Assembly: GCA_017505525.1 (NCBI GenBank)
Contig: JAFVPB010000015.1
Coordinates: 26-64,025 of the forward strand
From: Clostridia bacterium
Lineage (GTDB): Bacteria > Bacillota > Clostridia > UMGS1883
Direction: 5' to 3'
DNA: 64,000 nucleotides
Shown here: piece after piece, positions 1 through 64,000 of the stretch
How the letters are laid out: each line of letters begins with the position of its first letter
Position numbering within the stretch: the stretch's first letter is position 1
Program-made: the position numbers and the translations under genes
Notes under the pieces: model-generated
Databases searched by the model: none
The model's input: the letters and a program-made list of their open reading frames with translations, nothing else
Told to the model about the DNA's origin: nothing

Positions 1-136
1 CAATATTACAATAATAATTTGCTTTTTGGAATATCTTGTACTTCGTTATCTGCTCATCGGTTAACCTTTTTTGAACCACGCGACTATCGCGTGGTTTTCG
101 TTATACAATAAAAAAAGAGAGATTCCTCTCTTTTTT

Positions 137-844
137 TTATTTAAACTTCTCAATATAATAGTCGCATAGCTTTTTCAATTGTTCTTTATTTACTCTGCTT
201 CTTCCATCTGAAACTCCGCAAACTGCAAAGCCCGCTGATTTTGCCGTTTTAGCAGCCTCTAAAACATCTTCAAAAACAATGCATCTTTCAGGAGGGGCAC
301 CACACTTTTCTGCCGCAATCAAATACACCTTAGGCGATTTTTTGCCAACGCCCGTTTCATTTGTATCTGAAAAAGCATCAAACAAATCATATACTCCATT
401 GTTTATCAGAAGAGGCTTATAAAAAATTTCGGGAGAGCTTGTGGAAAGCGCTATTTTTTTATTATTCTTTTTCAATTCACAAAAAAATTCTTTAACACCG
501 TCTTTTAACAACAAGCTGTGCGAATACTCGTAAACTGCCATCTCCGTCCATTCTTCCATAAGACTTTCGGGAGAATCGGGAAGATTAAACCTTTTTATAG
601 TGTAATCTGCCGTTTCTTTGAAGTTCATTGTGGAAATAGCGGTGGAATAATCTTCAGGCACTTTTATAGCGCGTTTTTTCTCTAAAAACTCACAGTCGAT
701 TTTTTCCCACACACCCAAAGAATCAACTATTGTGCCGTCCATATCAAAGATGAATGCATCATAATTTAGAATTATATTTTTCATTTTCTGTTCCTTTTCT
801 GCAATTATAAAGCCGCTTCCTTTCGGAAGCGGCAAAAAAATCAA
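137..844 (-). CDS. HAD-superfamily hydrolase (beta-phosphoglucomutase-like subfamily IA)
   Basis: 235-aa ORF with the N-terminal 'FDMDGTIVDS' HAD motif I and a C-terminal 'CIVFEDVLEAAKTAKSAG' motif IV-like region. A bidirectional hairpin at ~112-135 follows it. Confidence 0.75.
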   Translation of the reverse strand: MIFLPLPKGSGFIIAEKEQKMKNIILNYDAFIFDMDGTIVDSLGVWEKIDCEFLEKKRAIKVPEDYSTAISTMNFKETADYTIKRFNLPDSPESLMEEWTEMAVYEYSHSLLLKDGVKEFFCELKKNNKKIALSTSSPEIFYKPLLINNGVYDLFDAFSDTNETGVGKKSPKVYLIAAEKCGAPPERCIVFEDVLEAAKTAKSAGFAVCGVSDGRSRVNKEQLKKLCDYYIEKFK

Positions 845-1122
845 CCATTTTCTATAGCATCTTCAAGCCAAAATTCTGCAATATCGATGGCTTCGTAAAG
901 ACTTTCTCTTGTAGCCTTTTTTATAACCTTTTCTTTTCCTGTGCCTTTATTTGTGCAAAGGTCGATAGTAACGCTTTCACTCACTTCGAGTCCGTTAACA
1001 TCTTTCTTTGATTTTATAGTAAAGATTATAATATACTTTTCGCTTAAATCACCATAATATATCACATCTCCGCGACGAACCATCGGCTTACCTTTGTATT
1101 TAAAAATTTTCTTTTCGTCCAT
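841..1122 (-). CDS. small hypothetical protein
   Basis: The ORF is trimmed to the ATG at 1122 (MDEKKIFKYKGKP...), preceded by an 'aaaagggg' RBS on the minus strand. Its stop overlaps the start of the downstream HAD gene (ATGA). Confidence 0.4.
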   Translation of the reverse strand: MDEKKIFKYKGKPMVRRGDVIYYGDLSEKYIIIFTIKSKKDVNGLEVSESVTIDLCTNKGTGKEKVIKKATRESLYEAIDIAEFWLEDAIENG

Positions 1123-1269
1123 AATTACACCCCTTTTAAAAATATTAAAAGACTTTATTTTTGTATTATAGCACAATTTTCATTATTAGTAAAGACTTTT
1201 TCTCTAAAATAAATTTATCTTTACTTTTTTATTTCGTTATGCTACAATTATGCGTAATATGAAATCTAG

Positions 1270-1815
<546 letters not shown>

Positions 1816-1817
1816 AA

Positions 1818-1843
1818 AAAGAGCTTTTCAGCTCTTTTTTTAT
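1818..1843 (+). terminator. rho-independent terminator after pyrR
   Basis: A GAGCTtttcAGCTC hairpin is followed by a T-run. Confidence 0.55.
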
Positions 1844-1864
1844 TCCATTAAATTTCGTGTTTTG

Positions 1865-2298
1865 TGCCTTTTTGCGCTCTGGCCGCCTTAAAGGGCGAAG
1901 GAAAAATAGTTCAGAACGGACAAACTGAGTCAAGCGAAGCTTGAGTTACCCGAAGCGACGTCAAAACAAAGCAGACGATGCTCCGTTTTGCTTAAAAGCA
2001 AAACTTACGCACTATGCTTTATTTTTCCTTCTCCCCAAAAAGCATTGTCTGCTTTTCGGGGTCCCCGAAAGTCGCAAGACTTTAAGGGGAAAAGGAGCAA
2101 ACGAGCGATAAGTTTAAGTTTTCCTAAAACTTAAACCTTAGCGAGCCTTGCGACGTGCGAGAGGCGAAGTTTGTTCGTAGCAAAAAGGATTAATAATATG
2201 AAAAAATCTAAAAAACGAGATTTTTCTACCATAATCTGAAAAACCTCATTCTTTCTGCTAATCACGTTTAATATTTTTCCTGCCTTTTTGCGCTCTGG
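1865..2298 (+). repeat. interspersed structured element, copy 1 (long-core variant)
   Basis: Bounded by 18-bp direct repeats TGCCTTTTTGCGCTCTGG (1865-1882 and 2281-2298). It contains the conserved 5' module '...AGTTCAGAACGGACAAACTGAG' and the 3' module 'GAGGCGAAGTTTGTTCGTAGCAAAAAGG-ATTAATAATA-GAAAAAATC..GATTTTTC-..-GCCTTTTTGCG'. Both modules are shared with the copies at 18567 and 31251. Confidence 0.6.
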
Positions 2299-2321
2299 AC
2301 TATTTTAACAAGCCCTTTTTT

Positions 2322-2346
2322 ACAACACAAAAAGGCATTCCTTACA
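2322..2346 (-). terminator. rho-independent terminator after rpmB
   Basis: A GGCATTCcttacaGAATGCC hairpin is followed by a T-run on the minus strand. Confidence 0.55.
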
Positions 2347-2378
2347 GAATGCCTTGCTTGAACCTATTTACAAAGAAA

Positions 2379-2567
2379 TCAGATAGCTCTTACAACTTTT
2401 CCGCTTCTAAGACAACGGGAACAAACATGAACTGTTTTTGGTGTGCCATTAACGATAGCCTTAACTGTTTTTACGTTGGGCTTCCAAGCACGGTTTGATC
2501 TTCTGTGTGAGTGGCTTACCTTAATACCAAAAGTAACACCCTTACCGCATACATCACATTTTGCCAT
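2379..2567 (-). CDS. rpmB: 50S ribosomal protein L28
   Basis: 62 aa, 'MAKCDVCGKG...HRRSNR.WKPN', the typical L28 sequence. Confidence 0.9.
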   Translation of the reverse strand: MAKCDVCGKGVTFGIKVSHSHRRSNRAWKPNVKTVKAIVNGTPKTVHVCSRCLRSGKVVRAI

Positions 2568-2775
2568 ATCTATTTTACCTCCTTAGGATAGCATTTCTTT
2601 TTAAACGCAACTAAGTTGCTTTTCATACGCAAAAGATATTCTAACAGAAATAAACCCAAAATGCAAGCATTTTTTTATATTTTTTTTAAATATATTTCAG
2701 CGAGTGCTTTTTTCTTGATTTTAAAGGGTGAAATATGTATAATATGTATAATAGTAATTAGTGCGGAGGAGTATT

Positions 2776-5283
2776 ATGATTTCAGATAAAAAAAAGCTTC
2801 TTATAATAGACGGGAACAGTATTGTTAACCGTGCTTACTACGGCGTGCGCCCTCTTTCCACCAAGGCAGGAATTCCCACAAATGCAATATACGGCTTTAT
2901 GAATATTATGCTTAAATATCTTGACGAGTATAATCCCGAGTATTTATGCGTTGCTTTCGATTTAAAAGCTCCCACCTTCAGGCATAAGATGTATGATTTA
3001 TATAAAGCCCAGCGCAAAGGAATGCCCGATGACCTTGCCGCACAGATGCCACATCTTAAAGAGTTGTTGCATTCAATGAATATAATGCAGCTTTCGCTTG
3101 AGGGATATGAAGCAGACGATATTATCGGCACTGTAAGCCGAATTTGCGACGAAAACGGAGTGTGGTGCGGAATTATCACAGGTGATAAAGACGACCTGCA
3201 GCTTGCAAGCGATAATACAAATGTGCTTTTAACCACCACACGTATGGGACAGACCGATACCGTTATATTCGATTGGGACAAGGTTATCGAAAAATATGGC
3301 GTTACCCCAAAAGAGTTTATAAGCGTTAAAGCACTTATGGGCGATTCGAGCGACAATATCCCGGGAGTTAAAGGAATTGGCGAAAAAACTGCTTTCGACC
3401 TGCTTGGTAAATTCCACTCACTTGATAATCTTTATGAAAATATTGAATCAGACGAAATCAAGAAAAGCGCACGCGAAAAGCTTATCGATGGAAAAGACGA
3501 TGCTTTCCTTTGCTACAAGCTTTGCGAGATTGATAAAAACGTACCCATCGAGTTTAAAATTGAAGATGCAGCTTTAAAGGAATATAACCTTTCCGCACTT
3601 TCAGATAAGCTTGAGGAACTGGAATTAAAGAAGATAGCCACACGCCTCGGGGCAGAGCCTGTGGAAAAACAGGCAGTGTATAAAGAGGCAGAGAATGCTG
3701 ATGAGAATATCATTAAAAGCTTCTCGGCCGACGAGCTTTATTTCCTGCCCGATGGTGATTATGTTACTTTTTTATGCGGAGAAAACGCTTACAAGGCAAA
3801 CATCACAGATTTAAAGCATCTTTTTGAAGATGAAAAAATCAAGAAAATAACCCATAAATATAAGGATATGTGCCACAAGCTTTCTTCCCTTTCAATAGAA
3901 ATGAAGGGCGAATTCTACGATACCGAGATTGCCGCATATATAATCGACCCAACTAAAACAGATTACAACATAGAAGAAATGTTTACAGAGCTTTCTTTGT
4001 GTGTTTCGGCTCAATCACTTCCAAAGCTTGTGGAAAATCAGCTTGAAATAATTTCTTCACGCAATCAATCGGAGCTTCTTTACGATATAGAGCTTCCTCT
4101 TTTAAAGGTGCTCTATGAAATGGAATGCTTCGGCTTTAGAATTGACAAAGACGAGCTTTCATCTTTTTCCGTTACGCTTGGAGAAAGAATAAAGTCTCTT
4201 GAAGAATCTATTTATTTTATGGCGGGAGAAGAGTTTAACATTAATTCCACAAAGCAGCTTGGAAAACTGCTTTTTGAGGATATGGGCCTTCCCGTTGTCA
4301 AAAAAACAAAAACAGGCTATTCCACTGATTCGGCAGTGCTTGAAAAACTGAGAGGGAAACACGAAATTATCGATTGTATTATAGAGTACCGCCATCTTGC
4401 AAAATTAAAATCGACCTATACTGATGCGTTTTTACCGCTTCTCGACAGTGAAAACAGAATACACTCCACACTTAAGCAAACTGTTACTCAAACGGGCAGA
4501 ATCAGTTCGGCAGAACCTAATCTGCAAAACATTCCTGTTCGCACTGATATCGGGCGAGAGCTTAGAAAAATGTTTGTTGCAAAAGACGGGTGCGTGCTCG
4601 TGGGTGCCGACTATTCACAGATTGAATTAAGAGTGCTTTCGCATATGTCGGGCGATGAAACAATGTGCGACGCTTTTATAAACGACAAGGATATTCACAC
4701 GATAACGGCATCGCAGGTTTTTAATGTTCCCGATTTTCTTGTAACCGATGATATGCGTTCGAGAGCGAAAACGGTAAACTTCGGCATTATCTACGGACAA
4801 AGCGAATTCTCGCTTGCGGGCGAGCTTAAAATAACGCGCAAAGAAGCCGCGGCGTATATAAACGGCTATTTTGAAAAGTACAGTGGCGTAAAGGAATATA
4901 TGGATAAAACCATAGAAAACGCAAAAAAAGATGGTTTTGTTACCACGCTGTTTAACCGCCGTCGCTATATTCCCGAGCTTAGCGCAAAAAATTTTAACCT
5001 GCGCTCGTTTGGCGAACGCGCCGCAATGAACACTCCCATTCAGGGAAGCGCGGCAGATATTATTAAAATGGCAATGGTAAAGGTGCACGATGCACTTAAA
5101 AAAGAGTGTCCTTCTGCCCGCCTTATACTGCAGATACACGACGAATTAATTGTTGAAGTACCCGAAGCCGACAGTAATCTTGCTGCAGAAGTTCTGAAAA
5201 GGGAAATGGAAAATGCAGCAAAATTATCTGTTCCGCTTATAGCAGATGTTAAAATCGGAAAAAGCTGGTACGAAACGAAGTAA
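2776..5283 (+). CDS. polA: DNA polymerase I
   Basis: An N-terminal 5'-3' exonuclease domain ('LLIIDGNSIVNRAYYG') is followed by a family-A polymerase domain ('ADYSQIELRVLSHMSGDE', 'QIHDELIVE'). The start is moved to the ATG at 2776, which follows a GGAGGA RBS. Confidence 0.92.
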   Translation: MISDKKKLLIIDGNSIVNRAYYGVRPLSTKAGIPTNAIYGFMNIMLKYLDEYNPEYLCVAFDLKAPTFRHKMYDLYKAQRKGMPDDLAAQMPHLKELLHSMNIMQLSLEGYEADDIIGTVSRICDENGVWCGIITGDKDDLQLASDNTNVLLTTTRMGQTDTVIFDWDKVIEKYGVTPKEFISVKALMGDSSDNIPGVKGIGEKTAFDLLGKFHSLDNLYENIESDEIKKSAREKLIDGKDDAFLCYKLCEIDKNVPIEFKIEDAALKEYNLSALSDKLEELELKKIATRLGAEPVEKQAVYKEAENADENIIKSFSADELYFLPDGDYVTFLCGENAYKANITDLKHLFEDEKIKKITHKYKDMCHKLSSLSIEMKGEFYDTEIAAYIIDPTKTDYNIEEMFTELSLCVSAQSLPKLVENQLEIISSRNQSELLYDIELPLLKVLYEMECFGFRIDKDELSSFSVTLGERIKSLEESIYFMAGEEFNINSTKQLGKLLFEDMGLPVVKKTKTGYSTDSAVLEKLRGKHEIIDCIIEYRHLAKLKSTYTDAFLPLLDSENRIHSTLKQTVTQTGRISSAEPNLQNIPVRTDIGRELRKMFVAKDGCVLVGADYSQIELRVLSHMSGDETMCDAFINDKDIHTITASQVFNVPDFLVTDDMRSRAKTVNFGIIYGQSEFSLAGELKITRKEAAAYINGYFEKYSGVKEYMDKTIENAKKDGFVTTLFNRRRYIPELSAKNFNLRSFGERAAMNTPIQGSAADIIKMAMVKVHDALKKECPSARLILQIHDELIVEVPEADSNLAAEVLKREMENAAKLSVPLIADVKIGKSWYETK

Positions 5284-5293
5284 AGGGATTATT

Positions 5294-5869
5294 ATGAAAA
5301 TGTTAGTTGGACTTACAGGCAAAACAGGAAGCGGAAAAACTACCGCTGCGCAAATATTCACACGTCTGGGTGCTTTTGTAATTGATTGCGACGAAATAGC
5401 CCACAAAGCTCTTTTTGATAAAGACGTTATAAAAAAACTTCTTTCAGTTTTTCCTGAAAGCATTTGCGAAAACGGGGAAATCGTAAGAAGCGAACTTGGA
5501 CGAATTGTTTTTTCAAACAGTGAAAAGCTGCAGATTCTTAACAGCATTGTACACCCATGGATTAATAGTGAAACATTAAAGCTCTGCGAAAGCTCTCACG
5601 CCGATATCGTTATAATAGATGGCTCTGAACTTGAAGCAAGCGGTATAGATAAAGAATGCAAACATATAATAGTTATGGAATCTCCCGAAAGTTTGCGACT
5701 TGAAAGAATTACAATGCGTGATTCAATTTCAGCCGATGATGCGCAAAGAAGAATAAATGCGCAAAAGGACTATTCAAAAAAAGCAATCGTAATTACTAAT
5801 GATTCAACTCAAAGCGAGCTTGAAAAGAAAATTGAAGAAGTATACAAAAAATTATCTGCGGAGCTTTGA
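5294..5869 (+). CDS. coaE: dephospho-CoA kinase
   Basis: P-loop 'GLTGKTGSGKTT' close to the N-terminus. The start is placed at the ATG at 5294 after an 'aagggatt' RBS; the longer ORF from 5246 overlaps the polA end. Confidence 0.85.
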   Translation: MKMLVGLTGKTGSGKTTAAQIFTRLGAFVIDCDEIAHKALFDKDVIKKLLSVFPESICENGEIVRSELGRIVFSNSEKLQILNSIVHPWINSETLKLCESSHADIVIIDGSELEASGIDKECKHIIVMESPESLRLERITMRDSISADDAQRRINAQKDYSKKAIVITNDSTQSELEKKIEEVYKKLSAEL

Positions 5870-5872
5870 TTT

Positions 5873-6427
5873 ATGAAATCTTTTTTAGCAAAACCCTTTA
5901 AAATTATTGTTTCCCTGCTTTTAATAATAACCATTATTTTTGCAAGTGTATTTATATTAAAAATAATTTTTCCCGATGAATACGGAACGCTTATCAAAAA
6001 GCATTCAAAGGAATACGGAATTGATGTGTATACCGCGTTTGCTCTTATTAAGGCAGAAAGCAACTTTAACCCCGATGTGGTAAGCCATGCAAATGCCAAG
6101 GGACTTATGCAGCTTACCAACGAAACCTTTCTCTTTTGCAAAAGCAACACATCTCTCGGTAACGATATCTTTAATCCCGAAAATAATATAAAGGCGGGAA
6201 TGTGGTACCTTTCGTTTTTGAATAACAAATTCAATCACAACACAGAAAATGTGCTTGCCGCATATAATGCAGGTGCTTCAAACGTTATTAAATGGCTTAA
6301 GAATGAAAATTATTCAGCCGATGGCATATCCTTGGAAACAGTCCCCTATGAAGAAACCCGCAACTATATAAAAAGAGTGCGCAGCTACAGAAAAATCTAT
6401 TATCTACTTTATCCTCAATACAGGTGA
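5873..6427 (+). CDS. lytic transglycosylase (SLT-domain), membrane-anchored
   Basis: SLT catalytic motif 'ESNFNPDVVSHANAKGLMQLT' and 'AYNAG', plus an N-terminal TM helix. Confidence 0.8.
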   Translation: MKSFLAKPFKIIVSLLLIITIIFASVFILKIIFPDEYGTLIKKHSKEYGIDVYTAFALIKAESNFNPDVVSHANAKGLMQLTNETFLFCKSNTSLGNDIFNPENNIKAGMWYLSFLNNKFNHNTENVLAAYNAGASNVIKWLKNENYSADGISLETVPYEETRNYIKRVRSYRKIYYLLYPQYR

Positions 6428-7374
6428 TACAAATGAAAAAATTACCTATTTTTCTTTTAATTATTATATTTCTTTTATGCTCCTGTGCTGAAAAAAGAAT
6501 TACAAAGCAAACCTTTTCCTTTGATACAGTTATAAATATCACCGCAGATAAAAGCGACGAGAAAAAAATAAGCGAAGCACTTACCAAATGCCAAAAATTC
6601 GAAAAAATTTTCAGCAGAACAAATCCCGAAAGCGAGCTCTATAAAGTTAACTGCGGTGCCAAAGAGCTTAAAAACGAGCATCTTTCACACGTCATAAACT
6701 TTGGTATTGAAATGTCGCGTTTAACAGACGGAGCGTTTGATATAACCATTGCACCGCTTTCTGACGTGTGGAACATTAAAGAACGCACCGCCCCTCCAGG
6801 GAAATCGGAGATTGAACAAGCACTAAAAAACGTGGGATACGAAAAAATTTCTTTTTCCCCGTTTAATCTTAACAACACAAAAATTGATCTTGGAGCGCTC
6901 GCCAAAGGCTACATAGCAGACAGGCTTCGGGAAGAATTTGTAAAAAGCGGATGTGAAAACGCAATAATAGATCTAGGCGGAAATATTGCTCTTATCGGAG
7001 AATACACCGTTGGCATCCGCGACCCTGAATCCCCCGAAAAAATATTTGCAACAATCAAGCTTAAAGATAAAAGTGCCGTAACAAGCGGAAGCTATCAGCG
7101 GTATTTTGAATATAACGGTAATAGATATCATCATATAATCGACCCCCGCACAGGATATCCCACAAGTAACTCTATAGCTTCGGTTACGGTAATTTCCCCT
7201 TTATCGATGCACGCCGACGCTCTTTCCACTGCCATTTTCGTTATGGGAGAGGCCGGGCTTAAGCTTTTAAAAAGCTTTCCCGATACCGATGCTTTAATTC
7301 TATTCGAGAACGGAGAAATCCTTACAAGCGATGGTTTTAAAGAAAAATATGACCTTAAACTAAAAAATAATTAA
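6424..7374 (+). CDS. apbE: FAD:protein FMN transferase (ApbE family lipoprotein)
   Basis: A lipobox 'LLCSCAEK' and the ApbE motifs 'FDITIAPL', 'DLGALAKGYIADR' and 'SGSYQRYF'. Confidence 0.8.
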   Translation: MIQMKKLPIFLLIIIFLLCSCAEKRITKQTFSFDTVINITADKSDEKKISEALTKCQKFEKIFSRTNPESELYKVNCGAKELKNEHLSHVINFGIEMSRLTDGAFDITIAPLSDVWNIKERTAPPGKSEIEQALKNVGYEKISFSPFNLNNTKIDLGALAKGYIADRLREEFVKSGCENAIIDLGGNIALIGEYTVGIRDPESPEKIFATIKLKDKSAVTSGSYQRYFEYNGNRYHHIIDPRTGYPTSNSIASVTVISPLSMHADALSTAIFVMGEAGLKLLKSFPDTDALILFENGEILTSDGFKEKYDLKLKNN

Positions 7375-7458
7375 TTAAATTGAAAAAAAAACTTGCATTT
7401 TACAATAAGTTGTGCTACAATACGATGTGTTTCATTATGCGTTGGAGGTGAAAATTAA

Positions 7459-7722
7459 ATGCCTAATATAAAATCAGCTAAAAAGAGAGTTCTTGTTATC
7501 GACAAGAAGACTATGGAAAACCGTATGGTTAAGTCTACTATCAAAACAGAGCTTAAGAAGTTTGAAGCTGCTGTAGCAGAAGGAAATAAGGCTGCTGCTC
7601 AGGAACAGCTTAACCTCTGCGTTAAGAAGCTTGACCAGGCAGGCGCTAAGGGCGTATATCATAAGAATACAATCAGCCGCAAAAAGAGCCAGCTTGCTAA
7701 AGCATTTGCAGCTCTCGCGTAA
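7459..7722 (+). CDS. rpsT: 30S ribosomal protein S20
   Basis: 87 aa, 'MPNIKSAKKRV...', the typical S20 sequence. Confidence 0.9.
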   Translation: MPNIKSAKKRVLVIDKKTMENRMVKSTIKTELKKFEAAVAEGNKAAAQEQLNLCVKKLDQAGAKGVYHKNTISRKKSQLAKAFAALA

Positions 7723-7747
7723 GTATAAATAAATACTTAAAAAACAA

Positions 7748-7775
7748 CCCAATGCAGAATGCATTGGGTTTATCG
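7748..7775 (+). terminator. rho-independent terminator after rpsT
   Basis: A CCCAATGCagaaTGCATTGGG hairpin followed by TTTAT. Confidence 0.6.
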
Positions 7776-7784
7776 TCGTTGAAC

Positions 7785-7833
7785 GGGAATGTTTAAAAAG
7801 TTCAGACCGCAAAAAGTTTAAATCGCAAAAAGT
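7785..7833 (-). repeat. terminal fragment of the interspersed element (end module only)
   Basis: 'GGGAATGTTTAAAaagTTCAGAcCGCAAAAAG' closely matches the reverse-complemented element end 'GGGGATGTTTAAAttcTCCAGAaCGCAAAAAGGC'. It is followed by a second partial repeat, 'TTTAAATCGCAAAAAGTTCAGG'. Confidence 0.45.
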
Positions 7834-8565
7834 TCAGGCTCTCGCTTTATTTACTATCTTGTAAATAATCCAGTAGAGTGAGTTTTGTTCCATCTTTGCT
7901 TTTGTAAGAGCCTCAAGGGCTCTTTTTTCGTCTGTTATTTCAATTTTTATTTTGGGATTATTCATTAAATCCCATAAAATATCGTTTGGCGTTTCTATAG
8001 TTTTTTGGGGTTCTTCCCTTAAAAGCGGCAGCAAATTCTTCTCGAAAGCCTTTCTGGTGTTCCCGCCAAAGAAATTCACACCGGGGCAGGTTTTAAGAGA
8101 AGTTTTTTTATTATAGTCTCCTATAAATCCCGCCGAAGAATACCATGCGTGATAGACAACTGCGCTTTCAGGTACAAGCTTGCACTTTTTTAAAAGCGCT
8201 TTCATCACACTCACTATTGTATTTTTTTGTTCTGTGGGCATAGTTTCAGCATCAAAATTTCCAAGGCATTCAATACATATTGCCCCCGTGTTGGCATTTG
8301 TTATGCCTGCAGGCTTAATATTTAAATCACGCCCCGAAACAACTGTTCCATCGGGAAATATCGTTAAATTCTGCGCAATGTCGCTGAATCCTCTTGATTT
8401 CACATGGTAATTTTTCATTCCCTGCTGAAGTGCCATATGATTATTTACTGAAAATGATTTTATATTTGGACTGTATGTGTGATGAAGCTGAATTTTTGTA
8501 ATTTTCCTTTTAAAATTAAAAGCATCTATGTATTTTACATATTCTTCTGCCGTATATTTTTTCAT
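7834..8565 (-). CDS. phage endolysin, N-acetylmuramoyl-L-alanine amidase (amidase_2/PGRP-type)
   Basis: Amidase_2 features ('IQLHHTYSP', 'ICIECLGNF', 'VYHAWY') sitting next to a holin gene. Confidence 0.7.
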   Translation of the reverse strand: MKKYTAEEYVKYIDAFNFKRKITKIQLHHTYSPNIKSFSVNNHMALQQGMKNYHVKSRGFSDIAQNLTIFPDGTVVSGRDLNIKPAGITNANTGAICIECLGNFDAETMPTEQKNTIVSVMKALLKKCKLVPESAVVYHAWYSSAGFIGDYNKKTSLKTCPGVNFFGGNTRKAFEKNLLPLLREEPQKTIETPNDILWDLMNNPKIKIEITDEKRALEALTKAKMEQNSLYWIIYKIVNKARA

Positions 8566-8575
8566 AATAAAACCT

Positions 8576-9007
8576 CTATTCTTTTTTATCCTTTATTGCT
8601 TCTAAGGCTTTTTTTATAAATTCGGGATATGGAACTCCCATTTTAGTTGTGTTTTCAACGATACTTAACCCCTCGTTCCCTATGAAAAACAGCATAGCTG
8701 TGTTGCGTATATACTCCGACCCCATAACGCTATCAATGCATACGCACAATGCTATCAGGCATAAAACACAAATCTTCTTTACTATTCCCTTAAATCCTGC
8801 ACGTGAGCTTGCCTTTCCGCTTTTGGTTTTATTGCTTTTGTGAAAAACAAATGCAAGCAAAAATCCCGTTATGTAGTCAATTACCATACAAACCAAAAGT
8901 GTTGCTAAAAGCTTGTCCCATCCGCCGAGCAAGGCTGATACAAATCCGCCAATTCCCGAAACTATACCAAGCAAAATATTTTTAACGTAATACGCTTTCA
9001 CATTCAT
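8576..9007 (-). CDS. phage holin (holin_4_1-like)
   Basis: 143 aa with three TM helices, the 'GGWDKLLATLLVCMVIDYITG' region, and a charged C-terminus. It lies immediately upstream of the endolysin. Confidence 0.7.
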   Translation of the reverse strand: MNVKAYYVKNILLGIVSGIGGFVSALLGGWDKLLATLLVCMVIDYITGFLLAFVFHKSNKTKSGKASSRAGFKGIVKKICVLCLIALCVCIDSVMGSEYIRNTAMLFFIGNEGLSIVENTTKMGVPYPEFIKKALEAIKDKKE

Positions 9008-9296
9008 CCTCCTTTACTGCATAAATTTCTCTTGGGTTTTCCTTAAAGTCATAGTTTGCAAGCGTTGTTACAAGCCCTGTTGTATAGCCTTTTATAATTT
9101 TGCCTGTTTCGTTGCCGTATTCATCGGTTGCAATTTCATCACGGCTCTTCTCGTGCAGTTTATAACCATCGCAAGGAAGTATTGTGTAGTTGACTACATC
9201 TCCGTTCTCATTTACACGTTCCTGCATAATGGTGTTTTCTATTTTTGTTTCAATATCTCTGTACATAAAATACCTCCTACGCCAAATTCCAACCAA
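8982..9296 (-). CDS. hypothetical phage protein
   Basis: The ORF sits inside the phage late operon. No recognisable motifs were found. Confidence 0.35.
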   Translation of the reverse strand: MVGIWRRRYFMYRDIETKIENTIMQERVNENGDVVNYTILPCDGYKLHEKSRDEIATDEYGNETGKIIKGYTTGLVTTLANYDFKENPREIYAVKEDECESVLR

Positions 9297-10098
9297 TATC
9301 GGTTATATAGGCATCGTATGTTTTGTTGTTAAATTCAGGTATCGCCCCTAAGTTAGCCATTGCTGTTTTGCAAGTATCTTTAAGAGTGAGAGTATATACA
9401 CCTGCGTTTTCTGTTCCTGAATAATCCTTCAAATGTAAAATTATATCCTTAACACTTTCCACACTTAACGGACTATAAGAAATTGATAAATTTCTTCCTA
9501 TCTCACCCTCAAACCTTACATTTTTCAATGAACTGCAAACACTGAATGCAGATTCAAAATGAGTATCAGCGTTTGAACGAATTAGCTCAATAGTGTGTAA
9601 TTTACCACACCTTGCCCAAGTATAATAGTAGTAGCCTGCGGGCATCCCTACATCTTCAAATTCTTCTAACGCAGTGCAATAATGACATATTTGTCGGTTT
9701 CCCAGTTGATGAGTGGTTTGACTAATATTAAATTTATCTGTATTTATATTTGAGAAATCAAAATATTTTTTCTCAACCTTTTTAATATAGCTGTTGTAAT
9801 GAAACATATAGGCATACGATGGAATGTTGTCAGCAGTAGCACAACCACGAGGCACTATCTTACGATTAGGTCTTATACATTCATCTGTAAAACCAATAAA
9901 AGCATAGGCATACCAATTTCTTTCGCCATTCTGTGTAAATTTATCCCAAAAGGCATTCTGCTCGTCTGTTCTGCCTTTATCATAAACCTCATTTATTCCA
10001 TTTGCCATACCATCAAGGCTCAGTGCCTCTGTGCCGCCTGTTTTAGAGCGGATATTATCCGCAATAACCGTCATTTTTTCATTAAATTTCATTACCAT
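9277..10098 (-). CDS. phage protein with BspA-type leucine-rich repeat
   Basis: One BspA-like LRR, 'FESAFSVCSSLKNVRFEGEI'. It lies between the tail-fibre and lysis genes. Confidence 0.4.
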   Translation of the reverse strand: MVMKFNEKMTVIADNIRSKTGGTEALSLDGMANGINEVYDKGRTDEQNAFWDKFTQNGERNWYAYAFIGFTDECIRPNRKIVPRGCATADNIPSYAYMFHYNSYIKKVEKKYFDFSNINTDKFNISQTTHQLGNRQICHYCTALEEFEDVGMPAGYYYYTWARCGKLHTIELIRSNADTHFESAFSVCSSLKNVRFEGEIGRNLSISYSPLSVESVKDIILHLKDYSGTENAGVYTLTLKDTCKTAMANLGAIPEFNNKTYDAYITDIGWNLA

Positions 10099-11120
10099 TC
10101 ACCTCCTGAAATAGCATTTTCAACGTAGCACTTTACTTCCTCTATCTCCTGAGTTGTAAAATAGTCCACCCCTTTTATAGGGGCATCTCCCTTAACTTTT
10201 CCCACATTGAATGATGAAAGATTTTCTCCGAGGTTTAAAATCAACTCGCCGTTTTCATTAAGACTCACCCCGGGAGGATTCTCTTCGTCGGGATAGTGCA
10301 CCCATAAATCGCCGTTTTCATCCACCGAGAAAGAATAAAATCCGTTTACGGGCACAATTGCACCACCTAAACCCTGCTCGCCTCTTTCTCCCTTATCTCC
10401 TTTTTCGCCCTTATCACCTTTTTCACCCTGGATGCCTTGCTCTCCCTGTATGCCCTGAATGCCCTGTTCGCCTTTTTCACCTTTATCGCCTTTTGAAGCA
10501 ATCATAAGCCAGTAGTTTTCATTCTCTGGCGAAACTCCTTTGCATTCTTTTATACAAACAAAGCATCTTCCTTTGTAAACTGCTTTATTGTTTTTTTCGT
10601 AGAAATACTCTTCATCGTATTCATCCCAAACGTTCATTGAATCAGAAAGCTTTTTTATTTCTTCATTTGCATCTGCAAGCTTTTTTGAAACCTTTGGCAT
10701 AATTTCCTCTATTTCCTGCTGAAGCTGAAGCGTTTGGCTTGGAGTTGGCTCGCAAATATTTAAGCCCCCTTCGCTTTCACTTACAAAAAGAGTATCACGC
10801 ACACTTTTCAGAATTTTTGTTGGAGCGGCACTGTAGTATCCCTCCACAGTAAAAGAACACCATCCCGTTTCCTTTGTTGCTTCGGGAGGAATTTTTGTTT
10901 CATATATAAGGTTGTTCTCTTGGGCATTTGGTTTAAGAACAACACTTACCGCATTTTCGCCCTTAGCATCGCGCCATATAATTCTTTTGCCAAAGCCAAG
11001 CCAGCTCTCATCAAAAGTTATTTCTACATTTTGTGAATTCCCACTGCCTGCCGCACCTGCATTCTTGTTATTTTTTTCAACAAACTGCCCATTTATTTTT
11101 ATTTTTATGGTGTTATTCAT
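10092..11120 (-). CDS. collagen-like repeat tail fibre protein
   Basis: About 17 consecutive G-X-Y triplets ('GDKGEKGEQGIQGIQGEQGIQGEKGDKGEKGDKGERGEQG') flanked by non-collagenous domains. A 'caggagg' RBS precedes the start. Confidence 0.7.
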   Translation of the reverse strand: MNNTIKIKINGQFVEKNNKNAGAAGSGNSQNVEITFDESWLGFGKRIIWRDAKGENAVSVVLKPNAQENNLIYETKIPPEATKETGWCSFTVEGYYSAAPTKILKSVRDTLFVSESEGGLNICEPTPSQTLQLQQEIEEIMPKVSKKLADANEEIKKLSDSMNVWDEYDEEYFYEKNNKAVYKGRCFVCIKECKGVSPENENYWLMIASKGDKGEKGEQGIQGIQGEQGIQGEKGDKGEKGDKGERGEQGLGGAIVPVNGFYSFSVDENGDLWVHYPDEENPPGVSLNENGELILNLGENLSSFNVGKVKGDAPIKGVDYFTTQEIEEVKCYVENAISGGEW

Positions 11121-11132
11121 CTTGTCCTCCTG

Positions 11133-11166
11133 TAAAATTTTAAAAAAATCCCCGTGATAAATTTAT
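11133..11166 (-). terminator. rho-independent terminator of nfnAB
   Basis: A CCCCGTGATAAatttaTCACGGGG hairpin followed by T-rich sequence on the minus strand. Confidence 0.6.
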
Positions 11167-11188
11167 CACGGGGATTTGATAATTTATT

Positions 11189-12586
11189 TTAATTATTCTG
11201 TTTTTTGATATAGTCGTCAATCGCTTTTGCTGCTTTCTTTCCTGCGCCCATTGCAAGAATAACTGTTGCTGCGCCTGTTACGGCATCTCCGCCTGCATAA
11301 ACGCCCTCGCGGCTGGTCTGCCCAAATTCTCCGTCGGTTACAATACAACCGCGCTTGTTCGTTTCGAGACCGGGAGTGGTTTTTCTTATTAAAGGATTGG
11401 GACTTGTGCCTATCGACATTATCACCGTATCAGCTTCTAGCACGAATTCGCTTCCCTCTATCTCGCAGGCTTTTCGTCTTCCACTTTCATCAACTTCGCC
11501 AAGCTCCATAGAAATGCAACGCATAGCACATACATCGCCGTTATCATCACCAAGAATTTCCACAGGGTTTGTAAGCGTTTTAAAGATAATTCCCTCTTCA
11601 ATCGCGTGCTCAACTTCCTCTTTTCTTGCGGGGAGCTCGTCCATAGAACGGCGGTATACAATATAAACCTCGTCCGCGCCGAGACGAAGAGCACTTCTTG
11701 CGGCATCCATCGCCACGTTTCCACCGCCTACCACACAAACCTTTTTGCCCTTTTTAATAGGTGTTTTCGAATTGGGCAGATACGCCTTCATAAGGTTAAT
11801 TCTTGTTAAATATTCATTGGCACTGTAAACACCTTTAAGTGCTTCACCCTTAATATTCATAAACCTTGGAAGTCCTGCACCGCTTGCAATGTAAACCGCC
11901 TCAAATCCGTTTTCAAAAAGCTCGTCTACGGTTATGATTTTTCCAATAACCATATTGGTCATAATATTTACGCCCATTTTCTTAAGCTTTTCTATTTCGC
12001 TGTTTACTATATCCTTTGGAAGACGGAATTCAGGAATTCCGTAAACCAGCACGCCACCTGCAGTATGAAGTGCTTCAAAAACTGTTACCTCGTATCCGAG
12101 ACGTGCAAGATCACCTGCCGCGCTTAATCCCGATGGGCCGCTTCCTATTATTGCAACCTTGTGTGAATTCGATTCTATCTTTTCTGTTTCATTTCCACTA
12201 TGCTCTCTGTGATAATCGGCTACAAATCTTTCAAGTCTACCTATAGCTACACTTTCACCTTTAATTCCTCTCACACAAACACTTTCACACTGAGTTTCCT
12301 GAGGGCAAACTCTTCCGCAAACTGCGGGAAGCGCACTCGAACGGGAAATGATTTCATAAGCGCCCTCCATATCTTCGTTTGCAACCCTTTCAATAAACTC
12401 AGGAATATCAATTCTTACAGGGCACATTGAAGTACATGGCTTATTCTTACAATTCAGGCAACGCCTTGCCTCTTCTACTGCCATCTCGAAGCTGTAGCCC
12501 TCACTGACTTCTTTAAAATTGCTTTTTCTGACACTTGCATCCTGCACAGGCATAGGGCATCTTTTTGGATTCATATTTCTTTCCAT
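11189..12586 (-). CDS. nfnB: NADH-dependent reduced ferredoxin:NADP+ oxidoreductase subunit B (glutamate synthase small-chain-like, SudA/GltD family)
   Basis: Two [4Fe-4S] cysteine clusters near the N-terminus ('CLNCKNKPC', 'CPVRIDIPEF', 'CGRVCPQETQCES') and FAD/NAD Rossmann motifs ('VAIIGSGPSGL', 'VCVVGGGNVAMD'). The start is trimmed to the ATG at 12586, which follows a GGGGG RBS and leaves a 1-nt gap to the nfnA stop. Confidence 0.85.
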   Translation of the reverse strand: MERNMNPKRCPMPVQDASVRKSNFKEVSEGYSFEMAVEEARRCLNCKNKPCTSMCPVRIDIPEFIERVANEDMEGAYEIISRSSALPAVCGRVCPQETQCESVCVRGIKGESVAIGRLERFVADYHREHSGNETEKIESNSHKVAIIGSGPSGLSAAGDLARLGYEVTVFEALHTAGGVLVYGIPEFRLPKDIVNSEIEKLKKMGVNIMTNMVIGKIITVDELFENGFEAVYIASGAGLPRFMNIKGEALKGVYSANEYLTRINLMKAYLPNSKTPIKKGKKVCVVGGGNVAMDAARSALRLGADEVYIVYRRSMDELPARKEEVEHAIEEGIIFKTLTNPVEILGDDNGDVCAMRCISMELGEVDESGRRKACEIEGSEFVLEADTVIMSIGTSPNPLIRKTTPGLETNKRGCIVTDGEFGQTSREGVYAGGDAVTGAATVILAMGAGKKAAKAIDDYIKKQNN

Positions 12587-12587
12587 A

Positions 12588-13430
12588 TTACTGTGCCCCC
12601 TTTTTAAGAAGATTGCAGTTTTCTTCACGCTTCATATTTTCCGCTCTTTTATACATTGTGCCACGGCTGATAGCTTCATCGAAATCCACAAGATGTCCGT
12701 CGAAATCAGGTCCGTCAACGCAGGCAAACTTAGTTTCTCCACCAACCGTAAGGCGGCAGCCTCCGCACATTCCTGTCCCGTCAATCATTATTGGATTCAT
12801 CGATACAGTTGTTTTAATATTATATTTTTTTGTAACAGCACAAACAAACTTCATCATCATAAGAGGGCCTATTGCAAACACTTCATCATATTTATTACCC
12901 TCACAAATCAGCTTTTCAAGAGCCTCGGTAACAAGTCCTTTTTCTCCGTAGCTTCCATCGTCTGTCATAATTTTAAATGTTTGGCTTACGTTTTTAAATT
13001 CCTCTTCTAAAATTACAAGGTCTTTGTTTCTGAATCCCGCAACAGTGTGAACAGTACATCCGTTTTCATATAGTTTTTTTGCAACGGGGAAAGCTATCGC
13101 CGAGCCTACTCCACCGCCTACAACACAAACCTTTTTCAGATTGTCAAGCTTTGTGGGCGAGCCAAGAGGCCCCACAAAATCGCAGATGCTTTCTCCCTTC
13201 CCCAAAGAATTAAGCTCCATCGTTGCCTGCCCGATAACCTGAAAAATTATAGTTACGGTTCCGTTCACCTTATCACTGTCAGATATTGTAAGCGGCACAC
13301 GCTCTCCATCGGGCGTAGCACGAAATATTATAAACTGCCCCGGCTGTGCTTTTTTAGCTATAAGCGGTGCGCTTACCACTATTTTTGTAACACTGGGGTT
13401 AAGTGAAGTTTTTTCAATAATTTCAAACAT
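12588..13430 (-). CDS. nfnA: ferredoxin-NADP+ reductase subunit A (PyrK-like FAD/[2Fe-2S] subunit, SudB family)
   Basis: A PyrK-like fold with 'VCVVGGGVGSA' and a C-terminal 2Fe-2S motif 'CGGCRLTVGGETKFACVDGP'. It is tightly coupled to nfnB. Confidence 0.85.
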   Translation of the reverse strand: MFEIIEKTSLNPSVTKIVVSAPLIAKKAQPGQFIIFRATPDGERVPLTISDSDKVNGTVTIIFQVIGQATMELNSLGKGESICDFVGPLGSPTKLDNLKKVCVVGGGVGSAIAFPVAKKLYENGCTVHTVAGFRNKDLVILEEEFKNVSQTFKIMTDDGSYGEKGLVTEALEKLICEGNKYDEVFAIGPLMMMKFVCAVTKKYNIKTTVSMNPIMIDGTGMCGGCRLTVGGETKFACVDGPDFDGHLVDFDEAISRGTMYKRAENMKREENCNLLKKGAQ

Positions 13431-13532
13431 AAGTTTCTGTCCTTTCGAGTATAAACCTACTCTACATTATACAAAAAACCTCGCCTTAACGCAAGTGGTA
13501 TTTTTAATTTGAAAAGACAACTTTCTTCCTCT

Positions 13533-14717
13533 TTAGTCCTTAACACGTAAATTGGGTGAAAGATTTAAGATTTTGGCACTTTCAGAATCAAGATATCCAA
13601 GCGTTTTCCACTTATCAAGTGCTATTTTAATTTTATCGAGTTTTTCTTTATACTCACGGTCTTTTTGAGAATCTTCCTCGTCTTTAAGTATTTTCTTCAG
13701 TGCCAAATCATAATCACTAAGATATTCTGCCTTTTCGTTTTCAAATTTATCAAGCGAAAGATTATACTCTCTGTCTTCCACTTCCTTTTTGCGTTCTGTT
13801 TCACTTTTATATCGTTCGTTCTCAAGCTCTTTCTCGCTTTTGTATCTTTCATTTTCGAGCTCTTTTTCACTTACGTATCTTTCTTCTTCGATTTCTCTTT
13901 CCTTCCTGTATTTTTCGTCTTCCAGCGAATCAATAAACTTTTTATAATCAAATTCACGGTCTTTTTCAAAGCTCTCTACTCTGTCGAGATATTTTTCATA
14001 TTCGTTTTCTGAAAGAGTATTAAGTGCTTCAAGTTCTTTAAAGTCATTGCTTACAGAATCAAGATACATATCATAGTTCAAAGAGTAAAGCTCGGGAATA
14101 ATATCGGCAACCTTTGAATTATAGTAATCTGCCGCACTGAGTGCCGCACCAGCAGCATAGCTGCTTACGTTGCCGCCCGTGTTTACGGAAAGCTTACCCA
14201 AAATGTCCTCCATACTGCGCTCTCCCTCACGAAGATAGGCTTCTTTATAATATTTATAAATATCGTCCTCAAAGGGATTATACGAAAATTCTTTCCTCTT
14301 TAATATCTTATTTAAGAGGTTGTTTATATCTTTTGAGTAGCTGTTTTTATATTCTTCTCTTTTTCCGCTTGTTCTGAAATCGTCTGCACCCATTATATAT
14401 TTTACTGCCTCATCATACACATCGTCGTAAGCGTAATGTATAAGGCCTTCGGTACCGCTTGCTTTTTTCACTCGCTTTTTAAGAGTTTTTGAAACCGTAT
14501 CTCTTGATGCACCGCTGTTCATCTGCTTTTTCAGCACAACACTGTAGTCGGTATCATCAAGCCAGCCTGAGTACCTGTTTGTTTTTTCATAATCAAGGCC
14601 TTCACTGTCGATTTTTTCGTTACGTGTTTTTTCAAGCTTTGCCGCCGTAACATAGTCGCCTTTTTTTACCGCCTCATTAATTTGTTCTTGATAATCGGTA
14701 TCTTTATTATAGCTCAT
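13533..14717 (-). CDS. hypothetical phage structural protein, D/E/K/Y-rich with tandem repeats
   Basis: Low-complexity charged protein with repeated '...ERYKSEKELEN...' units. It sits in the phage late operon. Confidence 0.4.
   Translation of the reverse strand: MSYNKDTDYQEQINEAVKKGDYVTAAKLEKTRNEKIDSEGLDYEKTNRYSGWLDDTDYSVVLKKQMNSGASRDTVSKTLKKRVKKASGTEGLIHYAYDDVYDEAVKYIMGADDFRTSGKREEYKNSYSKDINNLLNKILKRKEFSYNPFEDDIYKYYKEAYLREGERSMEDILGKLSVNTGGNVSSYAAGAALSAADYYNSKVADIIPELYSLNYDMYLDSVSNDFKELEALNTLSENEYEKYLDRVESFEKDREFDYKKFIDSLEDEKYRKEREIEEERYVSEKELENERYKSEKELENERYKSETERKKEVEDREYNLSLDKFENEKAEYLSDYDLALKKILKDEEDSQKDREYKEKLDKIKIALDKWKTLGYLDSESAKILNLSPNLRVKD
13793..13893 (-). repeat. imperfect ~33-bp tandem repeat (x3) inside CDS 13533-14717
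   Basis: Three successive ~33-nt units encode the repeated ERYKSEKELEN-like peptide. Confidence 0.5.
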
Positions 14718-14892
14718 TTTCTCCCCCCTCGTAAATTCTGGTTTTACTTGTGTTTATTTCTATGATATTTGAACTGTCGAGATGCGTAAGTATATACTTC
14801 AGCTCTTCTTCGTTCGCTCTCAGGTAATTTTCTATTACCCTTATTTTTTCTTCGGTGCTTTTATCCTGTAAATCTGAAAGTGAATGAAACAT
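14707..14892 (-). CDS. hypothetical small phage protein
   Basis: The likely start is the ATG (MFHSLSDLQ) after an 'agaggag' RBS. Confidence 0.3.
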   Translation of the reverse strand: MFHSLSDLQDKSTEEKIRVIENYLRANEEELKYILTHLDSSNIIEINTSKTRIYEGGENEL

Positions 14893-14905
14893 TTTTTCTC
14901 CTCTT

Positions 14906-16677
14906 CTACACAATAAATTCGCGTACTATTGATAAGATATTGCATCGTCCTCTGCCCGAAATCCTAAGCATCATTTCGTGGCATTTTCCTACGCCAATGG
15001 GAATTGTGATATGTTCTTTATTTTTTCCGTAACGCACCATAATTTGCTCCCACGTGCCGTTATCTCTTTTTATTTCGACCTTTATCCATGAGTTTTCAAA
15101 AAGCTCAGCAGATACCCACATTTTAGTATATTTCTTTTTAAGATGATAAAACTCTCTGAAAGGCTGAAGCGTTACAAACCACTCATCGTCTGTGCAGTCC
15201 TCCTCTGAAAAACGGTAGAGCCCGCAATCGTCTATTGCATATAGCTCTCCGTTGTGATAAGAAAATGCCTTTATTTTGGTATTGCCACAGATTGACCACA
15301 ACGATTTTTTCATATCATAAGCAAACAGCTTCCTGCCATCCGTTGTGTCGGCGGCAAGATAATATATTTTCCCATTAGTGCCACCGGAGCAGTTTTCCAT
15401 TTTTATATTTTCAATTTTCCCCGAAATCAAACTTGGAAGACCTCCGCAAAAAGAGTAAACACCGCCAATTCCTGAATAAAAAATTTCCGACCCGATGTTT
15501 ACAAGGCTGTTTTTTCCGTGTGCATCTATCCCGCTCCCTATGCTTTCCACAAGCTGAAAATTAGATGGTTTATCCCCATAAAGCTTAAAAATGGAATCGC
15601 TTTTAAAGAAAACGCAATAATTTCCATAAGAAACACACGCGTTAAAATCTTCCCTTGAATTCGCACTCACGCTGTAGCTATCGGTAGAAAGCATTCTGTA
15701 GACAAAGAAATTATACGGATCACCAAGTTTCGAAGCATAAATGGTATTTTTTTCGCACCCCCACAGTCTGTTATTGTGCACGCACACACACGAAAAATCA
15801 GGTATTTTTCTCTTCACTGTAATTTTTCCTGTTTCCTGAGCCTCACTGAGTGCTTCCTCTTCAAAAACAAGTGTATGGTCCCCTACTTCCTTTACCACAA
15901 GAATTTTATTATTTGCTTCATTTTCGCATCCCGAAATTTCAATGCCATCGCCTTTTCTTATTTTTGAAAAAACATTTTCGTATTCATTTCTTAACGTATA
16001 AAGATAAGTTTTCAGCGTATATTTGCCTGCATCATCTTTTTTTGATGAAAGCACTTTTCTGTACTGACTGTATGTACACTTATCTTTAATTATTGTTCCT
16101 GGTAAAATTTCCTCTGCGAATACAGGGGCATATGTTCCGAGTTTTATGCTTCCTTCCGTTATTTCCGCCGAAGAATAAACTGAAAGTTTTTCATTTTCAA
16201 AAAACACAAGCTCATCTTCCACAACATCTGTAACCCATTTTTCTTCAGGAACAGATACAGAGTTTAACCCAAATCTTACTGTGGTATCTGAAAAAGTGTA
16301 TTCCGCCTCTAAGCTTTCAAAAACTTTTGTTTCCGTATTATAGCAAACCTTGTCGGGGAAAATTAAAATCATATTTCCCATTACGGCAATTTCCTTTTCT
16401 CCCGAAGTCAAATTTCCAACCTTTTCTTTCCCATAGAATAAGGCTCCGCTATCTATAACGCATTCCTTTTGCGAAAAAGCAATGCCCTGCGGTGATTTAT
16501 AAAATTCATCCCTGATAAGCTTGTTTGATTGTGTTAAAAAAGGAAAGTTTTTATGCGAGATTCCGCTGCACTCCCTTATCTCGCCCTCTAAGTAATTGTT
16601 TGTAGTATTAAGGCCTCCAAAACCCGATATTTCTTTTTTATATTTTCTGGTTTGTAAAATATTAGGTAGCTTCATTT
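14906..16677 (-). CDS. phage structural protein (putative tail/adsorption apparatus component)
   Basis: 590 aa from the ATG at 16677 (MKLPNILQ) after an 'aaaggag' RBS. The position in the late operon is the only evidence; no motif was recognised. Confidence 0.4.
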
Positions 16678-16685
16678 TTTCTCCT

Positions 16686-17036
16686 TTAAATTCTGATTTC
16701 GCACTGTGGAGGAATATGTGTGCGGATATAGTTTTTTCTGAATTCCTCGTATGCACGCATAAACATCGCAGCACTAACGGCATAAGATGCCGTTTCTCCA
16801 CTGTGAAAATCTCCCATTGCAATAATATAAAGCTCGTAAATGTTGTCGTACGGAGCTTTTGCTAAAAGCTCCGTTTCTCCGCTATCCGGAAATTCATATT
16901 TTTTGAACTGAGGTAAATGCATAGTTTCAAGTGCAATTTTTCCGTCGAGTTCGCTTATCCATTCTGACTTTTGTTCGTCGGTAAATGTATCGGGATGCAG
17001 CCTCATTGCCCTTTCAATAGCCTTATTAATTGTCAA
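16686..17036 (-). CDS. hypothetical phage protein
   Basis: The ORF overlaps its neighbours in the late operon. Confidence 0.35.
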   Translation of the reverse strand: MTINKAIERAMRLHPDTFTDEQKSEWISELDGKIALETMHLPQFKKYEFPDSGETELLAKAPYDNIYELYIIAMGDFHSGETASYAVSAAMFMRAYEEFRKNYIRTHIPPQCEIRI

Positions 17037-18135
17037 TCAGAATGCACTCCTTCCACTTTTCTCCATCGAAAATATAAATTCCGTTCTTTTCTTCACAAAG
17101 CTTTACTGCATGATCAGAATTAAATTCAGCATTTTCAACTAAGGTATCACCGCTTAAAACAAACATCGGTCGGTAGCCGTTTTTTTCCGTAGCTTTTACG
17201 CTTTCAAGTTCTCCCTGACTGTTAATTATTGCATTATTACTGCTGTAGAGACCTCTTGTCCAGTAAGCAGAGTATGTTCCGCCTGTAACCATTGCCCTTT
17301 TGGAATTTAGCGCGAAATACTCAAATTCTCCAAGTTCAACGCTTGTTGGCAGAAAAACCCTTCTTTTCCCTGTGCTTTTAACATCTATTTTCACAATCTT
17401 ATTCAAAAGATTTTTGCCTAGAAAACTTACATAGATTGATTCAAGAAACAAATCTGCAGTAGATAAAGCATACTCTGTTTTTCCCGCTCTGTCGAAGCAC
17501 ACTTCTTCGGGAAGAATTTCGTTTCTTAAAAGTGCAACCATTCCGTTACCTGTGTAATTCTTATCCACGATTATATAAGGGGTTTCAACTCCGTTTTCCA
17601 TAACAATCAGCTTGGTTCCCGTTTCCTGTTCTCCCAGCGTGATAGAGCTTTCTTTTTTTGTACTTATAAATACATCTCCGATGCGGGCATCTTCGGGAAA
17701 GCTTGGGGCAACAGCAATATTTCTTACACACAACTCTTCTTCATCCACAGAATAAGCTTTTACTTTTCCTGTGAATTCCCCGCCGTTTTTCTTCATAGCA
17801 TTATCAAAAAGTGAATCTGCATACTGAAACACATCGCATTTTTTCTCGTTTGAGTCGTATATAGATGAAATCATATCTCCCAGAGCATCTTTCCCTTTTT
17901 CCCCTTTGGGAATAAAAAAAGTTAAAAGAGGGTTTTTTATGTTGCTTGAATCAATTTCAACTCTTGCGTTCTCGTTATCTTCCACTGTAATTATTTCCTT
18001 TATGGAAAACACCGGAGTATATCCACTTACACCCTGTGCTCCCTGCACACCTCTTTCCCCTTGTGCACCTCTTTCGCCCGAACTTCCTGCTTCACCTTTT
18101 TCGCCTTTTATTCTTCCAAGATTAAAGCTTGCCAT
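17026..18135 (-). CDS. phage protein with N-terminal collagen-like G-X-Y repeats (head or tail fibre)
   Basis: N-terminus 'GEKGEAGSSGERGAQGERGVQGAQGVSGYTP', followed by a globular domain. Confidence 0.5.
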   Translation of the reverse strand: MASFNLGRIKGEKGEAGSSGERGAQGERGVQGAQGVSGYTPVFSIKEIITVEDNENARVEIDSSNIKNPLLTFFIPKGEKGKDALGDMISSIYDSNEKKCDVFQYADSLFDNAMKKNGGEFTGKVKAYSVDEEELCVRNIAVAPSFPEDARIGDVFISTKKESSITLGEQETGTKLIVMENGVETPYIIVDKNYTGNGMVALLRNEILPEEVCFDRAGKTEYALSTADLFLESIYVSFLGKNLLNKIVKIDVKSTGKRRVFLPTSVELGEFEYFALNSKRAMVTGGTYSAYWTRGLYSSNNAIINSQGELESVKATEKNGYRPMFVLSGDTLVENAEFNSDHAVKLCEEKNGIYIFDGEKWKECILIDN

Positions 18136-18147
18136 AAAATCAACTCC

Positions 18148-18411
18148 TTAAATCTTTCTGGCTTCAGCTTCGGCAAAAAATTCGCTTGATTTGTTATCCA
18201 TAAGTCTTGCTGTTTTAATATCCTGTCGCATTGAATTTTCTAAAACATCGGCAAACTTCTTTTTGATTTTAACCTTCTTGCCTCTCTGAATAACACAGCT
18301 TTCCCCGTTTACTGCCACAAATACATTATCCTTATAATCCTTGTTATCCCTGAAAAGCTCTATTTCGACCAAAGCTTCCTTTTCTTTTGATTTCATATTT
18401 TTTGCTGCCAT
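18148..18411 (-). CDS. hypothetical phage protein (head-associated?)
   Basis: 87 aa, immediately downstream of the major capsid gene, with an 'aggaaagga' RBS. Confidence 0.35.
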   Translation of the reverse strand: MAAKNMKSKEKEALVEIELFRDNKDYKDNVFVAVNGESCVIQRGKKVKIKKKFADVLENSMRQDIKTARLMDNKSSEFFAEAEARKI

Positions 18412-18566
18412 TTTTTACATCCTTTCCTGTTTTTACTTTCCCTTAGTTTTTTTGCAGGGGCGGACACCCTCACATTTCCGCAAAATACAGATCCCACGGG
18501 CGGATGTAGGCATCCGCCCCTACAATTAATAATTAAATCAGTTTTTACTGAAAAATATTTTTAAAG

Positions 18567-18830
18567 TTCCAAGTGATTTAAACATCCTCTTACCAGAAGA
18601 GGATAGGAGAAATTGCTTGAAACGGACAAACTGAGCCAAGCTATGCTTGGGTTACCCGAAGGCGTACACAGGTACGCCGAGAGGCGAAGTTTGTTCGTAG
18701 CAAAAGGCTTAATAATAAAGAAAAATCGAATTCAGTGAGATTTTTCAACCAAAACACAATGTTTCATTACTTTGCGCTTATTTCTTTATATCTATCTTTG
18801 CCTTTTGCGTTCCAAGTAATTTAAACATCC
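18567..18830 (+). repeat. interspersed structured element, copy 2
   Basis: Flanked by 21-bp direct repeats 'TTCCAAGTRATTTAAACATCC' (18567-18587 and 18810-18830). It carries the 5' module 'ATAGGAGAAATTGCTTGAAACGGACAAACTGAG' and the 3' module 'GAGGCGAAGTTTGTTCGTAGCAAAAGGCTTAATAATA...GAAAAATCG..GATTTTTC...GCCTTTTGCG'. Confidence 0.6.
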
Positions 18831-18832
18831 CC

Positions 18833-20179
18833 TTACCCAAATGTGCTTGCTGTTTCTACCCTTACCATGTATGGTTCAACAAGTCTAACCGTTGCTTTTG
18901 TAGCCTTCCAGCCTGCTGTTGCACGCTGATTGAGCGGGTCAGCAGTTCCTGCTGAGCCAAGCTGCTTGATTATATGTGTGAGGCCACCGCCCACAATTTC
19001 TGTTGTGCCATAAGCATTTTCACCGAAAATAAGTGTTGAATAAACATCTCTGCCCTTGTATCCTGCTTCACCGGGGTAAATAACCATTCCTGCTGAAATT
19101 GTATTTTTGGGTGCCTTTGCAAGATAAAGAGCCTTTTTATCTGCATCGATACCTGAAATTTCAAGCACTTCGGCATCACTTTCAGAATAGATAATCTGAA
19201 TTTTTCCGCCTGCAAGTCGCTCTGCATCTTCCAGAGTAATTTCTTCCTTAATTTTTAATTCAAATGTTGATGATGTTCCGCAGCCCTCTGCAAGTGTTGG
19301 GTTGCTATCGAGAACACTGTAGGAAGAAGCTGTAAGTTCACGCGACTGCGCACAAAGATCTTCTGCATGGAAAACCTTCGCTTCACTTGATTCCACAAAG
19401 CGAACATTTTCAATCTTACCGATTTCGCCCTGATAAATACCCTCGGGATCGGAATATGTTTTAACGTTAATCCACTTGGGATCACTCATAAGGTCGTATG
19501 CTGTATCAGGGTGAATAATACCCACATAGCTGCCATCGATAGTTTCGGCACTCATCTTCTTAAGATAGCGCACTGCCTTTCTGACAGCGTCGACCGTAAG
19601 ATAGTGATTTCCGCTTTCTTCTCCTCCGTTTAAAAGTCCTCTTTCATCAACCTGACCTTCGCTGTACTGCACATTTGTACCGCCTGAAAGCACCTCACGG
19701 GTGATTGTATCAAGAGTTCTTCCCGCCTGACCACCAAGAAGCTTTGTAGCCTGTACAAGATTGTTGTCAACTGCAGTAAGCATAAGCATATCTGAAAGCT
19801 CAATAAATCCACCATACTGCTTAACATCTGCAGAAACAACGCCCATATCAAGCTTCTGTCCTGATGGGGTAACGCCCTCTGCAAGAGGTGTTGTCATTTT
19901 GGGAAGCGGGTCGTACTTTCTGAATTCTATTGTCTTACCGTTTCCCTTCGGAATAGGGCACTTCTGTCCAAACTGGTCATGGACAAGTTTAGGCTCTGCC
20001 ATGTCAATAAGATAATCCGAGTAATATGTTCTCATTTCCGCACTTAATCCACCGTTTTCACCGTAAGGAGTGAATGCGCCTGTTGTATTATTAGCAATAC
20101 CTGCCGTTGTGTTTACAGTGTCGCCTGCAGCAAAAAGCTGCAAGTCAATAATTCTTTCTGTCTGTTTCAAATTTTTCAT
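18833..20179 (-). CDS. phage major capsid protein
   Basis: 448 aa in the canonical position downstream of portal and scaffold. The N-terminus 'IIDLQLFAAGD' resembles the L27/Prp cleavage motif. Confidence 0.7.
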   Translation of the reverse strand: MKNLKQTERIIDLQLFAAGDTVNTTAGIANNTTGAFTPYGENGGLSAEMRTYYSDYLIDMAEPKLVHDQFGQKCPIPKGNGKTIEFRKYDPLPKMTTPLAEGVTPSGQKLDMGVVSADVKQYGGFIELSDMLMLTAVDNNLVQATKLLGGQAGRTLDTITREVLSGGTNVQYSEGQVDERGLLNGGEESGNHYLTVDAVRKAVRYLKKMSAETIDGSYVGIIHPDTAYDLMSDPKWINVKTYSDPEGIYQGEIGKIENVRFVESSEAKVFHAEDLCAQSRELTASSYSVLDSNPTLAEGCGTSSTFELKIKEEITLEDAERLAGGKIQIIYSESDAEVLEISGIDADKKALYLAKAPKNTISAGMVIYPGEAGYKGRDVYSTLIFGENAYGTTEIVGGGLTHIIKQLGSAGTADPLNQRATAGWKATKATVRLVEPYMVRVETASTFG

Positions 20180-20197
20180 CCTTTCCTTTTACATTTA

Positions 20198-21028
20198 TCA
20201 GAAGCTTATTTTTTCGCCTCTTGCCGCACGTTTTGCAATCTCTTTGCGGTCTTTTTTGCTAAGCCTTGAAATATTATTTTCGAAAATCATTCCGCTTGTA
20301 GAGCGCGAGCCGTTTTCAATGGGGCGCACTCCCTTAGATCTGATTGAATCCACAATTTTCTTCTCAGCGTTTTTTGCATTCTTTTCAAGAAGCGTATCCA
20401 TATTTGTAACTTCGTAGGCATGCTTTACGCTTACTCCCACCCTGATAAGGCGTACAAATTCAGGATTTTTAAGCTGCTCTTTAAAATCGAAATCGCTGTA
20501 TTCCTTTTTTGTTTCTTCAACCTCAGCGCGAAGCTTTTCTGCTCTGGCCTTCGACTTTTCGTCTCTTTCGCTGTTCTCTCTCATCTTCTTAAGATAAGCG
20601 TTCTCTGCAATCAGTCTCCTGATAATGTCTTCGTATTTGTTTTCATTGTTGTTTTTGGTGTTTTCCATCTCGCCTGTTATCTCCTTTTCAAGCTTTTGTG
20701 CATTGTTATCATCAATGTTGTACTTTTTCATAAGCAAGTTTATGATATGTTCGTTTTTGTCGAGAGTTTCTTTCAACTTTTTCACCTCCTTGAATCTGCG
20801 GTCGATAATTTTTTGCACTCTTTGAGCAAATTGATTTTTAAATTTGCCGCTTATAAGCTTTTCAAACTCCGCATTTTTTTCTTTTTCGCTTTCGGCGTCA
20901 AAGCCTTCTTTTTCTTCGCCCGTATGCAGTTTGCCTGTTTCTGCAGTTTTTTCGGCATCTATACCTTCCCTTTGCTGCGCGCTTTGCTCGGGGATTGCAT
21001 GCTTTTGTTCTTTTTTCTTCATTGTCAT
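20198..21028 (-). CDS. phage scaffolding protein
   Basis: Highly charged, alpha-helical, coiled-coil-like 276-aa protein lying between the portal/Prp genes and the capsid gene. Confidence 0.55.
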   Translation of the reverse strand: MTMKKKEQKHAIPEQSAQQREGIDAEKTAETGKLHTGEEKEGFDAESEKEKNAEFEKLISGKFKNQFAQRVQKIIDRRFKEVKKLKETLDKNEHIINLLMKKYNIDDNNAQKLEKEITGEMENTKNNNENKYEDIIRRLIAENAYLKKMRENSERDEKSKARAEKLRAEVEETKKEYSDFDFKEQLKNPEFVRLIRVGVSVKHAYEVTNMDTLLEKNAKNAEKKIVDSIRSKGVRPIENGSRSTSGMIFENNISRLSKKDRKEIAKRAARGEKISF

Positions 21029-21339
21029 CTTTTCCTCTCAGTTTTAACTATCTTAATGTTTTCGGGAAATTGTCTTGCAAGCATCGTGAATCCTTCAAGC
21101 GCCATTTTATATGCTCCTCGGCATTCACGCCCTCCTGAAAAGCTGATTTCTCCAAGCCCTTTCTGGGTATTTGTTTCAAGCGAAGTAACAAGGGCATCCT
21201 TTTCCGCTGCTGCCACTAAGGAATAGTATAAAATACTCACAGCACTGCAAAGAATATCTTCTCCCTTTGAATACATAGCGTGCCCTTTTATATTTACCTT
21301 AAAATTATTTGCCCTTTTAACTGCCTGAATTTCTATCAT
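21025..21339 (-). CDS. Prp-like cysteine protease (ribosomal-processing protease family, DUF464), phage-encoded
   Basis: 'KGHAMYSKGEDILCSAVSIL' matches the Prp His/Cys catalytic dyad region 'GHAGY..G.DIVCAAVS'. It is 104 aa, the typical Prp size. Confidence 0.65.
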   Translation of the reverse strand: MIEIQAVKRANNFKVNIKGHAMYSKGEDILCSAVSILYYSLVAAAEKDALVTSLETNTQKGLGEISFSGGRECRGAYKMALEGFTMLARQFPENIKIVKTERKR

Positions 21340-22961
21340 ATTGCTTCCTCTCTTTCGGCTATCTGTATGTCTCGTATCTTTGCTTCTATGCCCGCTTTGC
21401 CCTCAAAATCCATAAGCTCAAGAGCGCAAAGTGCCTGTTCTTTATATTCAGGATTAAAAAAACCAAGACCAAAAAGCTCCTTTGCCATTTCGTTTTGCGA
21501 TAGCCTGCTGTATGGACTTTTCTTTTGAGCTTTCACACTGATATCAAAAACAGGTTTTCTGAAATATTCATCAGATTCTCCCTGCCCCTTAAGTTTTTCA
21601 TTACTGTAATCTGAAAACGTGTATTCACCTGAACTGTCTGCAATTCTGAAAGAGCGAAGCTCATCGTAAAACTGACGGATAAGCTCTATACAAAGGTAAT
21701 TTATCTTTGAAAATGCCCTGTAGGTAGATTTAAGCATATCTCTGCTTGTTTTACTTCCTGCCTCCTGAAGTGCAGCAATTGCAGATGCTGCCGTTACTCC
21801 GCCCTGGGTTGTTCCGCGTGAAACATCATTGTTCGAGCTTGTTTCCTTAAGTTCTTCAATTTTCATTTGAAGAATACTTATGCAAGATTGCGGCACCTGT
21901 GAAATCTGAATTTGGCGCAGTCTTTCTTCGTTTATATCACCCTCAACGTGAACAATCGGTTTTCTCCAATCGAGAAATTCCCCTTCGTTTATTCCTGCAC
22001 TCACCTTTGCAAAATACCTCGGTTTGGCACACATTATTGCGTTTTCAAGTATCGCCTGATTAAGCTTATCTATATACATCTGCGGATTTTTCGTTACTGC
22101 AATGAATCCAAATCCCGTGGGCGTACCCTCCTCGGGAAAAAGGGTATCGAAAATTATTGGGTATTCCCCATGGTCGTACCAGCCTTTTTCCTCGTATTCT
22201 TTATGATTTTCCGATGCAAATAAAACAGTATCTCCCACAAACTTGCAGTAATGAAGATTAACTCTGCCATTCTTTTTCACTTTATAGTACCAGTCCACAA
22301 TAGGGATTTTGTCTGCTATGTCCACATTATCATCGTATATGTACTGTTTAACATCAATTGTGCCTCCGTCCAACTTTCCGCGGAGCACCGGATATTCTTT
22401 TTCAAGCACATCTCCATCACACAAATCCACAATAAACAGATTACGGCTTTTCTGAATATCAGTAACACCCGGCTCCCAGAAAATATTTAGTAAATCAAGC
22501 TTTTTAATCTGTATATCACCAAGACCATTTTCAAGCTCACTGTTCCAGAAAACTCCCATAGCACTCGTTCCGTGCTTAAGCTTGTACCACCAGCAATCGG
22601 AATAAATATCCTCGTAATTGTTGTGCTCAAGAATGCACGGAAGAATACCCGACAGCCGCTTTGCTTCCTCGTAATCGTTTTTTTCCCTTGGAAGAATACT
22701 TGCCTCAGGGAAATTATCCATGGCATCGGCGTGCTTATTGATAAGCGAATTAAAAAGCCACGCACTGACGGCTTCTCCCTGCCCTGAATCTTTACGCGAG
22801 GAGTCCATTTCCCTATGGCGAAGTTTCCACCACTGTTCGTCCTCAACTATTCTCTCTTCGAGGCTTGTTTTGGCTTCTTTATATTTCTTAAGCTTTATTG
22901 CCGCCTCTTTAACTTCTTCTTTTCCTATTTTTTTATGGAAAACACTTTCTTTCTGCTTCAC
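21336..22961 (-). CDS. phage portal protein
   Basis: 541 aa between the terminase and the scaffold/capsid genes, which is the canonical gene order. Confidence 0.65.
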   Translation of the reverse strand: MKQKESVFHKKIGKEEVKEAAIKLKKYKEAKTSLEERIVEDEQWWKLRHREMDSSRKDSGQGEAVSAWLFNSLINKHADAMDNFPEASILPREKNDYEEAKRLSGILPCILEHNNYEDIYSDCWWYKLKHGTSAMGVFWNSELENGLGDIQIKKLDLLNIFWEPGVTDIQKSRNLFIVDLCDGDVLEKEYPVLRGKLDGGTIDVKQYIYDDNVDIADKIPIVDWYYKVKKNGRVNLHYCKFVGDTVLFASENHKEYEEKGWYDHGEYPIIFDTLFPEEGTPTGFGFIAVTKNPQMYIDKLNQAILENAIMCAKPRYFAKVSAGINEGEFLDWRKPIVHVEGDINEERLRQIQISQVPQSCISILQMKIEELKETSSNNDVSRGTTQGGVTAASAIAALQEAGSKTSRDMLKSTYRAFSKINYLCIELIRQFYDELRSFRIADSSGEYTFSDYSNEKLKGQGESDEYFRKPVFDISVKAQKKSPYSRLSQNEMAKELFGLGFFNPEYKEQALCALELMDFEGKAGIEAKIRDIQIAEREEAI

Positions 22962-23512
22962 CCTTTTTCCTCCTTAATATCGGGCAGTATTACAACTCCC
23001 GATTTTTCATTTTCTTCATCTTGTTTTTCTTTGTGCTTCGCCTCTTCAATTTGTAGTTTCCTTTCATCAAGAGGAGATACAATTCCATACATAACGCTTT
23101 TTATCTGTTCGAGCGACTCAAGCGCCTTTATTGCCGAGCCTAACGATTTCATATCAATTTTATTGAAAATCTGCTCTTCAGTAACAGTGGTGCCGTCGCT
23201 TCCCTTTTCTTTTATGAGATAGCGCCTGAACTGATCTTTGTCGCTAACGGCTTCATCAAGAATTCCCGAAAGCTTATTTGCAATATCAAGCTCCTTCGAG
23301 AGCTTTATTGCGGCAATATATGCGGCCTTATCGGCACACTTTTCCATCACGCTCCCAAGATATTCCTGCCTTGCCTCCTGCCATCTTTCTATCTGATAAT
23401 GACGATAAAGCGTTGCAGGATGTATCCCGTGTTTTTTACTGAGTGCCGCTGCCGATATATCGCTCGTTACAAATTCTGTTTTAAGAGCATTCCAATCATA
23501 TTTTTTCTTCAT
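22958..23512 (-). CDS. phage HTH-domain protein (possible small terminase subunit / packaging protein)
   Basis: N-terminal HTH 'ISAAALSKKHGIHPATLYRHYQ' and an acidic coiled-coil C-terminus. It lies between the large terminase and the portal. Confidence 0.4.
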   Translation of the reverse strand: MKKKYDWNALKTEFVTSDISAAALSKKHGIHPATLYRHYQIERWQEARQEYLGSVMEKCADKAAYIAAIKLSKELDIANKLSGILDEAVSDKDQFRRYLIKEKGSDGTTVTEEQIFNKIDMKSLGSAIKALESLEQIKSVMYGIVSPLDERKLQIEEAKHKEKQDEENEKSGVVILPDIKEEKG

Positions 23513-23523
23513 TTTCCCCTCCG

Positions 23524-24954
23524 CTACCTTATTATTGTTTTTCCGTATTGTGCGTATTCTTCTGTGTTAAGAGGGTTGTAGATTACCTGAGGTGCTTTTA
23601 CCGGTGGCGGATTGATGGGATTTTCCATTGCAACATATCTTACTTCGTCATAGATATGGTCTTCTGCCTGAGTATCGATATCTTCAACATCGCTTGCACT
23701 ATACACAAGGGCGGGAATAGTCCTTATAAAATTCTTGCAGGTAGAAAAAACATAAAGCATCGGAATCCCGCGTTCGTCAAACGCAAGACGGTTATGCAGC
23801 TGCATTTTTCCCGCCATTCGGGTGTTATCGGCTTTTTCAAAATAAACTCCTGCCCTCTCCATCATTGATGCCACACTCTCCCCACGGCTTTCATCAAAAA
23901 TTGATGGATCGGCAATTCCCGTAACGTAACGTCCTTTAAGATTAATGTCTTCTTTTTCCACCCTTGATATATTTTTTGCTATTTCCAATGGTTCCCATCG
24001 CACCCCCTCGTTGGGAGTTCCCGTGCAGCCGTAAAGTTCCCTTATCCGATACATTCTTCCATCGTGGTCAACCGCATACCAACCCACAGAAAACGGTCTT
24101 GAATAGCCAAAGTCAAATCCGCGGTATATTTTCCACGAAGCCGGTACCCGAAATGGCTCTATCACGTGAGTATCAATATGCGTTTTATAGCCATCGGGAT
24201 TATTCTTCCACTCTGTAAAAACCTGACCCGAAAAGCTGTCCCAGTCTCCGTATAAAAGAGCTTTTCTTTCATTTTCAGGAAGAGAAGCCAGCCTCGTTAT
24301 ATATTCAGGGTCGTTACGAAGAAGAATTTTATTATCAAACACGCTCGACGGCACAAATATTCTTGATCTCTGCCTTTTCTCGCTGTGTCCGTCGGGAAAT
24401 ATTATATTAATATCCTCGTAAATTGTTGTCATTGGCGGTGCAGGAGTTATAAATCTCTCCTTTACCCAGCCGTGGCCAACTCCTCCGGGGTTTGCCTGTG
24501 CCCTTATATAGCACCTTGTACCGGGACCGTTTGGTCTGTTACGACTGAAAAGATAACTGTATTCATCCCAGGTAAAGTGTGTAAGCTCGTCAAAATCTAT
24601 AAAGTCGTACCTTTTTCCCTGATAGTTTGTTCTGTCTTTGGTGTGTTGCATTGCCCCAAAATATATTTTTGCTCCGCTTTTAAATGTCCAACAGTGCTTT
24701 TGTTCATTATATTTCGCATCGGGAAATGCACTTTTATAAATCTCGCGACTCCTGTCGATTAATTCTGAAAGCTGAGGATACGTTTTTCTTAATATTAACC
24801 CCCTGTAGTGAGGGATATTAACCTGTCTTAAGGCTTCTGCTAATGCACAGTCGCTTTTTCCCCCACCGGCGGCGCCACCGTAAAGAGCCTCATTTTCAAA
24901 ACGCTCCATAAAAATCTTTTGCCTTGGCTGAGGCGTCCATATTACGTTTTTCAT
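23524..24954 (-). CDS. phage terminase large subunit
   Basis: Walker A 'LYGGAAGGGKSD' and a C-terminal nuclease region with conserved acidic residues. 476 aa. Confidence 0.85.
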   Translation of the reverse strand: MKNVIWTPQPRQKIFMERFENEALYGGAAGGGKSDCALAEALRQVNIPHYRGLILRKTYPQLSELIDRSREIYKSAFPDAKYNEQKHCWTFKSGAKIYFGAMQHTKDRTNYQGKRYDFIDFDELTHFTWDEYSYLFSRNRPNGPGTRCYIRAQANPGGVGHGWVKERFITPAPPMTTIYEDINIIFPDGHSEKRQRSRIFVPSSVFDNKILLRNDPEYITRLASLPENERKALLYGDWDSFSGQVFTEWKNNPDGYKTHIDTHVIEPFRVPASWKIYRGFDFGYSRPFSVGWYAVDHDGRMYRIRELYGCTGTPNEGVRWEPLEIAKNISRVEKEDINLKGRYVTGIADPSIFDESRGESVASMMERAGVYFEKADNTRMAGKMQLHNRLAFDERGIPMLYVFSTCKNFIRTIPALVYSASDVEDIDTQAEDHIYDEVRYVAMENPINPPPVKAPQVIYNPLNTEEYAQYGKTIIR

Positions 24955-25208
24955 ATGTTTTCACATATTTCCAGAATATAATTCCCCTCTTTGTCTTTTG
25001 TTGCAAAAAGCCTGTAATTCCCAAGAACATTCTTCACATCGTCTGCGCTTATCGTTCTTTTTCCTCCCTGTTCTTTTACAAGCATTACAATATTTGCCGC
25101 TGCACAGTCAAGAAGCTGGCGCATAGCCTCAATTTCTTCCCTTAGCTCCCCTATAAGCTTTTTATCGTCGGCGATTTTCTTATCACGCCTTTTAATTTCG
25201 TTATTCAT
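24951..25208 (-). CDS. hypothetical phage protein (coiled-coil)
   Basis: 85 aa, overlapping the terminase start. Confidence 0.3.
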   Translation of the reverse strand: MNNEIKRRDKKIADDKKLIGELREEIEAMRQLLDCAAANIVMLVKEQGGKRTISADDVKNVLGNYRLFATKDKEGNYILEICENI

Positions 25209-25404
25209 TTTTATTTCCTCCGCTGTAGTATTCTGTTAAAGATGAAGCCGCACTGCATTTTTTCCAGCAAGCATTGTTTGCGCAGTATTTTGTTGTATAC
25301 TCATTTTTTAATTCCCCGTTATGAAATCTTAATATACCACCCTCGCAATAAATTTTCTTTCTGCTCTCTCTTTTATAAAAAGGACAATCTATCACTTTTT
25401 TCAA
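25201..25404 (-). CDS. small Cys-rich phage protein
   Basis: 67 aa with cysteines at 'CPFYK...YCEGG...YCANNACWKKC'. Confidence 0.3.
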   Translation of the reverse strand: MKKVIDCPFYKRESRKKIYCEGGILRFHNGELKNEYTTKYCANNACWKKCSAASSLTEYYSGGNKNE

Positions 25405-25631
25405 TTTGTCTCACCTCGCAGTGCCATATACTTACCATAGGAAAGCCCCATTTTCTGTGCTTTTTGTTGTAGCAAGGTTAAATCCTCATATGGCAGTCTC
25501 ACACAGTCTATGTATGGAGCATATCCGCATTTTTTTCTTTTGTAGCAAAACTTACTACACGTTATTCTTCTTAACGAAAGCTCGGGGATACGTCTCCCGC
25601 AAACAACACAAAACTTAAAATCTCTTTCCAT
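25401..25631 (-). CDS. small zinc-ribbon protein, first gene of the leftward phage operon (Cro/early-regulator candidate)
   Basis: 'CVVCGRR...CSKFC' zinc ribbon plus a C-terminal helical region. It is divergent from the repressor gene. Confidence 0.3.
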   Translation of the reverse strand: MERDFKFCVVCGRRIPELSLRRITCSKFCYKRKKCGYAPYIDCVRLPYEDLTLLQQKAQKMGLSYGKYMALRGETN

Positions 25632-25817
25632 AATCTTTCCTTTCGCGTAAGTTAATTTTTGATGGTCTTACGTATTACGTAAGTGAGTATATATTACCAA
25701 ATATCAAAAGTCAATACTTTTTACGTAAGTTTTTTAATTTTTCTTGCATTTTAGGAAAGTTAGTGATATAATCCATTTGTAACACAGGTATTTTTGTAAC
25801 AGAATTGAGGATTAATT
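25632..25817. promoter_or_regulatory. divergent promoter/operator region of the phage repressor switch
   Basis: 17-bp palindrome CTTACGTA-T-TACGTAAG (25667-25683) plus half-sites ACGTAAGT at ~25645 and ~25719. A sigma-70-like promoter TTGCAT-17-TATAAT (25746-25774) faces the repressor gene. Confidence 0.55.
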
Positions 25818-26429
25818 ATGAAATTACAAGACAGAATTAAAGAACGTCGCCGCGCACTTGGGCTAACACTTCTTGAGGTAGCAGATGCTCTTGGCGTGAA
25901 AGAAGCCACCGTGCAAAGATACGAAAGCGGAGAAATAAAAAATTTAAAGCTTGAAACAATAAATTCACTTGCAAAGCTTTTCAGATGCTCTCCCTCTTAT
26001 CTTGTGGGGTGGGATTTTGAAGATTCACTTCCTCCCCAGGTCATGGAAATAAAAAACGAAGAAGTGCCTATGGTAGGCGAAATTGCCGCCGGAAAACCCA
26101 TTCTTGCAAATGAATTTGTTGAATACTATTCACCTCTTAAGGATACAGGTGCCGATTTCTGCCTTAAGGTTAAAGGCGATTCTATGATTGGCGCCGGAAT
26201 AACCGATGGTTGTACCGTTTTTATCCACAGGCAGGATATTGTGGAAGACGGTGAAATTGCCGCAGTGCTTATTGATGACGAAGCAACACTTAAAAGGGTG
26301 TATATATCTGAAGATTCTATAACTCTTGTTGCTGAAAATCCCAAATACAAGCCAATGATATATTCAGGCGAGAAATGTAGTGGCATTCGTATTCTGGGCA
26401 AAGCCGTTTCGTTTATGTCTGCCTTATAA
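25818..26429 (+). CDS. phage CI-like repressor (XRE-family HTH + S24 LexA-like peptidase domain)
   Basis: N-terminal HTH 'LGLTLLEVADALGVKEATVQRYESGE' and C-terminal S24 'KVKGDSMIGAGITDGCTVFIHRQ...LKRV' with a Ser/Lys dyad. Confidence 0.8.
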   Translation: MKLQDRIKERRRALGLTLLEVADALGVKEATVQRYESGEIKNLKLETINSLAKLFRCSPSYLVGWDFEDSLPPQVMEIKNEEVPMVGEIAAGKPILANEFVEYYSPLKDTGADFCLKVKGDSMIGAGITDGCTVFIHRQDIVEDGEIAAVLIDDEATLKRVYISEDSITLVAENPKYKPMIYSGEKCSGIRILGKAVSFMSAL

Positions 26430-26458
26430 ATTAAAAATATAAATTTTGGAAAAAAAGC

Positions 26459-26487
26459 TTGCAAAATAGTTTTTTTGATGATATAAT
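26459..26487 (+). promoter_or_regulatory. sigma-70-like promoter of the rimP-nusA-infB operon
   Basis: TTGCAA-17nt-TATAAT, followed by a leader hairpin AGAGTGGGgtttCCCACTCT. Confidence 0.5.
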
Positions 26488-26545
26488 ACTTTTGGTTAAG
26501 TAAGAGTGGGGTTTCCCACTCTTTCGTATTATATGGAAAACAGAG

Positions 26546-27010
26546 GTGATTGAATTGTCTAAAATTGAATCTGCACTTGAAAAAATTGCTCTTCCTGTTT
26601 GCAATGAAGCCGGTGTTTATATCTACGATACCGAGTATAAAAAGGAAGGAGCAAACTATTTTCTCCGCCTCTATATAGATAAAGAAGGCGGCGTTACAAT
26701 CGAAGATTGTGAGAATGTAAGCCGCAATTTAAACCCGCTTCTTGACGAGGCTGATATAGTTAAGGAAGCTTATATTTTCGAGGTTTCCTCCCCTGGGATC
26801 GACCGTTTGCTTACAAAACCGTGGCACTATGAAAAAGTAATCGGCGAAGATGTAACAGTTAAACTTTTTTCGCCCATCGATTCTAAAAAGGAGCTTGAGG
26901 GCACACTTTTAAAAGCTGATGACGAAACTTTTACCATCAGCTCAGAAAATAAAGAGATTACAATTGAAAAAAAGCAGGCGGCATCAACCCGTTTGGCGTT
27001 TAAATTTTAA
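26546..27010 (+). CDS. rimP: ribosome maturation factor RimP
   Basis: 154 aa of RimP-like sequence, the first gene of the nusA-infB operon. The start is either the GTG at 26546 or the TTG at 26555. Confidence 0.85.
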   Translation: MIELSKIESALEKIALPVCNEAGVYIYDTEYKKEGANYFLRLYIDKEGGVTIEDCENVSRNLNPLLDEADIVKEAYIFEVSSPGIDRLLTKPWHYEKVIGEDVTVKLFSPIDSKKELEGTLLKADDETFTISSENKEITIEKKQAASTRLAFKF

Positions 27011-27028
27011 TAGGAGATGATTAGAAAA

Positions 27029-28066
27029 ATGAACAGCGAACTTATCTTGGCACTTGATGCACTTGAAAAAACCAAAAATATTAAAAAGGAAATTATGTTT
27101 GAAGCTCTTGAAGCAGCACTTATCACAGCATATAAAAAGAACTTCGGCCCCGGCTATAATTGCTTTGCCGATGTTAACCGCGAAACCGGTGATATGCGTG
27201 TGTACTGCACAAAAACAGTTGTTGAAGAAGTAAATGACGATTGCACCGAAATCACACTTGAAGAAGCACAGAAGGTTAACAAGCGTTATCAGATTGGCGA
27301 CCTTGTTGATTTTGAGGCTTCTCCCGCAAAGTTCGGCAGAATTGCTGCTCAAACTGCAAAGCAGATTGTTGTGCAGAAAATCCGTGAAGCAGAACGCGGA
27401 AATATGTATGATGAATACCAGAGCAAAGAAAACGATATTATGCTTGGCAAGGTTGAAAAGCTCGACCGCAAGGGCGTTATGGTTGACCTTGGCACTGCCG
27501 AAGCTCTTCTCACAGAATCAGAGCAGATTCCGGGTGAAATCTACACTCCGGGAAAAAGAATTAAGGTTTATGTTTACGAAGTTAAGAAAACTCCTAAAAA
27601 CGTTAACCTTATGGTTTCAAGAACTCATCCCGGTCTTGTTAAAAAACTTTTCGAACAGGAAGTTCCCGAAATTGCCGATGGCACAGTTGTTATCAAGAGT
27701 ATTGCGCGCGAGGCAGGAAGCCGCAGCAAAATTGCAGTTTTTGCTGAAAACCCCAATATCGACCCTGTAGGCTCTTGCGTAGGACAGAAGGGTACAAGAG
27801 TTGCTTCTATTGTTGAGGAGCTTAACGATGAAAAAATCGATGTTGTACAGTATAGCGACGATATCGCAGAATATATCAGCGCTGCACTTAACCCCGCAAA
27901 GGTTTTAAGCGTAAGTGTTGACGAAGCAAACAAATCAGCACTTGTAACTGTGCCCGAATTCCAGCTTTCTCTCGCAATCGGTAAGGAAGGTCAGAATGCA
28001 CGCCTTGCCGCACGCCTCACAGGTTGGAAAATCGATATTAAAAGCGATGGCGGTGCACTTCAATGA
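27029..28066 (+). CDS. nusA: transcription termination/antitermination factor NusA
   Basis: NusA N-terminal domain, S1 domain and two KH domains ('GSRSKIAVF', 'IGKEGQNARLAARLTGWKIDIK'). The start is placed at the ATG at 27029, downstream of an AGGAGA RBS. Confidence 0.9.
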   Translation: MNSELILALDALEKTKNIKKEIMFEALEAALITAYKKNFGPGYNCFADVNRETGDMRVYCTKTVVEEVNDDCTEITLEEAQKVNKRYQIGDLVDFEASPAKFGRIAAQTAKQIVVQKIREAERGNMYDEYQSKENDIMLGKVEKLDRKGVMVDLGTAEALLTESEQIPGEIYTPGKRIKVYVYEVKKTPKNVNLMVSRTHPGLVKKLFEQEVPEIADGTVVIKSIAREAGSRSKIAVFAENPNIDPVGSCVGQKGTRVASIVEELNDEKIDVVQYSDDIAEYISAALNPAKVLSVSVDEANKSALVTVPEFQLSLAIGKEGQNARLAARLTGWKIDIKSDGGALQ

Positions 28067-28314
28067 GCACTCCACTGAGAATGTGCGTAGTGTGTCGCGA
28101 AATGCTTCCGAAGGATAGCCTTGTACGTGTGATTAAAACAAAGGAAGGCGCAGTTTCTATCGACAGCACAAAAAAAGCAAATGGCAGAGGTGCCTATGTC
28201 TGCAAAGGCGAGCGTTGCCGCGAAAAGCTTATTAAAAGCCGTGCACTGCAAAGAGCACTTTCAATAGAAATTCCCGAAGAGATACTAAATAACATAATGA
28301 AAGAACTGATTTGA
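28063..28314 (+). CDS. ylxR: YlxR/RnpM family RNA-binding protein (DUF448)
   Basis: 'PLRMCVVCREMLPKDSLVRV...GRGAYVC' motif. The gene sits in the conserved position after nusA. Confidence 0.8.
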   Translation: MSTPLRMCVVCREMLPKDSLVRVIKTKEGAVSIDSTKKANGRGAYVCKGERCREKLIKSRALQRALSIEIPEEILNNIMKELI

Positions 28315-28625
28315 TGAACGATAAATTGTTGGGAATGCTTGGCCTTTGCGTAAGAGCAGGCAAAGCCGTATTCGGAGCATTCAGTGCGGAAAAAGCCATC
28401 GAAATGGGCACTTGCCGCCTTGTGATATTAGCCAGCGATATCGGGCAAAGCAATAAACGCTCGATTGAGTACAAATGCAAAAGGGATAACATTCCCTTAA
28501 TATATTATTCAGATAAAGAAACCCTGAGCCGGGCAGTAGGCAAAAAGGACATACCGATTATTTGTGTATGCGACGATAATTTTTCATCTGCCATAATTAA
28601 AATTCACGGAGGTGTTGCCAAATGA
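28311..28625 (+). CDS. ylxQ: L7Ae-family ribosomal protein-like YlxQ
   Basis: '[12 protein letters not shown]...LVILASD' L7Ae/L30e fold motif, in the position between ylxR and infB. Confidence 0.8.
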
Positions 28626-30871
28626 TAGCAAAGCAGAAAATAAGTGCAGTTTCAAAAGCAATTGAGATCCCGAGTAAAGAAATTGTTAAAATGCTTTCAG
28701 AAGTATTGGGCGTAACAAAAAGCACAGCAGCAAGTCTTGATGTTGAGGAATTAAGCGTGGTGTTTGATTATTTCACTCAGCAGTTCGACGATCACACTCC
28801 TATGGAGGACTATATTAATTCTTACCATAAAGAAAAACAGGAAAAGGAAGCAAAAGAAGCAGAAGCCGCTATTGAAGAAGCAGCAGAAGCAATCACTCCA
28901 CAGAAAAAGGTGCGTTATGTTGATACACGCAGTAACGCAGTTGACCTTGATGTGCAGCTTGCAAAGGAAAAAGCTGAAGAGCTTGCTCCCGAAATGAAAG
29001 ATACCGATACCAATAAGGAAAGAATCAAGAAGAGCAAAAATCCCAAGCAATCTCAAAAGAAAAATCAGCCTGCAAATAAAATGGAGGCTCCAAAGCCGAA
29101 GCCTGAAAAGAAAGAAAAGCTTCACGTTGTAATCGGCGATACTATCACAGTAGGCGATCTGGCACAGAAGCTTAAAGTTGCAGCAACAGAGGTTATCAAG
29201 CGCTTAATGCAGCTTGGTATTATGGCGGCAATCACTCAGGATATTGAGTATGATGTTGCGGCTCTTATTGCCGAGGATATGGATGCCGAGGTTGAACGTG
29301 AAATAATCATCACTGAAGAGGACCGTCTTTTTGGCGATGCCGATGCTCCCGATGATGAAAAAGACCTTGTTCCCCGTCCACCCGTTGTTGTTGTTATGGG
29401 CCACGTTGACCACGGTAAAACAAGTCTTCTTGATGCTATCCGTTCAACAAACGTAACCTCAAGCGAAGCAGGCGGTATCACTCAGCACATTGGTGCTTAT
29501 ATGGTAAATATCAACGGAGAAAAAATAGCATTCCTTGATACCCCCGGTCATGAAGCATTCACAGCAATGCGTGCCCGCGGTGCTCAGGTTACCGATATTG
29601 CCATCCTCGTTGTAGCGGCAGACGATGGTATTATGCCACAGACTGTTGAAGCTATTAACCACGCTAAAGCTGCTAACGTAAGCATTATTGTAGCTATAAA
29701 TAAAATAGATAAAGACGGTGCTAACCCCGACAGAGTTAAGCAGGAGCTTACAGAGCACGGCCTTGTTCCCGAAGAATGGGGCGGCGATGTTATCTGTGTT
29801 GAAGTTAGTGCAAAACAGAAGAAAAACATTGATCAGCTTCTTGAAATGGTACTTCTCACAGCTGAAATGAAAGAGCTTAAGGCTAATCCAAACCGTCGTG
29901 CAAAGGGTACTGTTATCGAAGCAAAGCTCGACAAGGGACGCGGTCCTGTTGCAACAGTTCTTGTGCAGAACGGCACACTTCATCAGGGCGACATTATCGT
30001 TGCAGGCACTGCAGTTGGCCGTGTGAGAGCTATGCTTGACGACAAGGGCAAGAAAATCAAAGAAGCTATGCCTTCCACACCTGTTGAAATCATCGGGCTC
30101 AGCGAAACTCCCGATGGAAACGATGTGTTCTACTGTGTTGAAGACGAGCGTGCTGCACGCCATGTTGTTGAAGCAAGAAAGCAGAAAATCAAAGACGAAG
30201 CAAACAAAGCTAAGCAGAAGGTTAATCTTGAAGACCTCTTCAGCCAGATTCAACAGGGTGATGTGAAAGACCTTAATATCATTGTAAAAGCAGACGTTCA
30301 GGGTAGTGTTGAAGCAGTTCGCCAGAGCCTTGAAAAGCTTTCAAACGAAGAAGTACGCGTAAGAGTTATCCACGGCGCAGTTGGTGCCATCACAGAAAGC
30401 GACGTTACTCTTGCAACAGCATCAAATGCTATTATCGTAGGCTTCAACGTACGTCCCGACGTAGGCGGAAGAAATGCCGCTGAAATCAACAAGGTTGATA
30501 TGCGTATGTACAGAGTAATTTACGAAGCTATTGAAGAAATCGAAGCTGCTATGAAAGGTATGCTTGCTCCCACATTCCGCGAAGCTGTTATCGGCCACGC
30601 AGAAATCCGCCAGACATTTAAAGTCAGCGGTGTTGGTACAATCGGCGGCTGCTATGTTACAGATGGTAAAATCCAGCGTAACTGCGGCGTAAGAATTGTG
30701 CGCGACGGTATTGTTATTCACGAGGGCGAGCTTGATTCACTCAAGCGCTTCAAGGACGACGTTAAGGAAGTTGCAAGCGGTTACGAGTGCGGTATGGGCT
30801 TTGTTCGCTTCAACGATATTAAAGAGGGCGACGTTGTAGAATGCTTCGTTATGGAAGAAGTTAAGAGATAA
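28622..30871 (+). CDS. infB: translation initiation factor IF-2
   Basis: GTPase G1 '[12 protein letters not shown]' and G3 'DTPGHEAF', NKxD 'NKIDK', and the C-terminal IF-2 domains. Confidence 0.95.
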
Positions 30872-30914
30872 AATCTCCAGATTGTGATATACTAAAAAGA
30901 AAAAGGAGTTTGTC

Positions 30915-31262
30915 ATGTCATTTAAACGTACCGACAGGATATCCGAAGAAATAAAAAAAGAATTATCAAGTATTATCCGCGATCTTAAAGATCCTCGCAT
31001 CCCTATGATGACGAGTGTTGTAAGCGTTAATGTAACAAACGATCTGCGCTATGCAAAAGCCTATATCAGTGTTATGGGCAGCGACGACGAGAAGAAAGAT
31101 GCTATAAAAGCTCTTTCTTCTGCCGCAGGCTTTATAAGGCGCGAAATCGGCGGAAGAGTTAAGTTAAGATGTGTGCCTGAATTCACCTTTGTGCAGGATA
31201 CTTCTATAGAATATGGCGCGCATATTAACGACCTCTTAAACAAAATTCAAGGGGATGTTTAA
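30915..31262 (+). CDS. rbfA: ribosome-binding factor A
   Basis: 115 aa, 'RISEEIKKELSSIIRDLKDPR', the typical RbfA KH fold. Confidence 0.9.
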   Translation: MSFKRTDRISEEIKKELSSIIRDLKDPRIPMMTSVVSVNVTNDLRYAKAYISVMGSDDEKKDAIKALSSAAGFIRREIGGRVKLRCVPEFTFVQDTSIEYGAHINDLLNKIQGDV

Positions 31263-31493
31263 ATTCTCCAGAACGCAAAAAGGCGAGAATAATCAAAATT
31301 CAGAATGCTTATAAGCCTAAACTGTTTATAATTCGGTTGAAAAATCCAGTTTTTCGATTTTTCTTCGTTTTTAATCCTTTTTGCTACGAACAAACTTCGC
31401 CTTCGAGGTATACCAATACATCTTTGGCTCAGTTTGTCCGTTCTGAACAATTTCTCCTATCCCCTTTTTTTATGGGGATGTTTAAATTCTCCA
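31251..31493 (-). repeat. interspersed structured element, copy 3 (minus orientation)
   Basis: 20-bp direct repeats 'GGGGATGTTTAAATTCTCCA' at 31251-31270 and 31474-31493. The first overlaps the last codons and stop of rbfA. The 5' and 3' modules are the same as in copies 1 and 2 but reverse-complemented. An internal 63-codon ORF (31259-31450) starts with TTG after AGGAGA. Confidence 0.6.
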
Positions 31494-31517
31494 ATCAGCT
31501 GTTAAAGGACTGATTAT

Positions 31518-32471
31518 ATGTATAAAAAAATTTCCAAACATCTTTTTTCGTGCAAATCAGTTGCACTTTTTGTTCACGTTAATCCCGACTGGGATTGCAT
31601 TGGAAGTGCCTTGGCACTGAGAAGTGCTCTGCGCGGAAAAAACATTAAATGCGATGTTTTCACAGAAAAAGAGCTTTCAAAGCATTTAAGCTTTATGGAA
31701 AATGATGTTATTGTGTTTTCCGAAGAAAGCGCCATGCCCGATTACGAATGCTTTTGTGCAATCGATGTGGGCACTCCGTCGCGTTTGGGCGCATGGGGCG
31801 ATTTCTTCACCAGAAAAGAAAACACAGTTTGTATTGACCACCATTTATCCAGCGGACCATTTGCTTCTCTTTCAGTTATTGAAACTGAAAGAAGCTCTAC
31901 GGGTGAGCTTGTTTTTGAAATACTTTCTTCTTTAAAAATTGAAATAACAAAAGAAATTGCAAGCTATCTTTACTGTGCAATTTCTTCAGATACAGGCTCT
32001 TTCCAGTATTCAAACGTGAAACCAAGAACTTACGAGATAATCATTTCTCTCACCAAAGCAGGTATCGACACATCTTACCTTTCGAGTATGCTTTACGAAA
32101 GAAAAAGCCTTACTCAGCTTTATCTTGAAGCCGAGGCTATTAATTCTTTAAAGCTTTACCACGATGGAAAGATTGCAACTGCACACGTAACTAATGAAAT
32201 GCTTGAAAAGTATAATGCCAAAAGAAGCGACACCGAGGCACTTGCCTCTCTTCCCCGCAGTATCGACGGGGTAATGATAAGCGCATTTTTCTCGGAGCTT
32301 CCAAATGGAGATATCCGCGTAAACTTAAGAGCACAGGGCGATTACGATATCGAGCCTGTTGCCCGCTTTTTTGGTGGTGGCGGTCATAAAAAGGCAGCCG
32401 GATGCACACTTGAGGGCGTGGATATGGAAAAAGCACAGAATCTTGTTGTAGGTGAATTAATTAAATTATGA
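31518..32471 (+). CDS. nrnA: DHH-family phosphoesterase (bifunctional oligoribonuclease / pAp phosphatase NrnA-like)
   Basis: DHH motifs 'FVHVNPDWDCIGS' and 'IDHH', plus a C-terminal DHHA1 'GGGGHKKAAG'. Confidence 0.8.
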   Translation: MYKKISKHLFSCKSVALFVHVNPDWDCIGSALALRSALRGKNIKCDVFTEKELSKHLSFMENDVIVFSEESAMPDYECFCAIDVGTPSRLGAWGDFFTRKENTVCIDHHLSSGPFASLSVIETERSSTGELVFEILSSLKIEITKEIASYLYCAISSDTGSFQYSNVKPRTYEIIISLTKAGIDTSYLSSMLYERKSLTQLYLEAEAINSLKLYHDGKIATAHVTNEMLEKYNAKRSDTEALASLPRSIDGVMISAFFSELPNGDIRVNLRAQGDYDIEPVARFFGGGGHKKAAGCTLEGVDMEKAQNLVVGELIKL

Positions 32472-33361
32472 ATGATTTTAACGGTGTAATTATTATAAAC
32501 AAGCCTGTGGGGGGAAGCTCACACAGGTGCGTGAGTATAGCGCGCCGTGCACTGAATATGAAAAAAATCGGTCACACAGGAACTCTCGACCCACTCGCAA
32601 GCGGGGTTTTGCCTCTTCTTGTAGGAACGGCAACCCGTGCGGCTGATTTTTTGTCATCTGAAGATAAAAGCTACCGCGCAACGTTGCTTTTAGGCACGCG
32701 CACCGATACTCTTGATATTACGGGAACGGTGCTTTCCACTTCTCCCGTAGATGTAACTGAAGAAGAAATCCGGCAAGCTGTTTCCTCTTTTATCGGGGAA
32801 ATTTCGCAGATTCCTCCAATGTACAGCGCAATTCAGGTAAATGGCGAGCGCCTTTATAACCTTGCACGCAACGGTATTGAAATTGAGCGCAAGGCGCGTC
32901 AGATCACAATTTTTTCTATCAATATAGTGAAAATCGATTTGCCTGAAATTGTTATCGACGTACATTGTTCAAAGGGAACATATATCCGCTCGCTCGCCTC
33001 TGATATTGGCGACAAGCTCGGTTGCGGAGGAACCATCAAGGCGCTCGAGCGCACACAGTGTGGCATTTTCTCCATAGAGAATGCTATTACTCCCGATGAA
33101 CTTATGGAGCTTTCTGAAAAAGGCGAAATTGAAAATTCACTAATTAAAGTGGATAATCTTTTCGAGAGCTACAGAAAAATAAAGCTCGACAAAAAAAGAG
33201 CCGACAGAGTAAAAAACGGCGTTCCGATTTACTATAAAACAGGCTCGCAAAATGAATTTTTCAGAGTATACGATGAAAACGACATTTTTATCGCTCTTTC
33301 AAAGAGCGATATTGAAGACGGCAGAGAATGTCTTCGTCTTATAAAGGGGTTTTATAAATGA
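32468..33361 (+). CDS. truB: tRNA pseudouridine(55) synthase
   Basis: 'GHTGTLDPLASGVLPL' catalytic Asp motif. Confidence 0.9.
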   Translation: MNDFNGVIIINKPVGGSSHRCVSIARRALNMKKIGHTGTLDPLASGVLPLLVGTATRAADFLSSEDKSYRATLLLGTRTDTLDITGTVLSTSPVDVTEEEIRQAVSSFIGEISQIPPMYSAIQVNGERLYNLARNGIEIERKARQITIFSINIVKIDLPEIVIDVHCSKGTYIRSLASDIGDKLGCGGTIKALERTQCGIFSIENAITPDELMELSEKGEIENSLIKVDNLFESYRKIKLDKKRADRVKNGVPIYYKTGSQNEFFRVYDENDIFIALSKSDIEDGRECLRLIKGFYK

Positions 33362-34227
33362 CGAAAGTACAAGCAAGTATTGCTCTCGGTTTTTTCGACG
33401 GAGTACATACGGCGCACAAAGAAATTATCCTTTCGGCAGCAGATACCGCCACAAAAAAAGGAATGCGCCCTATTGCCCTCACGTTCGACCGTTCCCCGAG
33501 AGAGCTTCTTTCAAGTGAAAAAATTGAATATATTTCCCCGTTTTGCGATAAAAACGAAATTATCAAAGCGCTTGGATGCGAGCTTCATCTCCTTAACACC
33601 ACACCCGGGCTTTTAAATATGGAGCCTGAAGAATTTGTAAAAACAATACTTGTGGGAAAATTTAACGTGGGGCATATTTGTTGCGGATATAACTATCGCT
33701 TCGGAAAAAAAGCAAAAGGCGATACCGCACTTTTGCAGGAGCTTAGCAAAACCTATGGCTTTACCGTTTCCGTTTTTGATGCTATCGAGCTTTTAGGGGA
33801 CACCGTTTCCTCAAGCAGAATACGTGCTCTTTTAAAAAAGGGCGAAATTGAAAAAGCAAACACTCTTCTGGGCAGAAGCTTTTCACTTTCGGGAATTGTA
33901 ACAGAAGGTAAGCACCTCGGAAAAACAATCGGTTTTCCCACAGCAAATATCTTCCCCGAAAAAAATCTTGTTACGCCAAAACGCGGAGTGTATAAAACGA
34001 TGGTAACAACGCCGTTGGGTTCATTCCCCGCTATCACCAACGTGGGAATAAACCCCACAGTTGGCGCAGAGGAAGCACACCTTGAAACTTATATCCCATC
34101 GTTTTCTGCCAATTTATATCAGGCAGAAATAAAAGTGGAATTTGTAAGCTTTTTAAGAGAAGAAAAAAAGTTTGAAACTTTGGAAGAACTAAAAAATCAA
34201 ATACAAAAGGACGTTAATATGCTGTGA
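33358..34227 (+). CDS. ribF: bifunctional riboflavin kinase / FMN adenylyltransferase
   Basis: 'ALGFFDGVHTAHKEI' FAD-synthetase nucleotidyltransferase motif and a C-terminal riboflavin kinase 'GFPTANI...E.HL'. Confidence 0.9.
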   Translation: MTKVQASIALGFFDGVHTAHKEIILSAADTATKKGMRPIALTFDRSPRELLSSEKIEYISPFCDKNEIIKALGCELHLLNTTPGLLNMEPEEFVKTILVGKFNVGHICCGYNYRFGKKAKGDTALLQELSKTYGFTVSVFDAIELLGDTVSSSRIRALLKKGEIEKANTLLGRSFSLSGIVTEGKHLGKTIGFPTANIFPEKNLVTPKRGVYKTMVTTPLGSFPAITNVGINPTVGAEEAHLETYIPSFSANLYQAEIKVEFVSFLREEKKFETLEELKNQIQKDVNML

Positions 34228-34233
34228 TGCTAT

Positions 34234-34266
34234 TGTAGGGGAGGGTCTCTGTGCCCTCCCGTTTTT
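34234..34266 (+). terminator. rho-independent terminator after ribF (member of a repeated terminator sequence)
   Basis: GGGAGGGtctctgtgCCCTCCC followed by GTTTTT. Near-identical 32 bp recur at 43464-43497. Confidence 0.6.
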
Positions 34267-34559
34267 ATTGTAACCCTCCAACAATCAAAAAAAGAGTTTA
34301 AAACATAACGTTTTAAACTCTTTTTTGATTACAACACATCAGTTTTGCTGATACTCCTACTATAAAGACTGTATAATTTAGATGTCAGCATCAGAGGCTC
34401 TCTTGAGGCTCCCTTGTGTAAAGGGAGCTGTCAGCGTAGCTGACTGAGGGATTGTTTACTTTATTCATTTACAACCCCTCCGAGTTTGCTTCGCAAACCC
34501 ACCTCCCCTTACACAGGGGAGGCTTTCCGTTTCGACTTTTTTCGACAATCTTACTATGT

Positions 34560-34741
34560 TTTTGTCAAGTTAGGGACAAAATTTTTGTCGATATGCAAAC
34601 TAAAGTTTGCTCGATATTTTCACTTCGTAAAATCGATATGTTTTCCCTTCGGTCAAACTCGATATGATATGAATTCTCGTTGCGTCAGCAACATATCGAG
34701 AATTCGTTAGAATTCATATCGATGCGTTGCCACCGCAACGC
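34560..34741. repeat. iteron-like array of TCGATATG motifs with inverted repeats in a convergent intergenic region
   Basis: Direct copies GTCGATATG (34592), CTCGATATT (34614), ATCGATATG (34636) and CTCGATATGATATG (34665). Inverted copies CATATCGAG (34695) and CATATCGAT (34720). Palindromes GCAAACTaaAGTTTGC and GAATTCTCG...CGAGAATTC. Hairpin GCGTTGCcaccGCAACGC abuts the stop of the minus-strand gene. Confidence 0.5.
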
Positions 34742-35884
34742 TTACGGAACTATCTCCATAACGCTATTATACGTTTCCCAAAGCTTTTCCACTGTAAGTC
34801 CGCCTGCACGCGTATGCTTTTTTGCAAGCTCGTCTGTGTAGTCGCTGAGCATATATGCCTTATACTTTCCACCCGAGGCGTGTGTAACGGTTGGAAGCAT
34901 TTCATAGCTTTCTACTTTCGTTACTCCGTTTTCCTTAGTTATAGTAACGCTTGCCATACCGCCAAGAATTTTACTTAATCCGCTCTGATTTGAAACGAAA
35001 TTTCCAAGCGAATAGAAAACAACTGCCTTGTTTCCGTTTTGTGAAACGTGCTCTGCCGTAGGCTGAATAACGTGGGGATGGCCGCCAACTATAACATCGG
35101 CACCGTTTTCACACAGAAATTCAACATCGCGTTTCTGCTCGGATGTGGGAGTATGGGTATACTCTGTGCCGAAATGAACAAATACCACCGTTATATCAGC
35201 AATTTCCTCCGCCTTTTGAAGCAATGATTTATTAAGCTCTCCGCGGTCTAAAAGATTTACAAGATAAGGCTTGTCCGCAGGAAGCCTGTAGCCGTTAAGA
35301 CCATAAGTAAAATTGAGCATAGCAATTTTAAGCCCGTCTTTTTCCCACACAAACACCTCTTGTTGTTCGCTTTCGGTTTCGTTAATTCCCAAAACATCAA
35401 CATTCTTGTGAGAATCCCAATACTCTATTGTATGCATAAGCGCGTTGTACCCGCGGTCGTAGGTGTGATTTGTTGCATGGGTAATAAGATTAAACCCCGA
35501 TTTTACCAAACTGTCGCCAACCTCTTCGGGCGTTCCAAACGAAGGATAGCCGCTGAAAGCTTCTGTGGCTTCCACAAAAATTGTTTCCTGATTAATAGCC
35601 GCAATGTCCACATCTTCAATATAAGGAATAATATCTGTATAAATATCGTCGAAATTATATCCGTTTTCCGTTTTGCACGATTTGAATATCGGCGAATGCA
35701 TTAGATTATCCCCCACCGCACGAATTGTAACGCTAACCTTTTGCGGCACTTGTGCTTCCTCTGCAGTGTTATTTGTTTTTGCCGTTTTTTCCTGCGGATT
35801 AAACAACAAAACAAACAAAAGAATTATCGATACCGCCATTACACTAAATGTTATTGTAAGCTTCTTTTTATCACTTAATTGCAT
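34742..35884 (-). CDS. CapA-family (PGA_cap) metallophosphatase-like protein, membrane-anchored
   Basis: N-terminal TM helix and CapA motifs ('GDNLMH', 'HFGTEY', 'GGHPHVIQP'). Confidence 0.75.
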   Translation of the reverse strand: MQLSDKKKLTITFSVMAVSIILLFVLLFNPQEKTAKTNNTAEEAQVPQKVSVTIRAVGDNLMHSPIFKSCKTENGYNFDDIYTDIIPYIEDVDIAAINQETIFVEATEAFSGYPSFGTPEEVGDSLVKSGFNLITHATNHTYDRGYNALMHTIEYWDSHKNVDVLGINETESEQQEVFVWEKDGLKIAMLNFTYGLNGYRLPADKPYLVNLLDRGELNKSLLQKAEEIADITVVFVHFGTEYTHTPTSEQKRDVEFLCENGADVIVGGHPHVIQPTAEHVSQNGNKAVVFYSLGNFVSNQSGLSKILGGMASVTITKENGVTKVESYEMLPTVTHASGGKYKAYMLSDYTDELAKKHTRAGGLTVEKLWETYNSVMEIVP

Positions 35885-37511
35885 TTTTTATCCTTTCTAT
35901 GGTGCGCTTTTCTCCAAGCACCTGCTGAATGCACCAAATATCGGGTGAATTTGTTCTGCCTGTGATTGCCACTCTTATAACGCAGCTCACATCGCCAACG
36001 TGGCCCTTATAAAGCTCGGGATTTTTCTTGTAAAGCTTTGGCTGAGGAGCATATCCAAGCTCTTCACCAATAGCGCGGATTTTGCCAAACCATGTACTCT
36101 GGTCGTCTGCGTGATCGTATGTTTCAAGATACTTTTCAAGAATAATCTTTCTGTCTTCCTCGCAAACGTTTTCTGGATAATCTTCTTCCATCTTAAAGAG
36201 AGTATCAAAGAAGAAGCTGTAAAAATCTTTCGACTGCTTCCAGCAGCTTATATCTTTTCTTGGTTTTTCTCCGCCTCTGCCAATTGCAATCATGCCCTTT
36301 GAAAATTCTTCATCTTCACAAAGAAGCTTGTAGTATTCTTCATCGCACTCCTTTGCCCACTCGCAGATATAGTTGTAAACAGTATCGGCATCAAGCGTTG
36401 CAAGATAGTTTTTGCTTACGTCGTTTAACTTGTCAATATCAAAAAGCGAGCCGCTTATTCCCATTTTCTTTGTTGTAAATTCAAATTCACGAACATTTGC
36501 TTCGGGATTTTCCTTTCTCCACTCTTCGTAGTTAGAGTTAAGCACCGTCATCATATATTCCCAAACGGCACCCGGAAGATAGCCCTCGCTCTTGTAATAG
36601 TCAAGCGAAAGCTCGGGATCCTTGCGTTTGCTGAGTTTTCTCTTAACTCCGTTATCAATCTTCATAAGCTGAGCTGTGTGGCAATAGATTGGAGCACGCC
36701 AACCCATAGCCTCGAAAAGCTGAACGTGAATAGGAAGAGTTGCAAGCCATTCTTCTCCGCGTACAACGTGAGTTGTTTTCATAAGATGGTCGTCTATAAC
36801 ATGTGCAAAATGGTATGTTGGAATTCCGTCTGATTTTAAAAGCACCACGTCCTGCTCATTCTGTGGCATTGTAAGCTTTCCGCGGATAGCATCTTCTATT
36901 GTGAATGTTTTCCCCGAAGGCTCGGGCGCGCGGAATCTTAAAACGAAGCTCTTTCCCTCGTTTATATTTTTCTCGGCTTCCTCAAAAGTTATATTTCTGT
37001 GAACTGCCCACTTTCCGTAGTAGCCGAAGTTTTCCTTAAGCTCTGTCTGCTTTTCACGCATAGCCGTAAGTTCTTCTTCTGTGCAGAAGCAAGGATATGC
37101 AAGACCTCTTAAAACAAGGTCTTTAGCAAAGGTCTGATAAATTTCAGCTCTTTCACGCTGACGGTATGGGCCGTAATCTCCCTTTTCTCCGTCTTTTAAA
37201 GCGCCCTCGTCAAATTCAACGCCGAAATAACGAAGAGTGTTTATAACAACCTCCACTGCGCCGGGCACTTCGCGCTTGTTATCTGTATCCTCTATTCTTA
37301 AATAGAACACACCACCCGATAAATGCGCCAATCTCTCATCGCAGATAGCACCAAAAAGGTTACCAAGGTGGATAAACCCTGTGGGGCTTGGTCCAAGGCG
37401 CGTAACCTTTGCCCCCTCGGGAAGGTTTCTTTCGGGATAAAGGTTTTCATAGTAATCGGGAGTTTTATCTATATTCGGGAAGAGAAGCTTTGCCATTTTT
37501 TCGTTATTCAT
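35871..37511 (-). CDS. gltX: glutamate--tRNA ligase
   Basis: Class-I HIGH region 'PSPTGFIHLGNLFGAI' and a KMSKS-like 'KLSKRK'. A long C-terminal anticodon-binding extension brings it to 546 aa. Confidence 0.85.
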   Translation of the reverse strand: MNNEKMAKLLFPNIDKTPDYYENLYPERNLPEGAKVTRLGPSPTGFIHLGNLFGAICDERLAHLSGGVFYLRIEDTDNKREVPGAVEVVINTLRYFGVEFDEGALKDGEKGDYGPYRQRERAEIYQTFAKDLVLRGLAYPCFCTEEELTAMREKQTELKENFGYYGKWAVHRNITFEEAEKNINEGKSFVLRFRAPEPSGKTFTIEDAIRGKLTMPQNEQDVVLLKSDGIPTYHFAHVIDDHLMKTTHVVRGEEWLATLPIHVQLFEAMGWRAPIYCHTAQLMKIDNGVKRKLSKRKDPELSLDYYKSEGYLPGAVWEYMMTVLNSNYEEWRKENPEANVREFEFTTKKMGISGSLFDIDKLNDVSKNYLATLDADTVYNYICEWAKECDEEYYKLLCEDEEFSKGMIAIGRGGEKPRKDISCWKQSKDFYSFFFDTLFKMEEDYPENVCEEDRKIILEKYLETYDHADDQSTWFGKIRAIGEELGYAPQPKLYKKNPELYKGHVGDVSCVIRVAITGRTNSPDIWCIQQVLGEKRTIERIKNAIK

Positions 37512-37512
37512 A

Positions 37513-38694
37513 TCATTTATTCCTTTCTAATCTGTCGAAATATCCTGTGTATTTTACTTTTGGTGCATCAGGCAGAAGATATTCGCACAAATCTATAAAA
37601 TAATCGTCTGTCATTGATGCAATATAGTCTGCCACAATATCGTCGGGCGAGTTTTCCTCAATGTAGCTGCCCGCACCGTAATAGCCACGCCGCGTGTTGA
37701 TATAGTCTATATGATGCTTATAAATAATGCTTTCCTTATCTTCCTTTATTAAATCCTCGCGAAGCTTTTCATAAAGCATTTTAAACATAGGCTTCAGGCA
37801 TTTATCATACTGCTCGCTCACGCTCTGCGAAAGATAGATAGTTTTCATATTATCGCTCTTTGCATTTTTAAGAAGCTCGAAATAATCATCATCCATCTTT
37901 ATATATGGCTTTTTATAGCTGTTTTCAACTATATTAACAATAAAATTATTTATCGTGTAGGAATTATAGCTTCCGTCGCACTCAAGCTCCATTCCCGCGC
38001 GCTGGGCATCCTGCCTGTCTTTACCAACATAGGCTATTATGTCGCTCACGCGCACCACACACCCCTCAAGCGTTGAGGGAATAAGCTTTTTAATATTCGC
38101 CCTGTCTTTGTAGCACGATTCCACCTTTTTATCAAATTCCTCAAAACCTGAAATCGGCTTGGGGCTATACTTTTTCAGTTCAAGCTCGCCGTTGTGGCAC
38201 AGTATGCCATCGAGCGTATCGAGGCTTATATTAAGATTGAATATTTTATCAAGCACCCTCACGCTGTGAACATTGTGATTGAAATACCTTTTTGTGTGAG
38301 CATAGTAGCTATCATTTAAAAGACTTTCCCCTGCATGGCCGAAAGGCGTGTGCCCTATGTCGTGCCCAAGTGCTATGGCTTCTATTAAATCAAGGTTAAG
38401 ATTAAGCATTCTGCCAATGTTTCTTGCAATACGCGAAACAAGCTGAACATGAAGCGCTCTTCGTGTTATATCATCTTCCTTATAAAATGAAAAAACCTGT
38501 GTTTTATCGGTATATCTGTTATAAAAAGGATGGTGCATTATTTTTTCAATGTCCCTCACATAACAAGGCCGCCATAGGCTCGCCTTATCACGGTCGGAAT
38601 TTCGCCTTAATGCTTTTCCCTCTGTAAGCTTAAGCTCGTATTCAATTCTTTGTGATAATTCATCCGATAGTTTTAAATAGTCATTCTTCGCCAA
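37513..38694 (-). CDS. dGTPase-family HD-domain triphosphohydrolase
   Basis: HD motif 'ALGHDIGHTPFGHAGE' and dGTP triphosphohydrolase-like architecture. Confidence 0.75.
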   Translation of the reverse strand: MAKNDYLKLSDELSQRIEYELKLTEGKALRRNSDRDKASLWRPCYVRDIEKIMHHPFYNRYTDKTQVFSFYKEDDITRRALHVQLVSRIARNIGRMLNLNLDLIEAIALGHDIGHTPFGHAGESLLNDSYYAHTKRYFNHNVHSVRVLDKIFNLNISLDTLDGILCHNGELELKKYSPKPISGFEEFDKKVESCYKDRANIKKLIPSTLEGCVVRVSDIIAYVGKDRQDAQRAGMELECDGSYNSYTINNFIVNIVENSYKKPYIKMDDDYFELLKNAKSDNMKTIYLSQSVSEQYDKCLKPMFKMLYEKLREDLIKEDKESIIYKHHIDYINTRRGYYGAGSYIEENSPDDIVADYIASMTDDYFIDLCEYLLPDAPKVKYTGYFDRLERNK

Positions 38695-39175
38695 AGAGAC
38701 CCCGCCCCCTTTTTATAATTATTCCTGCAACAATTCCCGTAAGAACTCCTGCTATGCATCCCGATGCACAAAGCACAGGAACATAATAAATTGCACCCTT
38801 CCCCACAAGGAAATATGCACACATAAGCTGACCTAAATTATGGAATATGCCGCCGACAAGGCTAACTCCAACCACTGAAAAGCAGCGCATCTTCTTTGCT
38901 GCAAGCATCGCCAGAAGGCTAAGTGCCGCACCCGAAAGGCTGTATAAAAACACAGTGGGGCTTCCAAAAAGTGTACTGCACAAAAACACCTTTAAAAGTG
39001 CTACTATAACCGCACTTTTGTACCCTAAAAAATAAATCGCCAAAAGCACAGTAATATTCCCAAGCCCAAGCCTCACTCCGGGGGCAGGCGTGGGAATTAA
39101 ATTGTCTATTCCGCCTAAAATCACCGCAAGCGTCGCAAAAAGCGAAGCAAGCGCTATTTTTTTATTTTTTATCAT
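38681..39175 (-). CDS. Gx transporter family membrane protein (heptaprenyl diphosphate synthase component I-like)
   Basis: 164 aa with 5 TM helices; 'NLIPTPAPGVRLGLGN' is typical of this family. Confidence 0.6.
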   Translation of the reverse strand: MIKNKKIALASLFATLAVILGGIDNLIPTPAPGVRLGLGNITVLLAIYFLGYKSAVIVALLKVFLCSTLFGSPTVFLYSLSGAALSLLAMLAAKKMRCFSVVGVSLVGGIFHNLGQLMCAYFLVGKGAIYYVPVLCASGCIAGVLTGIVAGIIIKRGRGLFGEE

Positions 39176-39519
39176 AAAAGCACATCCGCTTCAGTTTCTT
39201 TTGTTTTTCCCTCCACAAGCACACTCACTCTGTTTGGAAGACAAACAATGCTTTGCCCCGCCTTACTTATCTCGCCCTTTTGGCACAATTTATTGGGGCA
39301 GCTCGTTTCCTTTATATAAACCCTGCCGTCATCAATCACAACGGTTGTTTTTCCGTATTCCGTTTCTATTTTCACTTTTGCGTTTTCCTTTAGTGAAAGC
39401 GTTTTATAAACCTCGCCATCCACATAGATGGAAACCTTTTCTCCGCCCGATGTAAACGCTCCCCACACTAAAAGCAAACCAACCACAAAACCCAGAACAA
39501 TAAAATCTGCTTTTTTCAA
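39172..39519 (-). CDS. NusG domain II-containing membrane protein (DUF1312)
   Basis: N-terminal TM helix and a 'CPNKLCQKGEISKAGQSIVCLPNRV' Cys motif. It is co-transcribed with the Gx transporter. Confidence 0.6.
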   Translation of the reverse strand: MKKADFIVLGFVVGLLLVWGAFTSGGEKVSIYVDGEVYKTLSLKENAKVKIETEYGKTTVVIDDGRVYIKETSCPNKLCQKGEISKAGQSIVCLPNRVSVLVEGKTKETEADVLL

Positions 39520-39582
39520 ATTATTTCATCCTTTTAAAGAAAAAGATAGGTATATATATTATATACCTATCCCCCCTCTATG

Positions 39583-40317
39583 TCAAGAAATGTATCGTTT
39601 AGCGGCATAGCCTACAATCCCCTCGTAATTCACAACATACCAGTCGCGCCACGCTCCCAGAACGGTAAGATTTGCGCCATTTGGCATCGATGCAAGAATC
39701 CGCGAATTCAGGTTTGGACGATTCCTCAGATTAAGCGTTCCACTTGATATATCTACCCTTGCCCGCCTCGGTGCCTGAGGATCTACAAGCGGTATTCCAA
39801 AATACTCTGCAACGGAAAGTGCAAGGTTTCTTCCTATAGCATCTATGTTATTCTTTATCCACTCGGCATCCTCCACATTATCGTGGTAACCAAGCTCCAG
39901 AAAAATTGCAGGAGCTCTTGTTTGGGTAACTTCTCCGATTTCTGTTGTGGGAAGCGCCCTCACATCACTTGGCACGGGATAAATCTTCTTAAGATTGCGC
40001 ACAAAAATATCGGCACCTCTTCTTCCAAGGATGCTCCCGGGCGAATAATACACGTCAATTCCCCTATAATCTCCGTACTGCCCCTCGGGAGCTGCATTAG
40101 TATGAATGGCAAGGTGCAAATCATAGTTTCCGCTGTTTGACTGTGCTATTGATGAAGCTGCCGTCATATCCTTTGTGTTTCTTGTATACTGCACCCCGCT
40201 TGATTGCAGATACCTCACCATCGCATCAGCGATAAGATTGGCATAGAATTCCTCGCTTCCTCCTGTAACATACATATTTCCTTCCTGTGTTGATGGACTA
40301 AGATATATTCTTGGCAA
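39583..40317 (-). CDS. N-acetylmuramoyl-L-alanine amidase (amidase_3, CwlC-like) with C-terminal SH3-like domain
   Basis: Amidase_3 motifs 'LAIHTNA' and 'FLELGYHDN', plus a C-terminal SH3_3-like 'GTLNLRNRPNLNSRILASMPNGANLTVLG'. Confidence 0.75.
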   Translation of the reverse strand: MPRIYLSPSTQEGNMYVTGGSEEFYANLIADAMVRYLQSSGVQYTRNTKDMTAASSIAQSNSGNYDLHLAIHTNAAPEGQYGDYRGIDVYYSPGSILGRRGADIFVRNLKKIYPVPSDVRALPTTEIGEVTQTRAPAIFLELGYHDNVEDAEWIKNNIDAIGRNLALSVAEYFGIPLVDPQAPRRARVDISSGTLNLRNRPNLNSRILASMPNGANLTVLGAWRDWYVVNYEGIVGYAAKRYIS

Positions 40318-40447
40318 ATTATCACTCCTCTACTTTAGTATATGCATTCTCCCTGAAATCGCCCCTGATTTGACAAAAATGCTGTATTGCTGTATAATAC
40401 AGTGTGAATTTTCAAAATTTTTATATGGAGATTATTTTATGAAAAAA

Positions 40448-41842
40448 TTTATATCATTAACCCTTGCGGTTTTACTTGTGCTTTTAAGTTTTCAAAGCGC
40501 ATTTGCCGCGCCAAGAATTCCCGTGTATAAAGTTGGGAATGTTTTATACTTTTTCGATAAATCATCGGGAACAATCACTGGCTTTGCGGGAGAGCCGAAA
40601 GACCTTATTATCCCTACAGAACTTAACGGACATAAGGTAGTTTCAATCGGAACGGGAGCATTTTCATCCTGTCCAACGCTTTCAACGCTTTCAATTCCCT
40701 ATGGCGTATGCTCGATTTCTGCAAATGCGTTTTCGGGATGCACCAATCTTATGTCTGTTGAGATAGGGGCCACTGTTTCGTTTATAGGCGATAGCGCTTT
40801 CAGGGATTGTACATCTCTTTCACGCGTAACATTTTTAGGCTTGCTTGATAACATTGAATCAAATGCTTTTTACAACACTCCGTGGATTACAAATTCCACC
40901 GATGAATTTGTAATGCTTGGCGGAACAACACTTATTAAATACAACGGAACAAGTGAAAGAGTTGTTGTGCCCGCGGGCGTAAAAAAAATTGAAGCTAATG
41001 CCTTCAGCTGGAACCCCTCTATTAAAGAGGTTGTTCTCCCTTATGGCTTGCAGAAAATAGGCGACAATGCCTTTGTGCACTGCTACAGTCTTGAAAAAAT
41101 AGAAATTCCGTCTACCGTTGCATATATCGGCACAGGTGCCTTTGACGATACAATATGGCTCAACAATCAGGAGGGCAACTTTATTTGTGTTAACGGTATA
41201 CTTATTGCCTACCGCGGAAATGATAAAAGCGTAATAATTCCTGATGGCATAACGGGTATTGGAAGCGGTGCCTTTATGTCGAATGAAAGTCTTATGTGTG
41301 TTACCGTTCCTGAAAGTGTTCTATATATTGATACCCTTGCATTTTCAGGATGTTCAAACCTTATCTGTGCTAATATTTCCCATTCTGTAGAATGGATTGA
41401 CGAATATGCTTTTTCGGGATGCACCAAGCTTTCTCTCTGTGTAACAGAGGGCACCTATGGCGAAAATTACGCCCAGAGTATGGAAATAATCATAAGCCGT
41501 CCTGTCCCTGCATATTACAACTGGAATCAGGTTATTTTCGACGGAGTCTATCCTCTTCTCCTGAATGGAACAGCTTATATTCCTCTTCGTGCCGTTTTAG
41601 AGGATTTGGGCTACACCGTTTTGTGGGATAATATATCAAAAAGCACTAAATGTGTTAAAGGAGATTATTATTTTATAATAGAGCAGAGCGGTAGAGTGCT
41701 TATCAATTCACAAATTGCATGGTTCACAGCGGAACCAATCAATATAAAAGGAAAAACGCTCTATCCGTCAAACATTGTGAGTCTTCTTACGGGAAACACT
41801 ATAGAATGGAACGAGCAGTCAAAGAGTATTATGATATATTAA
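40448..41842 (+). CDS. secreted BspA-type leucine-rich-repeat protein with C-terminal copper-amine-oxidase N-terminal-like (stalk) domain
   Basis: Signal peptide 'LLVLLSFQSAFA', 8-9 BspA-like LRR units ('IGDSAFRDCTSL', 'IEANAFSW...') and a C-terminal 'YIPLRAVLEDLGYTVLWDNISKS'. The start is the ATG at 40448 after a GGAG RBS. Confidence 0.65.
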   Translation, partial: FISLTLAVLLVLLSFQSAFAAPRIPVYKVGNVLYFFDKSSGTITGFAGEPKDLIIPTELNGHKVVSIGTGAFSSCPTLSTLSIPYGVCSISANAFSGCTNLMSVEIGATVSFIGDSAFRDCTSLSRVTFLGLLDNIESNAFYNTPWITNSTDEFVMLGGTTLIKYNGTSERVVVPAGVKKIEANAFSWNPSIKEVVLPYGLQKIGDNAFVHCYSLEKIEIPSTVAYIGTGAFDDTIWLNNQEGNFICVNGILIAYRGNDKSVIIPDGITGIGSGAFMSNESLMCVTVPESVLYIDTLAFSGCSNLICANISHSVEWIDEYAFSGCTKLSLCVTEGTYGENYAQSMEIIISRPVPAYYNWNQVIFDGVYPLLLNGTAYIPLRAVLEDLGYTVLWDNISKSTKCVKGDYYFIIEQSGRVLINSQIAWFTAEPINIKGKTLYPSNIVSLLTGNTIEWNEQSKSIMIY

Positions 41843-41941
41843 TGTTTAAATTCTTCATGCCGCAAAAAGGCAGCAGATATAATACTATAAAATTAAAAAG
41901 GGGATGTTTAAGGCATCCCCTTTTTTGTTAAGGAGGCAGTT

Positions 41942-43468
41942 ATGCGTAAGCTATTAAAAATTCTATTCAGCCAGATTGTTATAATCAGTCTTCTTTTAAT
42001 TTTACAAATTGCTCTCATCGTCTACTCTGTTTTAAGGCTTAGCCAGTACTTTATTTATTTTGATTTATTTCTTAAGCTTATAAGCTTAATTGTCGTTATA
42101 TTTATCATGAATCGCCACTCCAATCCTATTTATAAGCTTGCGTGGGTTGTTCCTATAGTAAGTTTCCCACTTCTGGGAGGATTTTTCTATCTCTTTATAA
42201 TGGGTCAGCGTCAAACAAAAAATTTCTTTAAAAGACTTTCCACTATTGAAAAGGAAACCACAAAAGATTTTGTGCAGGATAGTAATGTTTTTAACGAAAT
42301 TGCCCAGAATCACCCCGAAAGAAAATCTACTATCACCTATATAAACAAGGTTTCAGGTCTTAATGCCTATCGCCTTGATGAAGCGCAGTATTTTTCTGTG
42401 GGAGAGGAAAAATGGAAAGCACTTCTGTGCGAGCTTGAAAAAGCGGAAAAATATATCTTTCTTGAATATTTTATAATTAAAGACGGCACTATGTGGAAAA
42501 GCATTCTTGAGATATTGAAGCGCAAAGCAAAAGAGGGAATTGATGTGCGCGTTATGTACGATGGAATGGGAAGCATGGAAAACTTTCCTATATCATACCC
42601 TAAAACACTTGAATCCTATGGAATAAAGTGCCGTGTTTTCAGTCCTTTCACGCCTTTTCTTTCTGCCCTTCAGAATAACCGCGATCACAGAAAAATTGCC
42701 GTTATAGACGGAAAAACCGCTTTCACCGGCGGAATAAACCTTTCAGATGAATATGTTAACATTGACTACAAGCACGGCCATTGGAAGGATATGAGCGTAA
42801 TGATTAAAGGCGAGGGTGCGTTCAGTTTTGCCATTATGTTTCTCCAGCTTTGGTCTATGGTAAGCGGTGAAAAGCCTAACCCCGCGCTCTACCGCCCTGA
42901 ATACAGCGCACCGCAAGGCACAGGCTATGTGATGGGTTATGCCGATATACCTCTTGACAAATACCAGACGGGAGAGTTTGTGTATCTTGATATAATCAAC
43001 AAAGCAAAAAAATATGTGTATATAACCACCCCCTATCTTATCCTCGACCACGAAATGGTGGTGGCACTTACAAATGCTGCCCTTTCGGGGATTGATGTTA
43101 AGATAATCTGCCCGCTCGCAGTCGACCACTGGTATGCGCGCGCAGTGGCTTACAGCTATTATAAAGAGCTTATCGAAAGCGGCGTGAAAATATACGAATA
43201 CACCCCCGGCTTTATCCACGGAAAAACTTTCTGCTCCGATGGAGAAATCTGTGTTGTGGGAAGCATCAATCTTGATTACCGAAGCTTATATCTTCATTTT
43301 GAATGTGCTTCTTTGTTTATTGATTCTCCTGTTGTGCAATCAGTCTACAGCGATTTTAAGGAAACACTTAAAAAGTGCCGCCTTATAACCAAGGAAGAAT
43401 GCGACAGTATCCCCCCACACAAAAAGATACTCTATGCAATACTCCGACTATTCGCACCTCTTATGTAG
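41942..43468 (+). CDS. cls: cardiolipin synthase
   Basis: Two N-terminal TM helices and two PLD HKD motifs ('HRKIAVIDG', 'HGKTFCSDGE'). Confidence 0.9.
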   Translation: MRKLLKILFSQIVIISLLLILQIALIVYSVLRLSQYFIYFDLFLKLISLIVVIFIMNRHSNPIYKLAWVVPIVSFPLLGGFFYLFIMGQRQTKNFFKRLSTIEKETTKDFVQDSNVFNEIAQNHPERKSTITYINKVSGLNAYRLDEAQYFSVGEEKWKALLCELEKAEKYIFLEYFIIKDGTMWKSILEILKRKAKEGIDVRVMYDGMGSMENFPISYPKTLESYGIKCRVFSPFTPFLSALQNNRDHRKIAVIDGKTAFTGGINLSDEYVNIDYKHGHWKDMSVMIKGEGAFSFAIMFLQLWSMVSGEKPNPALYRPEYSAPQGTGYVMGYADIPLDKYQTGEFVYLDIINKAKKYVYITTPYLILDHEMVVALTNAALSGIDVKIICPLAVDHWYARAVAYSYYKELIESGVKIYEYTPGFIHGKTFCSDGEICVVGSINLDYRSLYLHFECASLFIDSPVVQSVYSDFKETLKKCRLITKEECDSIPPHKKILYAILRLFAPLM

Positions 43469-43497
43469 GGGAGGGCCTCTGTGCCCTCCCGTTTTTT
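43464..43497 (+). terminator. rho-independent terminator after cls (second copy of repeated terminator)
   Basis: GGGAGGGcctctgtgCCCTCCC followed by GTTTTTT, near-identical to 34234-34266. Confidence 0.6.
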
Positions 43498-43562
43498 CTT
43501 TACCTTGACTTTTTCTTTAAAACATAGTAATATGAGAATGATTATCAAATTGGAGGCGCATT

Positions 43563-43967
43563 ATGAAAGCACCCTACAACACGAAGCAAAAATCTGTAAT
43601 TCTTGAATTCCTTAAGGAAAACAACCGCCACTACACCGCACGCGAGCTTGCAGATAGCCTTAAAGATAAAGCTTCCACCGCCACGATTTACAGGCAGCTT
43701 GAAAGCCTTGTTGAAAGCGGACTTGTGCGAAAATTTATAACGGGAGATTCTGCCTGTTATCAGTATGGAGAAATCTGCGAGGAAAGTCATTTCCATTTAA
43801 AATGCACCAAGTGCGACACTCTTTATCACGTTGATTGCAGCTTTCTTTCCGAGCTTTCCGGCCATATAAAATGCCACCATAATTTCACTGTAGATAACAG
43901 TCGCACCGTTATGTATGGAATTTGCGAGAAATGTTCAGCCTCAAGCCGTTTAGGAGAAAACTTATGA
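43563..43967 (+). CDS. zur: Fur-family metalloregulator (Zur-like)
   Basis: Winged-helix N-terminus, 'HFHLKCTKCDTLYHVDC' and 'CEKC' metal sites. It lies directly upstream of znuCB-like genes. Confidence 0.75.
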   Translation: MKAPYNTKQKSVILEFLKENNRHYTARELADSLKDKASTATIYRQLESLVESGLVRKFITGDSACYQYGEICEESHFHLKCTKCDTLYHVDCSFLSELSGHIKCHHNFTVDNSRTVMYGICEKCSASSRLGENL

Positions 43968-44653
43968 CAGATATTATAAAAGTAAAAAACCTCTCTGTTT
44001 CATACGAGGGAAAAAAAGTTATTGAAAACATCTCGTTTAACGTTGAAGAAAACGATTTTCTGGTTATCTTTGGCGAAAATGGAAGCGGAAAAAGCTCGCT
44101 GATAAAAGCAATGCTTTCATTGAAAGAGCCATCGGGAGGAGAAATTGAATTTTCGGGCGGTCTTTCCCCGCACGAAATAGGATATCTCCCCCAAACCTCG
44201 CTTGCTCAGCGCGGATTTCCTGCATCGGTAAGGGAAGTTGTAATTTCAGGTTGCCTTAACAAAATGGGGAAACGTGCGTTTTACGGAAAAAAAGAAAAAG
44301 CTCTCGCTGAAGAAAAAATGGAGCTTCTTGATATACAGAACCTTAAAAACGAAAGCTTTCAGAATCTTTCGGGCGGACAGATGCAGCGCGTTCTTTTGGC
44401 GCGCGCACTTTGTTCGGCAGGGCGTGTGCTTCTTTTAGATGAACCCACAAGCGGACTTGATCCCAGTAAAACGGCAGATTTTTATGAATTAATTTGTCGT
44501 ATCAACGCTCAGGGCACTGCAGTAATTATGGTTTCTCACGATGTTCACAGCTCGCTTTCCGTTGCAAAGCATGTGCTTCATATCGGCAACCATTCTGCAT
44601 TGTTTTACGGCACAGCTCACGATTACGAGCTTAGTTCTCTTATAGAAGATTAG
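43964..44653 (+). CDS. znuC: metal (zinc) ABC transporter ATP-binding protein
   Basis: Walker A 'GENGSGKSS', signature 'LSGGQMQRV' and Walker B 'LLLDEPTSGLD'. The start is the ATG at 43964 after a GGAGAA RBS. Confidence 0.85.
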   Translation: MTDIIKVKNLSVSYEGKKVIENISFNVEENDFLVIFGENGSGKSSLIKAMLSLKEPSGGEIEFSGGLSPHEIGYLPQTSLAQRGFPASVREVVISGCLNKMGKRAFYGKKEKALAEEKMELLDIQNLKNESFQNLSGGQMQRVLLARALCSAGRVLLLDEPTSGLDPSKTADFYELICRINAQGTAVIMVSHDVHSSLSVAKHVLHIGNHSALFYGTAHDYELSSLIED

Positions 44654-44661
44654 GTGATTTT

Positions 44662-45480
44662 ATGGATACAATAATTTCTCTTTTTTCATACGGATTTATA
44701 TTACGTGCCATCATCGTTGGAATAATGGTAAGTTTATGTGCCTCGGTGCTTGGAGTAAATCTTGTTTTAAAGCGCTACAGTATGATAGGCGATGGTTTAA
44801 GCCATGTCTCATTCGGTGCGCTTGCCCTCGCTGCAGCACTCAATGCGGCGCCTTTGGCGGTTTCTGTTCCCATAGTAGTAATTGCAGCATTTTTTCTTCT
44901 GCGAATTACGGAAAACAGTAAGCTCAGCGGAGATGCCATGATTGCCGTTTTTGCTTCATCATCACTTGCTTTCGGTATAATTATAACAAGCCTTACTACG
45001 GGGATTAATGCCGATATCTGCAACTATATGTTCGGAAGCATCCTTGCAATGAGCACTACCGATGTGTTTATAAGCATAATCCTTTCCTTAATTGTGCTTA
45101 TTATGTATCTTATATTCTACAATCGTATTTTTGCCATAACATTTGATGAAAATTTCAGCCGTGCAACAGGCGTTAAAGTAGATATTTATAATATGCTTAT
45201 TGCCGTTTTAACTGCTCTTACAATCGTTCTGGGCATGAGAATTATGGGGTCCCTTTTAATTTCAAGTCTTATAATTTTCCCCGCCCTCAGCGCTATGCGG
45301 GTTTGCAAACTTTTTAAAAGCGTTATAATCACCTCGGCAATAATCAGTATTGTATGCTTCTTTTTTGGCATTATCTTTTCCTATACTCTTGAAATCCCTG
45401 TTGGAGCAAGCGTGGTGTGTGTAAATTTGTGCACATTCATCATATTTTTCATAGTTGGAAAAATTAAAGAAAAAAATTGA
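44662..45480 (+). CDS. znuB: metal (zinc) ABC transporter permease
   Basis: 272 aa with 8 TM helices, of the ZnuB/ABC-3 family. Confidence 0.85.
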   Translation: MDTIISLFSYGFILRAIIVGIMVSLCASVLGVNLVLKRYSMIGDGLSHVSFGALALAAALNAAPLAVSVPIVVIAAFFLLRITENSKLSGDAMIAVFASSSLAFGIIITSLTTGINADICNYMFGSILAMSTTDVFISIILSLIVLIMYLIFYNRIFAITFDENFSRATGVKVDIYNMLIAVLTALTIVLGMRIMGSLLISSLIIFPALSAMRVCKLFKSVIITSAIISIVCFFFGIIFSYTLEIPVGASVVCVNLCTFIIFFIVGKIKEKN

Positions 45481-45485
45481 AAAAC

Positions 45486-45516
45486 CTATTGACTTTTACA
45501 CTTAAAGGCTTATAAT
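45486..45516 (+). promoter_or_regulatory. sigma-70 consensus promoter upstream of ABC exporter
   Basis: TTGACT-17nt-TATAAT. The ~90-nt leader contains a long-range stem AGCCGAAAAA/TTTTTCGGCT next to the AAGGAGG RBS. Confidence 0.55.
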
Positions 45517-45609
45517 ACATCATAACAAGATGCGTCAGCCGAAAAACGCCGAAATTTCACCATTTCAGGCGGGTTTAGATTATTCTTTTTCGGCTAAGGA
45601 GGTTTTTTA

Positions 45610-47403
45610 ATGAATGAAAAACACACCTATAAAGGCTTTTGGAACTATATGGCAAAATATCTTACAAGCTATAAAAAGGATATCGTAAAAACTGCCATTT
45701 TTTTACTGATTGTGGGCGTTTGCGTTGCCTGTCAGCCACTTGTAATCAAGTATATTGTTGACGATGGCATTTCAAATCCGCGCCTCAACGCAGGCGAAAA
45801 AATGTCGTTCGTAGGTATCCTTTGCGGTATATATATGTTTTTTGGCGTTCTCCGTATGATAACGTGGAAAACGGCACTTAAAAGCATGCTCAAAGCACTC
45901 GAGGGCTCAATTTTCAAGCTGAGAAGCGATTTCTTTTCGCACGTTCAGCATATGTGTATGAAGTTTTACGATAAAACCTCGGCGGGCGAGCTTTTCAACT
46001 GCATTATGGGATCCCCCATCGTAAATATGAAAACGTATATGCAGCAAATATTCATAAATGCCCCCTATCAGGCGGTAACGTTTGTAATTTCTCTTGTAGC
46101 ACTCACTTCTTACGATATTTACCTCACACTTATAATGCTTTTAACGGCATTTTTAATGGCACTTGTAAATATTCTCTCGCGCAAAAAGATTAAGGCTGCA
46201 TTTAAGGACTACATAAAAACAGAAACGGAAGCAAGCCACTATCTTAACGACACGCTTCACGGTATGGATGCCGTTAAGCTCTATTCTATAGAGGACTATA
46301 GCTTTAAAACATTCCAGCGATTTATTTCATCTATGTTTGAAAAAAGCTCCCACGCCGTTATAACCCAGGAGGTTGAGGCGCAAAAACCGCAGTTTTTCAC
46401 ATTCCTCGGAACCTGCACAATCTATATTGTGGGAGCTCTTTTCTGCATACGCGGAAGAATAAGCGTGGGCGAGCTCTATGCCTTTATTTCAAGTATGGGT
46501 ACAATTTTAGGTCTTCTTACAACATGGCTTACAATCGGTCTTACGAAAAACAGCGCAGAGGTTGGCCTTTATAAAATCCTCTCAATTCTCGATACTCAGT
46601 CTTCAACTCCCGATAGTCCCACAGGTTATAAAAGAAGCGTTGATGTTGAGCGTGCAAACGCAAAACAAAACGATAAGCCCTGTATTGAATTTGAAAATGT
46701 AACCTTCGGTTATGATGATAAAAAAATATTCAATGGTCTTAACTGCAGCATTAAATATAACGAAAGCATTGCTCTGGTAGGTTCATCGGGAAGCGGTAAA
46801 TCCACATTCATAAAGCTTCCAATCCGCCTTTATGATGTTAATGGAGGAACTGTTAAAATGCACGGCCAGGATGTGCGCGATTTCGATATTCACGATTTAA
46901 GAGTTTCGTTTGGTATCGTTCCTCAGAACCCGTTTATATTCTCGGGCACCATATGGGAGAATATCACCCTTGCTCATCCCGAGGCTACAAGCCTTGACGT
47001 TATAAACGCAATGGAAATTGCCCACGTTCACGAATTTGTGAACGAACTGCCCGATGGTTGGGCAACACGCGTGGGCGACGGTGCACTTAATCTTTCGGGC
47101 GGACAGAAGCAGAGGCTTGCTATCGCACGCGCCATTTTAGGAAATCCCGACGTTCTTATTTTCGACGAGGCTACAAGCGCACTCGATAATATTTCAGAGC
47201 ACCATATTCAAGAGGCTATGGAAGAACTTATGAAAACTCACACCGTTATAATCGTGGCACACCGCCTTTCGACCATCCGCAACGTAAACAGAATAATGGT
47301 GTTCGACCGTGGCGAAATAGTGCAGGAAGGAAACTTTACCGAACTTCAGAATCAGGAAGGACTATTTAAGGAACTACTCGATGCCGCACAAACCAACAAT
47401 TAA
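45610..47403 (+). CDS. ABC transporter, fused permease/ATP-binding (ABCB/MsbA-type exporter)
   Basis: N-terminal 6-TM domain and a C-terminal NBD with 'GSSGSGKST', 'LSGGQKQRLAIARA' and 'LIFDEATSALD'. Confidence 0.85.
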   Translation: MNEKHTYKGFWNYMAKYLTSYKKDIVKTAIFLLIVGVCVACQPLVIKYIVDDGISNPRLNAGEKMSFVGILCGIYMFFGVLRMITWKTALKSMLKALEGSIFKLRSDFFSHVQHMCMKFYDKTSAGELFNCIMGSPIVNMKTYMQQIFINAPYQAVTFVISLVALTSYDIYLTLIMLLTAFLMALVNILSRKKIKAAFKDYIKTETEASHYLNDTLHGMDAVKLYSIEDYSFKTFQRFISSMFEKSSHAVITQEVEAQKPQFFTFLGTCTIYIVGALFCIRGRISVGELYAFISSMGTILGLLTTWLTIGLTKNSAEVGLYKILSILDTQSSTPDSPTGYKRSVDVERANAKQNDKPCIEFENVTFGYDDKKIFNGLNCSIKYNESIALVGSSGSGKSTFIKLPIRLYDVNGGTVKMHGQDVRDFDIHDLRVSFGIVPQNPFIFSGTIWENITLAHPEATSLDVINAMEIAHVHEFVNELPDGWATRVGDGALNLSGGQKQRLAIARAILGNPDVLIFDEATSALDNISEHHIQEAMEELMKTHTVIIVAHRLSTIRNVNRIMVFDRGEIVQEGNFTELQNQEGLFKELLDAAQTNN

Positions 47404-47440
47404 AAAAAGTGCTGAACGATTAAGCTCGTTCAGCACTTTT
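47404..47440. terminator. bidirectional terminator between convergent genes
   Basis: GTGCTGAACGAttaagCTCGTTCAGCAC hairpin flanked by A-runs and T-runs. Confidence 0.6.
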
Positions 47441-48700
47441 TTAATTGTTATAAATGACGTTGGGATGCTCCATATTTCCTGTGTTGTTATTAAATATACA
47501 ATTATTAAAAACAATGCTTTTTGTTCCAAAATCAGTTATGTCTTTAAATTTGTTATCACTAAAATCGCAGTTTGTAAAGGTTATTTCAGATGGATAGTCT
47601 TCCCAATCCAGTGTGCTGATAAATCCCGACCACTCCGCACATTCTATATTACGAATAATACAATCGGCGCATTTTATAACGGAACTGTCAATTCTTAAAA
47701 AACCGCCGAAGTGGACGCTGTCGGAAAACTCTGTTCCATTTACAATAGCTGAAGAATTGTATAACCATATTCCTGAATACGTACAATCATATATTCTGCC
47801 GCCCGATACATTTAAGTATTTAACTCCATCTCCAAATATGCCCACTGCTCCGCAACCGTATAAATTGCAGTTTTCCACTTTTATACTATCGCATATATTA
47901 AATCTTACCACACTGCCTTCACATTCATATTCTTCAAGGCTTGTTGTATGCCCTATTGTTAAGCCTGACAGCGTAATCTTACCACACTTTTCAAATCTTA
48001 AAACGTCTGCCATCTTATCATCTGTAACAATCTCGGCGTTACCCTCAATAGTCATATTAACAACATTTTTAATAACATAGCTGTCAAGATATGTTCCATC
48101 GTAGTCAGGCTGCTTTTCAACGTGTTCGTTATTAACCTCTTTTAAGCCTGACAGATTATAATAATCCGATGTAAGCACTATTTTTTTATTGCTTCCTATA
48201 GCATTCAACAACTCAACAGGCGTGGCAACATACACCGTTGTTTGCACTGAACTTTCTTTAGTATAGTCAATATAATCACTGTAAATATTAATGGTTTTCA
48301 TATTTTCATCCCATTTTACCTCACTATTGAGGACCTCGGATACTGCTCTTAATGGAATTAAAGTTCTTCCTTCAACAATCATCGCAGGACAATCCAATTC
48401 AACTTGTCCTGAAAACGTATCCATCAATAAAGCTCCTATGGTTACAGACACATAATTTCTTCCCTTAACGGCTTTTGCAGTTTTTGTAGCGTTATCCCAT
48501 GAAACCTCAGCACCTATTTTTTCAAATATTGCTCTCATCGGAACCATAGTACTGTTATTTACTATCATCGGCTCCACATCAAACTTAATTTTTTTATTGT
48601 TCATATATACGCTTACAGGGGTGTTTGCAGCTGCGCATAACGAAAAGAACAATATAATCACAACAGAAAGAATGATAGATATAAATCCGCTTTTTTTCAT
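47441..48700 (-). CDS. secreted protein with two N-terminal copper-amine-oxidase-N-like (stalk) domains and a right-handed beta-helix-like region
   Basis: Signal peptide, then 'VPMRAIFEKIGAEVSWDNATKTAKAVKG' and 'IPLRAVSEVLNSEVKWDENMKTINIY'. The C-terminus is Cys/Asn/Gly-rich with repeats, as in parallel beta-helices. Confidence 0.55.
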   Translation of the reverse strand: MKKSGFISIILSVVIILFFSLCAAANTPVSVYMNNKKIKFDVEPMIVNNSTMVPMRAIFEKIGAEVSWDNATKTAKAVKGRNYVSVTIGALLMDTFSGQVELDCPAMIVEGRTLIPLRAVSEVLNSEVKWDENMKTINIYSDYIDYTKESSVQTTVYVATPVELLNAIGSNKKIVLTSDYYNLSGLKEVNNEHVEKQPDYDGTYLDSYVIKNVVNMTIEGNAEIVTDDKMADVLRFEKCGKITLSGLTIGHTTSLEEYECEGSVVRFNICDSIKVENCNLYGCGAVGIFGDGVKYLNVSGGRIYDCTYSGIWLYNSSAIVNGTEFSDSVHFGGFLRIDSSVIKCADCIIRNIECAEWSGFISTLDWEDYPSEITFTNCDFSDNKFKDITDFGTKSIVFNNCIFNNNTGNMEHPNVIYNN

Positions 48701-48947
48701 TTTTATTCTCCTTAATATTATGTTTTCCGCTATATACAGTGAAAGTCCGCCAGCATAGAATTTGCGGTCTTGCCATTTCTCTTCAGTTTTATTCTATCAT
48801 TATATTTCTTTACTTTCAATATTTTTCTTTATTTAAAACGGTTTAATTGTAATAAATATGAATAATTTCAAAATTTATGTAAAACGACTTGTAAAATAGT
48901 TATTATTAATGTATAATAAACAAGAATAAAAAAGGAATGGTTTCTAT

Positions 48948-49559
48948 ATGTTTAAAAAATTCTTGAATTATTATAAATGGCAAATTATCTTTTTCATTTT
49001 AATATTTATATGCGGTATGTTTGTTTTATCGAAAACAACTGTAACTTTTCCTGCTGATTTGCGCATTGCCTACACCAGCACCCACTACCTGAATTCTCAA
49101 ACCTTTAACGATAATAAGTCGGAAATTGAAATGCTTCTTAACGAGGCAACAAACGACGATAAAAAGGTTGCAACAATCAAAACCTTTTCAAGCGACAATA
49201 TAGATGAAGTGAAAAACAAGCTCAGGCAATACGTTAAATCCGATGTTTACGATATCTACATTGCTTCCAAACAGGCATTTGATGCAATTGAAGATAAATC
49301 TGTTTTTATTGATGTCTCGCGATATGAATCCCAGATTATAAAGCGCGATACCATGCTCGAAGATTCATCAGGCCGTGCTTATGCGGTACCTCTTGAGGGA
49401 AATACTATTATCGAACTCTTGGGAGGAACCGATACAAAAGGGCTTTATATTGCCGCAGCAGCTGAAAAAGGCGAAGAGGATGAAATATCGGCTTTTCGCA
49501 AAAACGGCATAAATATCTGCGGATATATAATAGAAAACAAAGATAAATATAATTACTAA
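48948..49559 (+). CDS. hypothetical membrane-anchored protein
   Basis: N-terminal TM helix; no other motif recognised. Confidence 0.3.
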   Translation: MFKKFLNYYKWQIIFFILIFICGMFVLSKTTVTFPADLRIAYTSTHYLNSQTFNDNKSEIEMLLNEATNDDKKVATIKTFSSDNIDEVKNKLRQYVKSDVYDIYIASKQAFDAIEDKSVFIDVSRYESQIIKRDTMLEDSSGRAYAVPLEGNTIIELLGGTDTKGLYIAAAAEKGEEDEISAFRKNGINICGYIIENKDKYNY

Positions 49560-49574
49560 GAAAGGATGATTTAA

Positions 49575-49907
49575 ATGTTAACAGCTTTTGCAACCAACGC
49601 ACAAAATGCTACAGAAAATGCTACACAGCAGCCCCCGGGAGGCGGCGGAATGATTTTAATAATGTATGCAATAATATTTATTGTATTTTATTTTATTCTT
49701 ATCCGTCCTCAGAAAAAACGCCAGAAGCAGCTTGCAAATATGATCGACGCTCTTCAGATTAACGACGAAGTTGTAACAGCAGGCGGAATCAAAGGCAAAA
49801 TAGCCTCAATCAAAGAAGATACCGTTGTTATTGAAACAGGCGCCGACAAGGTAAAAATCGTATTTGAAAAAAGTGCTATTTCAAAAGTGCTCACAATCCA
49901 CGAATAA
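49575..49907 (+). CDS. yajC: preprotein translocase subunit YajC
   Basis: Single TM helix plus 'LIRPQKKRQKQ' and 'GDEVVTAGGIKGKI', typical of YajC. It lies upstream of secDF. Confidence 0.85.
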   Translation: MLTAFATNAQNATENATQQPPGGGGMILIMYAIIFIVFYFILIRPQKKRQKQLANMIDALQINDEVVTAGGIKGKIASIKEDTVVIETGADKVKIVFEKSAISKVLTIHE

Positions 49908-49949
49908 AGTAAAACACCTTCGAATATTATAGTTCGGAGGTGTTTTATT

Positions 49950-50321
49950 TTGAAAACAACAATTTCTTTTAAAAGCTACATATCCGCTCTTTTATTATCA
50001 CTTGCAATCACTCTTCTTATTTTAGCAGTCCTTTCGGCACTATTTACCTTTTTTAATGTAAGCGAAAAAATAATTAACCTTTCCCCCACAATATTATTTT
50101 TCTTTTCCTCTTTTCTTTCAGGTTTTTTTGCTTCAAGAAAAACGCGACGCGCAGGATGGCTTACTGGAATTATTGCCTCTTTTTTCTATAGTATTATTGT
50201 TTTACTCCTTTCTATAATTTTTTCATCAGGCGCCCCCACGCCTACAAGCGCTTTAAAAACAGTTCTTTATTCTCTTCCTTTTGGAATATTTGGCGGTATT
50301 TTAGGGATAAACTCTAAATAA
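49950..50321 (+). CDS. hypothetical integral membrane protein
   Basis: 123 aa with four predicted TM helices. Confidence 0.4.
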   Translation: MKTTISFKSYISALLLSLAITLLILAVLSALFTFFNVSEKIINLSPTILFFFSSFLSGFFASRKTRRAGWLTGIIASFFYSIIVLLLSIIFSSGAPTPTSALKTVLYSLPFGIFGGILGINSK

Positions 50322-50372
50322 CTATTGACTATTTTCCATATTTTTAATATAATAACAATGTTATGATTTTTT

Positions 50373-50726
50373 ATGGGATGTGAGGGAATGAAGCACAAGC
50401 GTTTTTTGGCTATAGCTGTTTTATCAGTAATATTCTTCAGCACGCTTACTCTAGTGCCTCATATGGAAAGCAAGGCAACAAACGCCTGTTTAAACTTTGT
50501 TTCAACAGACATTGCCTGCACTCTCGCAAGCGATAATGTCGAATCCGATTGTGAATTTAAAAAGATAAGAACTTCACCTTTTTCACTGAAAAAAGGAAAA
50601 ACAGAATTTCTTGTTCCGTTTAAAAGCACACATATTTTAACACAATCTGCTTTTTTAATCACACTAAAAAATGCAGATTCCCCTACGGACAAGCTTATTG
50701 AAAATATAAATTCAAGAGCTCCCTGA
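50373..50726 (+). CDS. hypothetical secreted protein
   Basis: Signal-peptide-like N-terminus; no other motif. Confidence 0.3.
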   Translation: MGCEGMKHKRFLAIAVLSVIFFSTLTLVPHMESKATNACLNFVSTDIACTLASDNVESDCEFKKIRTSPFSLKKGKTEFLVPFKSTHILTQSAFLITLKNADSPTDKLIENINSRAP

Positions 50727-50778
50727 TATTATTTGTTATCCCATTACAATCTTTCAAAATATTTAAGGAGGAAAACCA

Positions 50779-52092
50779 ATGAAAGCAAAAAATCTTATTT
50801 CATTTTTGCTGGTTATAGTGCTTATCGCAGTATTTTCATACGTGGCATTATTTGATTTTAAAATCGGCAATATTGAAGTTCCCAGCACTTTCGACAAAGA
50901 GAAAGGCATTAAGCAGGGTCTCGACCTTGTAGGCGGTTCAATTATAGTATTTGAGCCCGATGTAAAAGACCTCAGCAAGGTAACAAACGAGGAGATGGGC
51001 AGTGCAGAAAGCATTATCCGTGCCCGCCTTGATGCTGCAGGCTACAACGAAGCAACAATTTCCCGTCAGGGTGCAACAGGAATCCGCATCGAAATTCCTA
51101 ATATCGACGATCCTCAGGAAGCCGTTAAAATGATCGGTGCAACAGCAAAGCTTGAATTCCTTGATGCCGATGAAAAAGTAATTATGGACGGTTCAAAGAA
51201 GTATATCTCAGGTGCAAAAAGCATCTACGGACCAATTTCTGAAACATCAGGAAACGTATACTATGTTCAGCTTTCATTCAAGAAAGACGGACAGGCTAAG
51301 TTTAAAGAAGCTACAGAAAAAGCTGTGGCACGCGTGGGCGAAAACAAAAACTTTATAAGCATCGCACTCGACGGAAAGGTGCAGATGAGCCCCACAGTTA
51401 ACGAAGTAATCAACAGCAACAGCTGTGTTATCACAGGCGATTACGACCAGGAGGGTGCCGACAAGGTTGCAAACCTTATCAACTCAGGTCAGCTTCCTTT
51501 CTCACTTAAGGATTCAGAGCTCAGAAGTGTTGGTCCAACACTTGGTTCAAAAGCACTTTCAACATCTCTTAAGGCAGCACTTATCGGCATAATTCTTGTT
51601 ATGCTCTTCATGCTTATAGTATACCGTCTGCCCGGTCTTATTGCTGATATATCACTTGTTGCATATATCGCACTTGTAACCCTTATTATGGCAGGCTTCT
51701 TCTTCACAGATTTCCGCGTAACACTCACTCTTCCCGGTATTGCCGGTGTAATTCTTTCAATTGGTATGGCAGTTGACGCAAACGTTGTTATATTTGAAAG
51801 AATTAAAGATGAACTTCGCAGCGGAAAGAGCGTTGGTGCAAGCGTAAATGCAGGCTTCAAGCGTGCTCTTACAGCCGTTATCGATTCTAACATCACAACT
51901 ATTATTGCTGCAGTTGTGCTTTATTTCTTTGGCACAGGTACAGTTAAGGGCTTTGCTGTAACACTGTTTATCGGTATTGTGATAAGCATGCTCACTGCCG
52001 TTACACTCACAAAGTTCTTACTTAAGCAGACAATTGGATTTGGTATAAAGAATCCCGCACTTTACGGATTATCAAAAAGGAGGGATGCATAA
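50779..52092 (+). CDS. secD: protein translocase subunit SecD
   Basis: GGAGGA RBS, N-terminal TM helix plus periplasmic domain, and a C-terminal 6-TM SecD region. Confidence 0.9.
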   Translation: MKAKNLISFLLVIVLIAVFSYVALFDFKIGNIEVPSTFDKEKGIKQGLDLVGGSIIVFEPDVKDLSKVTNEEMGSAESIIRARLDAAGYNEATISRQGATGIRIEIPNIDDPQEAVKMIGATAKLEFLDADEKVIMDGSKKYISGAKSIYGPISETSGNVYYVQLSFKKDGQAKFKEATEKAVARVGENKNFISIALDGKVQMSPTVNEVINSNSCVITGDYDQEGADKVANLINSGQLPFSLKDSELRSVGPTLGSKALSTSLKAALIGIILVMLFMLIVYRLPGLIADISLVAYIALVTLIMAGFFFTDFRVTLTLPGIAGVILSIGMAVDANVVIFERIKDELRSGKSVGASVNAGFKRALTAVIDSNITTIIAAVVLYFFGTGTVKGFAVTLFIGIVISMLTAVTLTKFLLKQTIGFGIKNPALYGLSKRRDA

Positions 52093-52967
52093 TGTTTTCA
52101 CCGGTAGCTAACAGAAAAAAATTCTTTATAATTTCTTCAATACTCGTAGTTATAAGCATTATACTTCTTTTCGTTAAAGGCCTCAACTTCGGTATCGACT
52201 TCACAGGCGGTACCACACTTCAGTTCGACCTTAACAAAACAAAGTACTCTGCTTCAGTTGAAACCGAAGTACGCGATATTGTTAAAAAGCACGTTAAAAC
52301 AAACGATATTACCATCCAGAAAACTGGCGAAAATGGTATCAGCGTAAAAACAGTTGAGCTTACAAACGAACAGAGCGATAAGATTATCGACGATGTGAAA
52401 AAGGAATTCAATCTTAAACAAAAGCACGTGCTTGCAAATGATAAGGTAAGCGGTACAGTAAGCGGACGCCTCATCGGCGATTCTCTTAAGGCAATCTTAC
52501 TTGCTATAATCCTTATGCTTATCTACATCACTTTCAGATTCGACTTCCAGTCGGGTACAAGTGCTGTTTTAGCTCTCGCTCACGACGTTATCATTATGCT
52601 TGGTTTCTATTCACTCTTTGGTCTTAATGTAAACACAAGCTTCATTGCAGCAATCTTAACCATCCTTGGTTATTCAATCAATGCTACAATTATTGTGTTC
52701 GACCGTGTTCGTGAAAATCAGCGTACAATGAAAAAGGCATCATATGGTGAAATTGCCGACAATGCAATCAAAGCTTCATACCTTCGTGCAATCAACTCTT
52801 CTATTACAACACTCTTAACTATCGGTCTTCTTTACATCTTAGGTGTTGCTTCAATCAAAGAGTTTGCTCTTCCGATTATCGTTGGTATCGTAGCAGGAAC
52901 TTATTCTTCACTCTTCATCGCTGCTCCTTTCTGGGCATGGTGGAAAGACCAGGATAAGAAACAATAA
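52092..52967 (+). CDS. secF: protein translocase subunit SecF
   Basis: Adjacent to secD; the 'GIDFTGGT' motif and 6 TM helices. Confidence 0.9.
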   Translation: MFSPVANRKKFFIISSILVVISIILLFVKGLNFGIDFTGGTTLQFDLNKTKYSASVETEVRDIVKKHVKTNDITIQKTGENGISVKTVELTNEQSDKIIDDVKKEFNLKQKHVLANDKVSGTVSGRLIGDSLKAILLAIILMLIYITFRFDFQSGTSAVLALAHDVIIMLGFYSLFGLNVNTSFIAAILTILGYSINATIIVFDRVRENQRTMKKASYGEIADNAIKASYLRAINSSITTLLTIGLLYILGVASIKEFALPIIVGIVAGTYSSLFIAAPFWAWWKDQDKKQ

Positions 52968-53164
52968 CATAAGTTAATATTTAAAAGCATAAAATACCAC
53001 TGTGGAAACACAGTGGTATTTTTTTGTAAAGCCTTATGTTTTGCCCTCCTTGCCTAAAGGAGGGGGACCGTCAAAGACGGTGGGAGGATTCCTTGGATGT
53101 GTCCAGTCGCAGGCTAACGGCTCCTTCCTTTATGTTGGCAAACCATTATCGCGAGGTGTTTTAT

Positions 53165-53944
53165 TTGAAACGTATTTTTTCCATTGTATTATCCTTATTA
53201 TTCTTGTGTTCCTGTTCTTTTAATGCTACTTTAAAAAGTAGTTCTGAAAGCCTTTCTCTAAGCGAGAAAAAACAGGGCTGGGGTTTTAAAAAAACTGAAA
53301 GCGGCCCTGAATTTACAAGCTCACAAAAAGAAATAATGAAAAAATACAACTGCATATATCACGGAAATCCCGAAGAAAAAGTGCTTTACCTCACATTTGA
53401 CGAGGGGTATGAAAACGGCTATACTCCCCTTATTTTAGATACTCTTAAAGAGAAAGGTGTGCCTGCGGCTTTTTTTGTTACAGGGCCATATGTTAAAAAC
53501 GAACCCGAACTTATTTTAAGAATGGCAAAAGAGGGGCATATTATAGGCAACCACACAGTTAACCATCCCTCTGTCCCCAATATTTCCACCGAAGAGTTGG
53601 TACGCGAACTTTCAGAACTCGACCGCCTTATTTTCGGAGTTTGTAAAAAAACCACAAAATATTTCCGCCCCCCAATGGGCGAATACAGTGAACGTACTCT
53701 GCACGCGGCAACCTCGCTTGGATATATAAACACGTTCTGGTCGTTTGCCTATGTCGACTGGAATAACAACGTTTCAAAAGAAGAAGCCAAAAAAAATATT
53801 TTAAAAGCTTTCCATAACGGAACAGTTATTCTTCTTCACGCAGTTTCACGCGGAAATGCCGAGGCACTCGGCGAAGCTATTGATATTGCAAAAAAAGAGG
53901 GCTATGTCTTCAAAAGTCTCGATGAATATCCCGGGCAAAGATAA
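53165..53944 (+). CDS. polysaccharide deacetylase (NodB-homology, PdaA-like) lipoprotein
   Basis: TTG start after a GAGGTG RBS. Lipobox 'FLCSCS' and NodB motifs 'LTFDEGY' and 'HTVNHP'. Confidence 0.75.
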   Translation: MKRIFSIVLSLLFLCSCSFNATLKSSSESLSLSEKKQGWGFKKTESGPEFTSSQKEIMKKYNCIYHGNPEEKVLYLTFDEGYENGYTPLILDTLKEKGVPAAFFVTGPYVKNEPELILRMAKEGHIIGNHTVNHPSVPNISTEELVRELSELDRLIFGVCKKTTKYFRPPMGEYSERTLHAATSLGYINTFWSFAYVDWNNNVSKEEAKKNILKAFHNGTVILLHAVSRGNAEALGEAIDIAKKEGYVFKSLDEYPGQR

Positions 53945-54115
53945 AATGCACAGACCGCATAAAGTTTCTTCTGTTTTAAAAATTCTTATCGTAGGGCAGG
54001 AGCTTGTTCCTGCCGTAGAAAAATAAATTTTTTTGTGATTTCATCCCTCCGTATAAAACTGCAAAAAAAGCACATCATAAAAAAGCAACTTTATTAATTC
54101 AAAGGAATAAACGTT

Positions 54116-55327
54116 ATGAAGATATTAAAAAAACTTGCAACCGTTTTTTTTGCAGCTACTGTATCGGCATTAATACTATATGCCGATATTCTTTTTTCAT
54201 TCCCGGCTCAAATCACAATGTACCGTGGGCAAAACCATAGCAAAAATATGGGCTCGGGCGTCTTTATAGGAAGCATATCGTCAGATATGAATGTAAGCAG
54301 TTCGGGAGAAAATGTTACCCCCCTCGAAACAGGAACATACGATGCCACGCTCAGCGCACTAAAAACAATTCCCTTTAAAAGCATAAAAATCAATGTTACT
54401 GAACCAAGCTATCTGTATGCCTCTGGAGAATTAATCGGTCTTCGCATTCACAACAAGGGTCTTATCGTTATAGATACCTCTCCAATTGAAACAAATGACA
54501 ACCTCTCATCCCCCGCTGAAAATGCAGGGCTTGAAGCAGGCGATGTAATTCTTGAAATAAACGGCATTGCTGTGCAAAGTTCAGGCGATGTACCCCTCCT
54601 TTTAAAGACTGGAGAATCTGTTTTAACGGTAAACAGAAACAATCGCATCATAAAATTGAAGATAACCCCCGTAACCGACAAAAACGATTCACGCCCCAAG
54701 CTCGGCGTGTGGGTGCGCGACAGTACGGCAGGCGTAGGCACAATGACGTATTATAACCCCGAAACAAATTCGTTCGGCTCGCTCGGGCACTCTATAAGCG
54801 ACAGTGATACGGGAATTATGTTTGATATTTTAAAGGGCACCATCGAAAAAAGCTATGTTGTTTCTTTAAGAAAAGGTGAAAAAGGAAGTCCCGGTGAAAT
54901 CTGCGGTGGTTTTTCTGGCGGAAATATTGCAGGAAATCTTTTAAAGAACTGCGAAGCAGGTGTTTACGGTGTGCTTACTGAAAACGCCGATATTTCGGGC
55001 ACGCTTCTTCCCACCGCCCCGATGAATCAGGTAAAAACGGGAAAGGCACATATTCTTTCAACCGTTGATTCCTCCATTAAAAAATATGAAATCGAAATTC
55101 TTCGCACAATGCCGTTTGGCTCTGCTGCAAAAGGCTTAGTCATAAAAATTACCGACCCTGATTTACTTAAGAAAACAGGCGGTATAATTCAGGGAATGAG
55201 TGGCAGCCCCATCATCCAGAACGGCAAGCTCATCGGCGCCGTAACCCACGTACTCATTAACGACCCCACGCGCGGCTACGGAATATTTATTGAGAATATG
55301 CTTTCAGAAGCAGAGAAAATTAAATAG
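54116..55327 (+). CDS. spoIVB: stage IV sporulation protein B (SpoIVB S55 serine peptidase)
   Basis: PDZ domain 'GLEAGDVILEINGIAV' and the S55 catalytic region '[26 protein letters not shown]'. Confidence 0.85.
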   Translation: MKILKKLATVFFAATVSALILYADILFSFPAQITMYRGQNHSKNMGSGVFIGSISSDMNVSSSGENVTPLETGTYDATLSALKTIPFKSIKINVTEPSYLYASGELIGLRIHNKGLIVIDTSPIETNDNLSSPAENAGLEAGDVILEINGIAVQSSGDVPLLLKTGESVLTVNRNNRIIKLKITPVTDKNDSRPKLGVWVRDSTAGVGTMTYYNPETNSFGSLGHSISDSDTGIMFDILKGTIEKSYVVSLRKGEKGSPGEICGGFSGGNIAGNLLKNCEAGVYGVLTENADISGTLLPTAPMNQVKTGKAHILSTVDSSIKKYEIEILRTMPFGSAAKGLVIKITDPDLLKKTGGIIQGMSGSPIIQNGKLIGAVTHVLINDPTRGYGIFIENMLSEAEKIK

Positions 55328-55415
55328 GTATCATACCCGCCTGTACAAAGCAGGCGGGTCTTTTATATATTAATATGTAAACTGTGACAAAAACTATTCC
55401 ATTCACAATCTAATA

Positions 55416-56165
55416 TTAAAACGCCGCCTTTCTGAACGCAGTTGGCGAAATACCCATATGTTTCTTAAAAAAATTACTGAAATAGAATTCATCATCAAAA
55501 CCGCATAGCATACCCACTCTATGGATGGGCAAGTTGCTATTTACAAGCAAGTCTTCGGCTTTTTGCAATCTCAATTTTAAAACATAGTTATATGGTGAGC
55601 AATTCATTGCACAATAAAACCGTCTGTAAAATTGCGCGTGAGAAAGTTCGCATACATCAGCAAGCTCATCCACATTAATTTTTTTGTTATAATTTTGATT
55701 TATTATTGCAATAGCTTTATTAACTGCTTTATCTTGAGGCTTAACATCAAAATGCGTGATGCCGTTTTCTATATGATGTTGCATAACTATATCGCAAAAT
55801 AGCATCTTTCTGTACATGTGAAGGTCTGTAAACGGTATATTCTCTATTTTATCAAGCAAGTCCAGGGTAGATAATATCCTTTCGGTATTATGAAAAACTA
55901 CCTTTTCATCATTAAAGCACAACATATCCGAATGATATCGGAACAAATACATGGTTACCGGTGTTAAAACTTTCCTTTGATAAAGCACATTACGGCGAAA
56001 CAGGGCTCCCTCATTTTTTTGAACAATTTGTTTTCCCGACGAGCTTTCAAAAGAAAAAGAACCATCTTGCACAAGAACAAAAATATCGTCAGAACCACAG
56101 AATGATTCCATCTGAAAATTTTCCCGAAAAACTTTAACACATACTAAAAGTTTTATGCAATCCAT
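55416..56165 (-). CDS. AraC-family transcriptional regulator
   Basis: C-terminal double HTH 'ELADVCELSHAQFYRRF...HRVGMLCGFDDEFYFSNFFKKHMGISPTAFRK'. Confidence 0.75.
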   Translation of the reverse strand: MDCIKLLVCVKVFRENFQMESFCGSDDIFVLVQDGSFSFESSSGKQIVQKNEGALFRRNVLYQRKVLTPVTMYLFRYHSDMLCFNDEKVVFHNTERILSTLDLLDKIENIPFTDLHMYRKMLFCDIVMQHHIENGITHFDVKPQDKAVNKAIAIINQNYNKKINVDELADVCELSHAQFYRRFYCAMNCSPYNYVLKLRLQKAEDLLVNSNLPIHRVGMLCGFDDEFYFSNFFKKHMGISPTAFRKAAF

Positions 56166-56294
56166 ACACTCCTCCTGATGATACGATTTTATATGTTTAT
56201 GATATAATATTTTATTTACATTGTCAACAGCGCGCTTTATAATGATATAAAATTGTAAATTGTTATTTGTAATACAATAAAAAGAGGTGATATT

Positions 56295-57167
56295 ATGGGC
56301 TACTGTTTTGTGTTTATTTCTTTGCTTGCGGGCTCAACAAAAGGTTTTTTAGGGAAGCTTTTAAGCAAGCATACTTCAAACTATAACAGTTCGGTATTTA
56401 TGAATTTAATAAGAATGCTAATTTGTATTTTTATAGGGTTTGGCATTCTGATAACAGAACCGGCTATAAAGGTGGATACATCCGGTATTATTTTTGGTGT
56501 GCTTGCCGGAATAAGTATATCGGTATTTGTGATAACCTGGCTTTTAGCAATTAAATACGGAGCTTTTATGTTAGTCAGTATTGCCCAAATGTTTGGTGTT
56601 ATTGTTACATTGCTTCTCAGTTTTATTGTTTTCGGTGAAAAGGCATCTGCACAACAGATACTCGGTGTTGTTCTTGTGGTAATCGCTATTTTAATTATGA
56701 TTTCATATAACAACACCACAAAAGGGAAACTTACAAAAACTGCATCAATTTGCCTTTTCCTTTGCGGTCTGTCAAGCGGCTTACTTGATTTTTCGCAAAA
56801 GCTTTTTACTCACTATTCAGAAGGAAGCGTAGCTCTTTTGAACTTTATTACATACGTTTCTGCCACCATTTTGCTGGGTGCATATTTTATTGGTTTTTCC
56901 AGAAAGGATGCATCTGTTCAATATAAGAAGCTTTTTAAGGAAACCTTTTTGGTGATTTTTGCAATGTCAGTCTGTCTGTTTTTAAATTCATATTTCAAAG
57001 CTTTAGCCACCAGATATCTGTCGGCAACCCAAATTTATCCGGTTTATCAGTCCGGCGGTCTGATTTTAAGTGCGTTGATGTCCGCTATCTTTTTTAAAGA
57101 AAAAATTACTAAACGGTGTATACTTGGTATGTGTATTGCGTTTATTGCAATTCTTTTACTGAAATAG
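56295..57167 (+). CDS. 10-TM membrane transporter (GRP/DMT-superfamily sugar-transporter-like)
   Basis: 290 aa with ~10 TM helices in two similar halves. It is adjacent to a glycoside hydrolase. Confidence 0.5.
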   Translation: MGYCFVFISLLAGSTKGFLGKLLSKHTSNYNSSVFMNLIRMLICIFIGFGILITEPAIKVDTSGIIFGVLAGISISVFVITWLLAIKYGAFMLVSIAQMFGVIVTLLLSFIVFGEKASAQQILGVVLVVIAILIMISYNNTTKGKLTKTASICLFLCGLSSGLLDFSQKLFTHYSEGSVALLNFITYVSATILLGAYFIGFSRKDASVQYKKLFKETFLVIFAMSVCLFLNSYFKALATRYLSATQIYPVYQSGGLILSALMSAIFFKEKITKRCILGMCIAFIAILLLK

Positions 57168-57178
57168 GAGGTTAAATT

Positions 57179-59050
57179 ATGTCTTATTCAATGAAAAATG
57201 GAATTCTGTATGATAATGGAATTCCGAAATTAGCACTCGGGGCATCTTACTACCCGTCTTTCCATCCGGCTAAATTCCCCGTTCCTCCCGAAGGAGACAG
57301 GCTTGGGGAAATGAAAAAGGATTTAAAGCAGATGGAACAAATGGGCTTTAACTTTTTGCGCACAGCGGCATTGGGAGAAGTTTTTCTGGACAATGAAGAA
57401 GTGAAAACCAACACACCCTTTATAGATGATATGGCAAATGAATGTGAAAAAAGAAATATTGCATTGAGTGTTCGTCTGAATGGGTATATTACAAATTTAA
57501 GAGGCAATACAGGTTACGAAATGATAAATCACAAAGGTGAAGAAGCTGAAAAGGCGTGGAGTGTTTTTATTGAATTCTGTTTACACCACAAAGGAATACT
57601 AAGAGATGACCGAGACGCTACAAAGGCTCTTGCTAAGCACTTTACCGAGTTTCCGGCTGTAGTATCATACCAGATATATAACGAACCTCACTATCCGGAA
57701 AACGGTATTTTTGATTATCACCCCCTGGCGCTTAACGCTTATCGCAAGTGGCTTGTTGAAAAGGGATATATGTCCGAAAACGAAGCTGAAAGCTACATTC
57801 CTCCGTCTGAAAAGCCTACAGACATCAATGGCATAGAAGAATGGATTCGTTTCAGAATATTTTCAATGAATGCAATGTTAGACTTTTTAAATAAAACATC
57901 AGATTACGCCAAAGAAGTTGCTCCTGAAATTGAAACTTATACTTGCTACACCTGTGGGGAGGCAGGCAACAAACCTATTTCTTCAGGTGTGAGCTATTTT
58001 GGTGATGATATGGATGTTTTAGGTCTGACACAATATATAAATTTAGTGGGTTCAGACATCTATTCGGCTTTATACACCCTTGACTCAGCGGCATCTGCGG
58101 CAGAAGTAAAGGGAAATCGTGTTTGGATGATTGAGGCAGATGCCCGCGTTAAATCGCCCGCAAGGAAAATATATGCACAAACCTATATGATGCTTGGAGC
58201 AGGATTTAAGGGTATATGCTATTATGCCTGGAAGGGTGACTACCCATATGAAGGGACTCCTATTCCTGACAACTGCGGGTTTTATCACTATGATGGGACC
58301 CCTTCGCTGGAGCTTGAAGAAAAGAAAAAACTTTTCCCTATGCTTAATCGTTACTCCACTGAACTTGTACTCGCCGAAAGAATGCATTCGGGCATCGCTA
58401 TTCTCCATTCAGATCATGGTGCTGCATATGGGGAAGCAGTTTCAAACTTTAATGCAAAGGGTATAAATCCTTGGCAAAAAGAAAGTATCCGCATTTATGC
58501 AGAGCTAACAAGAGAAGGACAATTGGTCGATTTTGTGCAAGCAAGGGATTTATGTAAGACACCATATCCTGTAAACATACTATTTGTTCCATTTTTTGAA
58601 TATCTGTCTGAGGAAGAAAAAGAAATCCTTAAAGATTTTTCTGACAATGGAGGAAAAATATACTGTTCTGATCATAAAGTCACATTCTCATACATAAATG
58701 TGTTAGGATTTCGTGATTATAAAAAACCTAAATTGAATGATCTCACCGACGAATTTGGTGGAGCCTGTGAAATGGCTGATATACTGGAAGAGAATAACAT
58801 TGAACCATACGTATCAACTAATCATCGTAATCTGTTTTACAAAATAACAAAAACAGATGATGGTCATTTTCTTTTCATAGTAAATAACAGTCCCACACAT
58901 AAGATTATAACCAATCATAGAATCAAAGTAAGGGTGCCTTTTAAAAATGCTCTTCTTATAAATCCTGCAGGCGATGACATACTTACCGTCTGTGATGATA
59001 CTATTTTATTACCCGAGGTCAATTACGGGGCAATAATAAAATTAACCTGA
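57179..59050 (+). CDS. glycoside hydrolase (TIM-barrel, GH42/GH35-like beta-galactosidase-type)
   Basis: 623 aa; 'FNFLRTA', 'YQIYNEPHY' and 'WMIEAD' resemble the GH-A clan catalytic regions. Confidence 0.55.
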   Translation: MSYSMKNGILYDNGIPKLALGASYYPSFHPAKFPVPPEGDRLGEMKKDLKQMEQMGFNFLRTAALGEVFLDNEEVKTNTPFIDDMANECEKRNIALSVRLNGYITNLRGNTGYEMINHKGEEAEKAWSVFIEFCLHHKGILRDDRDATKALAKHFTEFPAVVSYQIYNEPHYPENGIFDYHPLALNAYRKWLVEKGYMSENEAESYIPPSEKPTDINGIEEWIRFRIFSMNAMLDFLNKTSDYAKEVAPEIETYTCYTCGEAGNKPISSGVSYFGDDMDVLGLTQYINLVGSDIYSALYTLDSAASAAEVKGNRVWMIEADARVKSPARKIYAQTYMMLGAGFKGICYYAWKGDYPYEGTPIPDNCGFYHYDGTPSLELEEKKKLFPMLNRYSTELVLAERMHSGIAILHSDHGAAYGEAVSNFNAKGINPWQKESIRIYAELTREGQLVDFVQARDLCKTPYPVNILFVPFFEYLSEEEKEILKDFSDNGGKIYCSDHKVTFSYINVLGFRDYKKPKLNDLTDEFGGACEMADILEENNIEPYVSTNHRNLFYKITKTDDGHFLFIVNNSPTHKIITNHRIKVRVPFKNALLINPAGDDILTVCDDTILLPEVNYGAIIKLT

Positions 59051-59057
59051 TCAAATG

Positions 59058-59150
59058 GCAAGCTTATCGGCGCCGTAACGCACGTACTCATCAACGACCC
59101 GACAAGAGGCTATGGGATTTTTATTGAGAATATGCTAAGGGAAGCATCTT
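59058..59150 (+). pseudogene. diverged fragment of the spoIVB 3' end (last ~30 codons)
   Basis: Encodes '[32 protein letters not shown]', about 85% nt identity to 55216-55327. Confidence 0.6.
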
Positions 59151-59207
59151 AAATTCCCATATACAAAGAGGGTGTTTAAAACTTTGTTTTTAAACACCCT
59201 CTTTTCA

Positions 59208-60272
59208 TTATTCAATTGTATCTATACCCTTAAGGAAATCACTTTCGCTATTTCCGATTAGTCCAAAGTTTGTTCTTGATTCTCCTTTAACCTCGCAAAG
59301 GAAATAATTTTGAATCCCCATCTCCTCTAACATGAGATCGCTTTCTGCAGTGAAGCATCTCGCCTCGTTTGCATAGGGAACAATGGCTATGTATTTACAT
59401 GCAAGCTTAGTATCAGTTTTATAAAAAGTAAGAAGAAAAACGTCTTTTCCTGCAGGGGTTTTGGTATACTTTGTTTCAAATATATATTCAGCGCTTAGTT
59501 CTGCCTGCTTTAAAATATTATTATATGCTGAAATAATTTCTTCATCACTGATAACATCTACTAAAAACTCATATTCATATTGTGATTCAATCTGAATCGT
59601 CGCCACAAACTCGCAAATCAAATCATTCCATATTGCTTTTACAAGTTCTTCAATCTTTGGCTCCTTGCTTGTAAAAATAGCCTGCCAGTCTACACCTGCC
59701 TTCGTTAATTCATTTACATAAAACGGCAAATACTGCTGTTCAAAAGCATACCTGATATCACCATAGAGCGATTTCAACACTTCCATATCGGCTGCGCTCA
59801 ATTCTGTCTGTTTATATGTTTTCGATGCGCTTTCATCCGTTGTGATAATTACTTTAAAGTTTTCTTTATCCCACTCAACCTTTGCGCCCAATCCTTCCGA
59901 AACAGCTCTTACAGGAACGAGTGTTCTTCCCTCTACAATCTTTGCAGGCACATCAAGGGCAATTACTTCTCCGTTTTTAAGCATTTGGTTACTGTTTGCC
60001 GTTATTTCAAGCTTAATTTCACCCTTTACGGCAACGGCTGTTTTTGTTTCTTTAACCCACTCAACCTCTGCACCAATAGCCTCGAATATAAATCTCATCG
60101 GCACAAGGGTTCTGCCGTCTTCAATAACAGGATTAACGTCAAATTCTATTTTTTCGTTGTTTACACACACCGTAACTTCTTTTTCGCTTGCAAGAGCAGA
60201 TGCTGAGAATAAGAAAAGCATTGTCATGGCAAGAAAAAGCGATATGTATTTTTTCGCTGTGTTTGTTTTCAT
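59208..60272 (-). CDS. lipoprotein/secreted protein with two copper-amine-oxidase-N-like (stalk) domains
   Basis: Signal peptide, then 'VPMRFIFEAIGAEVEWVKETKTAVAVKG' and 'VPVRAVSEGLGAKVEWDKENFKVIIT'. Confidence 0.55.
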   Translation of the reverse strand: MKTNTAKKYISLFLAMTMLFLFSASALASEKEVTVCVNNEKIEFDVNPVIEDGRTLVPMRFIFEAIGAEVEWVKETKTAVAVKGEIKLEITANSNQMLKNGEVIALDVPAKIVEGRTLVPVRAVSEGLGAKVEWDKENFKVIITTDESASKTYKQTELSAADMEVLKSLYGDIRYAFEQQYLPFYVNELTKAGVDWQAIFTSKEPKIEELVKAIWNDLICEFVATIQIESQYEYEFLVDVISDEEIISAYNNILKQAELSAEYIFETKYTKTPAGKDVFLLTFYKTDTKLACKYIAIVPYANEARCFTAESDLMLEEMGIQNYFLCEVKGESRTNFGLIGNSESDFLKGIDTIE

Positions 60273-60319
60273 TTTAAGCAGCTCCTTTCCATATCAAATA
60301 TAGCACAAAGCGAGCACCA

Positions 60320-60559
60320 TTGCAACACTTTCGTTTTGGGGGCGAGGCAATTTTTGTTGCAAAAGGCTTAGTCATAAAAATTACCGACCCTGATTTACTT
60401 AAGAAAACAGGCGGTATAATTCAGGGAATGAGTGACAGACCCATCATCCAGAACGGCAAGCTCATCGGCGCCGTAACCCACGTACTCATTAACGACCCCA
60501 CGCGCGGATATGGTATTTTTATTGAAAATATGTTAGTGGAAGCGGAGAAAATTAAATAA
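60320..60559 (+). pseudogene. duplicated spoIVB 3' fragment with mutated catalytic serine motif
   Basis: About 95% nt identity to 55125-55327. 'GMSGSP' is changed to 'GMSDRP', and there is no PDZ or N-terminal domain. Confidence 0.7.
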
Positions 60560-60593
60560 TAAAAATGCTCGTCTATTTAATATAGGCGAGCAT

Positions 60594-61376
60594 TTATTTT
60601 GAAGAAATATATTTTTCAACAAAAACAGATGGAGAGGTTCCGACATATTCTTTAAACTGGCGGCTGAAAAAATAGACATTGTCATATCCACAAAGCTCTG
60701 CAACCTGTGTTATTGAATACTGTTTTGAAAGAAGAAGATCACAGGCATGGTTGATTTTTAGTCGAATAATGTACTTTATAGGTGACATTCCAAACTTTTT
60801 AATAAAAAGTTTTTTAAAATAGGATTCACTGATTTTGCAAAGAGCTGCAAGATACGGTATTGATATTTTTTCGTCAAGAAAGTGGTTTTCTATGTAATTT
60901 ATGGCAGGGCGGATTTTTTTATACTGACCTTCGGGAAGATAGTTATTTTTCTGAAGCTCCGAAAAAATTTTGTAAATCATAGACATAGTTTCAAAATAGT
61001 ACCCTTCGCCCTTTGCCACCCACACTGCAAACATCTTTTTAAAAAGTCCGCCTATATGGGCGGCATTTTTTATGGCTAAAACAAAAGCTTCATCCGAAAT
61101 CGCTGTATCCGTGTCAAAGCTCACAAAAATACATTCACCTCTTCTTTCACGCTCAACAATATACCTTTTGCTTTCGCCACAGGGCAGAAACCGCATGGTG
61201 CCGGGCATTATTTCAAAAACCTTATCATTAAAATACACCCTTGATTCTCCCGAAAAGTGAAAAATCAACTCGTTATGCTTTAAATCAGATGAAAAAACGG
61301 TCTTTTGATCCTTGTATTCGTACTTATCAACCATTGCAACACGGTTTATATTTGTTATCACAAATTTATTTTCCAT
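60594..61376 (-). CDS. AraC-family transcriptional regulator
   Basis: N-terminal cupin-like sensing domain and a C-terminal AraC HTH 'LAALCKISESYFKKLF...VAELCGYDNVYFFSRQFKEYVGTSP'. Confidence 0.75.
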   Translation of the reverse strand: MENKFVITNINRVAMVDKYEYKDQKTVFSSDLKHNELIFHFSGESRVYFNDKVFEIMPGTMRFLPCGESKRYIVERERRGECIFVSFDTDTAISDEAFVLAIKNAAHIGGLFKKMFAVWVAKGEGYYFETMSMIYKIFSELQKNNYLPEGQYKKIRPAINYIENHFLDEKISIPYLAALCKISESYFKKLFIKKFGMSPIKYIIRLKINHACDLLLSKQYSITQVAELCGYDNVYFFSRQFKEYVGTSPSVFVEKYISSK

Positions 61377-61518
61377 AATATCACCACATCAATTATATCA
61401 TTTTTTAATTATAAAAGCAATAAAAACACAAAGCATTGTACCGAAAAGTGCAAATGTGTTTTTTTAGTGTATTTACATTTCCCGGCTCAGGTATATAATC
61501 AATCCCGAGGTGATCTTT

Positions 61519-63642
61519 ATGACAGATAGAATAGCTGAACTTACAAAACTTACTTTGGAAGGGAAAATGTTTGCCGAAATGACGGCTACGGAATTTGACC
61601 GTGAAGACATTTTTCTTTCAAAGCAGGAAATGGAATCTAAAAGACTTTGTGAACATATACTCAATCAAAAACCGGTTTTAACACAGTATCAAAAAATGAC
61701 CGGATTTTTCCTTTGCCGCAACGGCATAGTTGTGGGAGATGCCTTCCACCGCCAGGGTCACAAGGCATGGGAAGAGATGCGAAAGGATTTTTATCTTAAA
61801 AACATCGACAATCTTTCAACTTTAGAGTGGCAACACGCAACAGCCGATTATAAAAAGGTTTTGGAAAAAGGCATAAAGGGTATTATTGCAGAAATTGACG
61901 ACTCCCTTAAACTTCATACCGAAAAAGAAGAGCAGGAGTTTCTTTCTGCTCTGAAAAATGTTGCCGAAACTCTCATAAAATGGGCACACAAATGCTCGGA
62001 AAAAGCCCTCGAAATGTCTGAACAAACAGATATCCCCGAATACAGGAGCAATCTTAAAACTCTTTCCGAAGCTCTTAAAAATGTTCCCGAAAACAAGCCC
62101 TCATCATTTTATGAAGCAGTGCTTGCAATTTATGTATGCTTTTCGGCAGACCCGGACAGCGTGGGAACCCTTGACAGATACTTAAATCCTTTTTATGAAA
62201 AAGACCTAAAGGAAGGTAAGCTCACAAGAGACGAGGCAAAAGAATATCTTCAGGAGCTTTTCCTCATGCTTCAAGCTGCCACCCACATAGCCAACGGCAA
62301 TTTCACACGAGGCGGCGAATCACATTTTTGCATCGGCGGTTATCTCCCTGACGGCTCTGACGGCTTTTGTGACCTTTCCAAGCTCATTTTGGAAGCTTTG
62401 ATTGACCTTCCAACATGGATTCCACAGGTAACTTTAAGATGGACTAAAAAAACGCCAAAGGAAGTATTTCGTTTTGCTCTCGACTGTGAAAGAAAAGACC
62501 CAAACAAAAGAATTGCTTTCCAAAACGATGAAAAGCGATTAAAATGCTATACTGAAATATGCGGTTTCCCATTTGAAAAAGCCGTTGGGTATACAACTGT
62601 TGGTTGTAATGAGCCTGCCTTTTTAGGTGCAATTACGGGAAGCAACTCCAAAATAAATTTTGCACGCTGTATTGAAACTCTCTTCCATAAAAAAAGCGAA
62701 AAAATTATAAATACAAAGGATTTTGATGAATTTTATTCAGTATTCTTAGAAGAAATGTTTTCCGACCTTGAAACCGCCTACGAATATGATAATAAATACA
62801 ATCGTATGCGTGCAAAGGATATAAATTATCTTTCAAGCATATTTTTTCAGGGTTGTATAGAAAAAGCCAGAAGTCTTACTCAGGGTGCAGGAGATGTTGT
62901 GATTGCCTCACCAATGTATATCGGAATTGCAAATGTAATTGATTCGCTTATTATAGTAAAGCAGTTTGTGTTTGACGAAAAAATTATTACAATGGCAGAA
63001 CTTGTTTCAGCACTTAAAGCTGACTGGCAAGGATATGAAGAGCTGCATGCTTTAATTCTTAAAAAGGGCGATTTCTTCGGCAATGATACAGACCGCTCAA
63101 ATTACGTAGCACAAAAATTATATCAGAGTCTGTATGAATTCCTGAAAGATAAAACCAATCTTTTTGGCTATCACTGGCTTATCGGCGACCTTATAGGCTA
63201 TAATCCACATCATAAATGGTTTGGTGAAAAAATGGAAGCAACACCCGATGGCAGACATAAATGCGATTCTCTTAAATTTGGTTTGGGACAAAGCGAAGGA
63301 AAGGATAGAAACGGGCTTACTGCACTTTTAAATTCAATTGCCAAGGTTGACCCGAATGCAATCGGATGCGGTTCTACCGTTACCAATCTGATGATAGATG
63401 AACAACTTGTGAAAAATGAAGAGAATTTTGAAAAAACCGTTGATATGCTTGAAACATATTTCAAAAACGGCGGTGTGCATTTTCAGCTTACCTATGTTTC
63501 TAAGGAAGACTTGATAAATGCTAAAGCAACACCTGACGATTATAAAAATTTACGTGTTCGTGTATCAGGATTTTCTGATTATTTTGTAAAGCTTAACGAA
63601 GCAATACAGGATGATATTATCAAAAGGACGACGCAAAAATGA
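61519..63642 (+). CDS. glycyl radical enzyme (PFL2/glycerol-dehydratase-type), substrate unknown
   Basis: C-terminal glycine-radical motif 'RVRVSGFSDYF' and thiyl-loop 'VGCNEPAF' (GCxE). The start is the ATG at 61519 after a GAGGTGA RBS. Confidence 0.85.
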   Translation: MTDRIAELTKLTLEGKMFAEMTATEFDREDIFLSKQEMESKRLCEHILNQKPVLTQYQKMTGFFLCRNGIVVGDAFHRQGHKAWEEMRKDFYLKNIDNLSTLEWQHATADYKKVLEKGIKGIIAEIDDSLKLHTEKEEQEFLSALKNVAETLIKWAHKCSEKALEMSEQTDIPEYRSNLKTLSEALKNVPENKPSSFYEAVLAIYVCFSADPDSVGTLDRYLNPFYEKDLKEGKLTRDEAKEYLQELFLMLQAATHIANGNFTRGGESHFCIGGYLPDGSDGFCDLSKLILEALIDLPTWIPQVTLRWTKKTPKEVFRFALDCERKDPNKRIAFQNDEKRLKCYTEICGFPFEKAVGYTTVGCNEPAFLGAITGSNSKINFARCIETLFHKKSEKIINTKDFDEFYSVFLEEMFSDLETAYEYDNKYNRMRAKDINYLSSIFFQGCIEKARSLTQGAGDVVIASPMYIGIANVIDSLIIVKQFVFDEKIITMAELVSALKADWQGYEELHALILKKGDFFGNDTDRSNYVAQKLYQSLYEFLKDKTNLFGYHWLIGDLIGYNPHHKWFGEKMEATPDGRHKCDSLKFGLGQSEGKDRNGLTALLNSIAKVDPNAIGCGSTVTNLMIDEQLVKNEENFEKTVDMLETYFKNGGVHFQLTYVSKEDLINAKATPDDYKNLRVRVSGFSDYFVKLNEAIQDDIIKRTTQK

Positions 63643-64000
63643 AATTACGGAATGAAACTATGAAAACTATAATTTTTGACATAGAAAGAAATTCTTTTGT
63701 AGATGGTCCGGGAATACGGACAACGGTGTTTTTCAAAGGTTGTAATTTAAAATGCAAATGGTGTCACAATCCCGAAAGCCAAAATCGTGAAAAAGAAATA
63801 TTGTTTTATAAAAACAAATGCACATGGTGTGGAAGATGCAGTGAGTTGACTGTTGATGATGAACACTTCCTTTGCTTTAATGATGCAAAGGAAATCTGCG
63901 GAAAAGAATATACAGTTGATGAGGTTTTTGCTGAAGTAATAAAGGACAAAGCTTTTTACGAAACTTCAGGCGGCGGAGTTACTTTTTCAGGCGGCGAATG
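63639..64000 (+). CDS. glycyl-radical enzyme activating protein (radical SAM), 3'-truncated by window end
   Basis: 'CNLKCKWCHNPES' CX3CX2C radical-SAM cluster and 'GGGVTFSGGE'. Its start overlaps the GRE stop (ATGA). Confidence 0.75.
   Translation, partial: MKLRNETMKTIIFDIERNSFVDGPGIRTTVFFKGCNLKCKWCHNPESQNREKEILFYKNKCTWCGRCSELTVDDEHFLCFNDAKEICGKEYTVDEVFAEVIKDKAFYETSGGGVTFSGGE

Follow-up and report, generated by a model that had tools for sequence, protein, structure and literature searches.

Small structured interspersed repeats are known from Firmicutes and other bacteria and include BOX and RUP (pneumococcal), bcr1-bcr18 (Bacillus cereus), ERIC (enterobacterial) and Correia (Neisseria). 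REP/REPIN sequences are mobilised by RAYT, and IS200/IS605 elements include PATE derivatives and TnpB omega-RNA ends. In tailed phages, stem-loops are found behind the capsid gene. The sequence described here lies behind the capsid gene of a prophage and belongs to a family of repeats of about 240 nt that contain no ORF. Like the BOX, RUP, bcr, ERIC and Correia repeats, which lack ORFs, measure 100-400 nt and occur in tens of copies per genome, the members of this family are intergenic and close to gene ends, form stable stem-loops, are modular with optional parts, and are present or absent between related genomes. The compensatory changes and outward promoters that are known for some of those repeats are a further likeness. 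Unlike those repeats, with which it has no sequence homology, the element has covarying ends and no fixed inverted repeat or short duplication, a core that is nearly invariant across bacterial families, and a strict polarity: a convergent stop codon marks its 3′ end, while the cognate hairpin is found on its 5′ side.

The likeness to REPIN/RAYT and IS200/IS605 concerns the strand asymmetry with G-T/G-U pairs, hairpins that change together in a lineage-specific way, solo hairpins beside longer versions, the location at 3′ ends of genes, the lack of an inverted-repeat/short-duplication signature, and insertion beside a sequence similar to the 3′ end of the element itself; recognition of a folded single strand would be a further common trait. 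The element is much larger than REP and, unlike IS200/IS605, its folding strand in operons is usually complementary to the mRNA, which is not the simple prediction of lagging-strand targeting. BOX/bcr/ERIC/Correia and, in mechanism, REPIN/RAYT and IS200/IS605, which are recognised as folded single strands, are regarded as systems that work in a similar way, and not as relatives of the element.

The window, i.e., the whole stretch of 64,000 nt that was analysed, contains a late gene module of a phage in which terminase, portal, scaffold, major head and tail genes are ordered on one strand, as revealed by PHROG profiles (Table 1). On the minus strand p87 is followed by p369 (a 369-aa fibre-/collagen-like protein) and by the gene for a 638-aa internal virion protein (PHROG). 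Beyond the edges of the prophage Pfam identified host genes, namely apbE at one end and rimP-nusA-infB-rbfA-truB at the opposite end. The ordered late module, the genes at its edges and the host genes beyond therefore define the region as a small prophage or phage-like element. In the initial annotation the capsid gene stopped at 18833 and the next late gene started at 18411, and these boundaries are borne out by the ORF list and PHROG. The gap between both genes (18412-18832) comprises 421 bases. It was thought to consist almost entirely of element copy 2, which is an overestimate: the element covers 235 of the 421 bases (56%), or 63% together with the 26-nt repeat upstream of it. The orientation proposed for this copy, on the plus strand and opposite to the late genes, agrees with the match of the covariance model (CM). 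The TAA stop codon of the capsid gene directly adjoins the 3′ end of copy 2, and the remaining ~154 nt of the gap (18412-18565) represent phage leader.

Table 1. Positions of the element copies, their parts and the neighbouring phage features within the window (CM, covariance model).
Feature	Position	Strand	Evidence or remark
17-nt direct repeat upstream of copy 1	about 1868-1884		
Element copy 1, chromosomal, between a phosphoribosyltransferase gene and rpmB	1891-2315	+	CM 91.6 and 30 bits
Amidase gene, one edge of the late module	7834-8565		
p87, 87-aa late phage protein, conserved beside the capsid gene in relatives	18148..18411	-	PHROG 15239 (phrog_15239), E 3.5e-23; tblastn synteny
GC-rich phage stem-loop between capsid gene and p87	18452-18525	-	predicted -43.9 kcal/mol, 18-bp outer stem
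Direct repeat of copy 2's own 3′ end, upstream, GTTCCAAGTGATTTAAACATCCTCTT	18566-18591	+	24/26 identical to 18809-18834
Element copy 2, full length, 235 nt	18598-18832	+	CM 202 bits, E 1.9e-43, model positions 1-245
Copy 2, P0 5′ arm (closing stem)	18598-18623	+	
Copy 2, P1	18624-18632 with 18688-18696	+	
Copy 2, P2 hairpin	18636-18650	+	
Copy 2, P3 hairpin	18662-18677	+	
Copy 2, P4	18700-18708 with 18800-18808	+	
Copy 2, P5 (A5-stem-U5 hairpin)	18720-18746	+	
Copy 2, AT-rich spacer	18747-18799	+	
Copy 2, P0 3′ arm ("X")	18809-18832	+	
Major head (capsid) gene	18833..20179	-	PHROG 1357 (phrog_1357), E 2.3e-81
Scaffold-like gene	20198-21028	-	PHROG profiles
Portal	21336-22961	-	PHROG profiles
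Large terminase	23524-24954	-	PHROG profiles
S24/CI-like repressor gene, other edge of the late module	25818-26429		
Element copy 3, chromosomal, in the nusA-infB-rbfA-DHH-truB operon, antisense	31251-31465	-	CM 165 bits
20-nt direct repeat beside copy 3	31474-31493		
Partial copy: hairpin, AT-rich part, P4′ strand, X; core absent	41842-41912	-	
Solo hairpin of the kind preceding many elements, AGAGGGTGTTTAAAAC-TTTG-TTTTTAAACACCCTCT, between convergent genes	59164-59205		

Read on the strand that is plus for copy 2, the element starts with the 5′ arm GGGGATAGGAAAAAATG-TTCAGAAC, which begins GGGGATAGG. It is followed by P1, in which GGACAAACT pairs with AGTTTGTTC and which extends via a tandem G-A motif to GCC/GGC. 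The hairpin P2 is optional and varies in both sequence and length, and the conserved single-stranded segment GTTACCCGAAG separates it from P3, a GCGTAC-NNNN-GTACGC hairpin. The subfamily to which copy 1 belongs has a conserved nested module of ~190 nt in place of P3. The segment CGAGAGGCGA comes after P3. P4 (GCAAAAAGGC with GCCTTTTTGC) encloses P5 and the AT-rich spacer (~60 nt). The 3′ arm X, G-GTTCTGGAC-TTTTTTT-ACATCCCC, pairs with the 5′ arm to form P0 of about 24 bp. The ends form a long stem around a nearly invariant core with a three-way junction. Among 100 measurable copies, P4 and P4′ are 93-115 nt apart in 92 (77-115 nt in 94), and because this distance is nearly constant there is no version with an ORF at this position. 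The near invariance of the core and the fixed length of the spacer exceed what a purely selfish repeat needs, and could mean that the RNA has a function in the cell.

The fold was evaluated in alignments of many copies. In a MAFFT alignment of 71 copies 89.8% of the cells can pair, versus 37-50% when the partner columns are slid, both sides have changed in 36 of the 63 pairs, and covariation amounts to 0.207 (slid controls ≤0.067). A CM-fitted alignment of 111 copies, which leans towards the model, gives 93.3% pairing cells versus 40-52%, changes on both sides in 51 of 63 pairs, and a covariation of 0.25 (slid controls ≤0.056). RNAalifold independently finds P1, P3 and P4. The closing stem P0 differs wholesale between lineages (GGGGAT/ATCCCC, GGGC/GCCC or GAGGCTG/CAGCCTC, and CCGCGCG/CGCGCGG in a phage copy). 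What defines the family is its strand-specific fold, and not a constant sequence at the ends. G-U pairs exceed A-C combinations in P0 (191/50), P1 (78/2) and P3 (35/2), and one pair of P1 is G-U in 65 of 71 sequences. For copy 2 this excess identifies the plus strand as the folding strand, i.e., the one antisense to the late transcripts of the phage. Copy 2 alone cannot settle the strand, since its two strands fold equally stably, with an MFE of -72.2 kcal/mol (z -6.1) for the plus strand, which reproduces P0, P1, P2, P3 and P4, and of -72.6 kcal/mol (z -5.3) for the reverse strand.

The core 19-mer GGCGAAGTTTGTTCGTAGC occurs three times in the 64-kb window, while 0.03 occurrences are expected by chance. 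Copy 1 represents the long form, with the ~190-nt module nested in P3 that is also present in five other loci, and its fold reaches -132.5 kcal/mol (z -7.3). Copy 3 has no P2. The partial copy adjoins the stop codon of the ORF at 40370..41842, and for the solo hairpin the CM gives weak matches, to P0 only. The repeat upstream of copy 2 can alternatively pair with the 5′ arm of this copy in a local hairpin (CCTCTT-ACCAG-AAGAGG). A small peptide starting from the ATG directly after the capsid stop codon (MFKLLGTQKAKIDIKK) was considered and dismissed: this ATG is not conserved among the copies, and copy 1 has none there.

In species-representative genomes at least 111 stretches contain the 19-mer core. 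Among the matches listed, all are from MAGs of Clostridia from ruminant and other guts, labelled as Oscillospiraceae, Acutalibacteraceae or Ruminococcus, many of these genomes have several copies, and many copies are located at contig ends. The CM detected 111 copies in 742 kb of loci, some of them without the exact 19-mer and five in a single 8-kb locus, which corresponds to roughly one copy per 20-50 kb. No part of the window matched Rfam 15 at the gathering threshold, and in E-value mode copies 1 and 2 gave only chance-level matches of 12-30 bits, far below gathering. In the literature searched we found neither an occurrence of the core sequence nor anything relevant on such a repeat. Viral collections gave a similar picture: blastn in distant mode found no match in the phage collection, IMG/VR contained no match to the exact 19-mer, and a relaxed two-anchor pattern matched a single contig. 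The family represents a tightly folded DNA repeat, present in many copies in gut Clostridia and not described before, that is absent from Rfam, overwhelmingly chromosomal, and rare in viral contigs.

A comparison with related prophages had been proposed, and we carried it out with the capsid protein as query, which led to 14 loci in IMG/VR and to 24 in metagenomes. The order scaffold-capsid-p87-p369 is conserved in the retrieved relatives. About 25 related phage loci, including all of the closest ones, have kept the synteny of capsid gene and p87 with a gap of only 46-150 nt and no element there. For relatives with at least 64% capsid identity the gap measures 46 nt (L135, L136), 47 nt (L128), 50 nt (L130), 53 nt (L133), about 55 nt (L115), about 60 nt (L120), about 70 nt (L119), 71 nt (L129), 93 nt (L132), 95 nt (L113, L114, L126), 96 nt (L134), 97 nt (L127) or about 150 nt (L112). 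Most of these gaps hold a GC-rich hairpin, and none holds the element. When 18566-18832 is subtracted, about 154 nt remain of the gap in the window, which is at the top of the range of the relatives. In the L112 gap we noticed a rod-shaped hairpin of 94 nt with the termini of the element (GGGGATGTA...TACATCCCC).

In L131, whose capsid is 74% identical, the slot behind the capsid gene contains a full element as well, again in antisense orientation (223 bits). It is 68% identical to copy 2, which is no closer than random members of the family, and its closest relative is the chromosomal copy of L003 (84%). No flanking repeat is present in L131, and the element stands in the place of the GC hairpin, which is absent. 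This copy of another subtype, which has no repeat and no GC hairpin beside it, is only 68% identical to copy 2 and is nearer to the chromosomal L003, is therefore considered a second independent insertion. In L115 and L133 a copy of the element is found upstream of the scaffold gene in sense orientation. The presence of the element in the same slot of two phages, that of the window and L131, would speak for the 420-nt spacer as ancestral phage DNA from which the chromosomal copies were derived. The ~25 related loci that lack it, the fact that both phage copies are nearer to chromosomal copies than to each other, and the abundance of the family in chromosomes versus its near absence from viral collections speak against such an origin, which we regard as very improbable. 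A scan of metagenomes for a nearer phage relative revealed none with more than 78% capsid identity, and no empty site defining the exact junction. The comparison of loci favours the view, already offered as one option in the initial annotation, that the element hopped into the phage: copy 2 is most probably an insertion in the prophage and not ancestral DNA, and such repeats can ride on phages.

The initial annotation had also described two GC-rich hairpins as following the element in its transcript. The first (GGGCGGATG/CATCCGCCC) could be confirmed as a hairpin of 9 bp (-22.5 kcal/mol locally), while the second has a stem of only 4 bp. They are not part of the element. Both lie inside one larger stem-loop, for which an 18-bp outer stem of UUGUAGGGGCGGAUGCCU paired with GGGUGUCCGCCCCUGCAA is predicted on the strand of the late mRNA. 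Element-free relatives have a GC-rich hairpin in the same slot between capsid gene and p87 (L113, L114, L119, L120, L126, L127, L129, L132, L135), and for this reason the GC-rich hairpins are attributed to the phage. Neither the 9-bp hairpin nor the 18-bp stem is followed by a U-run, as an intrinsic terminator would be, and the only terminator-like site in 18300-18950 is a weak one with 5 pairs (18510-18493, minus strand) inside the phage hairpin. A preQ1-I-like match at 18437-18475 (minus strand) was discarded: it scored 21 bits (gathering score 39) and was not conserved in relatives. Compared with the post-capsid stem-loops of tailed phages, the slot holds a stable stem-loop in most relatives, and the element, when read by late transcription, adds another one. 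It differs from them in being a foreign, multi-copy sequence, and the GC-rich stem-loop of the phage persists beside copy 2. As regards the antisense or attenuator role suggested in the initial annotation, the reverse complement, as it would be present in the late transcript, is predicted to fold as stably, so that an effect of the stem-loop on the capsid mRNA is possible.

The location of the element also varies between chromosomes. In the nusA-infB-rbfA-DHH-truB operon it is inserted between rbfA and the DHH gene in the window, between infB and rbfA in L068, and in neither position in L080, where the gaps measure 10-15 nt. Both insertions are antisense to the operon. In the window, rbfA lacks its usual C-terminal tail, and its end codons and stop codon are provided by the element (GGG GAT GTT TAA). 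A gene lies no further than 400 nt from the 3′ end in 58 copies; this end faces a convergent gene in 50 of them, and in 47 of these 50 the stop codon is located at -11 to +16 nt from the end of the element. Upstream of the element, at a distance of 0-11 nt, a direct repeat of 17-37 nt that matches its own 3′ end is found in 13 of 71 cases; a variable upstream repeat of the own 3′ end (14-37 nt) is seen in ~43 of 71. In ~30 more copies TTTTTTACAnCCC is found 3-13 nt upstream as the 3′ arm of a near-perfect hairpin of the form NNNNN-TGTAAAAAA-loop-TTTTTTACA-NNNNN, with a T-run behind it. This cognate hairpin occurs 39 times in 768 kb of loci, 31 times directly 5′ of an element, and is not a generic terminator of these genomes. 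Its sequence tracks the lineage-specific sequence of P0. A crossover inside the upstream hairpin was rejected: in the same copies the arms of the hairpin pair with each other, and so do the ends of the element. A TA/TTA target duplication was likewise rejected, being inconsistent across the 71 junctions.

In most copies a stop codon is located 0-9 nt from the end of the element, and in operons the element is antisense in 15 and sense in 4 cases, so that the mRNA mostly carries its reverse complement. Both observations would fit if the functional strand were the mRNA of the abutting gene, with the element acting behind the stop codon as a 3′-UTR stabiliser, processing site or attenuator. The arms of the upstream hairpin (A, A′), the 5′ arm (A*) and the 3′ arm (X) of the element are mutually complementary and covary between lineages, and ribosome occupancy at the stop codon might choose between A-A′, A′-A* or A*-X pairing. 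In the phage the element would then substitute for the post-capsid hairpin, as seen with L131, where it fully replaces the GC hairpin; the equally stable reverse strand of copy 2 is in line with this. On the mRNA strand the conserved G-U pairs become A-C mismatches, which affects the P1 pair that is G-U in 65/71 copies and P0 with its 191 G-U and 50 A-C, and a simple stem-loop role gives no evident reason for the conservation of the core. We therefore judge a role of this kind to be rather improbable.

Could the folding strand be transcribed instead? In 27 of 71 copies a -10-like TATAAT box precedes the P4′ strand by 1-6 nt, an enrichment of about 4-fold, and some copies show TTACA-N16-TATTAT. 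No consistent -35 element was found, and a consensus scan for sigma-70-like promoters detected none for copy 2 (18300-18950). An outward promoter was considered on the basis of the positional -10 enrichment and was rejected, as there is no consistent -35 and nothing for copy 2. If the copies were nonetheless functional ncRNA genes transcribed from the folding strand (plus for copy 2), each RNA would act on the abutting convergent gene, e.g., by antisense pairing at the stop codon region, or else an outward promoter in the AT-rich spacer would drive antisense transcription into that gene; in the phage, the level or the timing of capsid expression would be dampened or set in this way. The conserved, covarying core with its conserved G-U pair, the fixed spacer length, the TATAAT-like boxes and the strong preference for a convergent gene at the 3′ end agree with such genes. 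Arguing against them, the 5′ side of the element leaves no room for a promoter, as the hairpin and its T-run end 3-13 nt upstream, the promoter searches gave the results mentioned above, the neighbouring genes are functionally unrelated, and presence or absence at orthologous sites speaks against a locus-specific regulator. We consider this explanation unlikely.

The loci were also searched for a mobility machinery. ORF clustering of the 111 loci did not reveal a recurrent mobility gene and returned only housekeeping families; ABC ATPases, AraC regulators, LepA/IF-2, MATE and GyrB are found as neighbours. The 768 kb of loci contained no IS with matching ends. Neither a transposase or recombinase nor a parent element was detected in the loci examined, and no gene for a Y1 transposase (TnpA or RAYT) or TnpB beside any of the 111 loci. 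The small size, the lack of an ORF, the many copies and the presence or absence at orthologous sites are features of a classical MITE; conserved terminal inverted repeats and a fixed-length target duplication were not found. The element is not a classical MITE, because its ends covary, it has no sequence-conserved inverted repeat, and the 71 junctions show no constant short duplication. Of the features of IS200/IS605-type elements, the strand-specific fold and the G-U bias are present; the 5′ flank is the T-run behind the cognate hairpin, and no defined tetra- or pentanucleotide target emerged at the junctions. Further candidates were rejected. The ends pair as in a retron ncRNA, but no flank contains a reverse transcriptase and the element is dispersed in many copies. 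For group I or II introns (including class C) there was no match to Intron_gpI, Intron_gpII or a group-II domain, and 235 nt are too short for group II. On inspection, a Xer/dif-like site in the end motif had its arms arranged the wrong way round, and there was no match to the Rfam models of IS605-orfB or HEARO RNAs.

Considering all data, we favour, with a probability of about 0.6, a mobile repeat without an ORF, non-autonomous and moved in trans, which is native to its host lineage, uncultured Clostridia of the Oscillospiraceae/Acutalibacteraceae type; copy 2 is then one insertion and a passenger of the phage. An enzyme encoded elsewhere in the genome would act in trans and probably recognises the folded single strand, as DNA or RNA. 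The element would settle in the few non-coding bases behind a stop codon, usually with a cognate hairpin, or else a repeat of its own 3′ end, immediately upstream. Copy 2 would have landed in this way between the stop codon of the capsid gene and the post-capsid stem-loop of the phage, where it is presumably neutral. Late transcription would read it antisense, which would place an extra stable stem-loop in a slot that normally holds one. Carriage by prophages would offer a route for horizontal spread.

A bolder idea is a new kind of guided mobile element without a gene of its own, in which the core would be the handle for a trans-acting recombinase or nuclease and the variable 5′ arm would choose targets to which it can pair, either the arms of hairpins or copies of the 3′ end of the element. 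The complete RNA would have the order promoter-like box, P4′, X, A*, core, P4, P5 terminator, and its synthesis would require that the ends be joined, as in a circle or tandem. This follows the logic of the IS110 bridge RNAs with a different architecture. As with the bridge/seek RNAs of IS110/IS1111, a structured ncRNA would reside in the non-coding part of a mobile element, and only a circle or tandem would allow transcription from the outward promoter-like box across the junction of the ends. Partial tandem arrangements of the element occur in L012, L096, L107 and L015. Unlike IS110/IS1111, the element has no recombinase gene, no guide architecture with two internal loops and no 2-nt core duplication, and no circular forms were observed. 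We regard such a guided element as quite improbable; if it existed, prophage copies such as copy 2 would be both cargo and vehicle for spread.

Our data document a genome feature that is abundant in uncultured Clostridia of gut and rumen and is under structural constraint. They also call for caution in annotation, since long "spacers" behind phage capsid genes can be host repeats and not phage regulatory DNA. Covarying ends, an invariant core, a fixed spacer, an upstream cognate hairpin and placement at convergent stop codons are unusual for a selfish repeat, and their combination points to a trans-acting machinery or an RNA function that could be found by phylogenetic profiling. The repeats enter prophages repeatedly, twice in the same post-capsid slot, which provides a concrete route for their horizontal spread.

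In the window, rbfA lacks the C-terminal tail that is found in its homologues, and the last codons together with the stop (…KIQGDV*) are supplied by the end of copy 3 of the element, the ORF-less folded mobile repeat. The same host operon carries an element between infB and rbfA in another genome (L068), and it occurs without the element in a further genome (L080).

Locus L015 harbors five copies of the element within 8 kb, two of which form a direct tandem where the 3′ end of the first leads immediately into the 5′ arm of the second. As listed in the table, hairpin P3 of copy 1 contains a conserved, strongly folding module, which is also present in L016, L032, L045, L081, and L092 and was seen nowhere but inside elements; comparison of this module to Rfam gave no match. 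The core is missing from a partial element in the window, which adjoins the stop codon of an ORF (40370..41842). A solo hairpin of the type found directly 5′ of many elements stands between convergent genes without an accompanying element.

Coordinates of element-related and neighboring features
Feature	Locus	Position	Strand	Description
P3 module	window	1955-2155		~190 nt (…CTCCCCAAAAAG…GGGGTCCCCGAAAGTCGCAAGACTTTAAGGGGAAAAGGAG…), nested in P3 of copy 1
preQ1-I-like match	window	18437-18475	-	just upstream of p87 start
rbfA	window	30915-31262
End of copy 3, at the end of rbfA	window	31251-31270
Terminator-like sequence	window	34234-34266, 43464-43496		33 nt, TGTAGGGGAGGG(T/C)CTCTGTGCCCTCCCGTTTTT
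Partial element	window	41842-41912	-	hairpin (GGGGATG..CATCCCC), AT-rich part, P4′ strand, 3′ arm
SpoIVB-like peptidase gene, 3′ coding end	window	55123-55363, 59054-59155, 60355-60595
Solo hairpin	window	59164-59205		AGAGGGTGTTTAAAAC-TTTG-TTTTTAAACACCCTCT, between convergent genes
Element between infB and rbfA	L068	1230-1483
Host operon without element	L080	6512-6880
Rod-shaped hairpin	L112	4317-4410		94 nt, directly after capsid stop, -34.4 kcal/mol, z -5.9
Capsid-frame split	L113	4281-5434
Capsid-frame splits	L121, L142	near capsid 3′ end

Other repeats were also detected in the window. For a SpoIVB-like peptidase gene, the 3′ coding end is present three times, at 81-89% identity, and two of these copies resemble gene fragments lying outside a full ORF. 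The terminator-like sequence occurs twice, with 97% identity, at unrelated loci.

Upstream of p87, the late phage gene that follows the capsid gene, a weak match to the preQ1-I riboswitch was obtained, whose score of 21 bits (E 0.064) falls short of the gathering score, 39. Since this motif is not present in the leaders of related phages, the match is probably due to chance. In some related phages (L113, L121, and L142), ~1.15 kb or ~0.26 kb of extra DNA interrupts the capsid reading frame around residues 420-438; possible identities of this DNA are an intron, an intein, and a homing-endonuclease insertion. In L112, another related phage, the hairpin following the capsid gene has an interior unrelated to the element family, but its termini (GGGGATGTA…TACATCCCC) are those of the family.

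Follow-up and report, generated by a model that had tools for sequence, protein, structure and literature searches.

The interval 31249-31493 of the window (the whole 64-kb stretch of DNA analysed here) is probably one copy of a family of short, non-coding and highly structured interspersed repeats. The 20-bp direct repeat found there would be the element's own 5′-terminal segment, called X, written again past the end of the element, and not duplicated rbfA sequence. We give this reading a probability of about 0.6. The element (copy 3 of the window) has the part order X, hairpin P1 (its AT-rich loop is variable), the conserved core of P2 and P3, and C3, and the locus is composed of the following features.

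30915-31262, + strand: rbfA (30S ribosome-binding factor A), from the open reading frame list; RbfA homologues carry PF02033
31249-31464, + strand: element copy 3, in the orientation of the upstream gene (nhmmer, profile positions 2-244, E = 2.6e-45)
31251-31270, + strand: X5′, repeat copy 1, the 5′-terminal segment of element copy 3 (exact repeat and family alignment)
31275-31284, + strand: 5′ strand of P1, GCAAAAAGGC, with the paired part GCAAAAAGG; its partner CCTTTTTGC lies at 31376-31384
31383-31401, + strand: invariant 19-nt core, GCTACGAACAAACTTCGCC, which includes the 5′ strand of P2 (31386-31396)
31431-31441, + strand: 3′ partner of P2, AGTTTGTCCGT
31440-31464, + strand: C3, the 3′ strand GTTCTGAACAATTTCTCCTATCCCC, complementary to X and closing the whole fold
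31474-31493, + strand: X3′, repeat copy 2, the first 20 nt of the element again, 9 nt past C3
31518-32471, + strand: nrnA-like DHH-family gene, starting 24 nt past X3′; orthologues carry PF01368/PF02272

The window contains exactly two copies of the 20-mer GGGGATGTTTAAATTCTCCA, one at 31251-31270 and the other at 31474-31493, both on the + strand, and none of 100 shuffled sequences gave two or more matches even when up to three mismatches were allowed. The direct repeat described in the first-pass annotation is thus exact and beyond chance. The annotation was also correct that the first copy encodes the C-terminal residues and the stop of RbfA, since the final codons GGG GAT GTT and the TAA stop (31251-31262) fall within X5′. 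Its conclusion that this copy is likely native to rbfA and that the second is the duplicate is, however, not supported, on several lines of evidence. An alignment of 70 family copies from many genomes places the first copy at the conserved 5′ end of the element, and the 20-mer co-varies with the 3′ strand of the element. The identical 20-mer heads a family copy located after an unrelated gene in the MAG RGIG1868 (L059 3941-3960). Furthermore, a C-terminus QGDV was found in only one of 120 RbfA homologues, the one that is 99% identical, while the others end in NKIK, NSDN and similar residues. X is therefore part of the element, not of rbfA.

The rbfA-nrnA junction of relatives shows that the element is present or absent between them. 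In the closest relative (L112-L114), rbfA ends in a stop of its own and X5′ is missing, but C3, X3′ and the same right flank are kept; the second repeat copy is thus retained there without the first. In four more distant relatives, the spacer between rbfA and nrnA measures 12-20 nt, without any family match. An alignment of this region had been proposed as a way to recover the empty site, and the four empty junctions hold zero copies of the 20-mer, which argues against a host sequence duplicated at rbfA, because an att or target-duplication model expects one copy. The RbfA proteins of these relatives are only 87-88% identical, and base-by-base alignment of their spacers to the window is impossible, so that the exact pre-insertion sequence was not reconstructed.

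The element is real and structured. Copy 3 folds far better than shuffled sequences (z = -4.8 on the + strand and -7.3 on the - strand), and the C3 region gives a profile match of its own at 31427-31465 (E = 3e-11). Across the family, the unit is non-coding, ~215-260 nt long and longer in expanded variants; it begins with X (~25 nt), followed by P1 with its variable AT-rich loop, a near-invariant branched core made of P2, P3 and P4, and C3. In the alignment of 70 copies (A1), X is the conserved start and the core columns are invariant. The 23 pairs of P1, P2 and P3 are formed in 97.9% of the cells, with 91 cells changed on both sides, and the covariation score was 0.178 as compared to 0.057 for shuffled alignments (0/500). 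Within P1, seven of the nine pairs have changed on both sides across the family (RNAalifold and pair counts), and P2 contains a conserved A.C mismatch. The outer helix GGGGAUG/UAUCCCC is replaced in variants by GAGGCUG/CAGCCUC or by GGGC/GCCC. Covariation of X5′ with C3, measured by comparing cognate and non-cognate duplex energies, was pronounced: cognate duplexes reached -20.7 kcal/mol against -16.4 kcal/mol for non-cognate ones, a gain of 4.3 kcal/mol that none of 2000 permutations reproduced. The bottom strand folds better in 68 of the 70 copies, as judged from whole-fold and per-domain energies. The strand asymmetry is nevertheless weak, with 16 versus 9 distinct single flanked mismatches and a bottom-strand gain due largely to two conserved positions, and the top strand has a conserved loop of the cUUCGg type.

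The exact 19-mer core was found in at least 111 stretches of GTDB species-representative genomes, belonging to dozens of MAG species with several occurrences per MAG. The carriers, labelled Clostridia, Oscillospiraceae, Acutalibacteraceae or Ruminococcus, are uncultured organisms of gut and rumen. X contains the stop codon of a co-oriented open reading frame, or is no more than about 10 nt away from it, in 53 of the 70 aligned copies, and the next downstream frame is convergent in 31 of the 70. In the MAG CAYUUO, nine near-identical copies occupy unrelated loci with a sharp left boundary, and among these otherwise near-identical copies the right-hand hairpin is more variable than the body. No conserved neighbour gene emerged when the open reading frames around the 111 listed loci were clustered all against all; only generic families (ABC ATPases, response regulators, GTPases) were recovered, at varying distances. 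The whole window gave no match at gathering thresholds to Rfam 15, the families of which include riboswitches, ribozymes, omega/HEARO RNA, retron ncRNA and group II introns, and permissive Rfam scans of copies 1, 3 and L022 returned weak, chance-level matches only. Full-text searches of the literature found no paper with the core sequence, and keyword searches gave nothing relevant. The core had 0 matches in IMG/VR, and copy 2 had no blastn match in GenBank phages. The family thus appears undescribed, at least in Rfam 15 and in the literature searched.

A second X past the 3′ end is a trait of the whole family. It begins 5-22 nt past C3, in direct orientation, and in most copies it forms the 9-14-nt 5′ arm of a terminator-like hairpin, while in about one copy out of six it extends into a longer partial second copy (20-43 nt, up to profile position 139). 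The X3′ of copy 3 occupies the same place as the X-like hairpin arm or the partial second copy of other family members. The repeated extent varies from copy to copy (18, 20, 24, 34, 43 and >100 nt), the family range being ~9 to ~140 nt, and this variable length fits neither a target duplication of fixed length nor a fixed att core. In the longest repeats the first 30-33 nt are identical and the remainder only 70-80% identical; such a drop is better explained by insertion beside an older fragment combined with homogenisation than by a simple over-run. In most members, the outer arm of the right-hand hairpin repeats X5′ in inverted orientation (15 of 16 bases in CAYUUO), whereas copies 2 and 3 have no terminal inverted repeat and end in the direct X only. 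In these two copies, C3 has the downstream X as an alternative partner, and the predicted C3/X3′ hairpin amounts to -12.2 kcal/mol in copy 2 and -10.4 kcal/mol in copy 3.

The window contains three full copies of the family and three fragments, the orientation of which follows the neighbouring gene (two on the minus and four on the plus strand). Besides copy 3, they are:

1865-2316, - strand: element copy 1, a long variant (nhmmer 2316-2157, profile 2-162, and 1955-1893, profile 178-243)
7784-7841, + strand: L-end (5′) fragment without the core (nhmmer, profile 2-59, E = 3e-6)
18566-18834, - strand: element copy 2 (nhmmer, E = 5e-54)
41842-41925, + strand: body-less derivative, with an L-end fragment (41842-41882), then a hairpin, then a T-run
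53936-53965, + strand: L-end fragment of a different subfamily, GATAAAATGCACAGACCGCATAAAG, overlapping the stop of a polysaccharide deacetylase open reading frame (53036-53944)

Copy 2 begins directly past the stop of an N4-gp56-like major capsid gene (18833-20179), and its X5′ (18832-18809) and X3′ (18589-18566) are identical at 22 of 24 positions. The reverse-complemented repeat that the first-pass annotation had assigned to the flanks of this copy was recovered as GGATGTTTAAAT on the minus strand, at 18576-18587 and 18819-18830. Copy 1 carries an expansion of P3 of ~200 nt, which is also found at four other loci (L016, L081, L092 and L032), and an 18-nt direct repeat, CCAGAGCGCAAAAAGGCA, at 2298-2281 and 1882-1865. 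Within a single copy, X5′ and X3′ have copy-specific variants in common: CTTGGAAC for copy 2, CCAGAGCGC for copy 1. The fragment in which the annotation had placed the repeat core (7785-7833) is an L-end-like piece, 7784-7841. An unoccupied look-alike hairpin had been indicated around 41893: the hairpin is indeed present (AAAAAGGGGATGTTTAAGGCATCCCCTTTTTT, ~41893-41925, -26 kcal/mol in context, z = -4.4), and its 5′ arm is the X-like GGGGATGTTTAA, but it is not isolated, as an L-end fragment lies 15 nt upstream and abuts the stop of the open reading frame 40370-41842. Given this 15-nt spacing between the L-end fragment and the X-like hairpin, the segment 41842-41925 looks like an element minus its body. 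The fragment at 53936-53965 was absent from the annotation. A separate GTAG-headed, GC-rich hairpin repeat is also present in the same genome (34234-34266 and 43464-43496).

A classical target-site duplication, in which 20 bp of the host rbfA end would have been doubled by a staggered cut during insertion of a miniature element, would account for exact direct repeats on both sides of a repeated element. It is nonetheless exceedingly improbable, because other genomes and unrelated loci have the 20-mer as a conserved part of the element, it pairs with the 3′ strand of the element, one relative has the second repeat copy without the first, the empty sites are devoid of the 20-mer, and the repeat length differs between copies. 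The host-origin view predicts, in the same species, an empty junction AAAATTCAA-GGGGATGTTTAAATTCTCCA-ATCAGC with an RbfA still ending in GDV. A metagenome scan, in a collection from which the organism is absent, gave 0 matches each for the predicted solo-X rbfA allele and for its right junction. X could also mark the crossover point of recombination, either by a site-specific recombinase or dependent on homology: a circle with one X would integrate Campbell-fashion into a chromosomal solo X or into the X arm of a hairpin, yielding X-body-C3-linker-X, and recombination between the two X copies would excise the unit and leave a solo X or a hairpin. This possibility, which we regard as unlikely, is favoured by the relative of the copy 2 locus (L127/L128), in which one X (profile 2-26, E = 0.003) without any body lies directly past the capsid stop; at the same site the window has 264 nt extra bounded by X5′ and X3′, and the right flank is the same. 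This single X stops at the point where the downstream repeat of the window stops, a state predicted by an att-type model and expected after att-like or repeat-mediated recombination. Because of it, recombination between X copies is a possible route. The variants common to both X copies of a unit point in the same direction, as do the identity that is perfect over ~30-33 nt and then drops, which is expected for an older resident fragment downstream, the stand-alone X-type hairpins of CAYUUO (2 versus 8 element-linked), and the remnants at L125 with different X types on the two sides. However, solo X sites are rare (1 versus 87 full copies in 768 kb of loci), so that X is not a general pre-existing target, and the empty rbfA-nrnA junctions of four relatives contain no X. 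The repeat extends from 9 to ~140 nt without a fixed core, X has no dyad-symmetric recombinase arms and the 20-mer no dyad beyond TTTAAA on reading of the sequence, and no recombinase was detected near the 111 listed loci or among the 40 open reading frames of the window that were scanned. Moreover, the solo X of L127 differs from the X of the window at 7 of 24 positions despite flanks that are ~95% identical, and is therefore not a simple excision product of the window allele. The earlier proposal of an att-like, site-specific insertion with a duplication of about 20 bp thus holds in part: the repeat is not a classical short IS duplication, its core recurs, and a single X exists at L127/L128, but the repeat length is not fixed and the empty rbfA-nrnA junctions do not contain the core.

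The unit might instead act as an RNA switch co-transcribed with the upstream gene. Pairing of C3 with X5′ would leave X3′ free to form a terminator hairpin, pairing of C3 with X3′ would be anti-terminating, and a ligand or protein would be recognised by the conserved core; the need of either X to fit one C3 strand would then account for the repeat, in the manner of an OFF riboswitch with its expression platform. X5′, C3 and X3′ co-vary as a trio, and in most copies X3′ makes up the 5′ side of a hairpin ahead of a T-rich stretch. Both observations are consistent with such a device, as are the C3/X3′ hairpins predicted in copies 2 and 3 and the invariance of the core across many species, and the location of the unit 3′ of a co-oriented gene ensures its sense transcription. 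We nevertheless hold it to be very doubtful. The 31 of 70 copies that face a convergent open reading frame have nothing downstream to regulate, the copies are many per genome and occur in bursts of near-identical sequence, and copies 2 and 3 are devoid of the 3′ arm of a terminator. In addition, X3′ matches X5′ also at bases that are unpaired with C3 (sequence reading), the more stable fold is on the bottom and not on the sense strand, and repeats of at least 100 nt are left unexplained.

Other candidates were discarded. ARAGORN detected no tRNA or tmRNA in the window that could speak for a tRNA/tmRNA-like origin. A small open reading frame starting at an ATG inside X (MFKFS...) was rejected, since this position varies (CTG, TTT, GCT) and the frame is not kept between copies. 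The XerD arm is TTATGTTAAAT; the likeness of ATGTTTAAAT to it, in the sense of a Xer/dif site, is accompanied by no conserved spacer or second arm on the required side.

Under the reading that we favour, X being the element's own start repeated past its end, the family may spread, or may once have spread, through an enzyme acting in trans. We infer both mobility and mechanism, since the analysis revealed neither an enzyme nor a circular junction, nor any recent insertion whose empty site could be aligned exactly. The inserts between the core and the 3′ strand, all of 220-304 nt, are non-coding, and thus gave no autonomous version of the element. A Pfam scan of 40 open reading frames of the window detected no recombinase, transposase or reverse transcriptase, in agreement with the first-pass statement that no recombinase is encoded in cis. 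The second X may come from copying or insertion, through over-run of a circular or tandem template or through insertion beside the 5′ remnant of an earlier copy, or alternatively from recombination of one X with another. That X3′ stays identical to X5′ may be due to the ability of both to pair with a single C3 strand. The right-hand hairpin could be target-derived, because it is more variable than the body in near-identical copies. A quite unlikely extension of this scheme is that the unit is a nucleic-acid-guided, self-templating element in which C3 would serve as a guide to X-like sequences at gene ends, via target-primed or rolling copying, or else that the copies constitute a regulon of stop-adjacent switches. 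In the former case, the template would be a folded single-stranded intermediate, probably of the bottom strand, and copying would re-read the start of the element and often snap back, which would produce the variable terminal redundancy and a hairpin then serving as the terminator of the gene. In the latter, the hundred or so copies per genome would be read by one trans factor binding the invariant core.

Structured miniature repeats of bacteria include the MITE-like Correia/NEMIS, ERIC/IRU, RUP, BOX and Bacillus cereus bcr1 elements. The family shares with them a short, non-coding, foldable sequence without a transposase in cis, many intergenic copies by gene ends that are co-transcribed, and, in many members, a terminal inverted repeat (15 of 16 bases in CAYUUO). 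In contrast to these repeats, it generates no host duplication of fixed length, several helices make up its branched fold, which has an invariant 19-nt core and is conserved in dozens of species, in place of one long hairpin of terminal repeats, it re-iterates its own 5′ end directly past its 3′ end over a variable length, and it is placed very tightly at stop codons. To our knowledge, well-known bacterial miniature repeats have no invariant core, branched fold or self-repeating end of this kind. The REP/BIME/REPIN sequences are mobilised in trans by a single-copy RAYT, and REPs are simple palindromes of 20-40 nt with a GTAG head. Common to both are palindromic units located 3′ of genes as terminators or stabilisers and doublets of related hairpins, the big X5′/C3 and small X3′ hairpins resembling two related units in tandem; however, the unit of the family measures ~240 nt and has a conserved non-palindromic core.

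Integron attC sites, the recombinase of which acts in trans, likewise adjoin or overlap the stop of a co-oriented open reading frame, and have outer helices conserved as fold and not as sequence, internal loops, a variable terminal structure and short direct repeats at both junctions. The complement of the open reading frame, which is the folded strand in attC, may be the folded one in the family too, where it folds better by a weak margin. The outer helix of the family has, however, no RYYYAAC/GTTRRRY boxes, its copies are dispersed among housekeeping genes and not in cassette arrays, its internal core is invariant, and no IntI was found. The platform of an OFF riboswitch or attenuator offers another likeness, because there the 5′ strand of the closing helix resembles the 5′ arm of the terminator and has the same 3′ partner, but a riboswitch or attenuator occupies the 5′ leader of the gene under its control, whereas the present unit follows a stop codon, often with a convergent gene next to it, and has tens of copies per genome and no Rfam match. 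Class C group II introns share a placement tied to intrinsic terminator hairpins and a fixed orientation to the gene; the family differs by its size of ~240 nt, by having no domain V/VI, GUGYG 5′ end or reverse transcriptase, and by its location between stop and hairpin, not past the hairpin, in the orientation of the gene. Elements of the IS200/IS605 type possess a subterminal hairpin at either end, tnpA/tnpB and a replication strand bias, and they lack direct repeats. The family has a hairpin at the right end only and does have direct repeats, and the window showed neither tnpA nor tnpB.

Should this view of the family be correct, a large number of abundant, uncultured Clostridia of gut and rumen would carry tens of copies per genome of an undescribed folded element. 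Such an element rewrites the 3′ ends of genes, as here for rbfA, an essential-pathway gene of ribosome maturation whose stop and three final codons it supplies, and it usually brings a terminator-like hairpin. It also separates the genes of operons: 230-odd bases have been added between rbfA and nrnA, which in relatives are 12-20 nt apart. Because many contigs end inside the element, it breaks assemblies, and it bears on gene calling, operon prediction and the quality of MAGs. The core, the branched fold and the self-repeating end point to a trans-acting partner that could be sought directly.

Two exact plus-strand copies of the 20-mer GGGGATGTTTAAATTCTCCA, at 31251-31270 and 31474-31493, are all that the 64-kb window contains; two matches were reached in none of 100 shuffles. 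The terminal GGG GAT GTT TAA of the rbfA ORF (30915-31262) lies inside the first copy, so that the direct repeat described in the first-pass annotation is correct as written. Flanking of a second element by the same core was also confirmed, the shorter GGATGTTTAAAT being present on the minus strand at 18576-18587 and 18819-18830. The best-supported reading of the 20-bp repeat is a terminal redundancy, each element unit repeating its own start at its end. Three full copies and three pieces with the element 5′ end only were identified by repeat finding together with a profile search:

2316-1865, minus strand: element copy 1
18834-18566, minus strand: element copy 2
31249-31464, plus strand: element copy 3, at the rbfA-nrnA junction
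7784-7841: piece with the element 5′ end only
41842-41882: piece with the element 5′ end only
~53936-53965: piece with the element 5′ end only

The piece at 7784-7841 contains short internal duplications (CGCAAAAAGTT twice and AAAAAGTTCAG twice), a pattern which suggests that the element 5′ end may be prone to slippage or template switching.

All three window copies have in common a 19-nt core, GCTACGAACAAACTTCGCC, which was found in at least 111 stretches of GTDB species-representative genomes. Among the matches listed, the genomes are all MAGs labelled Clostridia, Oscillospiraceae, Acutalibacteraceae or Ruminococcus, and the named sources are goat, sheep, deer or buffalo gut or rumen samples. 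Several copies per MAG are often observed in these matches, many at contig ends, and no recurrent gene family adjoins the element. Seventy copies were aligned over about 245 consensus positions, and the unit is given below in the same direction as the upstream gene.

Parts of the unit, 5′ to 3′
X: 5′ segment, for example GGGGATGTAAAAAAAGTCCAGAAC; GGGGATGTTTAAATTCTCCAGAAC in the window genome
P1: GCAAAAAGGC pairs with GCCTTTTTGC, enclosing a variable AT-rich stretch with its own small hairpin
Invariant junction and P2: ACGAACAAACT pairs with AGTTTGTCCGT, with a conserved A.C mismatch
P3: hairpin, followed by the conserved CCTTCGGG turn and the variable hairpin P4
C3: GTTCTGAAnCATTTTTTCCTATCCCC, forms three short helices with X

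Over the 23 pairs of P1-P3, 97.9% of the alignment cells are standard pairs and 91 cells carry changes on both sides. The covariation score was 0.178 versus 0.057 in shuffles (0/500), and the paired share dropped to 16-40% in slid controls. Because MAFFT lost the X/C3 register, duplex energies were compared instead: X pairs with its own C3 at a mean of −20.7 kcal/mol versus −16.4 with the C3 of other copies, and none of 2000 permutations was as good. Covariation is exemplified by AAAAAAA/UUUUUU, AUUUAG/CUAAAU and AAAUU/AAUUU in the middle helix, and by GGGG/CCCC, GAGGCUG/CAGCCUC and GGGC/GCCC in the outer helix. No ORF conserved from copy to copy was detected inside any element copy, and the sole insertions are non-coding expansions (220-304 nt) of one hairpin. 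Inside copy 1 (1956-2156, minus strand), a conserved expansion of about 200 nt (...GAGCGTCGCAAGGCTCGC...GGGGACCCCGAAAAGCAGAC...) stands in place of P3; it recurs in a subset of copies from different MAGs (L016, L081, L092, L032), seems to have a structure of its own and matches nothing in Rfam. A different non-coding insertion of about 300 nt, GGCGTACCTATGGCAAAGGGAACTCGAATCCC..., is common to several copies of MAG CAYUUO, in the P3 loop (L040 ~2640-2940, L088 ~45-350).

Copy 3 folds far better than shuffles on either strand. The strand complementary to the upstream gene gives the more stable fold in 68/70 copies, and in the core domain the bottom strand is more stable in every copy (−38.4 versus −29.9 kcal/mol), two conserved positions accounting for much of this difference. 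The P2 mismatch and its variants GTCCGT, GTTCGT and GCCCGT all become pairs on the bottom strand. Distinct single mismatches with Watson-Crick pairs on both sides are of the A.C type in 16 cases versus nine of the G.U type, and P1 and P3 show hardly any one-sided changes. The conserved CUUCGG turn belongs to the top strand, and no promoter-like site was predicted at copy 3 on either strand. The energies and the P2 variants speak for the bottom strand; the share of two conserved positions in the energy gap, the 16-to-nine split, the scarcity of one-sided changes, the top-strand turn and the lack of a predicted promoter weigh against a firm assignment, and the structured strand may be either one, as RNA or as single-stranded DNA.

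The first 20-mer copy had been taken as native to rbfA and the second as its duplication; five agreeing lines of evidence contradict this. The first copy corresponds to the conserved segment with which every aligned element opens, and it co-varies with C3. The identical 20-mer starts the element after an unrelated gene (...YYFHGK*) in MAG RGIG1868 (L059 3941-3960). Only one of 120 RbfA homologues (71-99% identity), the 99% one, ends in QGDV, the others ending in NKIK, NKLNSDN, HDIGSNE and so on. In the closest relatives available (L112-L114; RbfA 90% identical, DNA ~86-91%), rbfA ends with ...AAAATAAAG TAA and a GC-rich hairpin repeat comes next; after it lie the element 3′ strand, TTTTAAAT, the 20-mer (exact in L112 and L113, one base different in L114) and the window's flank up to the nrnA start; this order of parts shows that the second repeat copy is present without the first. 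Finally, in L115, L118, L120 and L122 (RbfA 87-88% identical) the rbfA-nrnA distance is 12-20 nt, and neither a family match nor the 20-mer was found there in any of the four. These data indicate that the last three codons of rbfA and its stop come from the element, which also lengthens an otherwise tight operon junction by about 235 nt. The infB-rbfA spacer is also variable in relatives, from 46 to 200 nt (L120 1097-1201, L122 1001-1201). In L068 (1228-1483) a full copy lies in this spacer directly after the infB stop, showing that the same operon was hit at a different junction in another species.

A second X downstream of C3 is a family trait rather than a peculiarity of copy 3. Most copies carry an X-like stretch of 9-14 nt, starting 9-16 nt past C3, which forms the 5′ arm of a perfect hairpin, as in GGAGGTGTAAAAAAAC-GAG-TTTTTTTACACCTCC; T-rich sequence usually comes next. 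Around 13 of the 70 copies have a longer direct repeat: 34 nt in L012, 33 in L047, 32 in L026, ~33 in L064, 29 in L071, 28 in L021 and 43 with mismatches in L096. With the full profile, the second partial copy extends to positions 100-139 in L071, L064 and L047; in these long cases the first 30-33 nt are identical or one base off and the remainder is only ~70-80% identical. Copy-specific variants are present in both X of one unit (CTTGGAAC in copy 2, CCAGAGCGC in copy 1), with C3 complementary to them, and flanks scored 11.5 on average against their own X, versus 8.4 against the X of other copies and 6.6 for shuffled flanks. Two near-identical copies of MAG JAZPYX, in L022 (~7830-7870) and L024, have right-hand hairpins whose loops are inverted relative to each other (AAAAAAACGAGTTTTTTT versus AAAAAACTCGTTTTTTT); hairpin-primed copying or recombination within the arms produces flip/flop patterns of this sort.

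In 53/70 copies the stop of a co-oriented ORF (80 codons or more) falls inside X or no further than ~10 nt upstream of it, several of the remaining 17 being too near the locus edge for this test; the next downstream ORF is convergent in 31/70. MAG CAYUUO contains nine near-identical copies at unrelated loci, with a sharp left boundary at GAGGCTGTCGCATTTAG and a right boundary past the hairpin GGGGCTGTCG...CGACAGCCCC. This hairpin varies more from copy to copy than the body, and its outer arm forms an inverted repeat with the left end (15/16). Stand-alone X-type hairpins are a minority (~6 versus 31 element-linked in 768 kb; 2 versus 8 in CAYUUO). True solo 5′ ends are rare, one versus 87 full copies in 768 kb of loci whose choice for the core biases the ratio; the window ratio of full copies to 5′-end pieces is three to three. 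GC-rich hairpins of a second, unrelated family carry TGTAGGGG at their head (TGTAGGGGAGGGTCTCTGTGCCCTCCCGTTTTT is one of them), recall GTAG-headed REP elements and occur at 34234-34266, 43464-43496 and ~18480-18525 (minus strand). In L112 (~733-760), one such hairpin stands where the 5′ part of the rbfA-locus element is missing, and another abuts a truncated second X in L124/L126. A 241-nt direct repeat (55123-55363 and 60355-60595, 87% identical; third partial copy of 102 nt at 59054-59155), near copper amine oxidase N-terminal-like domain genes and the spoIVB end, is unrelated to the element.

Copy 2 lies in a phage-derived cluster (7834-25000, minus strand, and 25818-26429), directly after the stop codon of an N4-gp56-like major capsid gene. 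The cluster includes amidase, holin, collagen-like/DUF6273, P22-like portal and large terminase genes, two oxidoreductase genes in its middle (11189-13430, gltD-like) and an adjoining LexA-like S24 repressor; a Prp-type protease was seen in relatives, and no integrase was seen in the window's cluster. Relatives with a 92-93% identical capsid protein form a series of allelic states. L125 retains a short X-like stub, the P2 end, C3, the second X and the same flank as the window; the element is further deleted in L124 and L126; L127/L128 have only TAA-GGGAATGGATAAATTGCCCAGAAC before the same flank, that is one X (profile positions 2-26, E = 0.003) without body, ending where the window's second X ends. 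The window has 264 extra bases relative to L127, bounded by the two X copies.

A single X without body is the state that an att-type event or a deletion between the repeats would leave, and this rival, though less likely, may apply to L127/L128. Simple excision is, however, difficult to reconcile with an L127 X that differs from the window X at 7/24 positions despite ~95% identical flanks. Together with the different X types on the two sides of L125, this divergence implies a history more complicated than one insertion or excision. The nearest relatives are ~10% diverged, with no exactly alignable empty site at the rbfA or capsid locus, and the window organism was not found in the metagenome collection scanned. 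The variable extent of the repeat is at odds both with duplication by a staggered cut and with one att core. From the att-like core first proposed, X as a site of rearrangements and the lack of an enzyme encoded nearby hold, but the native copy and the fixed core do not. The terminal redundancy might arise if copying on a circular or tandem template ran beyond one unit, and occasional snap-back would then also make the hairpin. It might also come from homogenisation after insertion right at a stop codon, beside what an earlier copy had left of its 5′ end, or from recombination between X copies. Since each X of a unit can pair with C3, selection could maintain the likeness of the two.

Neither gathering-threshold nor permissive scans against Rfam 15 gave a matching family, and a full-text literature search with the core sequences found no paper. 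In a divergent member (L027 3176-3000), P2 is fully compensated (CACGAAAC/GTTTCGTG); P1 (TTCAAAGGC/GCCTTTGAA) is likewise compensated there, and a C.A mismatch lies near the position of the family's A.C mismatch. The best-supported reading is that these elements constitute a family of previously undescribed structured, non-autonomous interspersed repeats, and the L027 member would be a useful seed for finding its remote relatives.

Follow-up and report, generated by a model that had tools for sequence, protein, structure and literature searches.

The region downstream of spoIVB in the window, a stretch of 64,000 nucleotides from a Clostridia bacterium, is best read as the spoIVB-proximal part of a tandem array of cassettes, at least three in number, which were acquired horizontally, carry sugar-use and surface-protein genes but no recombinase, and accreted at a site-specific hotspot within spoIVB, in a manner resembling CIMEs. 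We give this reading a probability of slightly less than 80%. The first-pass annotation had proposed serial integration into the 3' end of spoIVB, with each incoming end restoring the open reading frame and the old end moving distally, and this insertion reading is supported: the most distal end is native-like and the working end appears to be imported. Two of its details changed. The att site coincides with the Met361 codon, 130 nt ahead of the stop codon, and not with the terminus of the gene, and the minimum of two insertions rises to at least three because four distinct spoIVB 3' ends are present. New here are the exact start of displaced ends at a TG dinucleotide, the conserved motif preceding it, and the large serine recombinase (LSR) triplets adjoining this motif.

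Table 1 Features of the spoIVB region (window coordinates).
Feature	Position	Strand	Remarks
Intact spoIVB	54116..55327	+	403 aa; Peptidase_S55 + PDZ; TIGR02860 above model cut-off
Met361 codon of GMSGSP motif	55196..55198	+	TG at 55197-55198
Cassette E3 (newest)	55197..59053		Putatively imported end A, terminator, AraC1, EamA, GH
Intrinsic terminator 3' of end A	55335..55359	+	-19.4 kcal/mol folding energy
AraC1, AraC-family regulator	55416..56165	-	HTH_18, HTH_AraC matches
EamA/DMT-family transporter	56295..57167	+	PF00892, E-value 1e-17
GH42-like glycoside hydrolase (GH)	57179..59050	+	623 aa; PF02449, E-value 2.9e-9 (weak match)
Fragment C	59054..59150	+	Displaced 3' end ...ENMLREAS, 5'-truncated; left end of cassette E2
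Hairpin terminator, 17-bp	59165..59204		Between C and convergent gene; -22.2 kcal/mol
Cu_amine_oxidN1-domain secreted protein	59208..60272	-	Cargo of cassette E2; PF07833, E-value 4e-39
Fragment B	60358..60559	+	Displaced 3' end ...VEAEKIK; left end of cassette E1
Terminator 3' of end B	60563..60595	+	-19.5 kcal/mol; travels with cassette
AraC2, AraC-family regulator	60594..61376	-	Cassette E1; protein 65% identical to L132 counterpart
Glycyl-radical enzyme	61519..63642	+	Cassette E1; 707 aa; PFL-like + Gly_radical; 86% protein identity to L132 counterpart
Glycyl-radical activase	63639..64000	+	Cassette E1; runs over window end

The intact SpoIVB scored 362.7 bits against TIGR02860. The TG in its Met361 codon lies within the catalytic GMSGSP motif, which was invariant in the 16 SpoIVB proteins compared; we infer this TG to be the crossover dinucleotide, which would make the Met361 codon the centre of attB. 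The working gene ends in ...SEAEKIK, a type common to very distant taxa, and the genes of close relatives end in ...SAE. Judged from these sequences, spoIVB in the window probably consists of a native 5' body and an imported end comprising the last 42 codons.

Four spoIVB 3' ends with four different tails (A, B, C and D) lie on the same strand. The two partial copies recognized downstream by the first-pass annotation are real (tblastn E-values of 2e-36 for B and 2e-15 for C), and hairpin terminators follow A, C and B (Table 1). Fragment B is shorter and more divergent than the estimated 95% identity over about 220 bp from position 60340, matching 55126-55327 in register at 188 of 203 nt (92.6%, with 96% over the first 160 nt). 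For fragment C, identity is 76/91 nt (83.5%), close to the estimate of about 85%. The reported change of GMSGSP to GMSDRP in B holds for the window; in L086, another contig from this strain, which differs from the window at only two positions (60435 and 60439) in 12,482 nt, B reads GMSGSP. Fragment D, seen in L001 and L086, lies roughly 480 nt beyond the window (window-equivalent 64453-64597), behind a canonical junction motif; in L086, the stop codon of the activase gene lies inside this motif (TTGTTGTCCCATATTGACATCACTC). D is the most distal fragment and ends in ...ENMLSVE, resembling the native ends of relatives (...ENMLSAE, 399 aa), and would thus be the native spoIVB end pushed distally. 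From the TG onward, ends A, B and D share their first 87 nt without a mismatch, so that the original crossover points have been erased; farther on, B still matches D but not A, and finally all three differ.

The recombination junctions coincide with the 5' end of each fragment and not with 55328, 59151 and 60560, where they had previously been placed, and neither B nor C has a clean one. Fragment B carries 71 extra nt upstream of its TG (60429-60430), which are identical to A, and it lacks the junction motif; its left edge is not the product of a clean LSR event. In tail and terminator, B hardly differs from the left end of the homologous L132 cassette, and the terminator stem (AAATGCTCGTCTATT) also follows spoIVB ends of the ...AEKIK type in L006, L013 and L132, with a near-variant in L010. 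The first 21 nt of fragment C are missing, as is the motif. The same GH gene in L133 precedes an 80-nt spacer, a canonical motif and a full fragment, which indicates that the window lost about 100 nt including the motif ahead of C; such a deletion would account for the non-canonical left edge.

The comparison of relatives for presence or absence of the segments, as suggested by the first-pass annotation, showed that all cargo and all fragments are absent from L082, L083 and L084, whose SpoIVB proteins are 88-91% identical to that of the window. In L083, spoIVB is followed by two small genes and spo0A. spoIVB and spo0A are neighbours in many genomes, 121-580 nt apart in 12 loci, and are approximately 14 kb apart in the window strain. 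The same arrangement in all relatives, which had been named as the outcome that speaks against insertions, was not found among the relatives compared. Extra spoIVB fragments, one to three per locus, were present in 10 of the 51 species-level loci that had 3 kb or more of sequence downstream of spoIVB, and displaced fragments with the exact TG start occurred in about 20% of the related Clostridia loci. All four contigs of the window species carry the same array, and no polymorphism or intermediate was seen within the species.

Blocks with the same cargo also stand beside spoIVB fragments in unrelated genomes, with nucleotide identities of 79-89%. Cassette E1, which comprises end B and the genes for an AraC regulator, the glycyl-radical enzyme and its activase, matched L132 at 81% over 4,151 nt and L129 at 79% over 4,080 nt, while the core proteins SpoIVB and Spo0A of L132 are only 41% and 43% identical to those of the window strain (L086). 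The entire spoIVB-spo0A interval of L132 consists of three cassettes with a fragment at the end of each. Likewise, the block of AraC, EamA and GH genes (55415-59057) is 88.9% identical to L134 over 3,644 nt, and, also for cassette E3, positions 56238-59054 are 88.7% identical to L133. Taken at sequence level, these blocks appear to be mobile.

No recombinase and no junction motif were found inside the window, the former as already stated in the first-pass annotation. Its proposal to look for a recombinase elsewhere proved fruitful, as LSR triplets adjoin the same junction in other contigs. Elsewhere, 30 unique displaced fragments begin exactly at the Met361 TG behind a conserved motif of 24-26 nt (consensus AAAWTGTTGTCCCnTATTGACAWCACTC), which we read as an LSR attP-type half-site. 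Column majorities in its GTTGTCC part reach 80-90%, compared with 30-50% upstream, and sequence farther upstream is not conserved among the 30 junctions. These triplets, which have Resolvase, Recombinase and Zn_ribbon_recom domains, stop 20-160 nt short of the motif in L089 and eight IMG/VR contigs, and such a triplet lies directly upstream of the motif in 47 of 67 metagenome junctions. The evidence for autonomous elements comprises one complete element and one tandem. The complete 8.7-kb element in L233, with both ends visible, splits spoIVB at the TG and shortens its product to ...GGIVQGM; the arms are inverted 24-nt repeats around the TG, which is all that attL and attR have in common. In L143, an autonomous LSR element stands in tandem with a 2.1-kb cassette, and this tandem is the intermediate predicted by an accretion model. 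The spoIVB TG is thus the putative attB crossover site of a widespread family of LSR-triplet elements in gut and rumen Clostridia.

The cassettes, which lack a recombinase, probably travel by accretion and cis-mobilization in the manner of CIMEs or SCC islands. A cassette would consist of a replacement spoIVB 3' end with its terminator on the left, cargo and a regulator in the middle and, originally, an attP-type half-site on the right. Each insertion would leave spoIVB intact and shift the earlier 3' end downstream, which would give the order, from oldest to newest, of D (native), B with the AraC-glycyl-radical enzyme-activase genes, C with the Cu-amine-oxidase-N protein, and A with the AraC-EamA-GH genes. 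An autonomous LSR element, which alone would disrupt spoIVB, would enter an array at the intact gene and leave via a more distal attR, so taking cassettes and their 3' ends along. After joint integration in a new host, the element would exit via its internal attR and leave behind an intact spoIVB whose end is imported, together with the cassette, a P arm and the displaced native end. Only the canonical reactions attP x attB and attL x attR would be required. Gene conversion may later have homogenized the copies, and the P arms before C and B may have been lost to small deletions or repair events. In line with the model prediction, no P' arms were found inside the cassette arrays.

Transport by RecA is an unlikely alternative explanation. 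Here, a cassette circle would loop out between direct spoIVB 3' repeats and re-enter any spoIVB through a single homologous (Campbell-type) crossover somewhere in the 120-200 nt that are conserved; the motif would then be a passive remnant of an initial LSR integration. With the original crossover points erased, homologous recombination keeps a modest probability as the integrating step. The mosaic and homogenized copies A, B and D fit this, as do the left edge of fragment B upstream of the LSR site, the intact end of L007, which differs from the fragment only in the first 24 nt, and the persistence of C and the L134 fragment without a motif. However, recombinase-less cassettes retain the motif amid unrelated neighbouring sequence (21 of the 30 unique junctions), and about 30 independent fragments start at precisely the same nucleotide. 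Moreover, 75-85% identity over 120 nt across distant taxa makes a poor RecA substrate, and the L143 cassette is physically linked to an autonomous LSR element.

That the spoIVB 3' end was duplicated locally long ago and then diverged, with unrelated genes drifting in and no targeted insertions, is very improbable. The 5' homology of fragment B, extended and gradually decaying, does resemble a truncated longer copy, but this reading is contradicted by the close relatives free of fragments and cargo and by the presence of the same cassettes, flanked by the same fragments, in genomes whose SpoIVB is 41% identical; the four tails, too, are types common to distant taxa. We regard as least credible of all that the fragments are silent copies varying the SpoIVB C-terminus, either as templates of a diversity-generating retroelement or by pilin-like switching. 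Although a 3' end repeated behind its gene looks like a VR/TR pair, the 15 mismatches between A and B show no adenine specificity and no part of SpoIVB is more conserved than this region, both of which contradict this idea. All fragments are in direct orientation, and no reverse transcriptase was found among the Pfam-scanned genes between them (regulator, transporter, hydrolase, Cu_amine_oxidN1).

The accretion model has parallels in CIMEs, which with ICEs and IMEs such as ICESt1/ICESt3 at the fda 3' end of Streptococcus thermophilus form tandem accretions by means of a tyrosine integrase (PMC5704250). In both systems, recombinase-less elements keep att sites, line up one behind another in the 3' part of a conserved gene and are proposed to travel by accretion with an autonomous element followed by cis-mobilization. 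The array described here differs in its spoIVB target and its LSR triplet, and its small cassettes (0.4-4 kb) fall into diversified families, among them AraC-glycyl-radical enzyme-activase. Furthermore, the autonomous spoIVB element has no replacement end and disrupts the gene, which only the cassettes restore. In staphylococci, the large serine recombinases CcrA/CcrB and CcrC act on attB in the 3' end of rlmH (orfX) and the ORF is kept (PMC13296057; bioRxiv 10.1101/336396). Composite SCC islands similarly mix recombinase-bearing and recombinase-less (pseudo-SCC) elements with direct repeats between them. The final rlmH codons contain the SCC core repeat, so a long replacement end is not needed there, whereas the spoIVB cassettes replace 42 codons including the catalytic serine. 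Three recombinase paralogues instead of two, Clostridia hosts, and metabolic or surface cargo instead of resistance genes also set the spoIVB system apart.

Serine-integrase triplets of streptococcal ICEs target mutT, traG and hsdM with duplications of 2-8 bp; a spoIVB target, gene-restoring cassettes or arrays of displaced ends are not reported there (Ambroset et al. 2016, PMC4701971). Shared features are three tandem serine recombinase genes at the element end in the same orientation relative to the target, site-specificity within a protein gene, a very short duplication (TG here) and disruption of the target (L233). Islands that restore their target in tRNA, tmRNA or protein genes (Islander/TIGER) usually carry tyrosine integrases (PMC4383910, PMC10111431). 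Unlike in those islands, the replacement end belongs to non-autonomous cassettes and not to the recombinase-bearing element. The L233 arrangement, an LSR element splitting a sporulation gene, resembles the known cases of skin in sigK (SpoIVCA) and SPbeta in spsM (SprA), which split genes of the mother cell and restore them by excision in that compartment. In contrast, spoIVB is expressed in the forespore, and in the window it is not interrupted.

Domain matches agree with the AraC regulator, transporter, glycoside hydrolase and Cu-amine-oxidase-N genes that the first-pass annotation had placed between the copies. Its label of the last as a lipoprotein is unsupported, since the signal peptide (...LFSASALA/SEKE) has no lipobox cysteine. 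Homologues of the GH42-like hydrolase carry the source annotation beta-galactosidase, and the Cu_amine_oxidN1 domain is also found in cassettes of L006.

The spoIVB gene of the window was intact, comprising an uninterrupted 403-aa ORF whose product matched Peptidase_S55 and PDZ and scored above the TIGR02860 cut-off. Displaced copies of its 3' end (C, B and D; A denotes the end of the working gene) lie downstream in direct orientation alongside the intact target gene. The tblastn E-values against SpoIVB (2e-36 for B and 2e-15 for C) exclude chance similarity. The copies reported in the first-pass annotation are thus real, but their identities to the spoIVB 3' end had been set somewhat too high; B aligns in register and is 96% identical over its first 160 nt. 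Each of the four copies has a tail of its own, and strong hairpins were found 3' of A, C and B. Copy D is located ~480 nt past the end of the window, directly 3' of the activase gene, on the contig that is represented in public assemblies by L001 and L086 (L-numbers denote other contigs and loci).

Coordinates of spoIVB, its displaced 3'-end copies, neighboring genes and related features on other contigs
Feature	Sequence	Position	Strand	Properties
Second Cu_amine_oxidN1 protein	window	47441-48700	-	419 aa; weak Beta_helix match
Intact spoIVB (3' end, A)	window	54116-55327	+	tail SEAEKIK*
AraC1, EamA/DMT transporter, GH42-like hydrolase	window	between A and C	- (AraC1)	Pfam scan
Copy C	window	59054-59150	+	76/91 nt identical to spoIVB 3' end; tail REAS*
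Cu_amine_oxidN1 protein, secreted	window	between C and B	-	Pfam scan
Copy B	window	60358-60559	+	188/203 nt identical to spoIVB 3' end; tail VEAEKIK*
AraC2, glycyl-radical enzyme, its activase	window	after B	- (AraC2)	Pfam scan
Copy D	L086	12935-13079 (window-equivalent 64453-64597)	+	tail SVE*
Other small insertion	L082	11254-11742		between spoIVB and spo0A
Other small insertion	L083	2815-3468		between spoIVB and spo0A
Other small insertion	L084	1364-2216		between spoIVB and spo0A
Motif joined at RGYGIF codons	L006	~16058-16186		
Motif joined at THV codons	L028	~11649-11765		
Three tandem cassettes	L129	1-10900		AraC, glycyl-radical enzyme, activase
First recombinase ORF	L089	1007-2425		Pfam: Recombinase, Zn_ribbon_recom; no Resolvase match on ORF as submitted
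Middle recombinase ORF	L089	2428-4134		Pfam: Resolvase, Recombinase, Zn_ribbon_recom
Third recombinase ORF	L089	4127-5713		Pfam: Resolvase and Recombinase only
Further LSR2-like gene	L122	6843-7871		
spoIVB truncated by complete autonomous element	L233	709-1695 and 10406-10546		reverse-complement orientation

Beyond D follow a DeoR/Fe-ADH/HAD/FGGY block, spo0A and two TauE genes. In 12 other Clostridia loci the distance from spoIVB to the start of spo0A is 121-580 nt, and L083, whose SpoIVB is 88% identical, has the order spoIVB, two small genes, spo0A and two TauE genes; together these layouts indicate that ~14 kb were added in the window species. As the insertion scenario of the first-pass annotation had anticipated, the window cargo is absent from L082, L083 and L084. 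In close relatives, SpoIVB (P0002 and P0004; 399 aa) ends in ENMLSAE*; D ends in ENMLSVE*, and the sequence 3' of its stop codon is A-rich like theirs. The working gene ends in ENMLSEAEKIK*, a type also found in L084 and in L006, L007, L010 and L013, whose SpoIVB is only ~40% identical. The terminator stem AAATGCTCGTCTATT 3' of B likewise follows AEKIK*-type ends in L006, L013 and L132, and a near-variant occurs in L010. The proposal that an incoming end restores the ORF and displaces the old end distally agrees well with these data, as the four tails are those predicted and D resembles the native ends of relatives. Serial insertion is also supported, but the earlier count of at least two events was too low, because four different tails imply at least three. 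No polymorphism was detected among the four contigs whose SpoIVB or glycyl-radical enzyme (GRE) is identical to that of the window, all of which have one and the same arrangement, and a 32-mer specific for the B end, which would mark an intermediate array state, had no match in metagenome contigs. The small insertions in L082, L083 and L084 lack spoIVB fragments and contain either a pair of HTH and Imm_superinfect-like genes or faint matches to PhdYeFM-like antitoxins; the spoIVB-spo0A interval may therefore also vary by a second route.

When the SpoIVB C-terminus was searched against 80 species-representative loci, one to three extra downstream fragments on the same strand were found in 13 of them (10 of the 51 loci having ≥3 kb downstream sequence). 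Nearly all fragments start at the Met361 codon of the invariant GMSGSP motif, a codon that is usually GTG in the fragments. Immediately 5' of them stands a conserved junction motif with the consensus AAAWTGTTGTCCCnTATTGACAWCACTC, and the sequence farther upstream is unrelated. The exact start together with this motif was observed at D and at 30 unique junctions elsewhere. A shared att-like sequence, which the first-pass annotation had suggested looking for at the segment boundaries, is seen at these sites, but B and C lack the motif, and matches to it in the window were at chance level only. At D, the stop codon of the activase gene (VVPY*) lies inside the motif, an overlap that recurs in L022, L132 and L129. 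At two loci the motif is joined deeper in spoIVB rather than at Met361, and in one of them (L028) the final TCACTC of the motif overlaps with GTCACTCATGTG of the gene itself; these joins may represent secondary sites or deletions. In a subset of cassette right ends (L020, L047 and L075), conservation extends ~30 nt farther 5' of the motif (GTGCATGGYTGTTTTRCRCCTAAAAA), reflecting either an arm of greater length or descent from a recent common source.

Relative to fragments starting at TG, the inferred crossover dinucleotide in the Met361 codon, the left edge of B is 71 nt too long and that of C 21 nt too short. In L133 an 80-nt spacer separates the stop codon of the glycoside hydrolase (GH) gene from the canonical motif, after which comes a full fragment; by this comparison C has lost ~100 nt, which accounts for its missing motif. 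The extra 71 nt of B are identical to A, with faint homology farther upstream. Moreover, the first 87 nt past TG are the same in A, B and D though close relatives diverge over this stretch, which indicates gene conversion among the copies. One idea for the edge of B is that a break at its junction was repaired on the A template, overwriting the right attP arm (P); alternatively, the edge could stem from a homologous or homology-facilitated illegitimate event. Over 12,482 nt the window and L086, a second contig from the same organism, differ only at 60435 and 60439, both within 5 nt in the GMSGSP codons of B, 6 and 10 nt right of the TG crossover point. The replacement of GMSGSP by GMSDRP in B, as described before, is correct for the window, but L086 reads GMSGSP and the change is thus strain-specific. 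The two differences could have arisen as a patch of gene conversion from A, through clustered mutation where recombination once took place, or as an artefact of assembling a repeat.

Segments of the array recur in unrelated hosts at 79-89% nucleotide identity, in line with the earlier view of the cargo as mobile units. The segment comprising the B tail, terminator, AraC2, GRE, activase and motif aligned without a break to L132 (81% over 4,151 nt) and L129 (79% over 4,080 nt); core proteins of L086 and L132 are 41% (SpoIVB) and 43% (Spo0A) identical. The AraC1-EamA-GH segment is 88.9% identical with L134 and 88.7% with L133. In L132, three cassettes make up the entire stretch from spoIVB to spo0A, and each of them terminates either in the motif with a fragment or in a truncated fragment. 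The three cassettes of L129 encode different GREs, and each ends in the motif and a spoIVB fragment, one of which contains an in-frame stop and one of which is truncated. The same architecture was found in L022, where the activase is 66% identical but the GRE only 26%. No recombinase genes were detected among the cassette genes tested. The Cu_amine_oxidN1 protein between C and B, previously called a lipoprotein, has no lipobox cysteine.

That no recombinase remains in the window was confirmed, as homologues of large serine recombinases (LSRs) were found neither there nor in 85 spoIVB loci. The window also contained no tRNA or tmRNA gene as a target, and its composition profile showed no sharp island signature. 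The recombinase that the first-pass annotation proposed to look for elsewhere has a candidate, since LSR triplets adjoin the same junction on other contigs. In L089, a faecal 'Bacteriophage sp.' contig, three tandem LSRs end 20 nt short of the motif, which a fragment follows. The arrangement recurred in eight IMG/VR contigs (L119-L126), where homologous triplets keep the gene order; in six of these contigs the identity to the third LSR of L089 is 45-52%, and in the other two it is higher. Scanning metagenome contigs for the motif followed by SGSP codons yielded 120 loci, 105 of them with a detectable fragment. An LSR gene ended within 400 nt upstream at 47 of the 67 junctions with ≥1.5 kb of upstream sequence and was absent at the other 20. 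In L122, a further LSR2-like gene right after the triplet, motif and fragment suggests a second recombinase-bearing element beside the first. Exact-motif scans of viral contigs gave one match in one scan and none in the other, an attL-type pattern had unrelated matches only in viral contigs, and a search for whole lysogens among the spoIVB loci with the autonomous-element genes returned nothing useful. PHROGs and Pfam searches of the element's other genes did not distinguish between a phage and an ICE.

The contig L233 contains a complete 8.7-kb element with three serine recombinases. At its left end, the 5' part of spoIVB, a gene expressed in the forespore, ends in GGIVQGM* at CAGGGCA-TG-TGAGTGATATATAATAGGGACAAC, so that spoIVB is truncated right after Met361 and loses the catalytic serine. 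The right end consists of the motif, TG and a fragment. From this structure it follows that the autonomous element disrupts spoIVB without bringing a spare end, and that only the cassettes carry one. In an attP rebuilt from attL and attR of L233, TG is flanked by two arms of 24 nt in inverted orientation. This attP has only TG in common with attB (the target site in spoIVB) and, in our own reading of its symmetry, carries GTTGTCCC in both arms, at positions 17-24 counted from TG. With adjacent LSRs elsewhere, an attP of ~50 bp with imperfect dyad symmetry and a shared 2-bp crossover, the TG site of spoIVB has the sequence features of a putative LSR attachment site.

A model that uses canonical serine-recombinase reactions only fits all states seen. 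An autonomous LSR element would integrate at the intact spoIVB of an array, excise with a distal attR and so capture cassettes plus their 3' ends, and integrate together with them in a new host. It would then exit through an internal attR, leaving behind an intact spoIVB with the imported end, the cassette, a P arm and the displaced native end. L143, where an LSR triplet, motif and fragment are followed by 2.1 kb of cargo and another motif and fragment, matches the predicted tandem intermediate; L233 matches the autonomous state, and the window, L132 and L129 the end state, and no relics of the left arm (P') were found inside cassette arrays. The direct fragments, the presence/absence pattern and the autonomous element sometimes in tandem identify the window array as a probable case of CIME-type accretion, with cis-mobilisation as its putative means of transport. 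The proposed transport follows the same scheme as CIME accretion and cis-mobilisation (PMC5704250); composite islands of SCC and pseudo-SCC elements at rlmH are a further parallel (PMC13296057; 10.1101/336396). Streptococcal ICEs are known to carry serine integrases in triplets (PMC4701971).

The most far-reaching reading, to which we give a probability of about 0.4, is tentative: across Clostridia, a two-tier mobile system may use the codons around the catalytic serine of spoIVB as a conserved landing pad, and the stretch from there to spo0A would then function as an undescribed platform for gene capture of an SCC-like or integron-like type. Autonomous triple-serine-recombinase elements would knock out spoIVB on integration. 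Small recombinase-less cassettes (GRE operons, GH operons and surface proteins) would each have evolved a spare catalytic C-terminus that repairs spoIVB and, by accreting with the autonomous elements, would be carried from one host to another distant one.

As a minority rival to the serine-recombinase model, cassette traffic could be driven purely by RecA. An integron proper was rejected, as its cassettes should mostly be promoterless, whereas those described here bring their own regulators and terminators. Their ends are composed of a half-site and a coding fragment with no attC hairpin, neither IntI nor attC was found, and the Pfam-scanned proteins from pdaA to the GRE contained no recombinase domain, the rest of the window having been checked for LSR homologues only. 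An intervening element resembling skin would interrupt its host gene and have to excise for the gene to be rebuilt, and an interrupted spoIVB ORF was seen only with the autonomous element of L233. The repetition of the 3' end might recall a diversity-generating retroelement, but the mismatch spectrum is mixed rather than adenine-specific, and no reverse-transcriptase family occurred among the Pfam-scanned genes between the fragments. Finally, 'orphan tips' of polymorphic toxins would be variable, and the tips observed here are conserved.

In a literature search of incomplete coverage, we found no report tying spoIVB to a serine recombinase, attB, mobile element or integration hotspot. Target restoration, accretion and serine-integrase triplets are known principles. 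What appears to be new is spoIVB as the target, the division into autonomous elements that disrupt the gene and cassettes that repair it, the spread among Clostridia and the metabolic cargo. If this interpretation holds, gut and rumen Clostridia repeatedly capture genes between spoIVB and spo0A, where GRE/activase and GH/transporter/AraC operons would be exchanged among hosts whose core proteins are only ~40% identical. The attB would be defined to the nucleotide and would owe its conservation to the invariant TGGIVQGMSGSPI stretch that it encodes; together with the candidate recombinase family it might offer a landing pad, usable in a broad range of hosts, for the engineering of Clostridia that are difficult to transform. 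spoIVB would also join the sporulation genes split by serine-recombinase elements, and short orphan Peptidase_S55 ORFs called downstream of spoIVB would be accounted for. The L001 gene table lists a second Cu_amine_oxidN1 protein outside the array, ~5 kb upstream of spoIVB.
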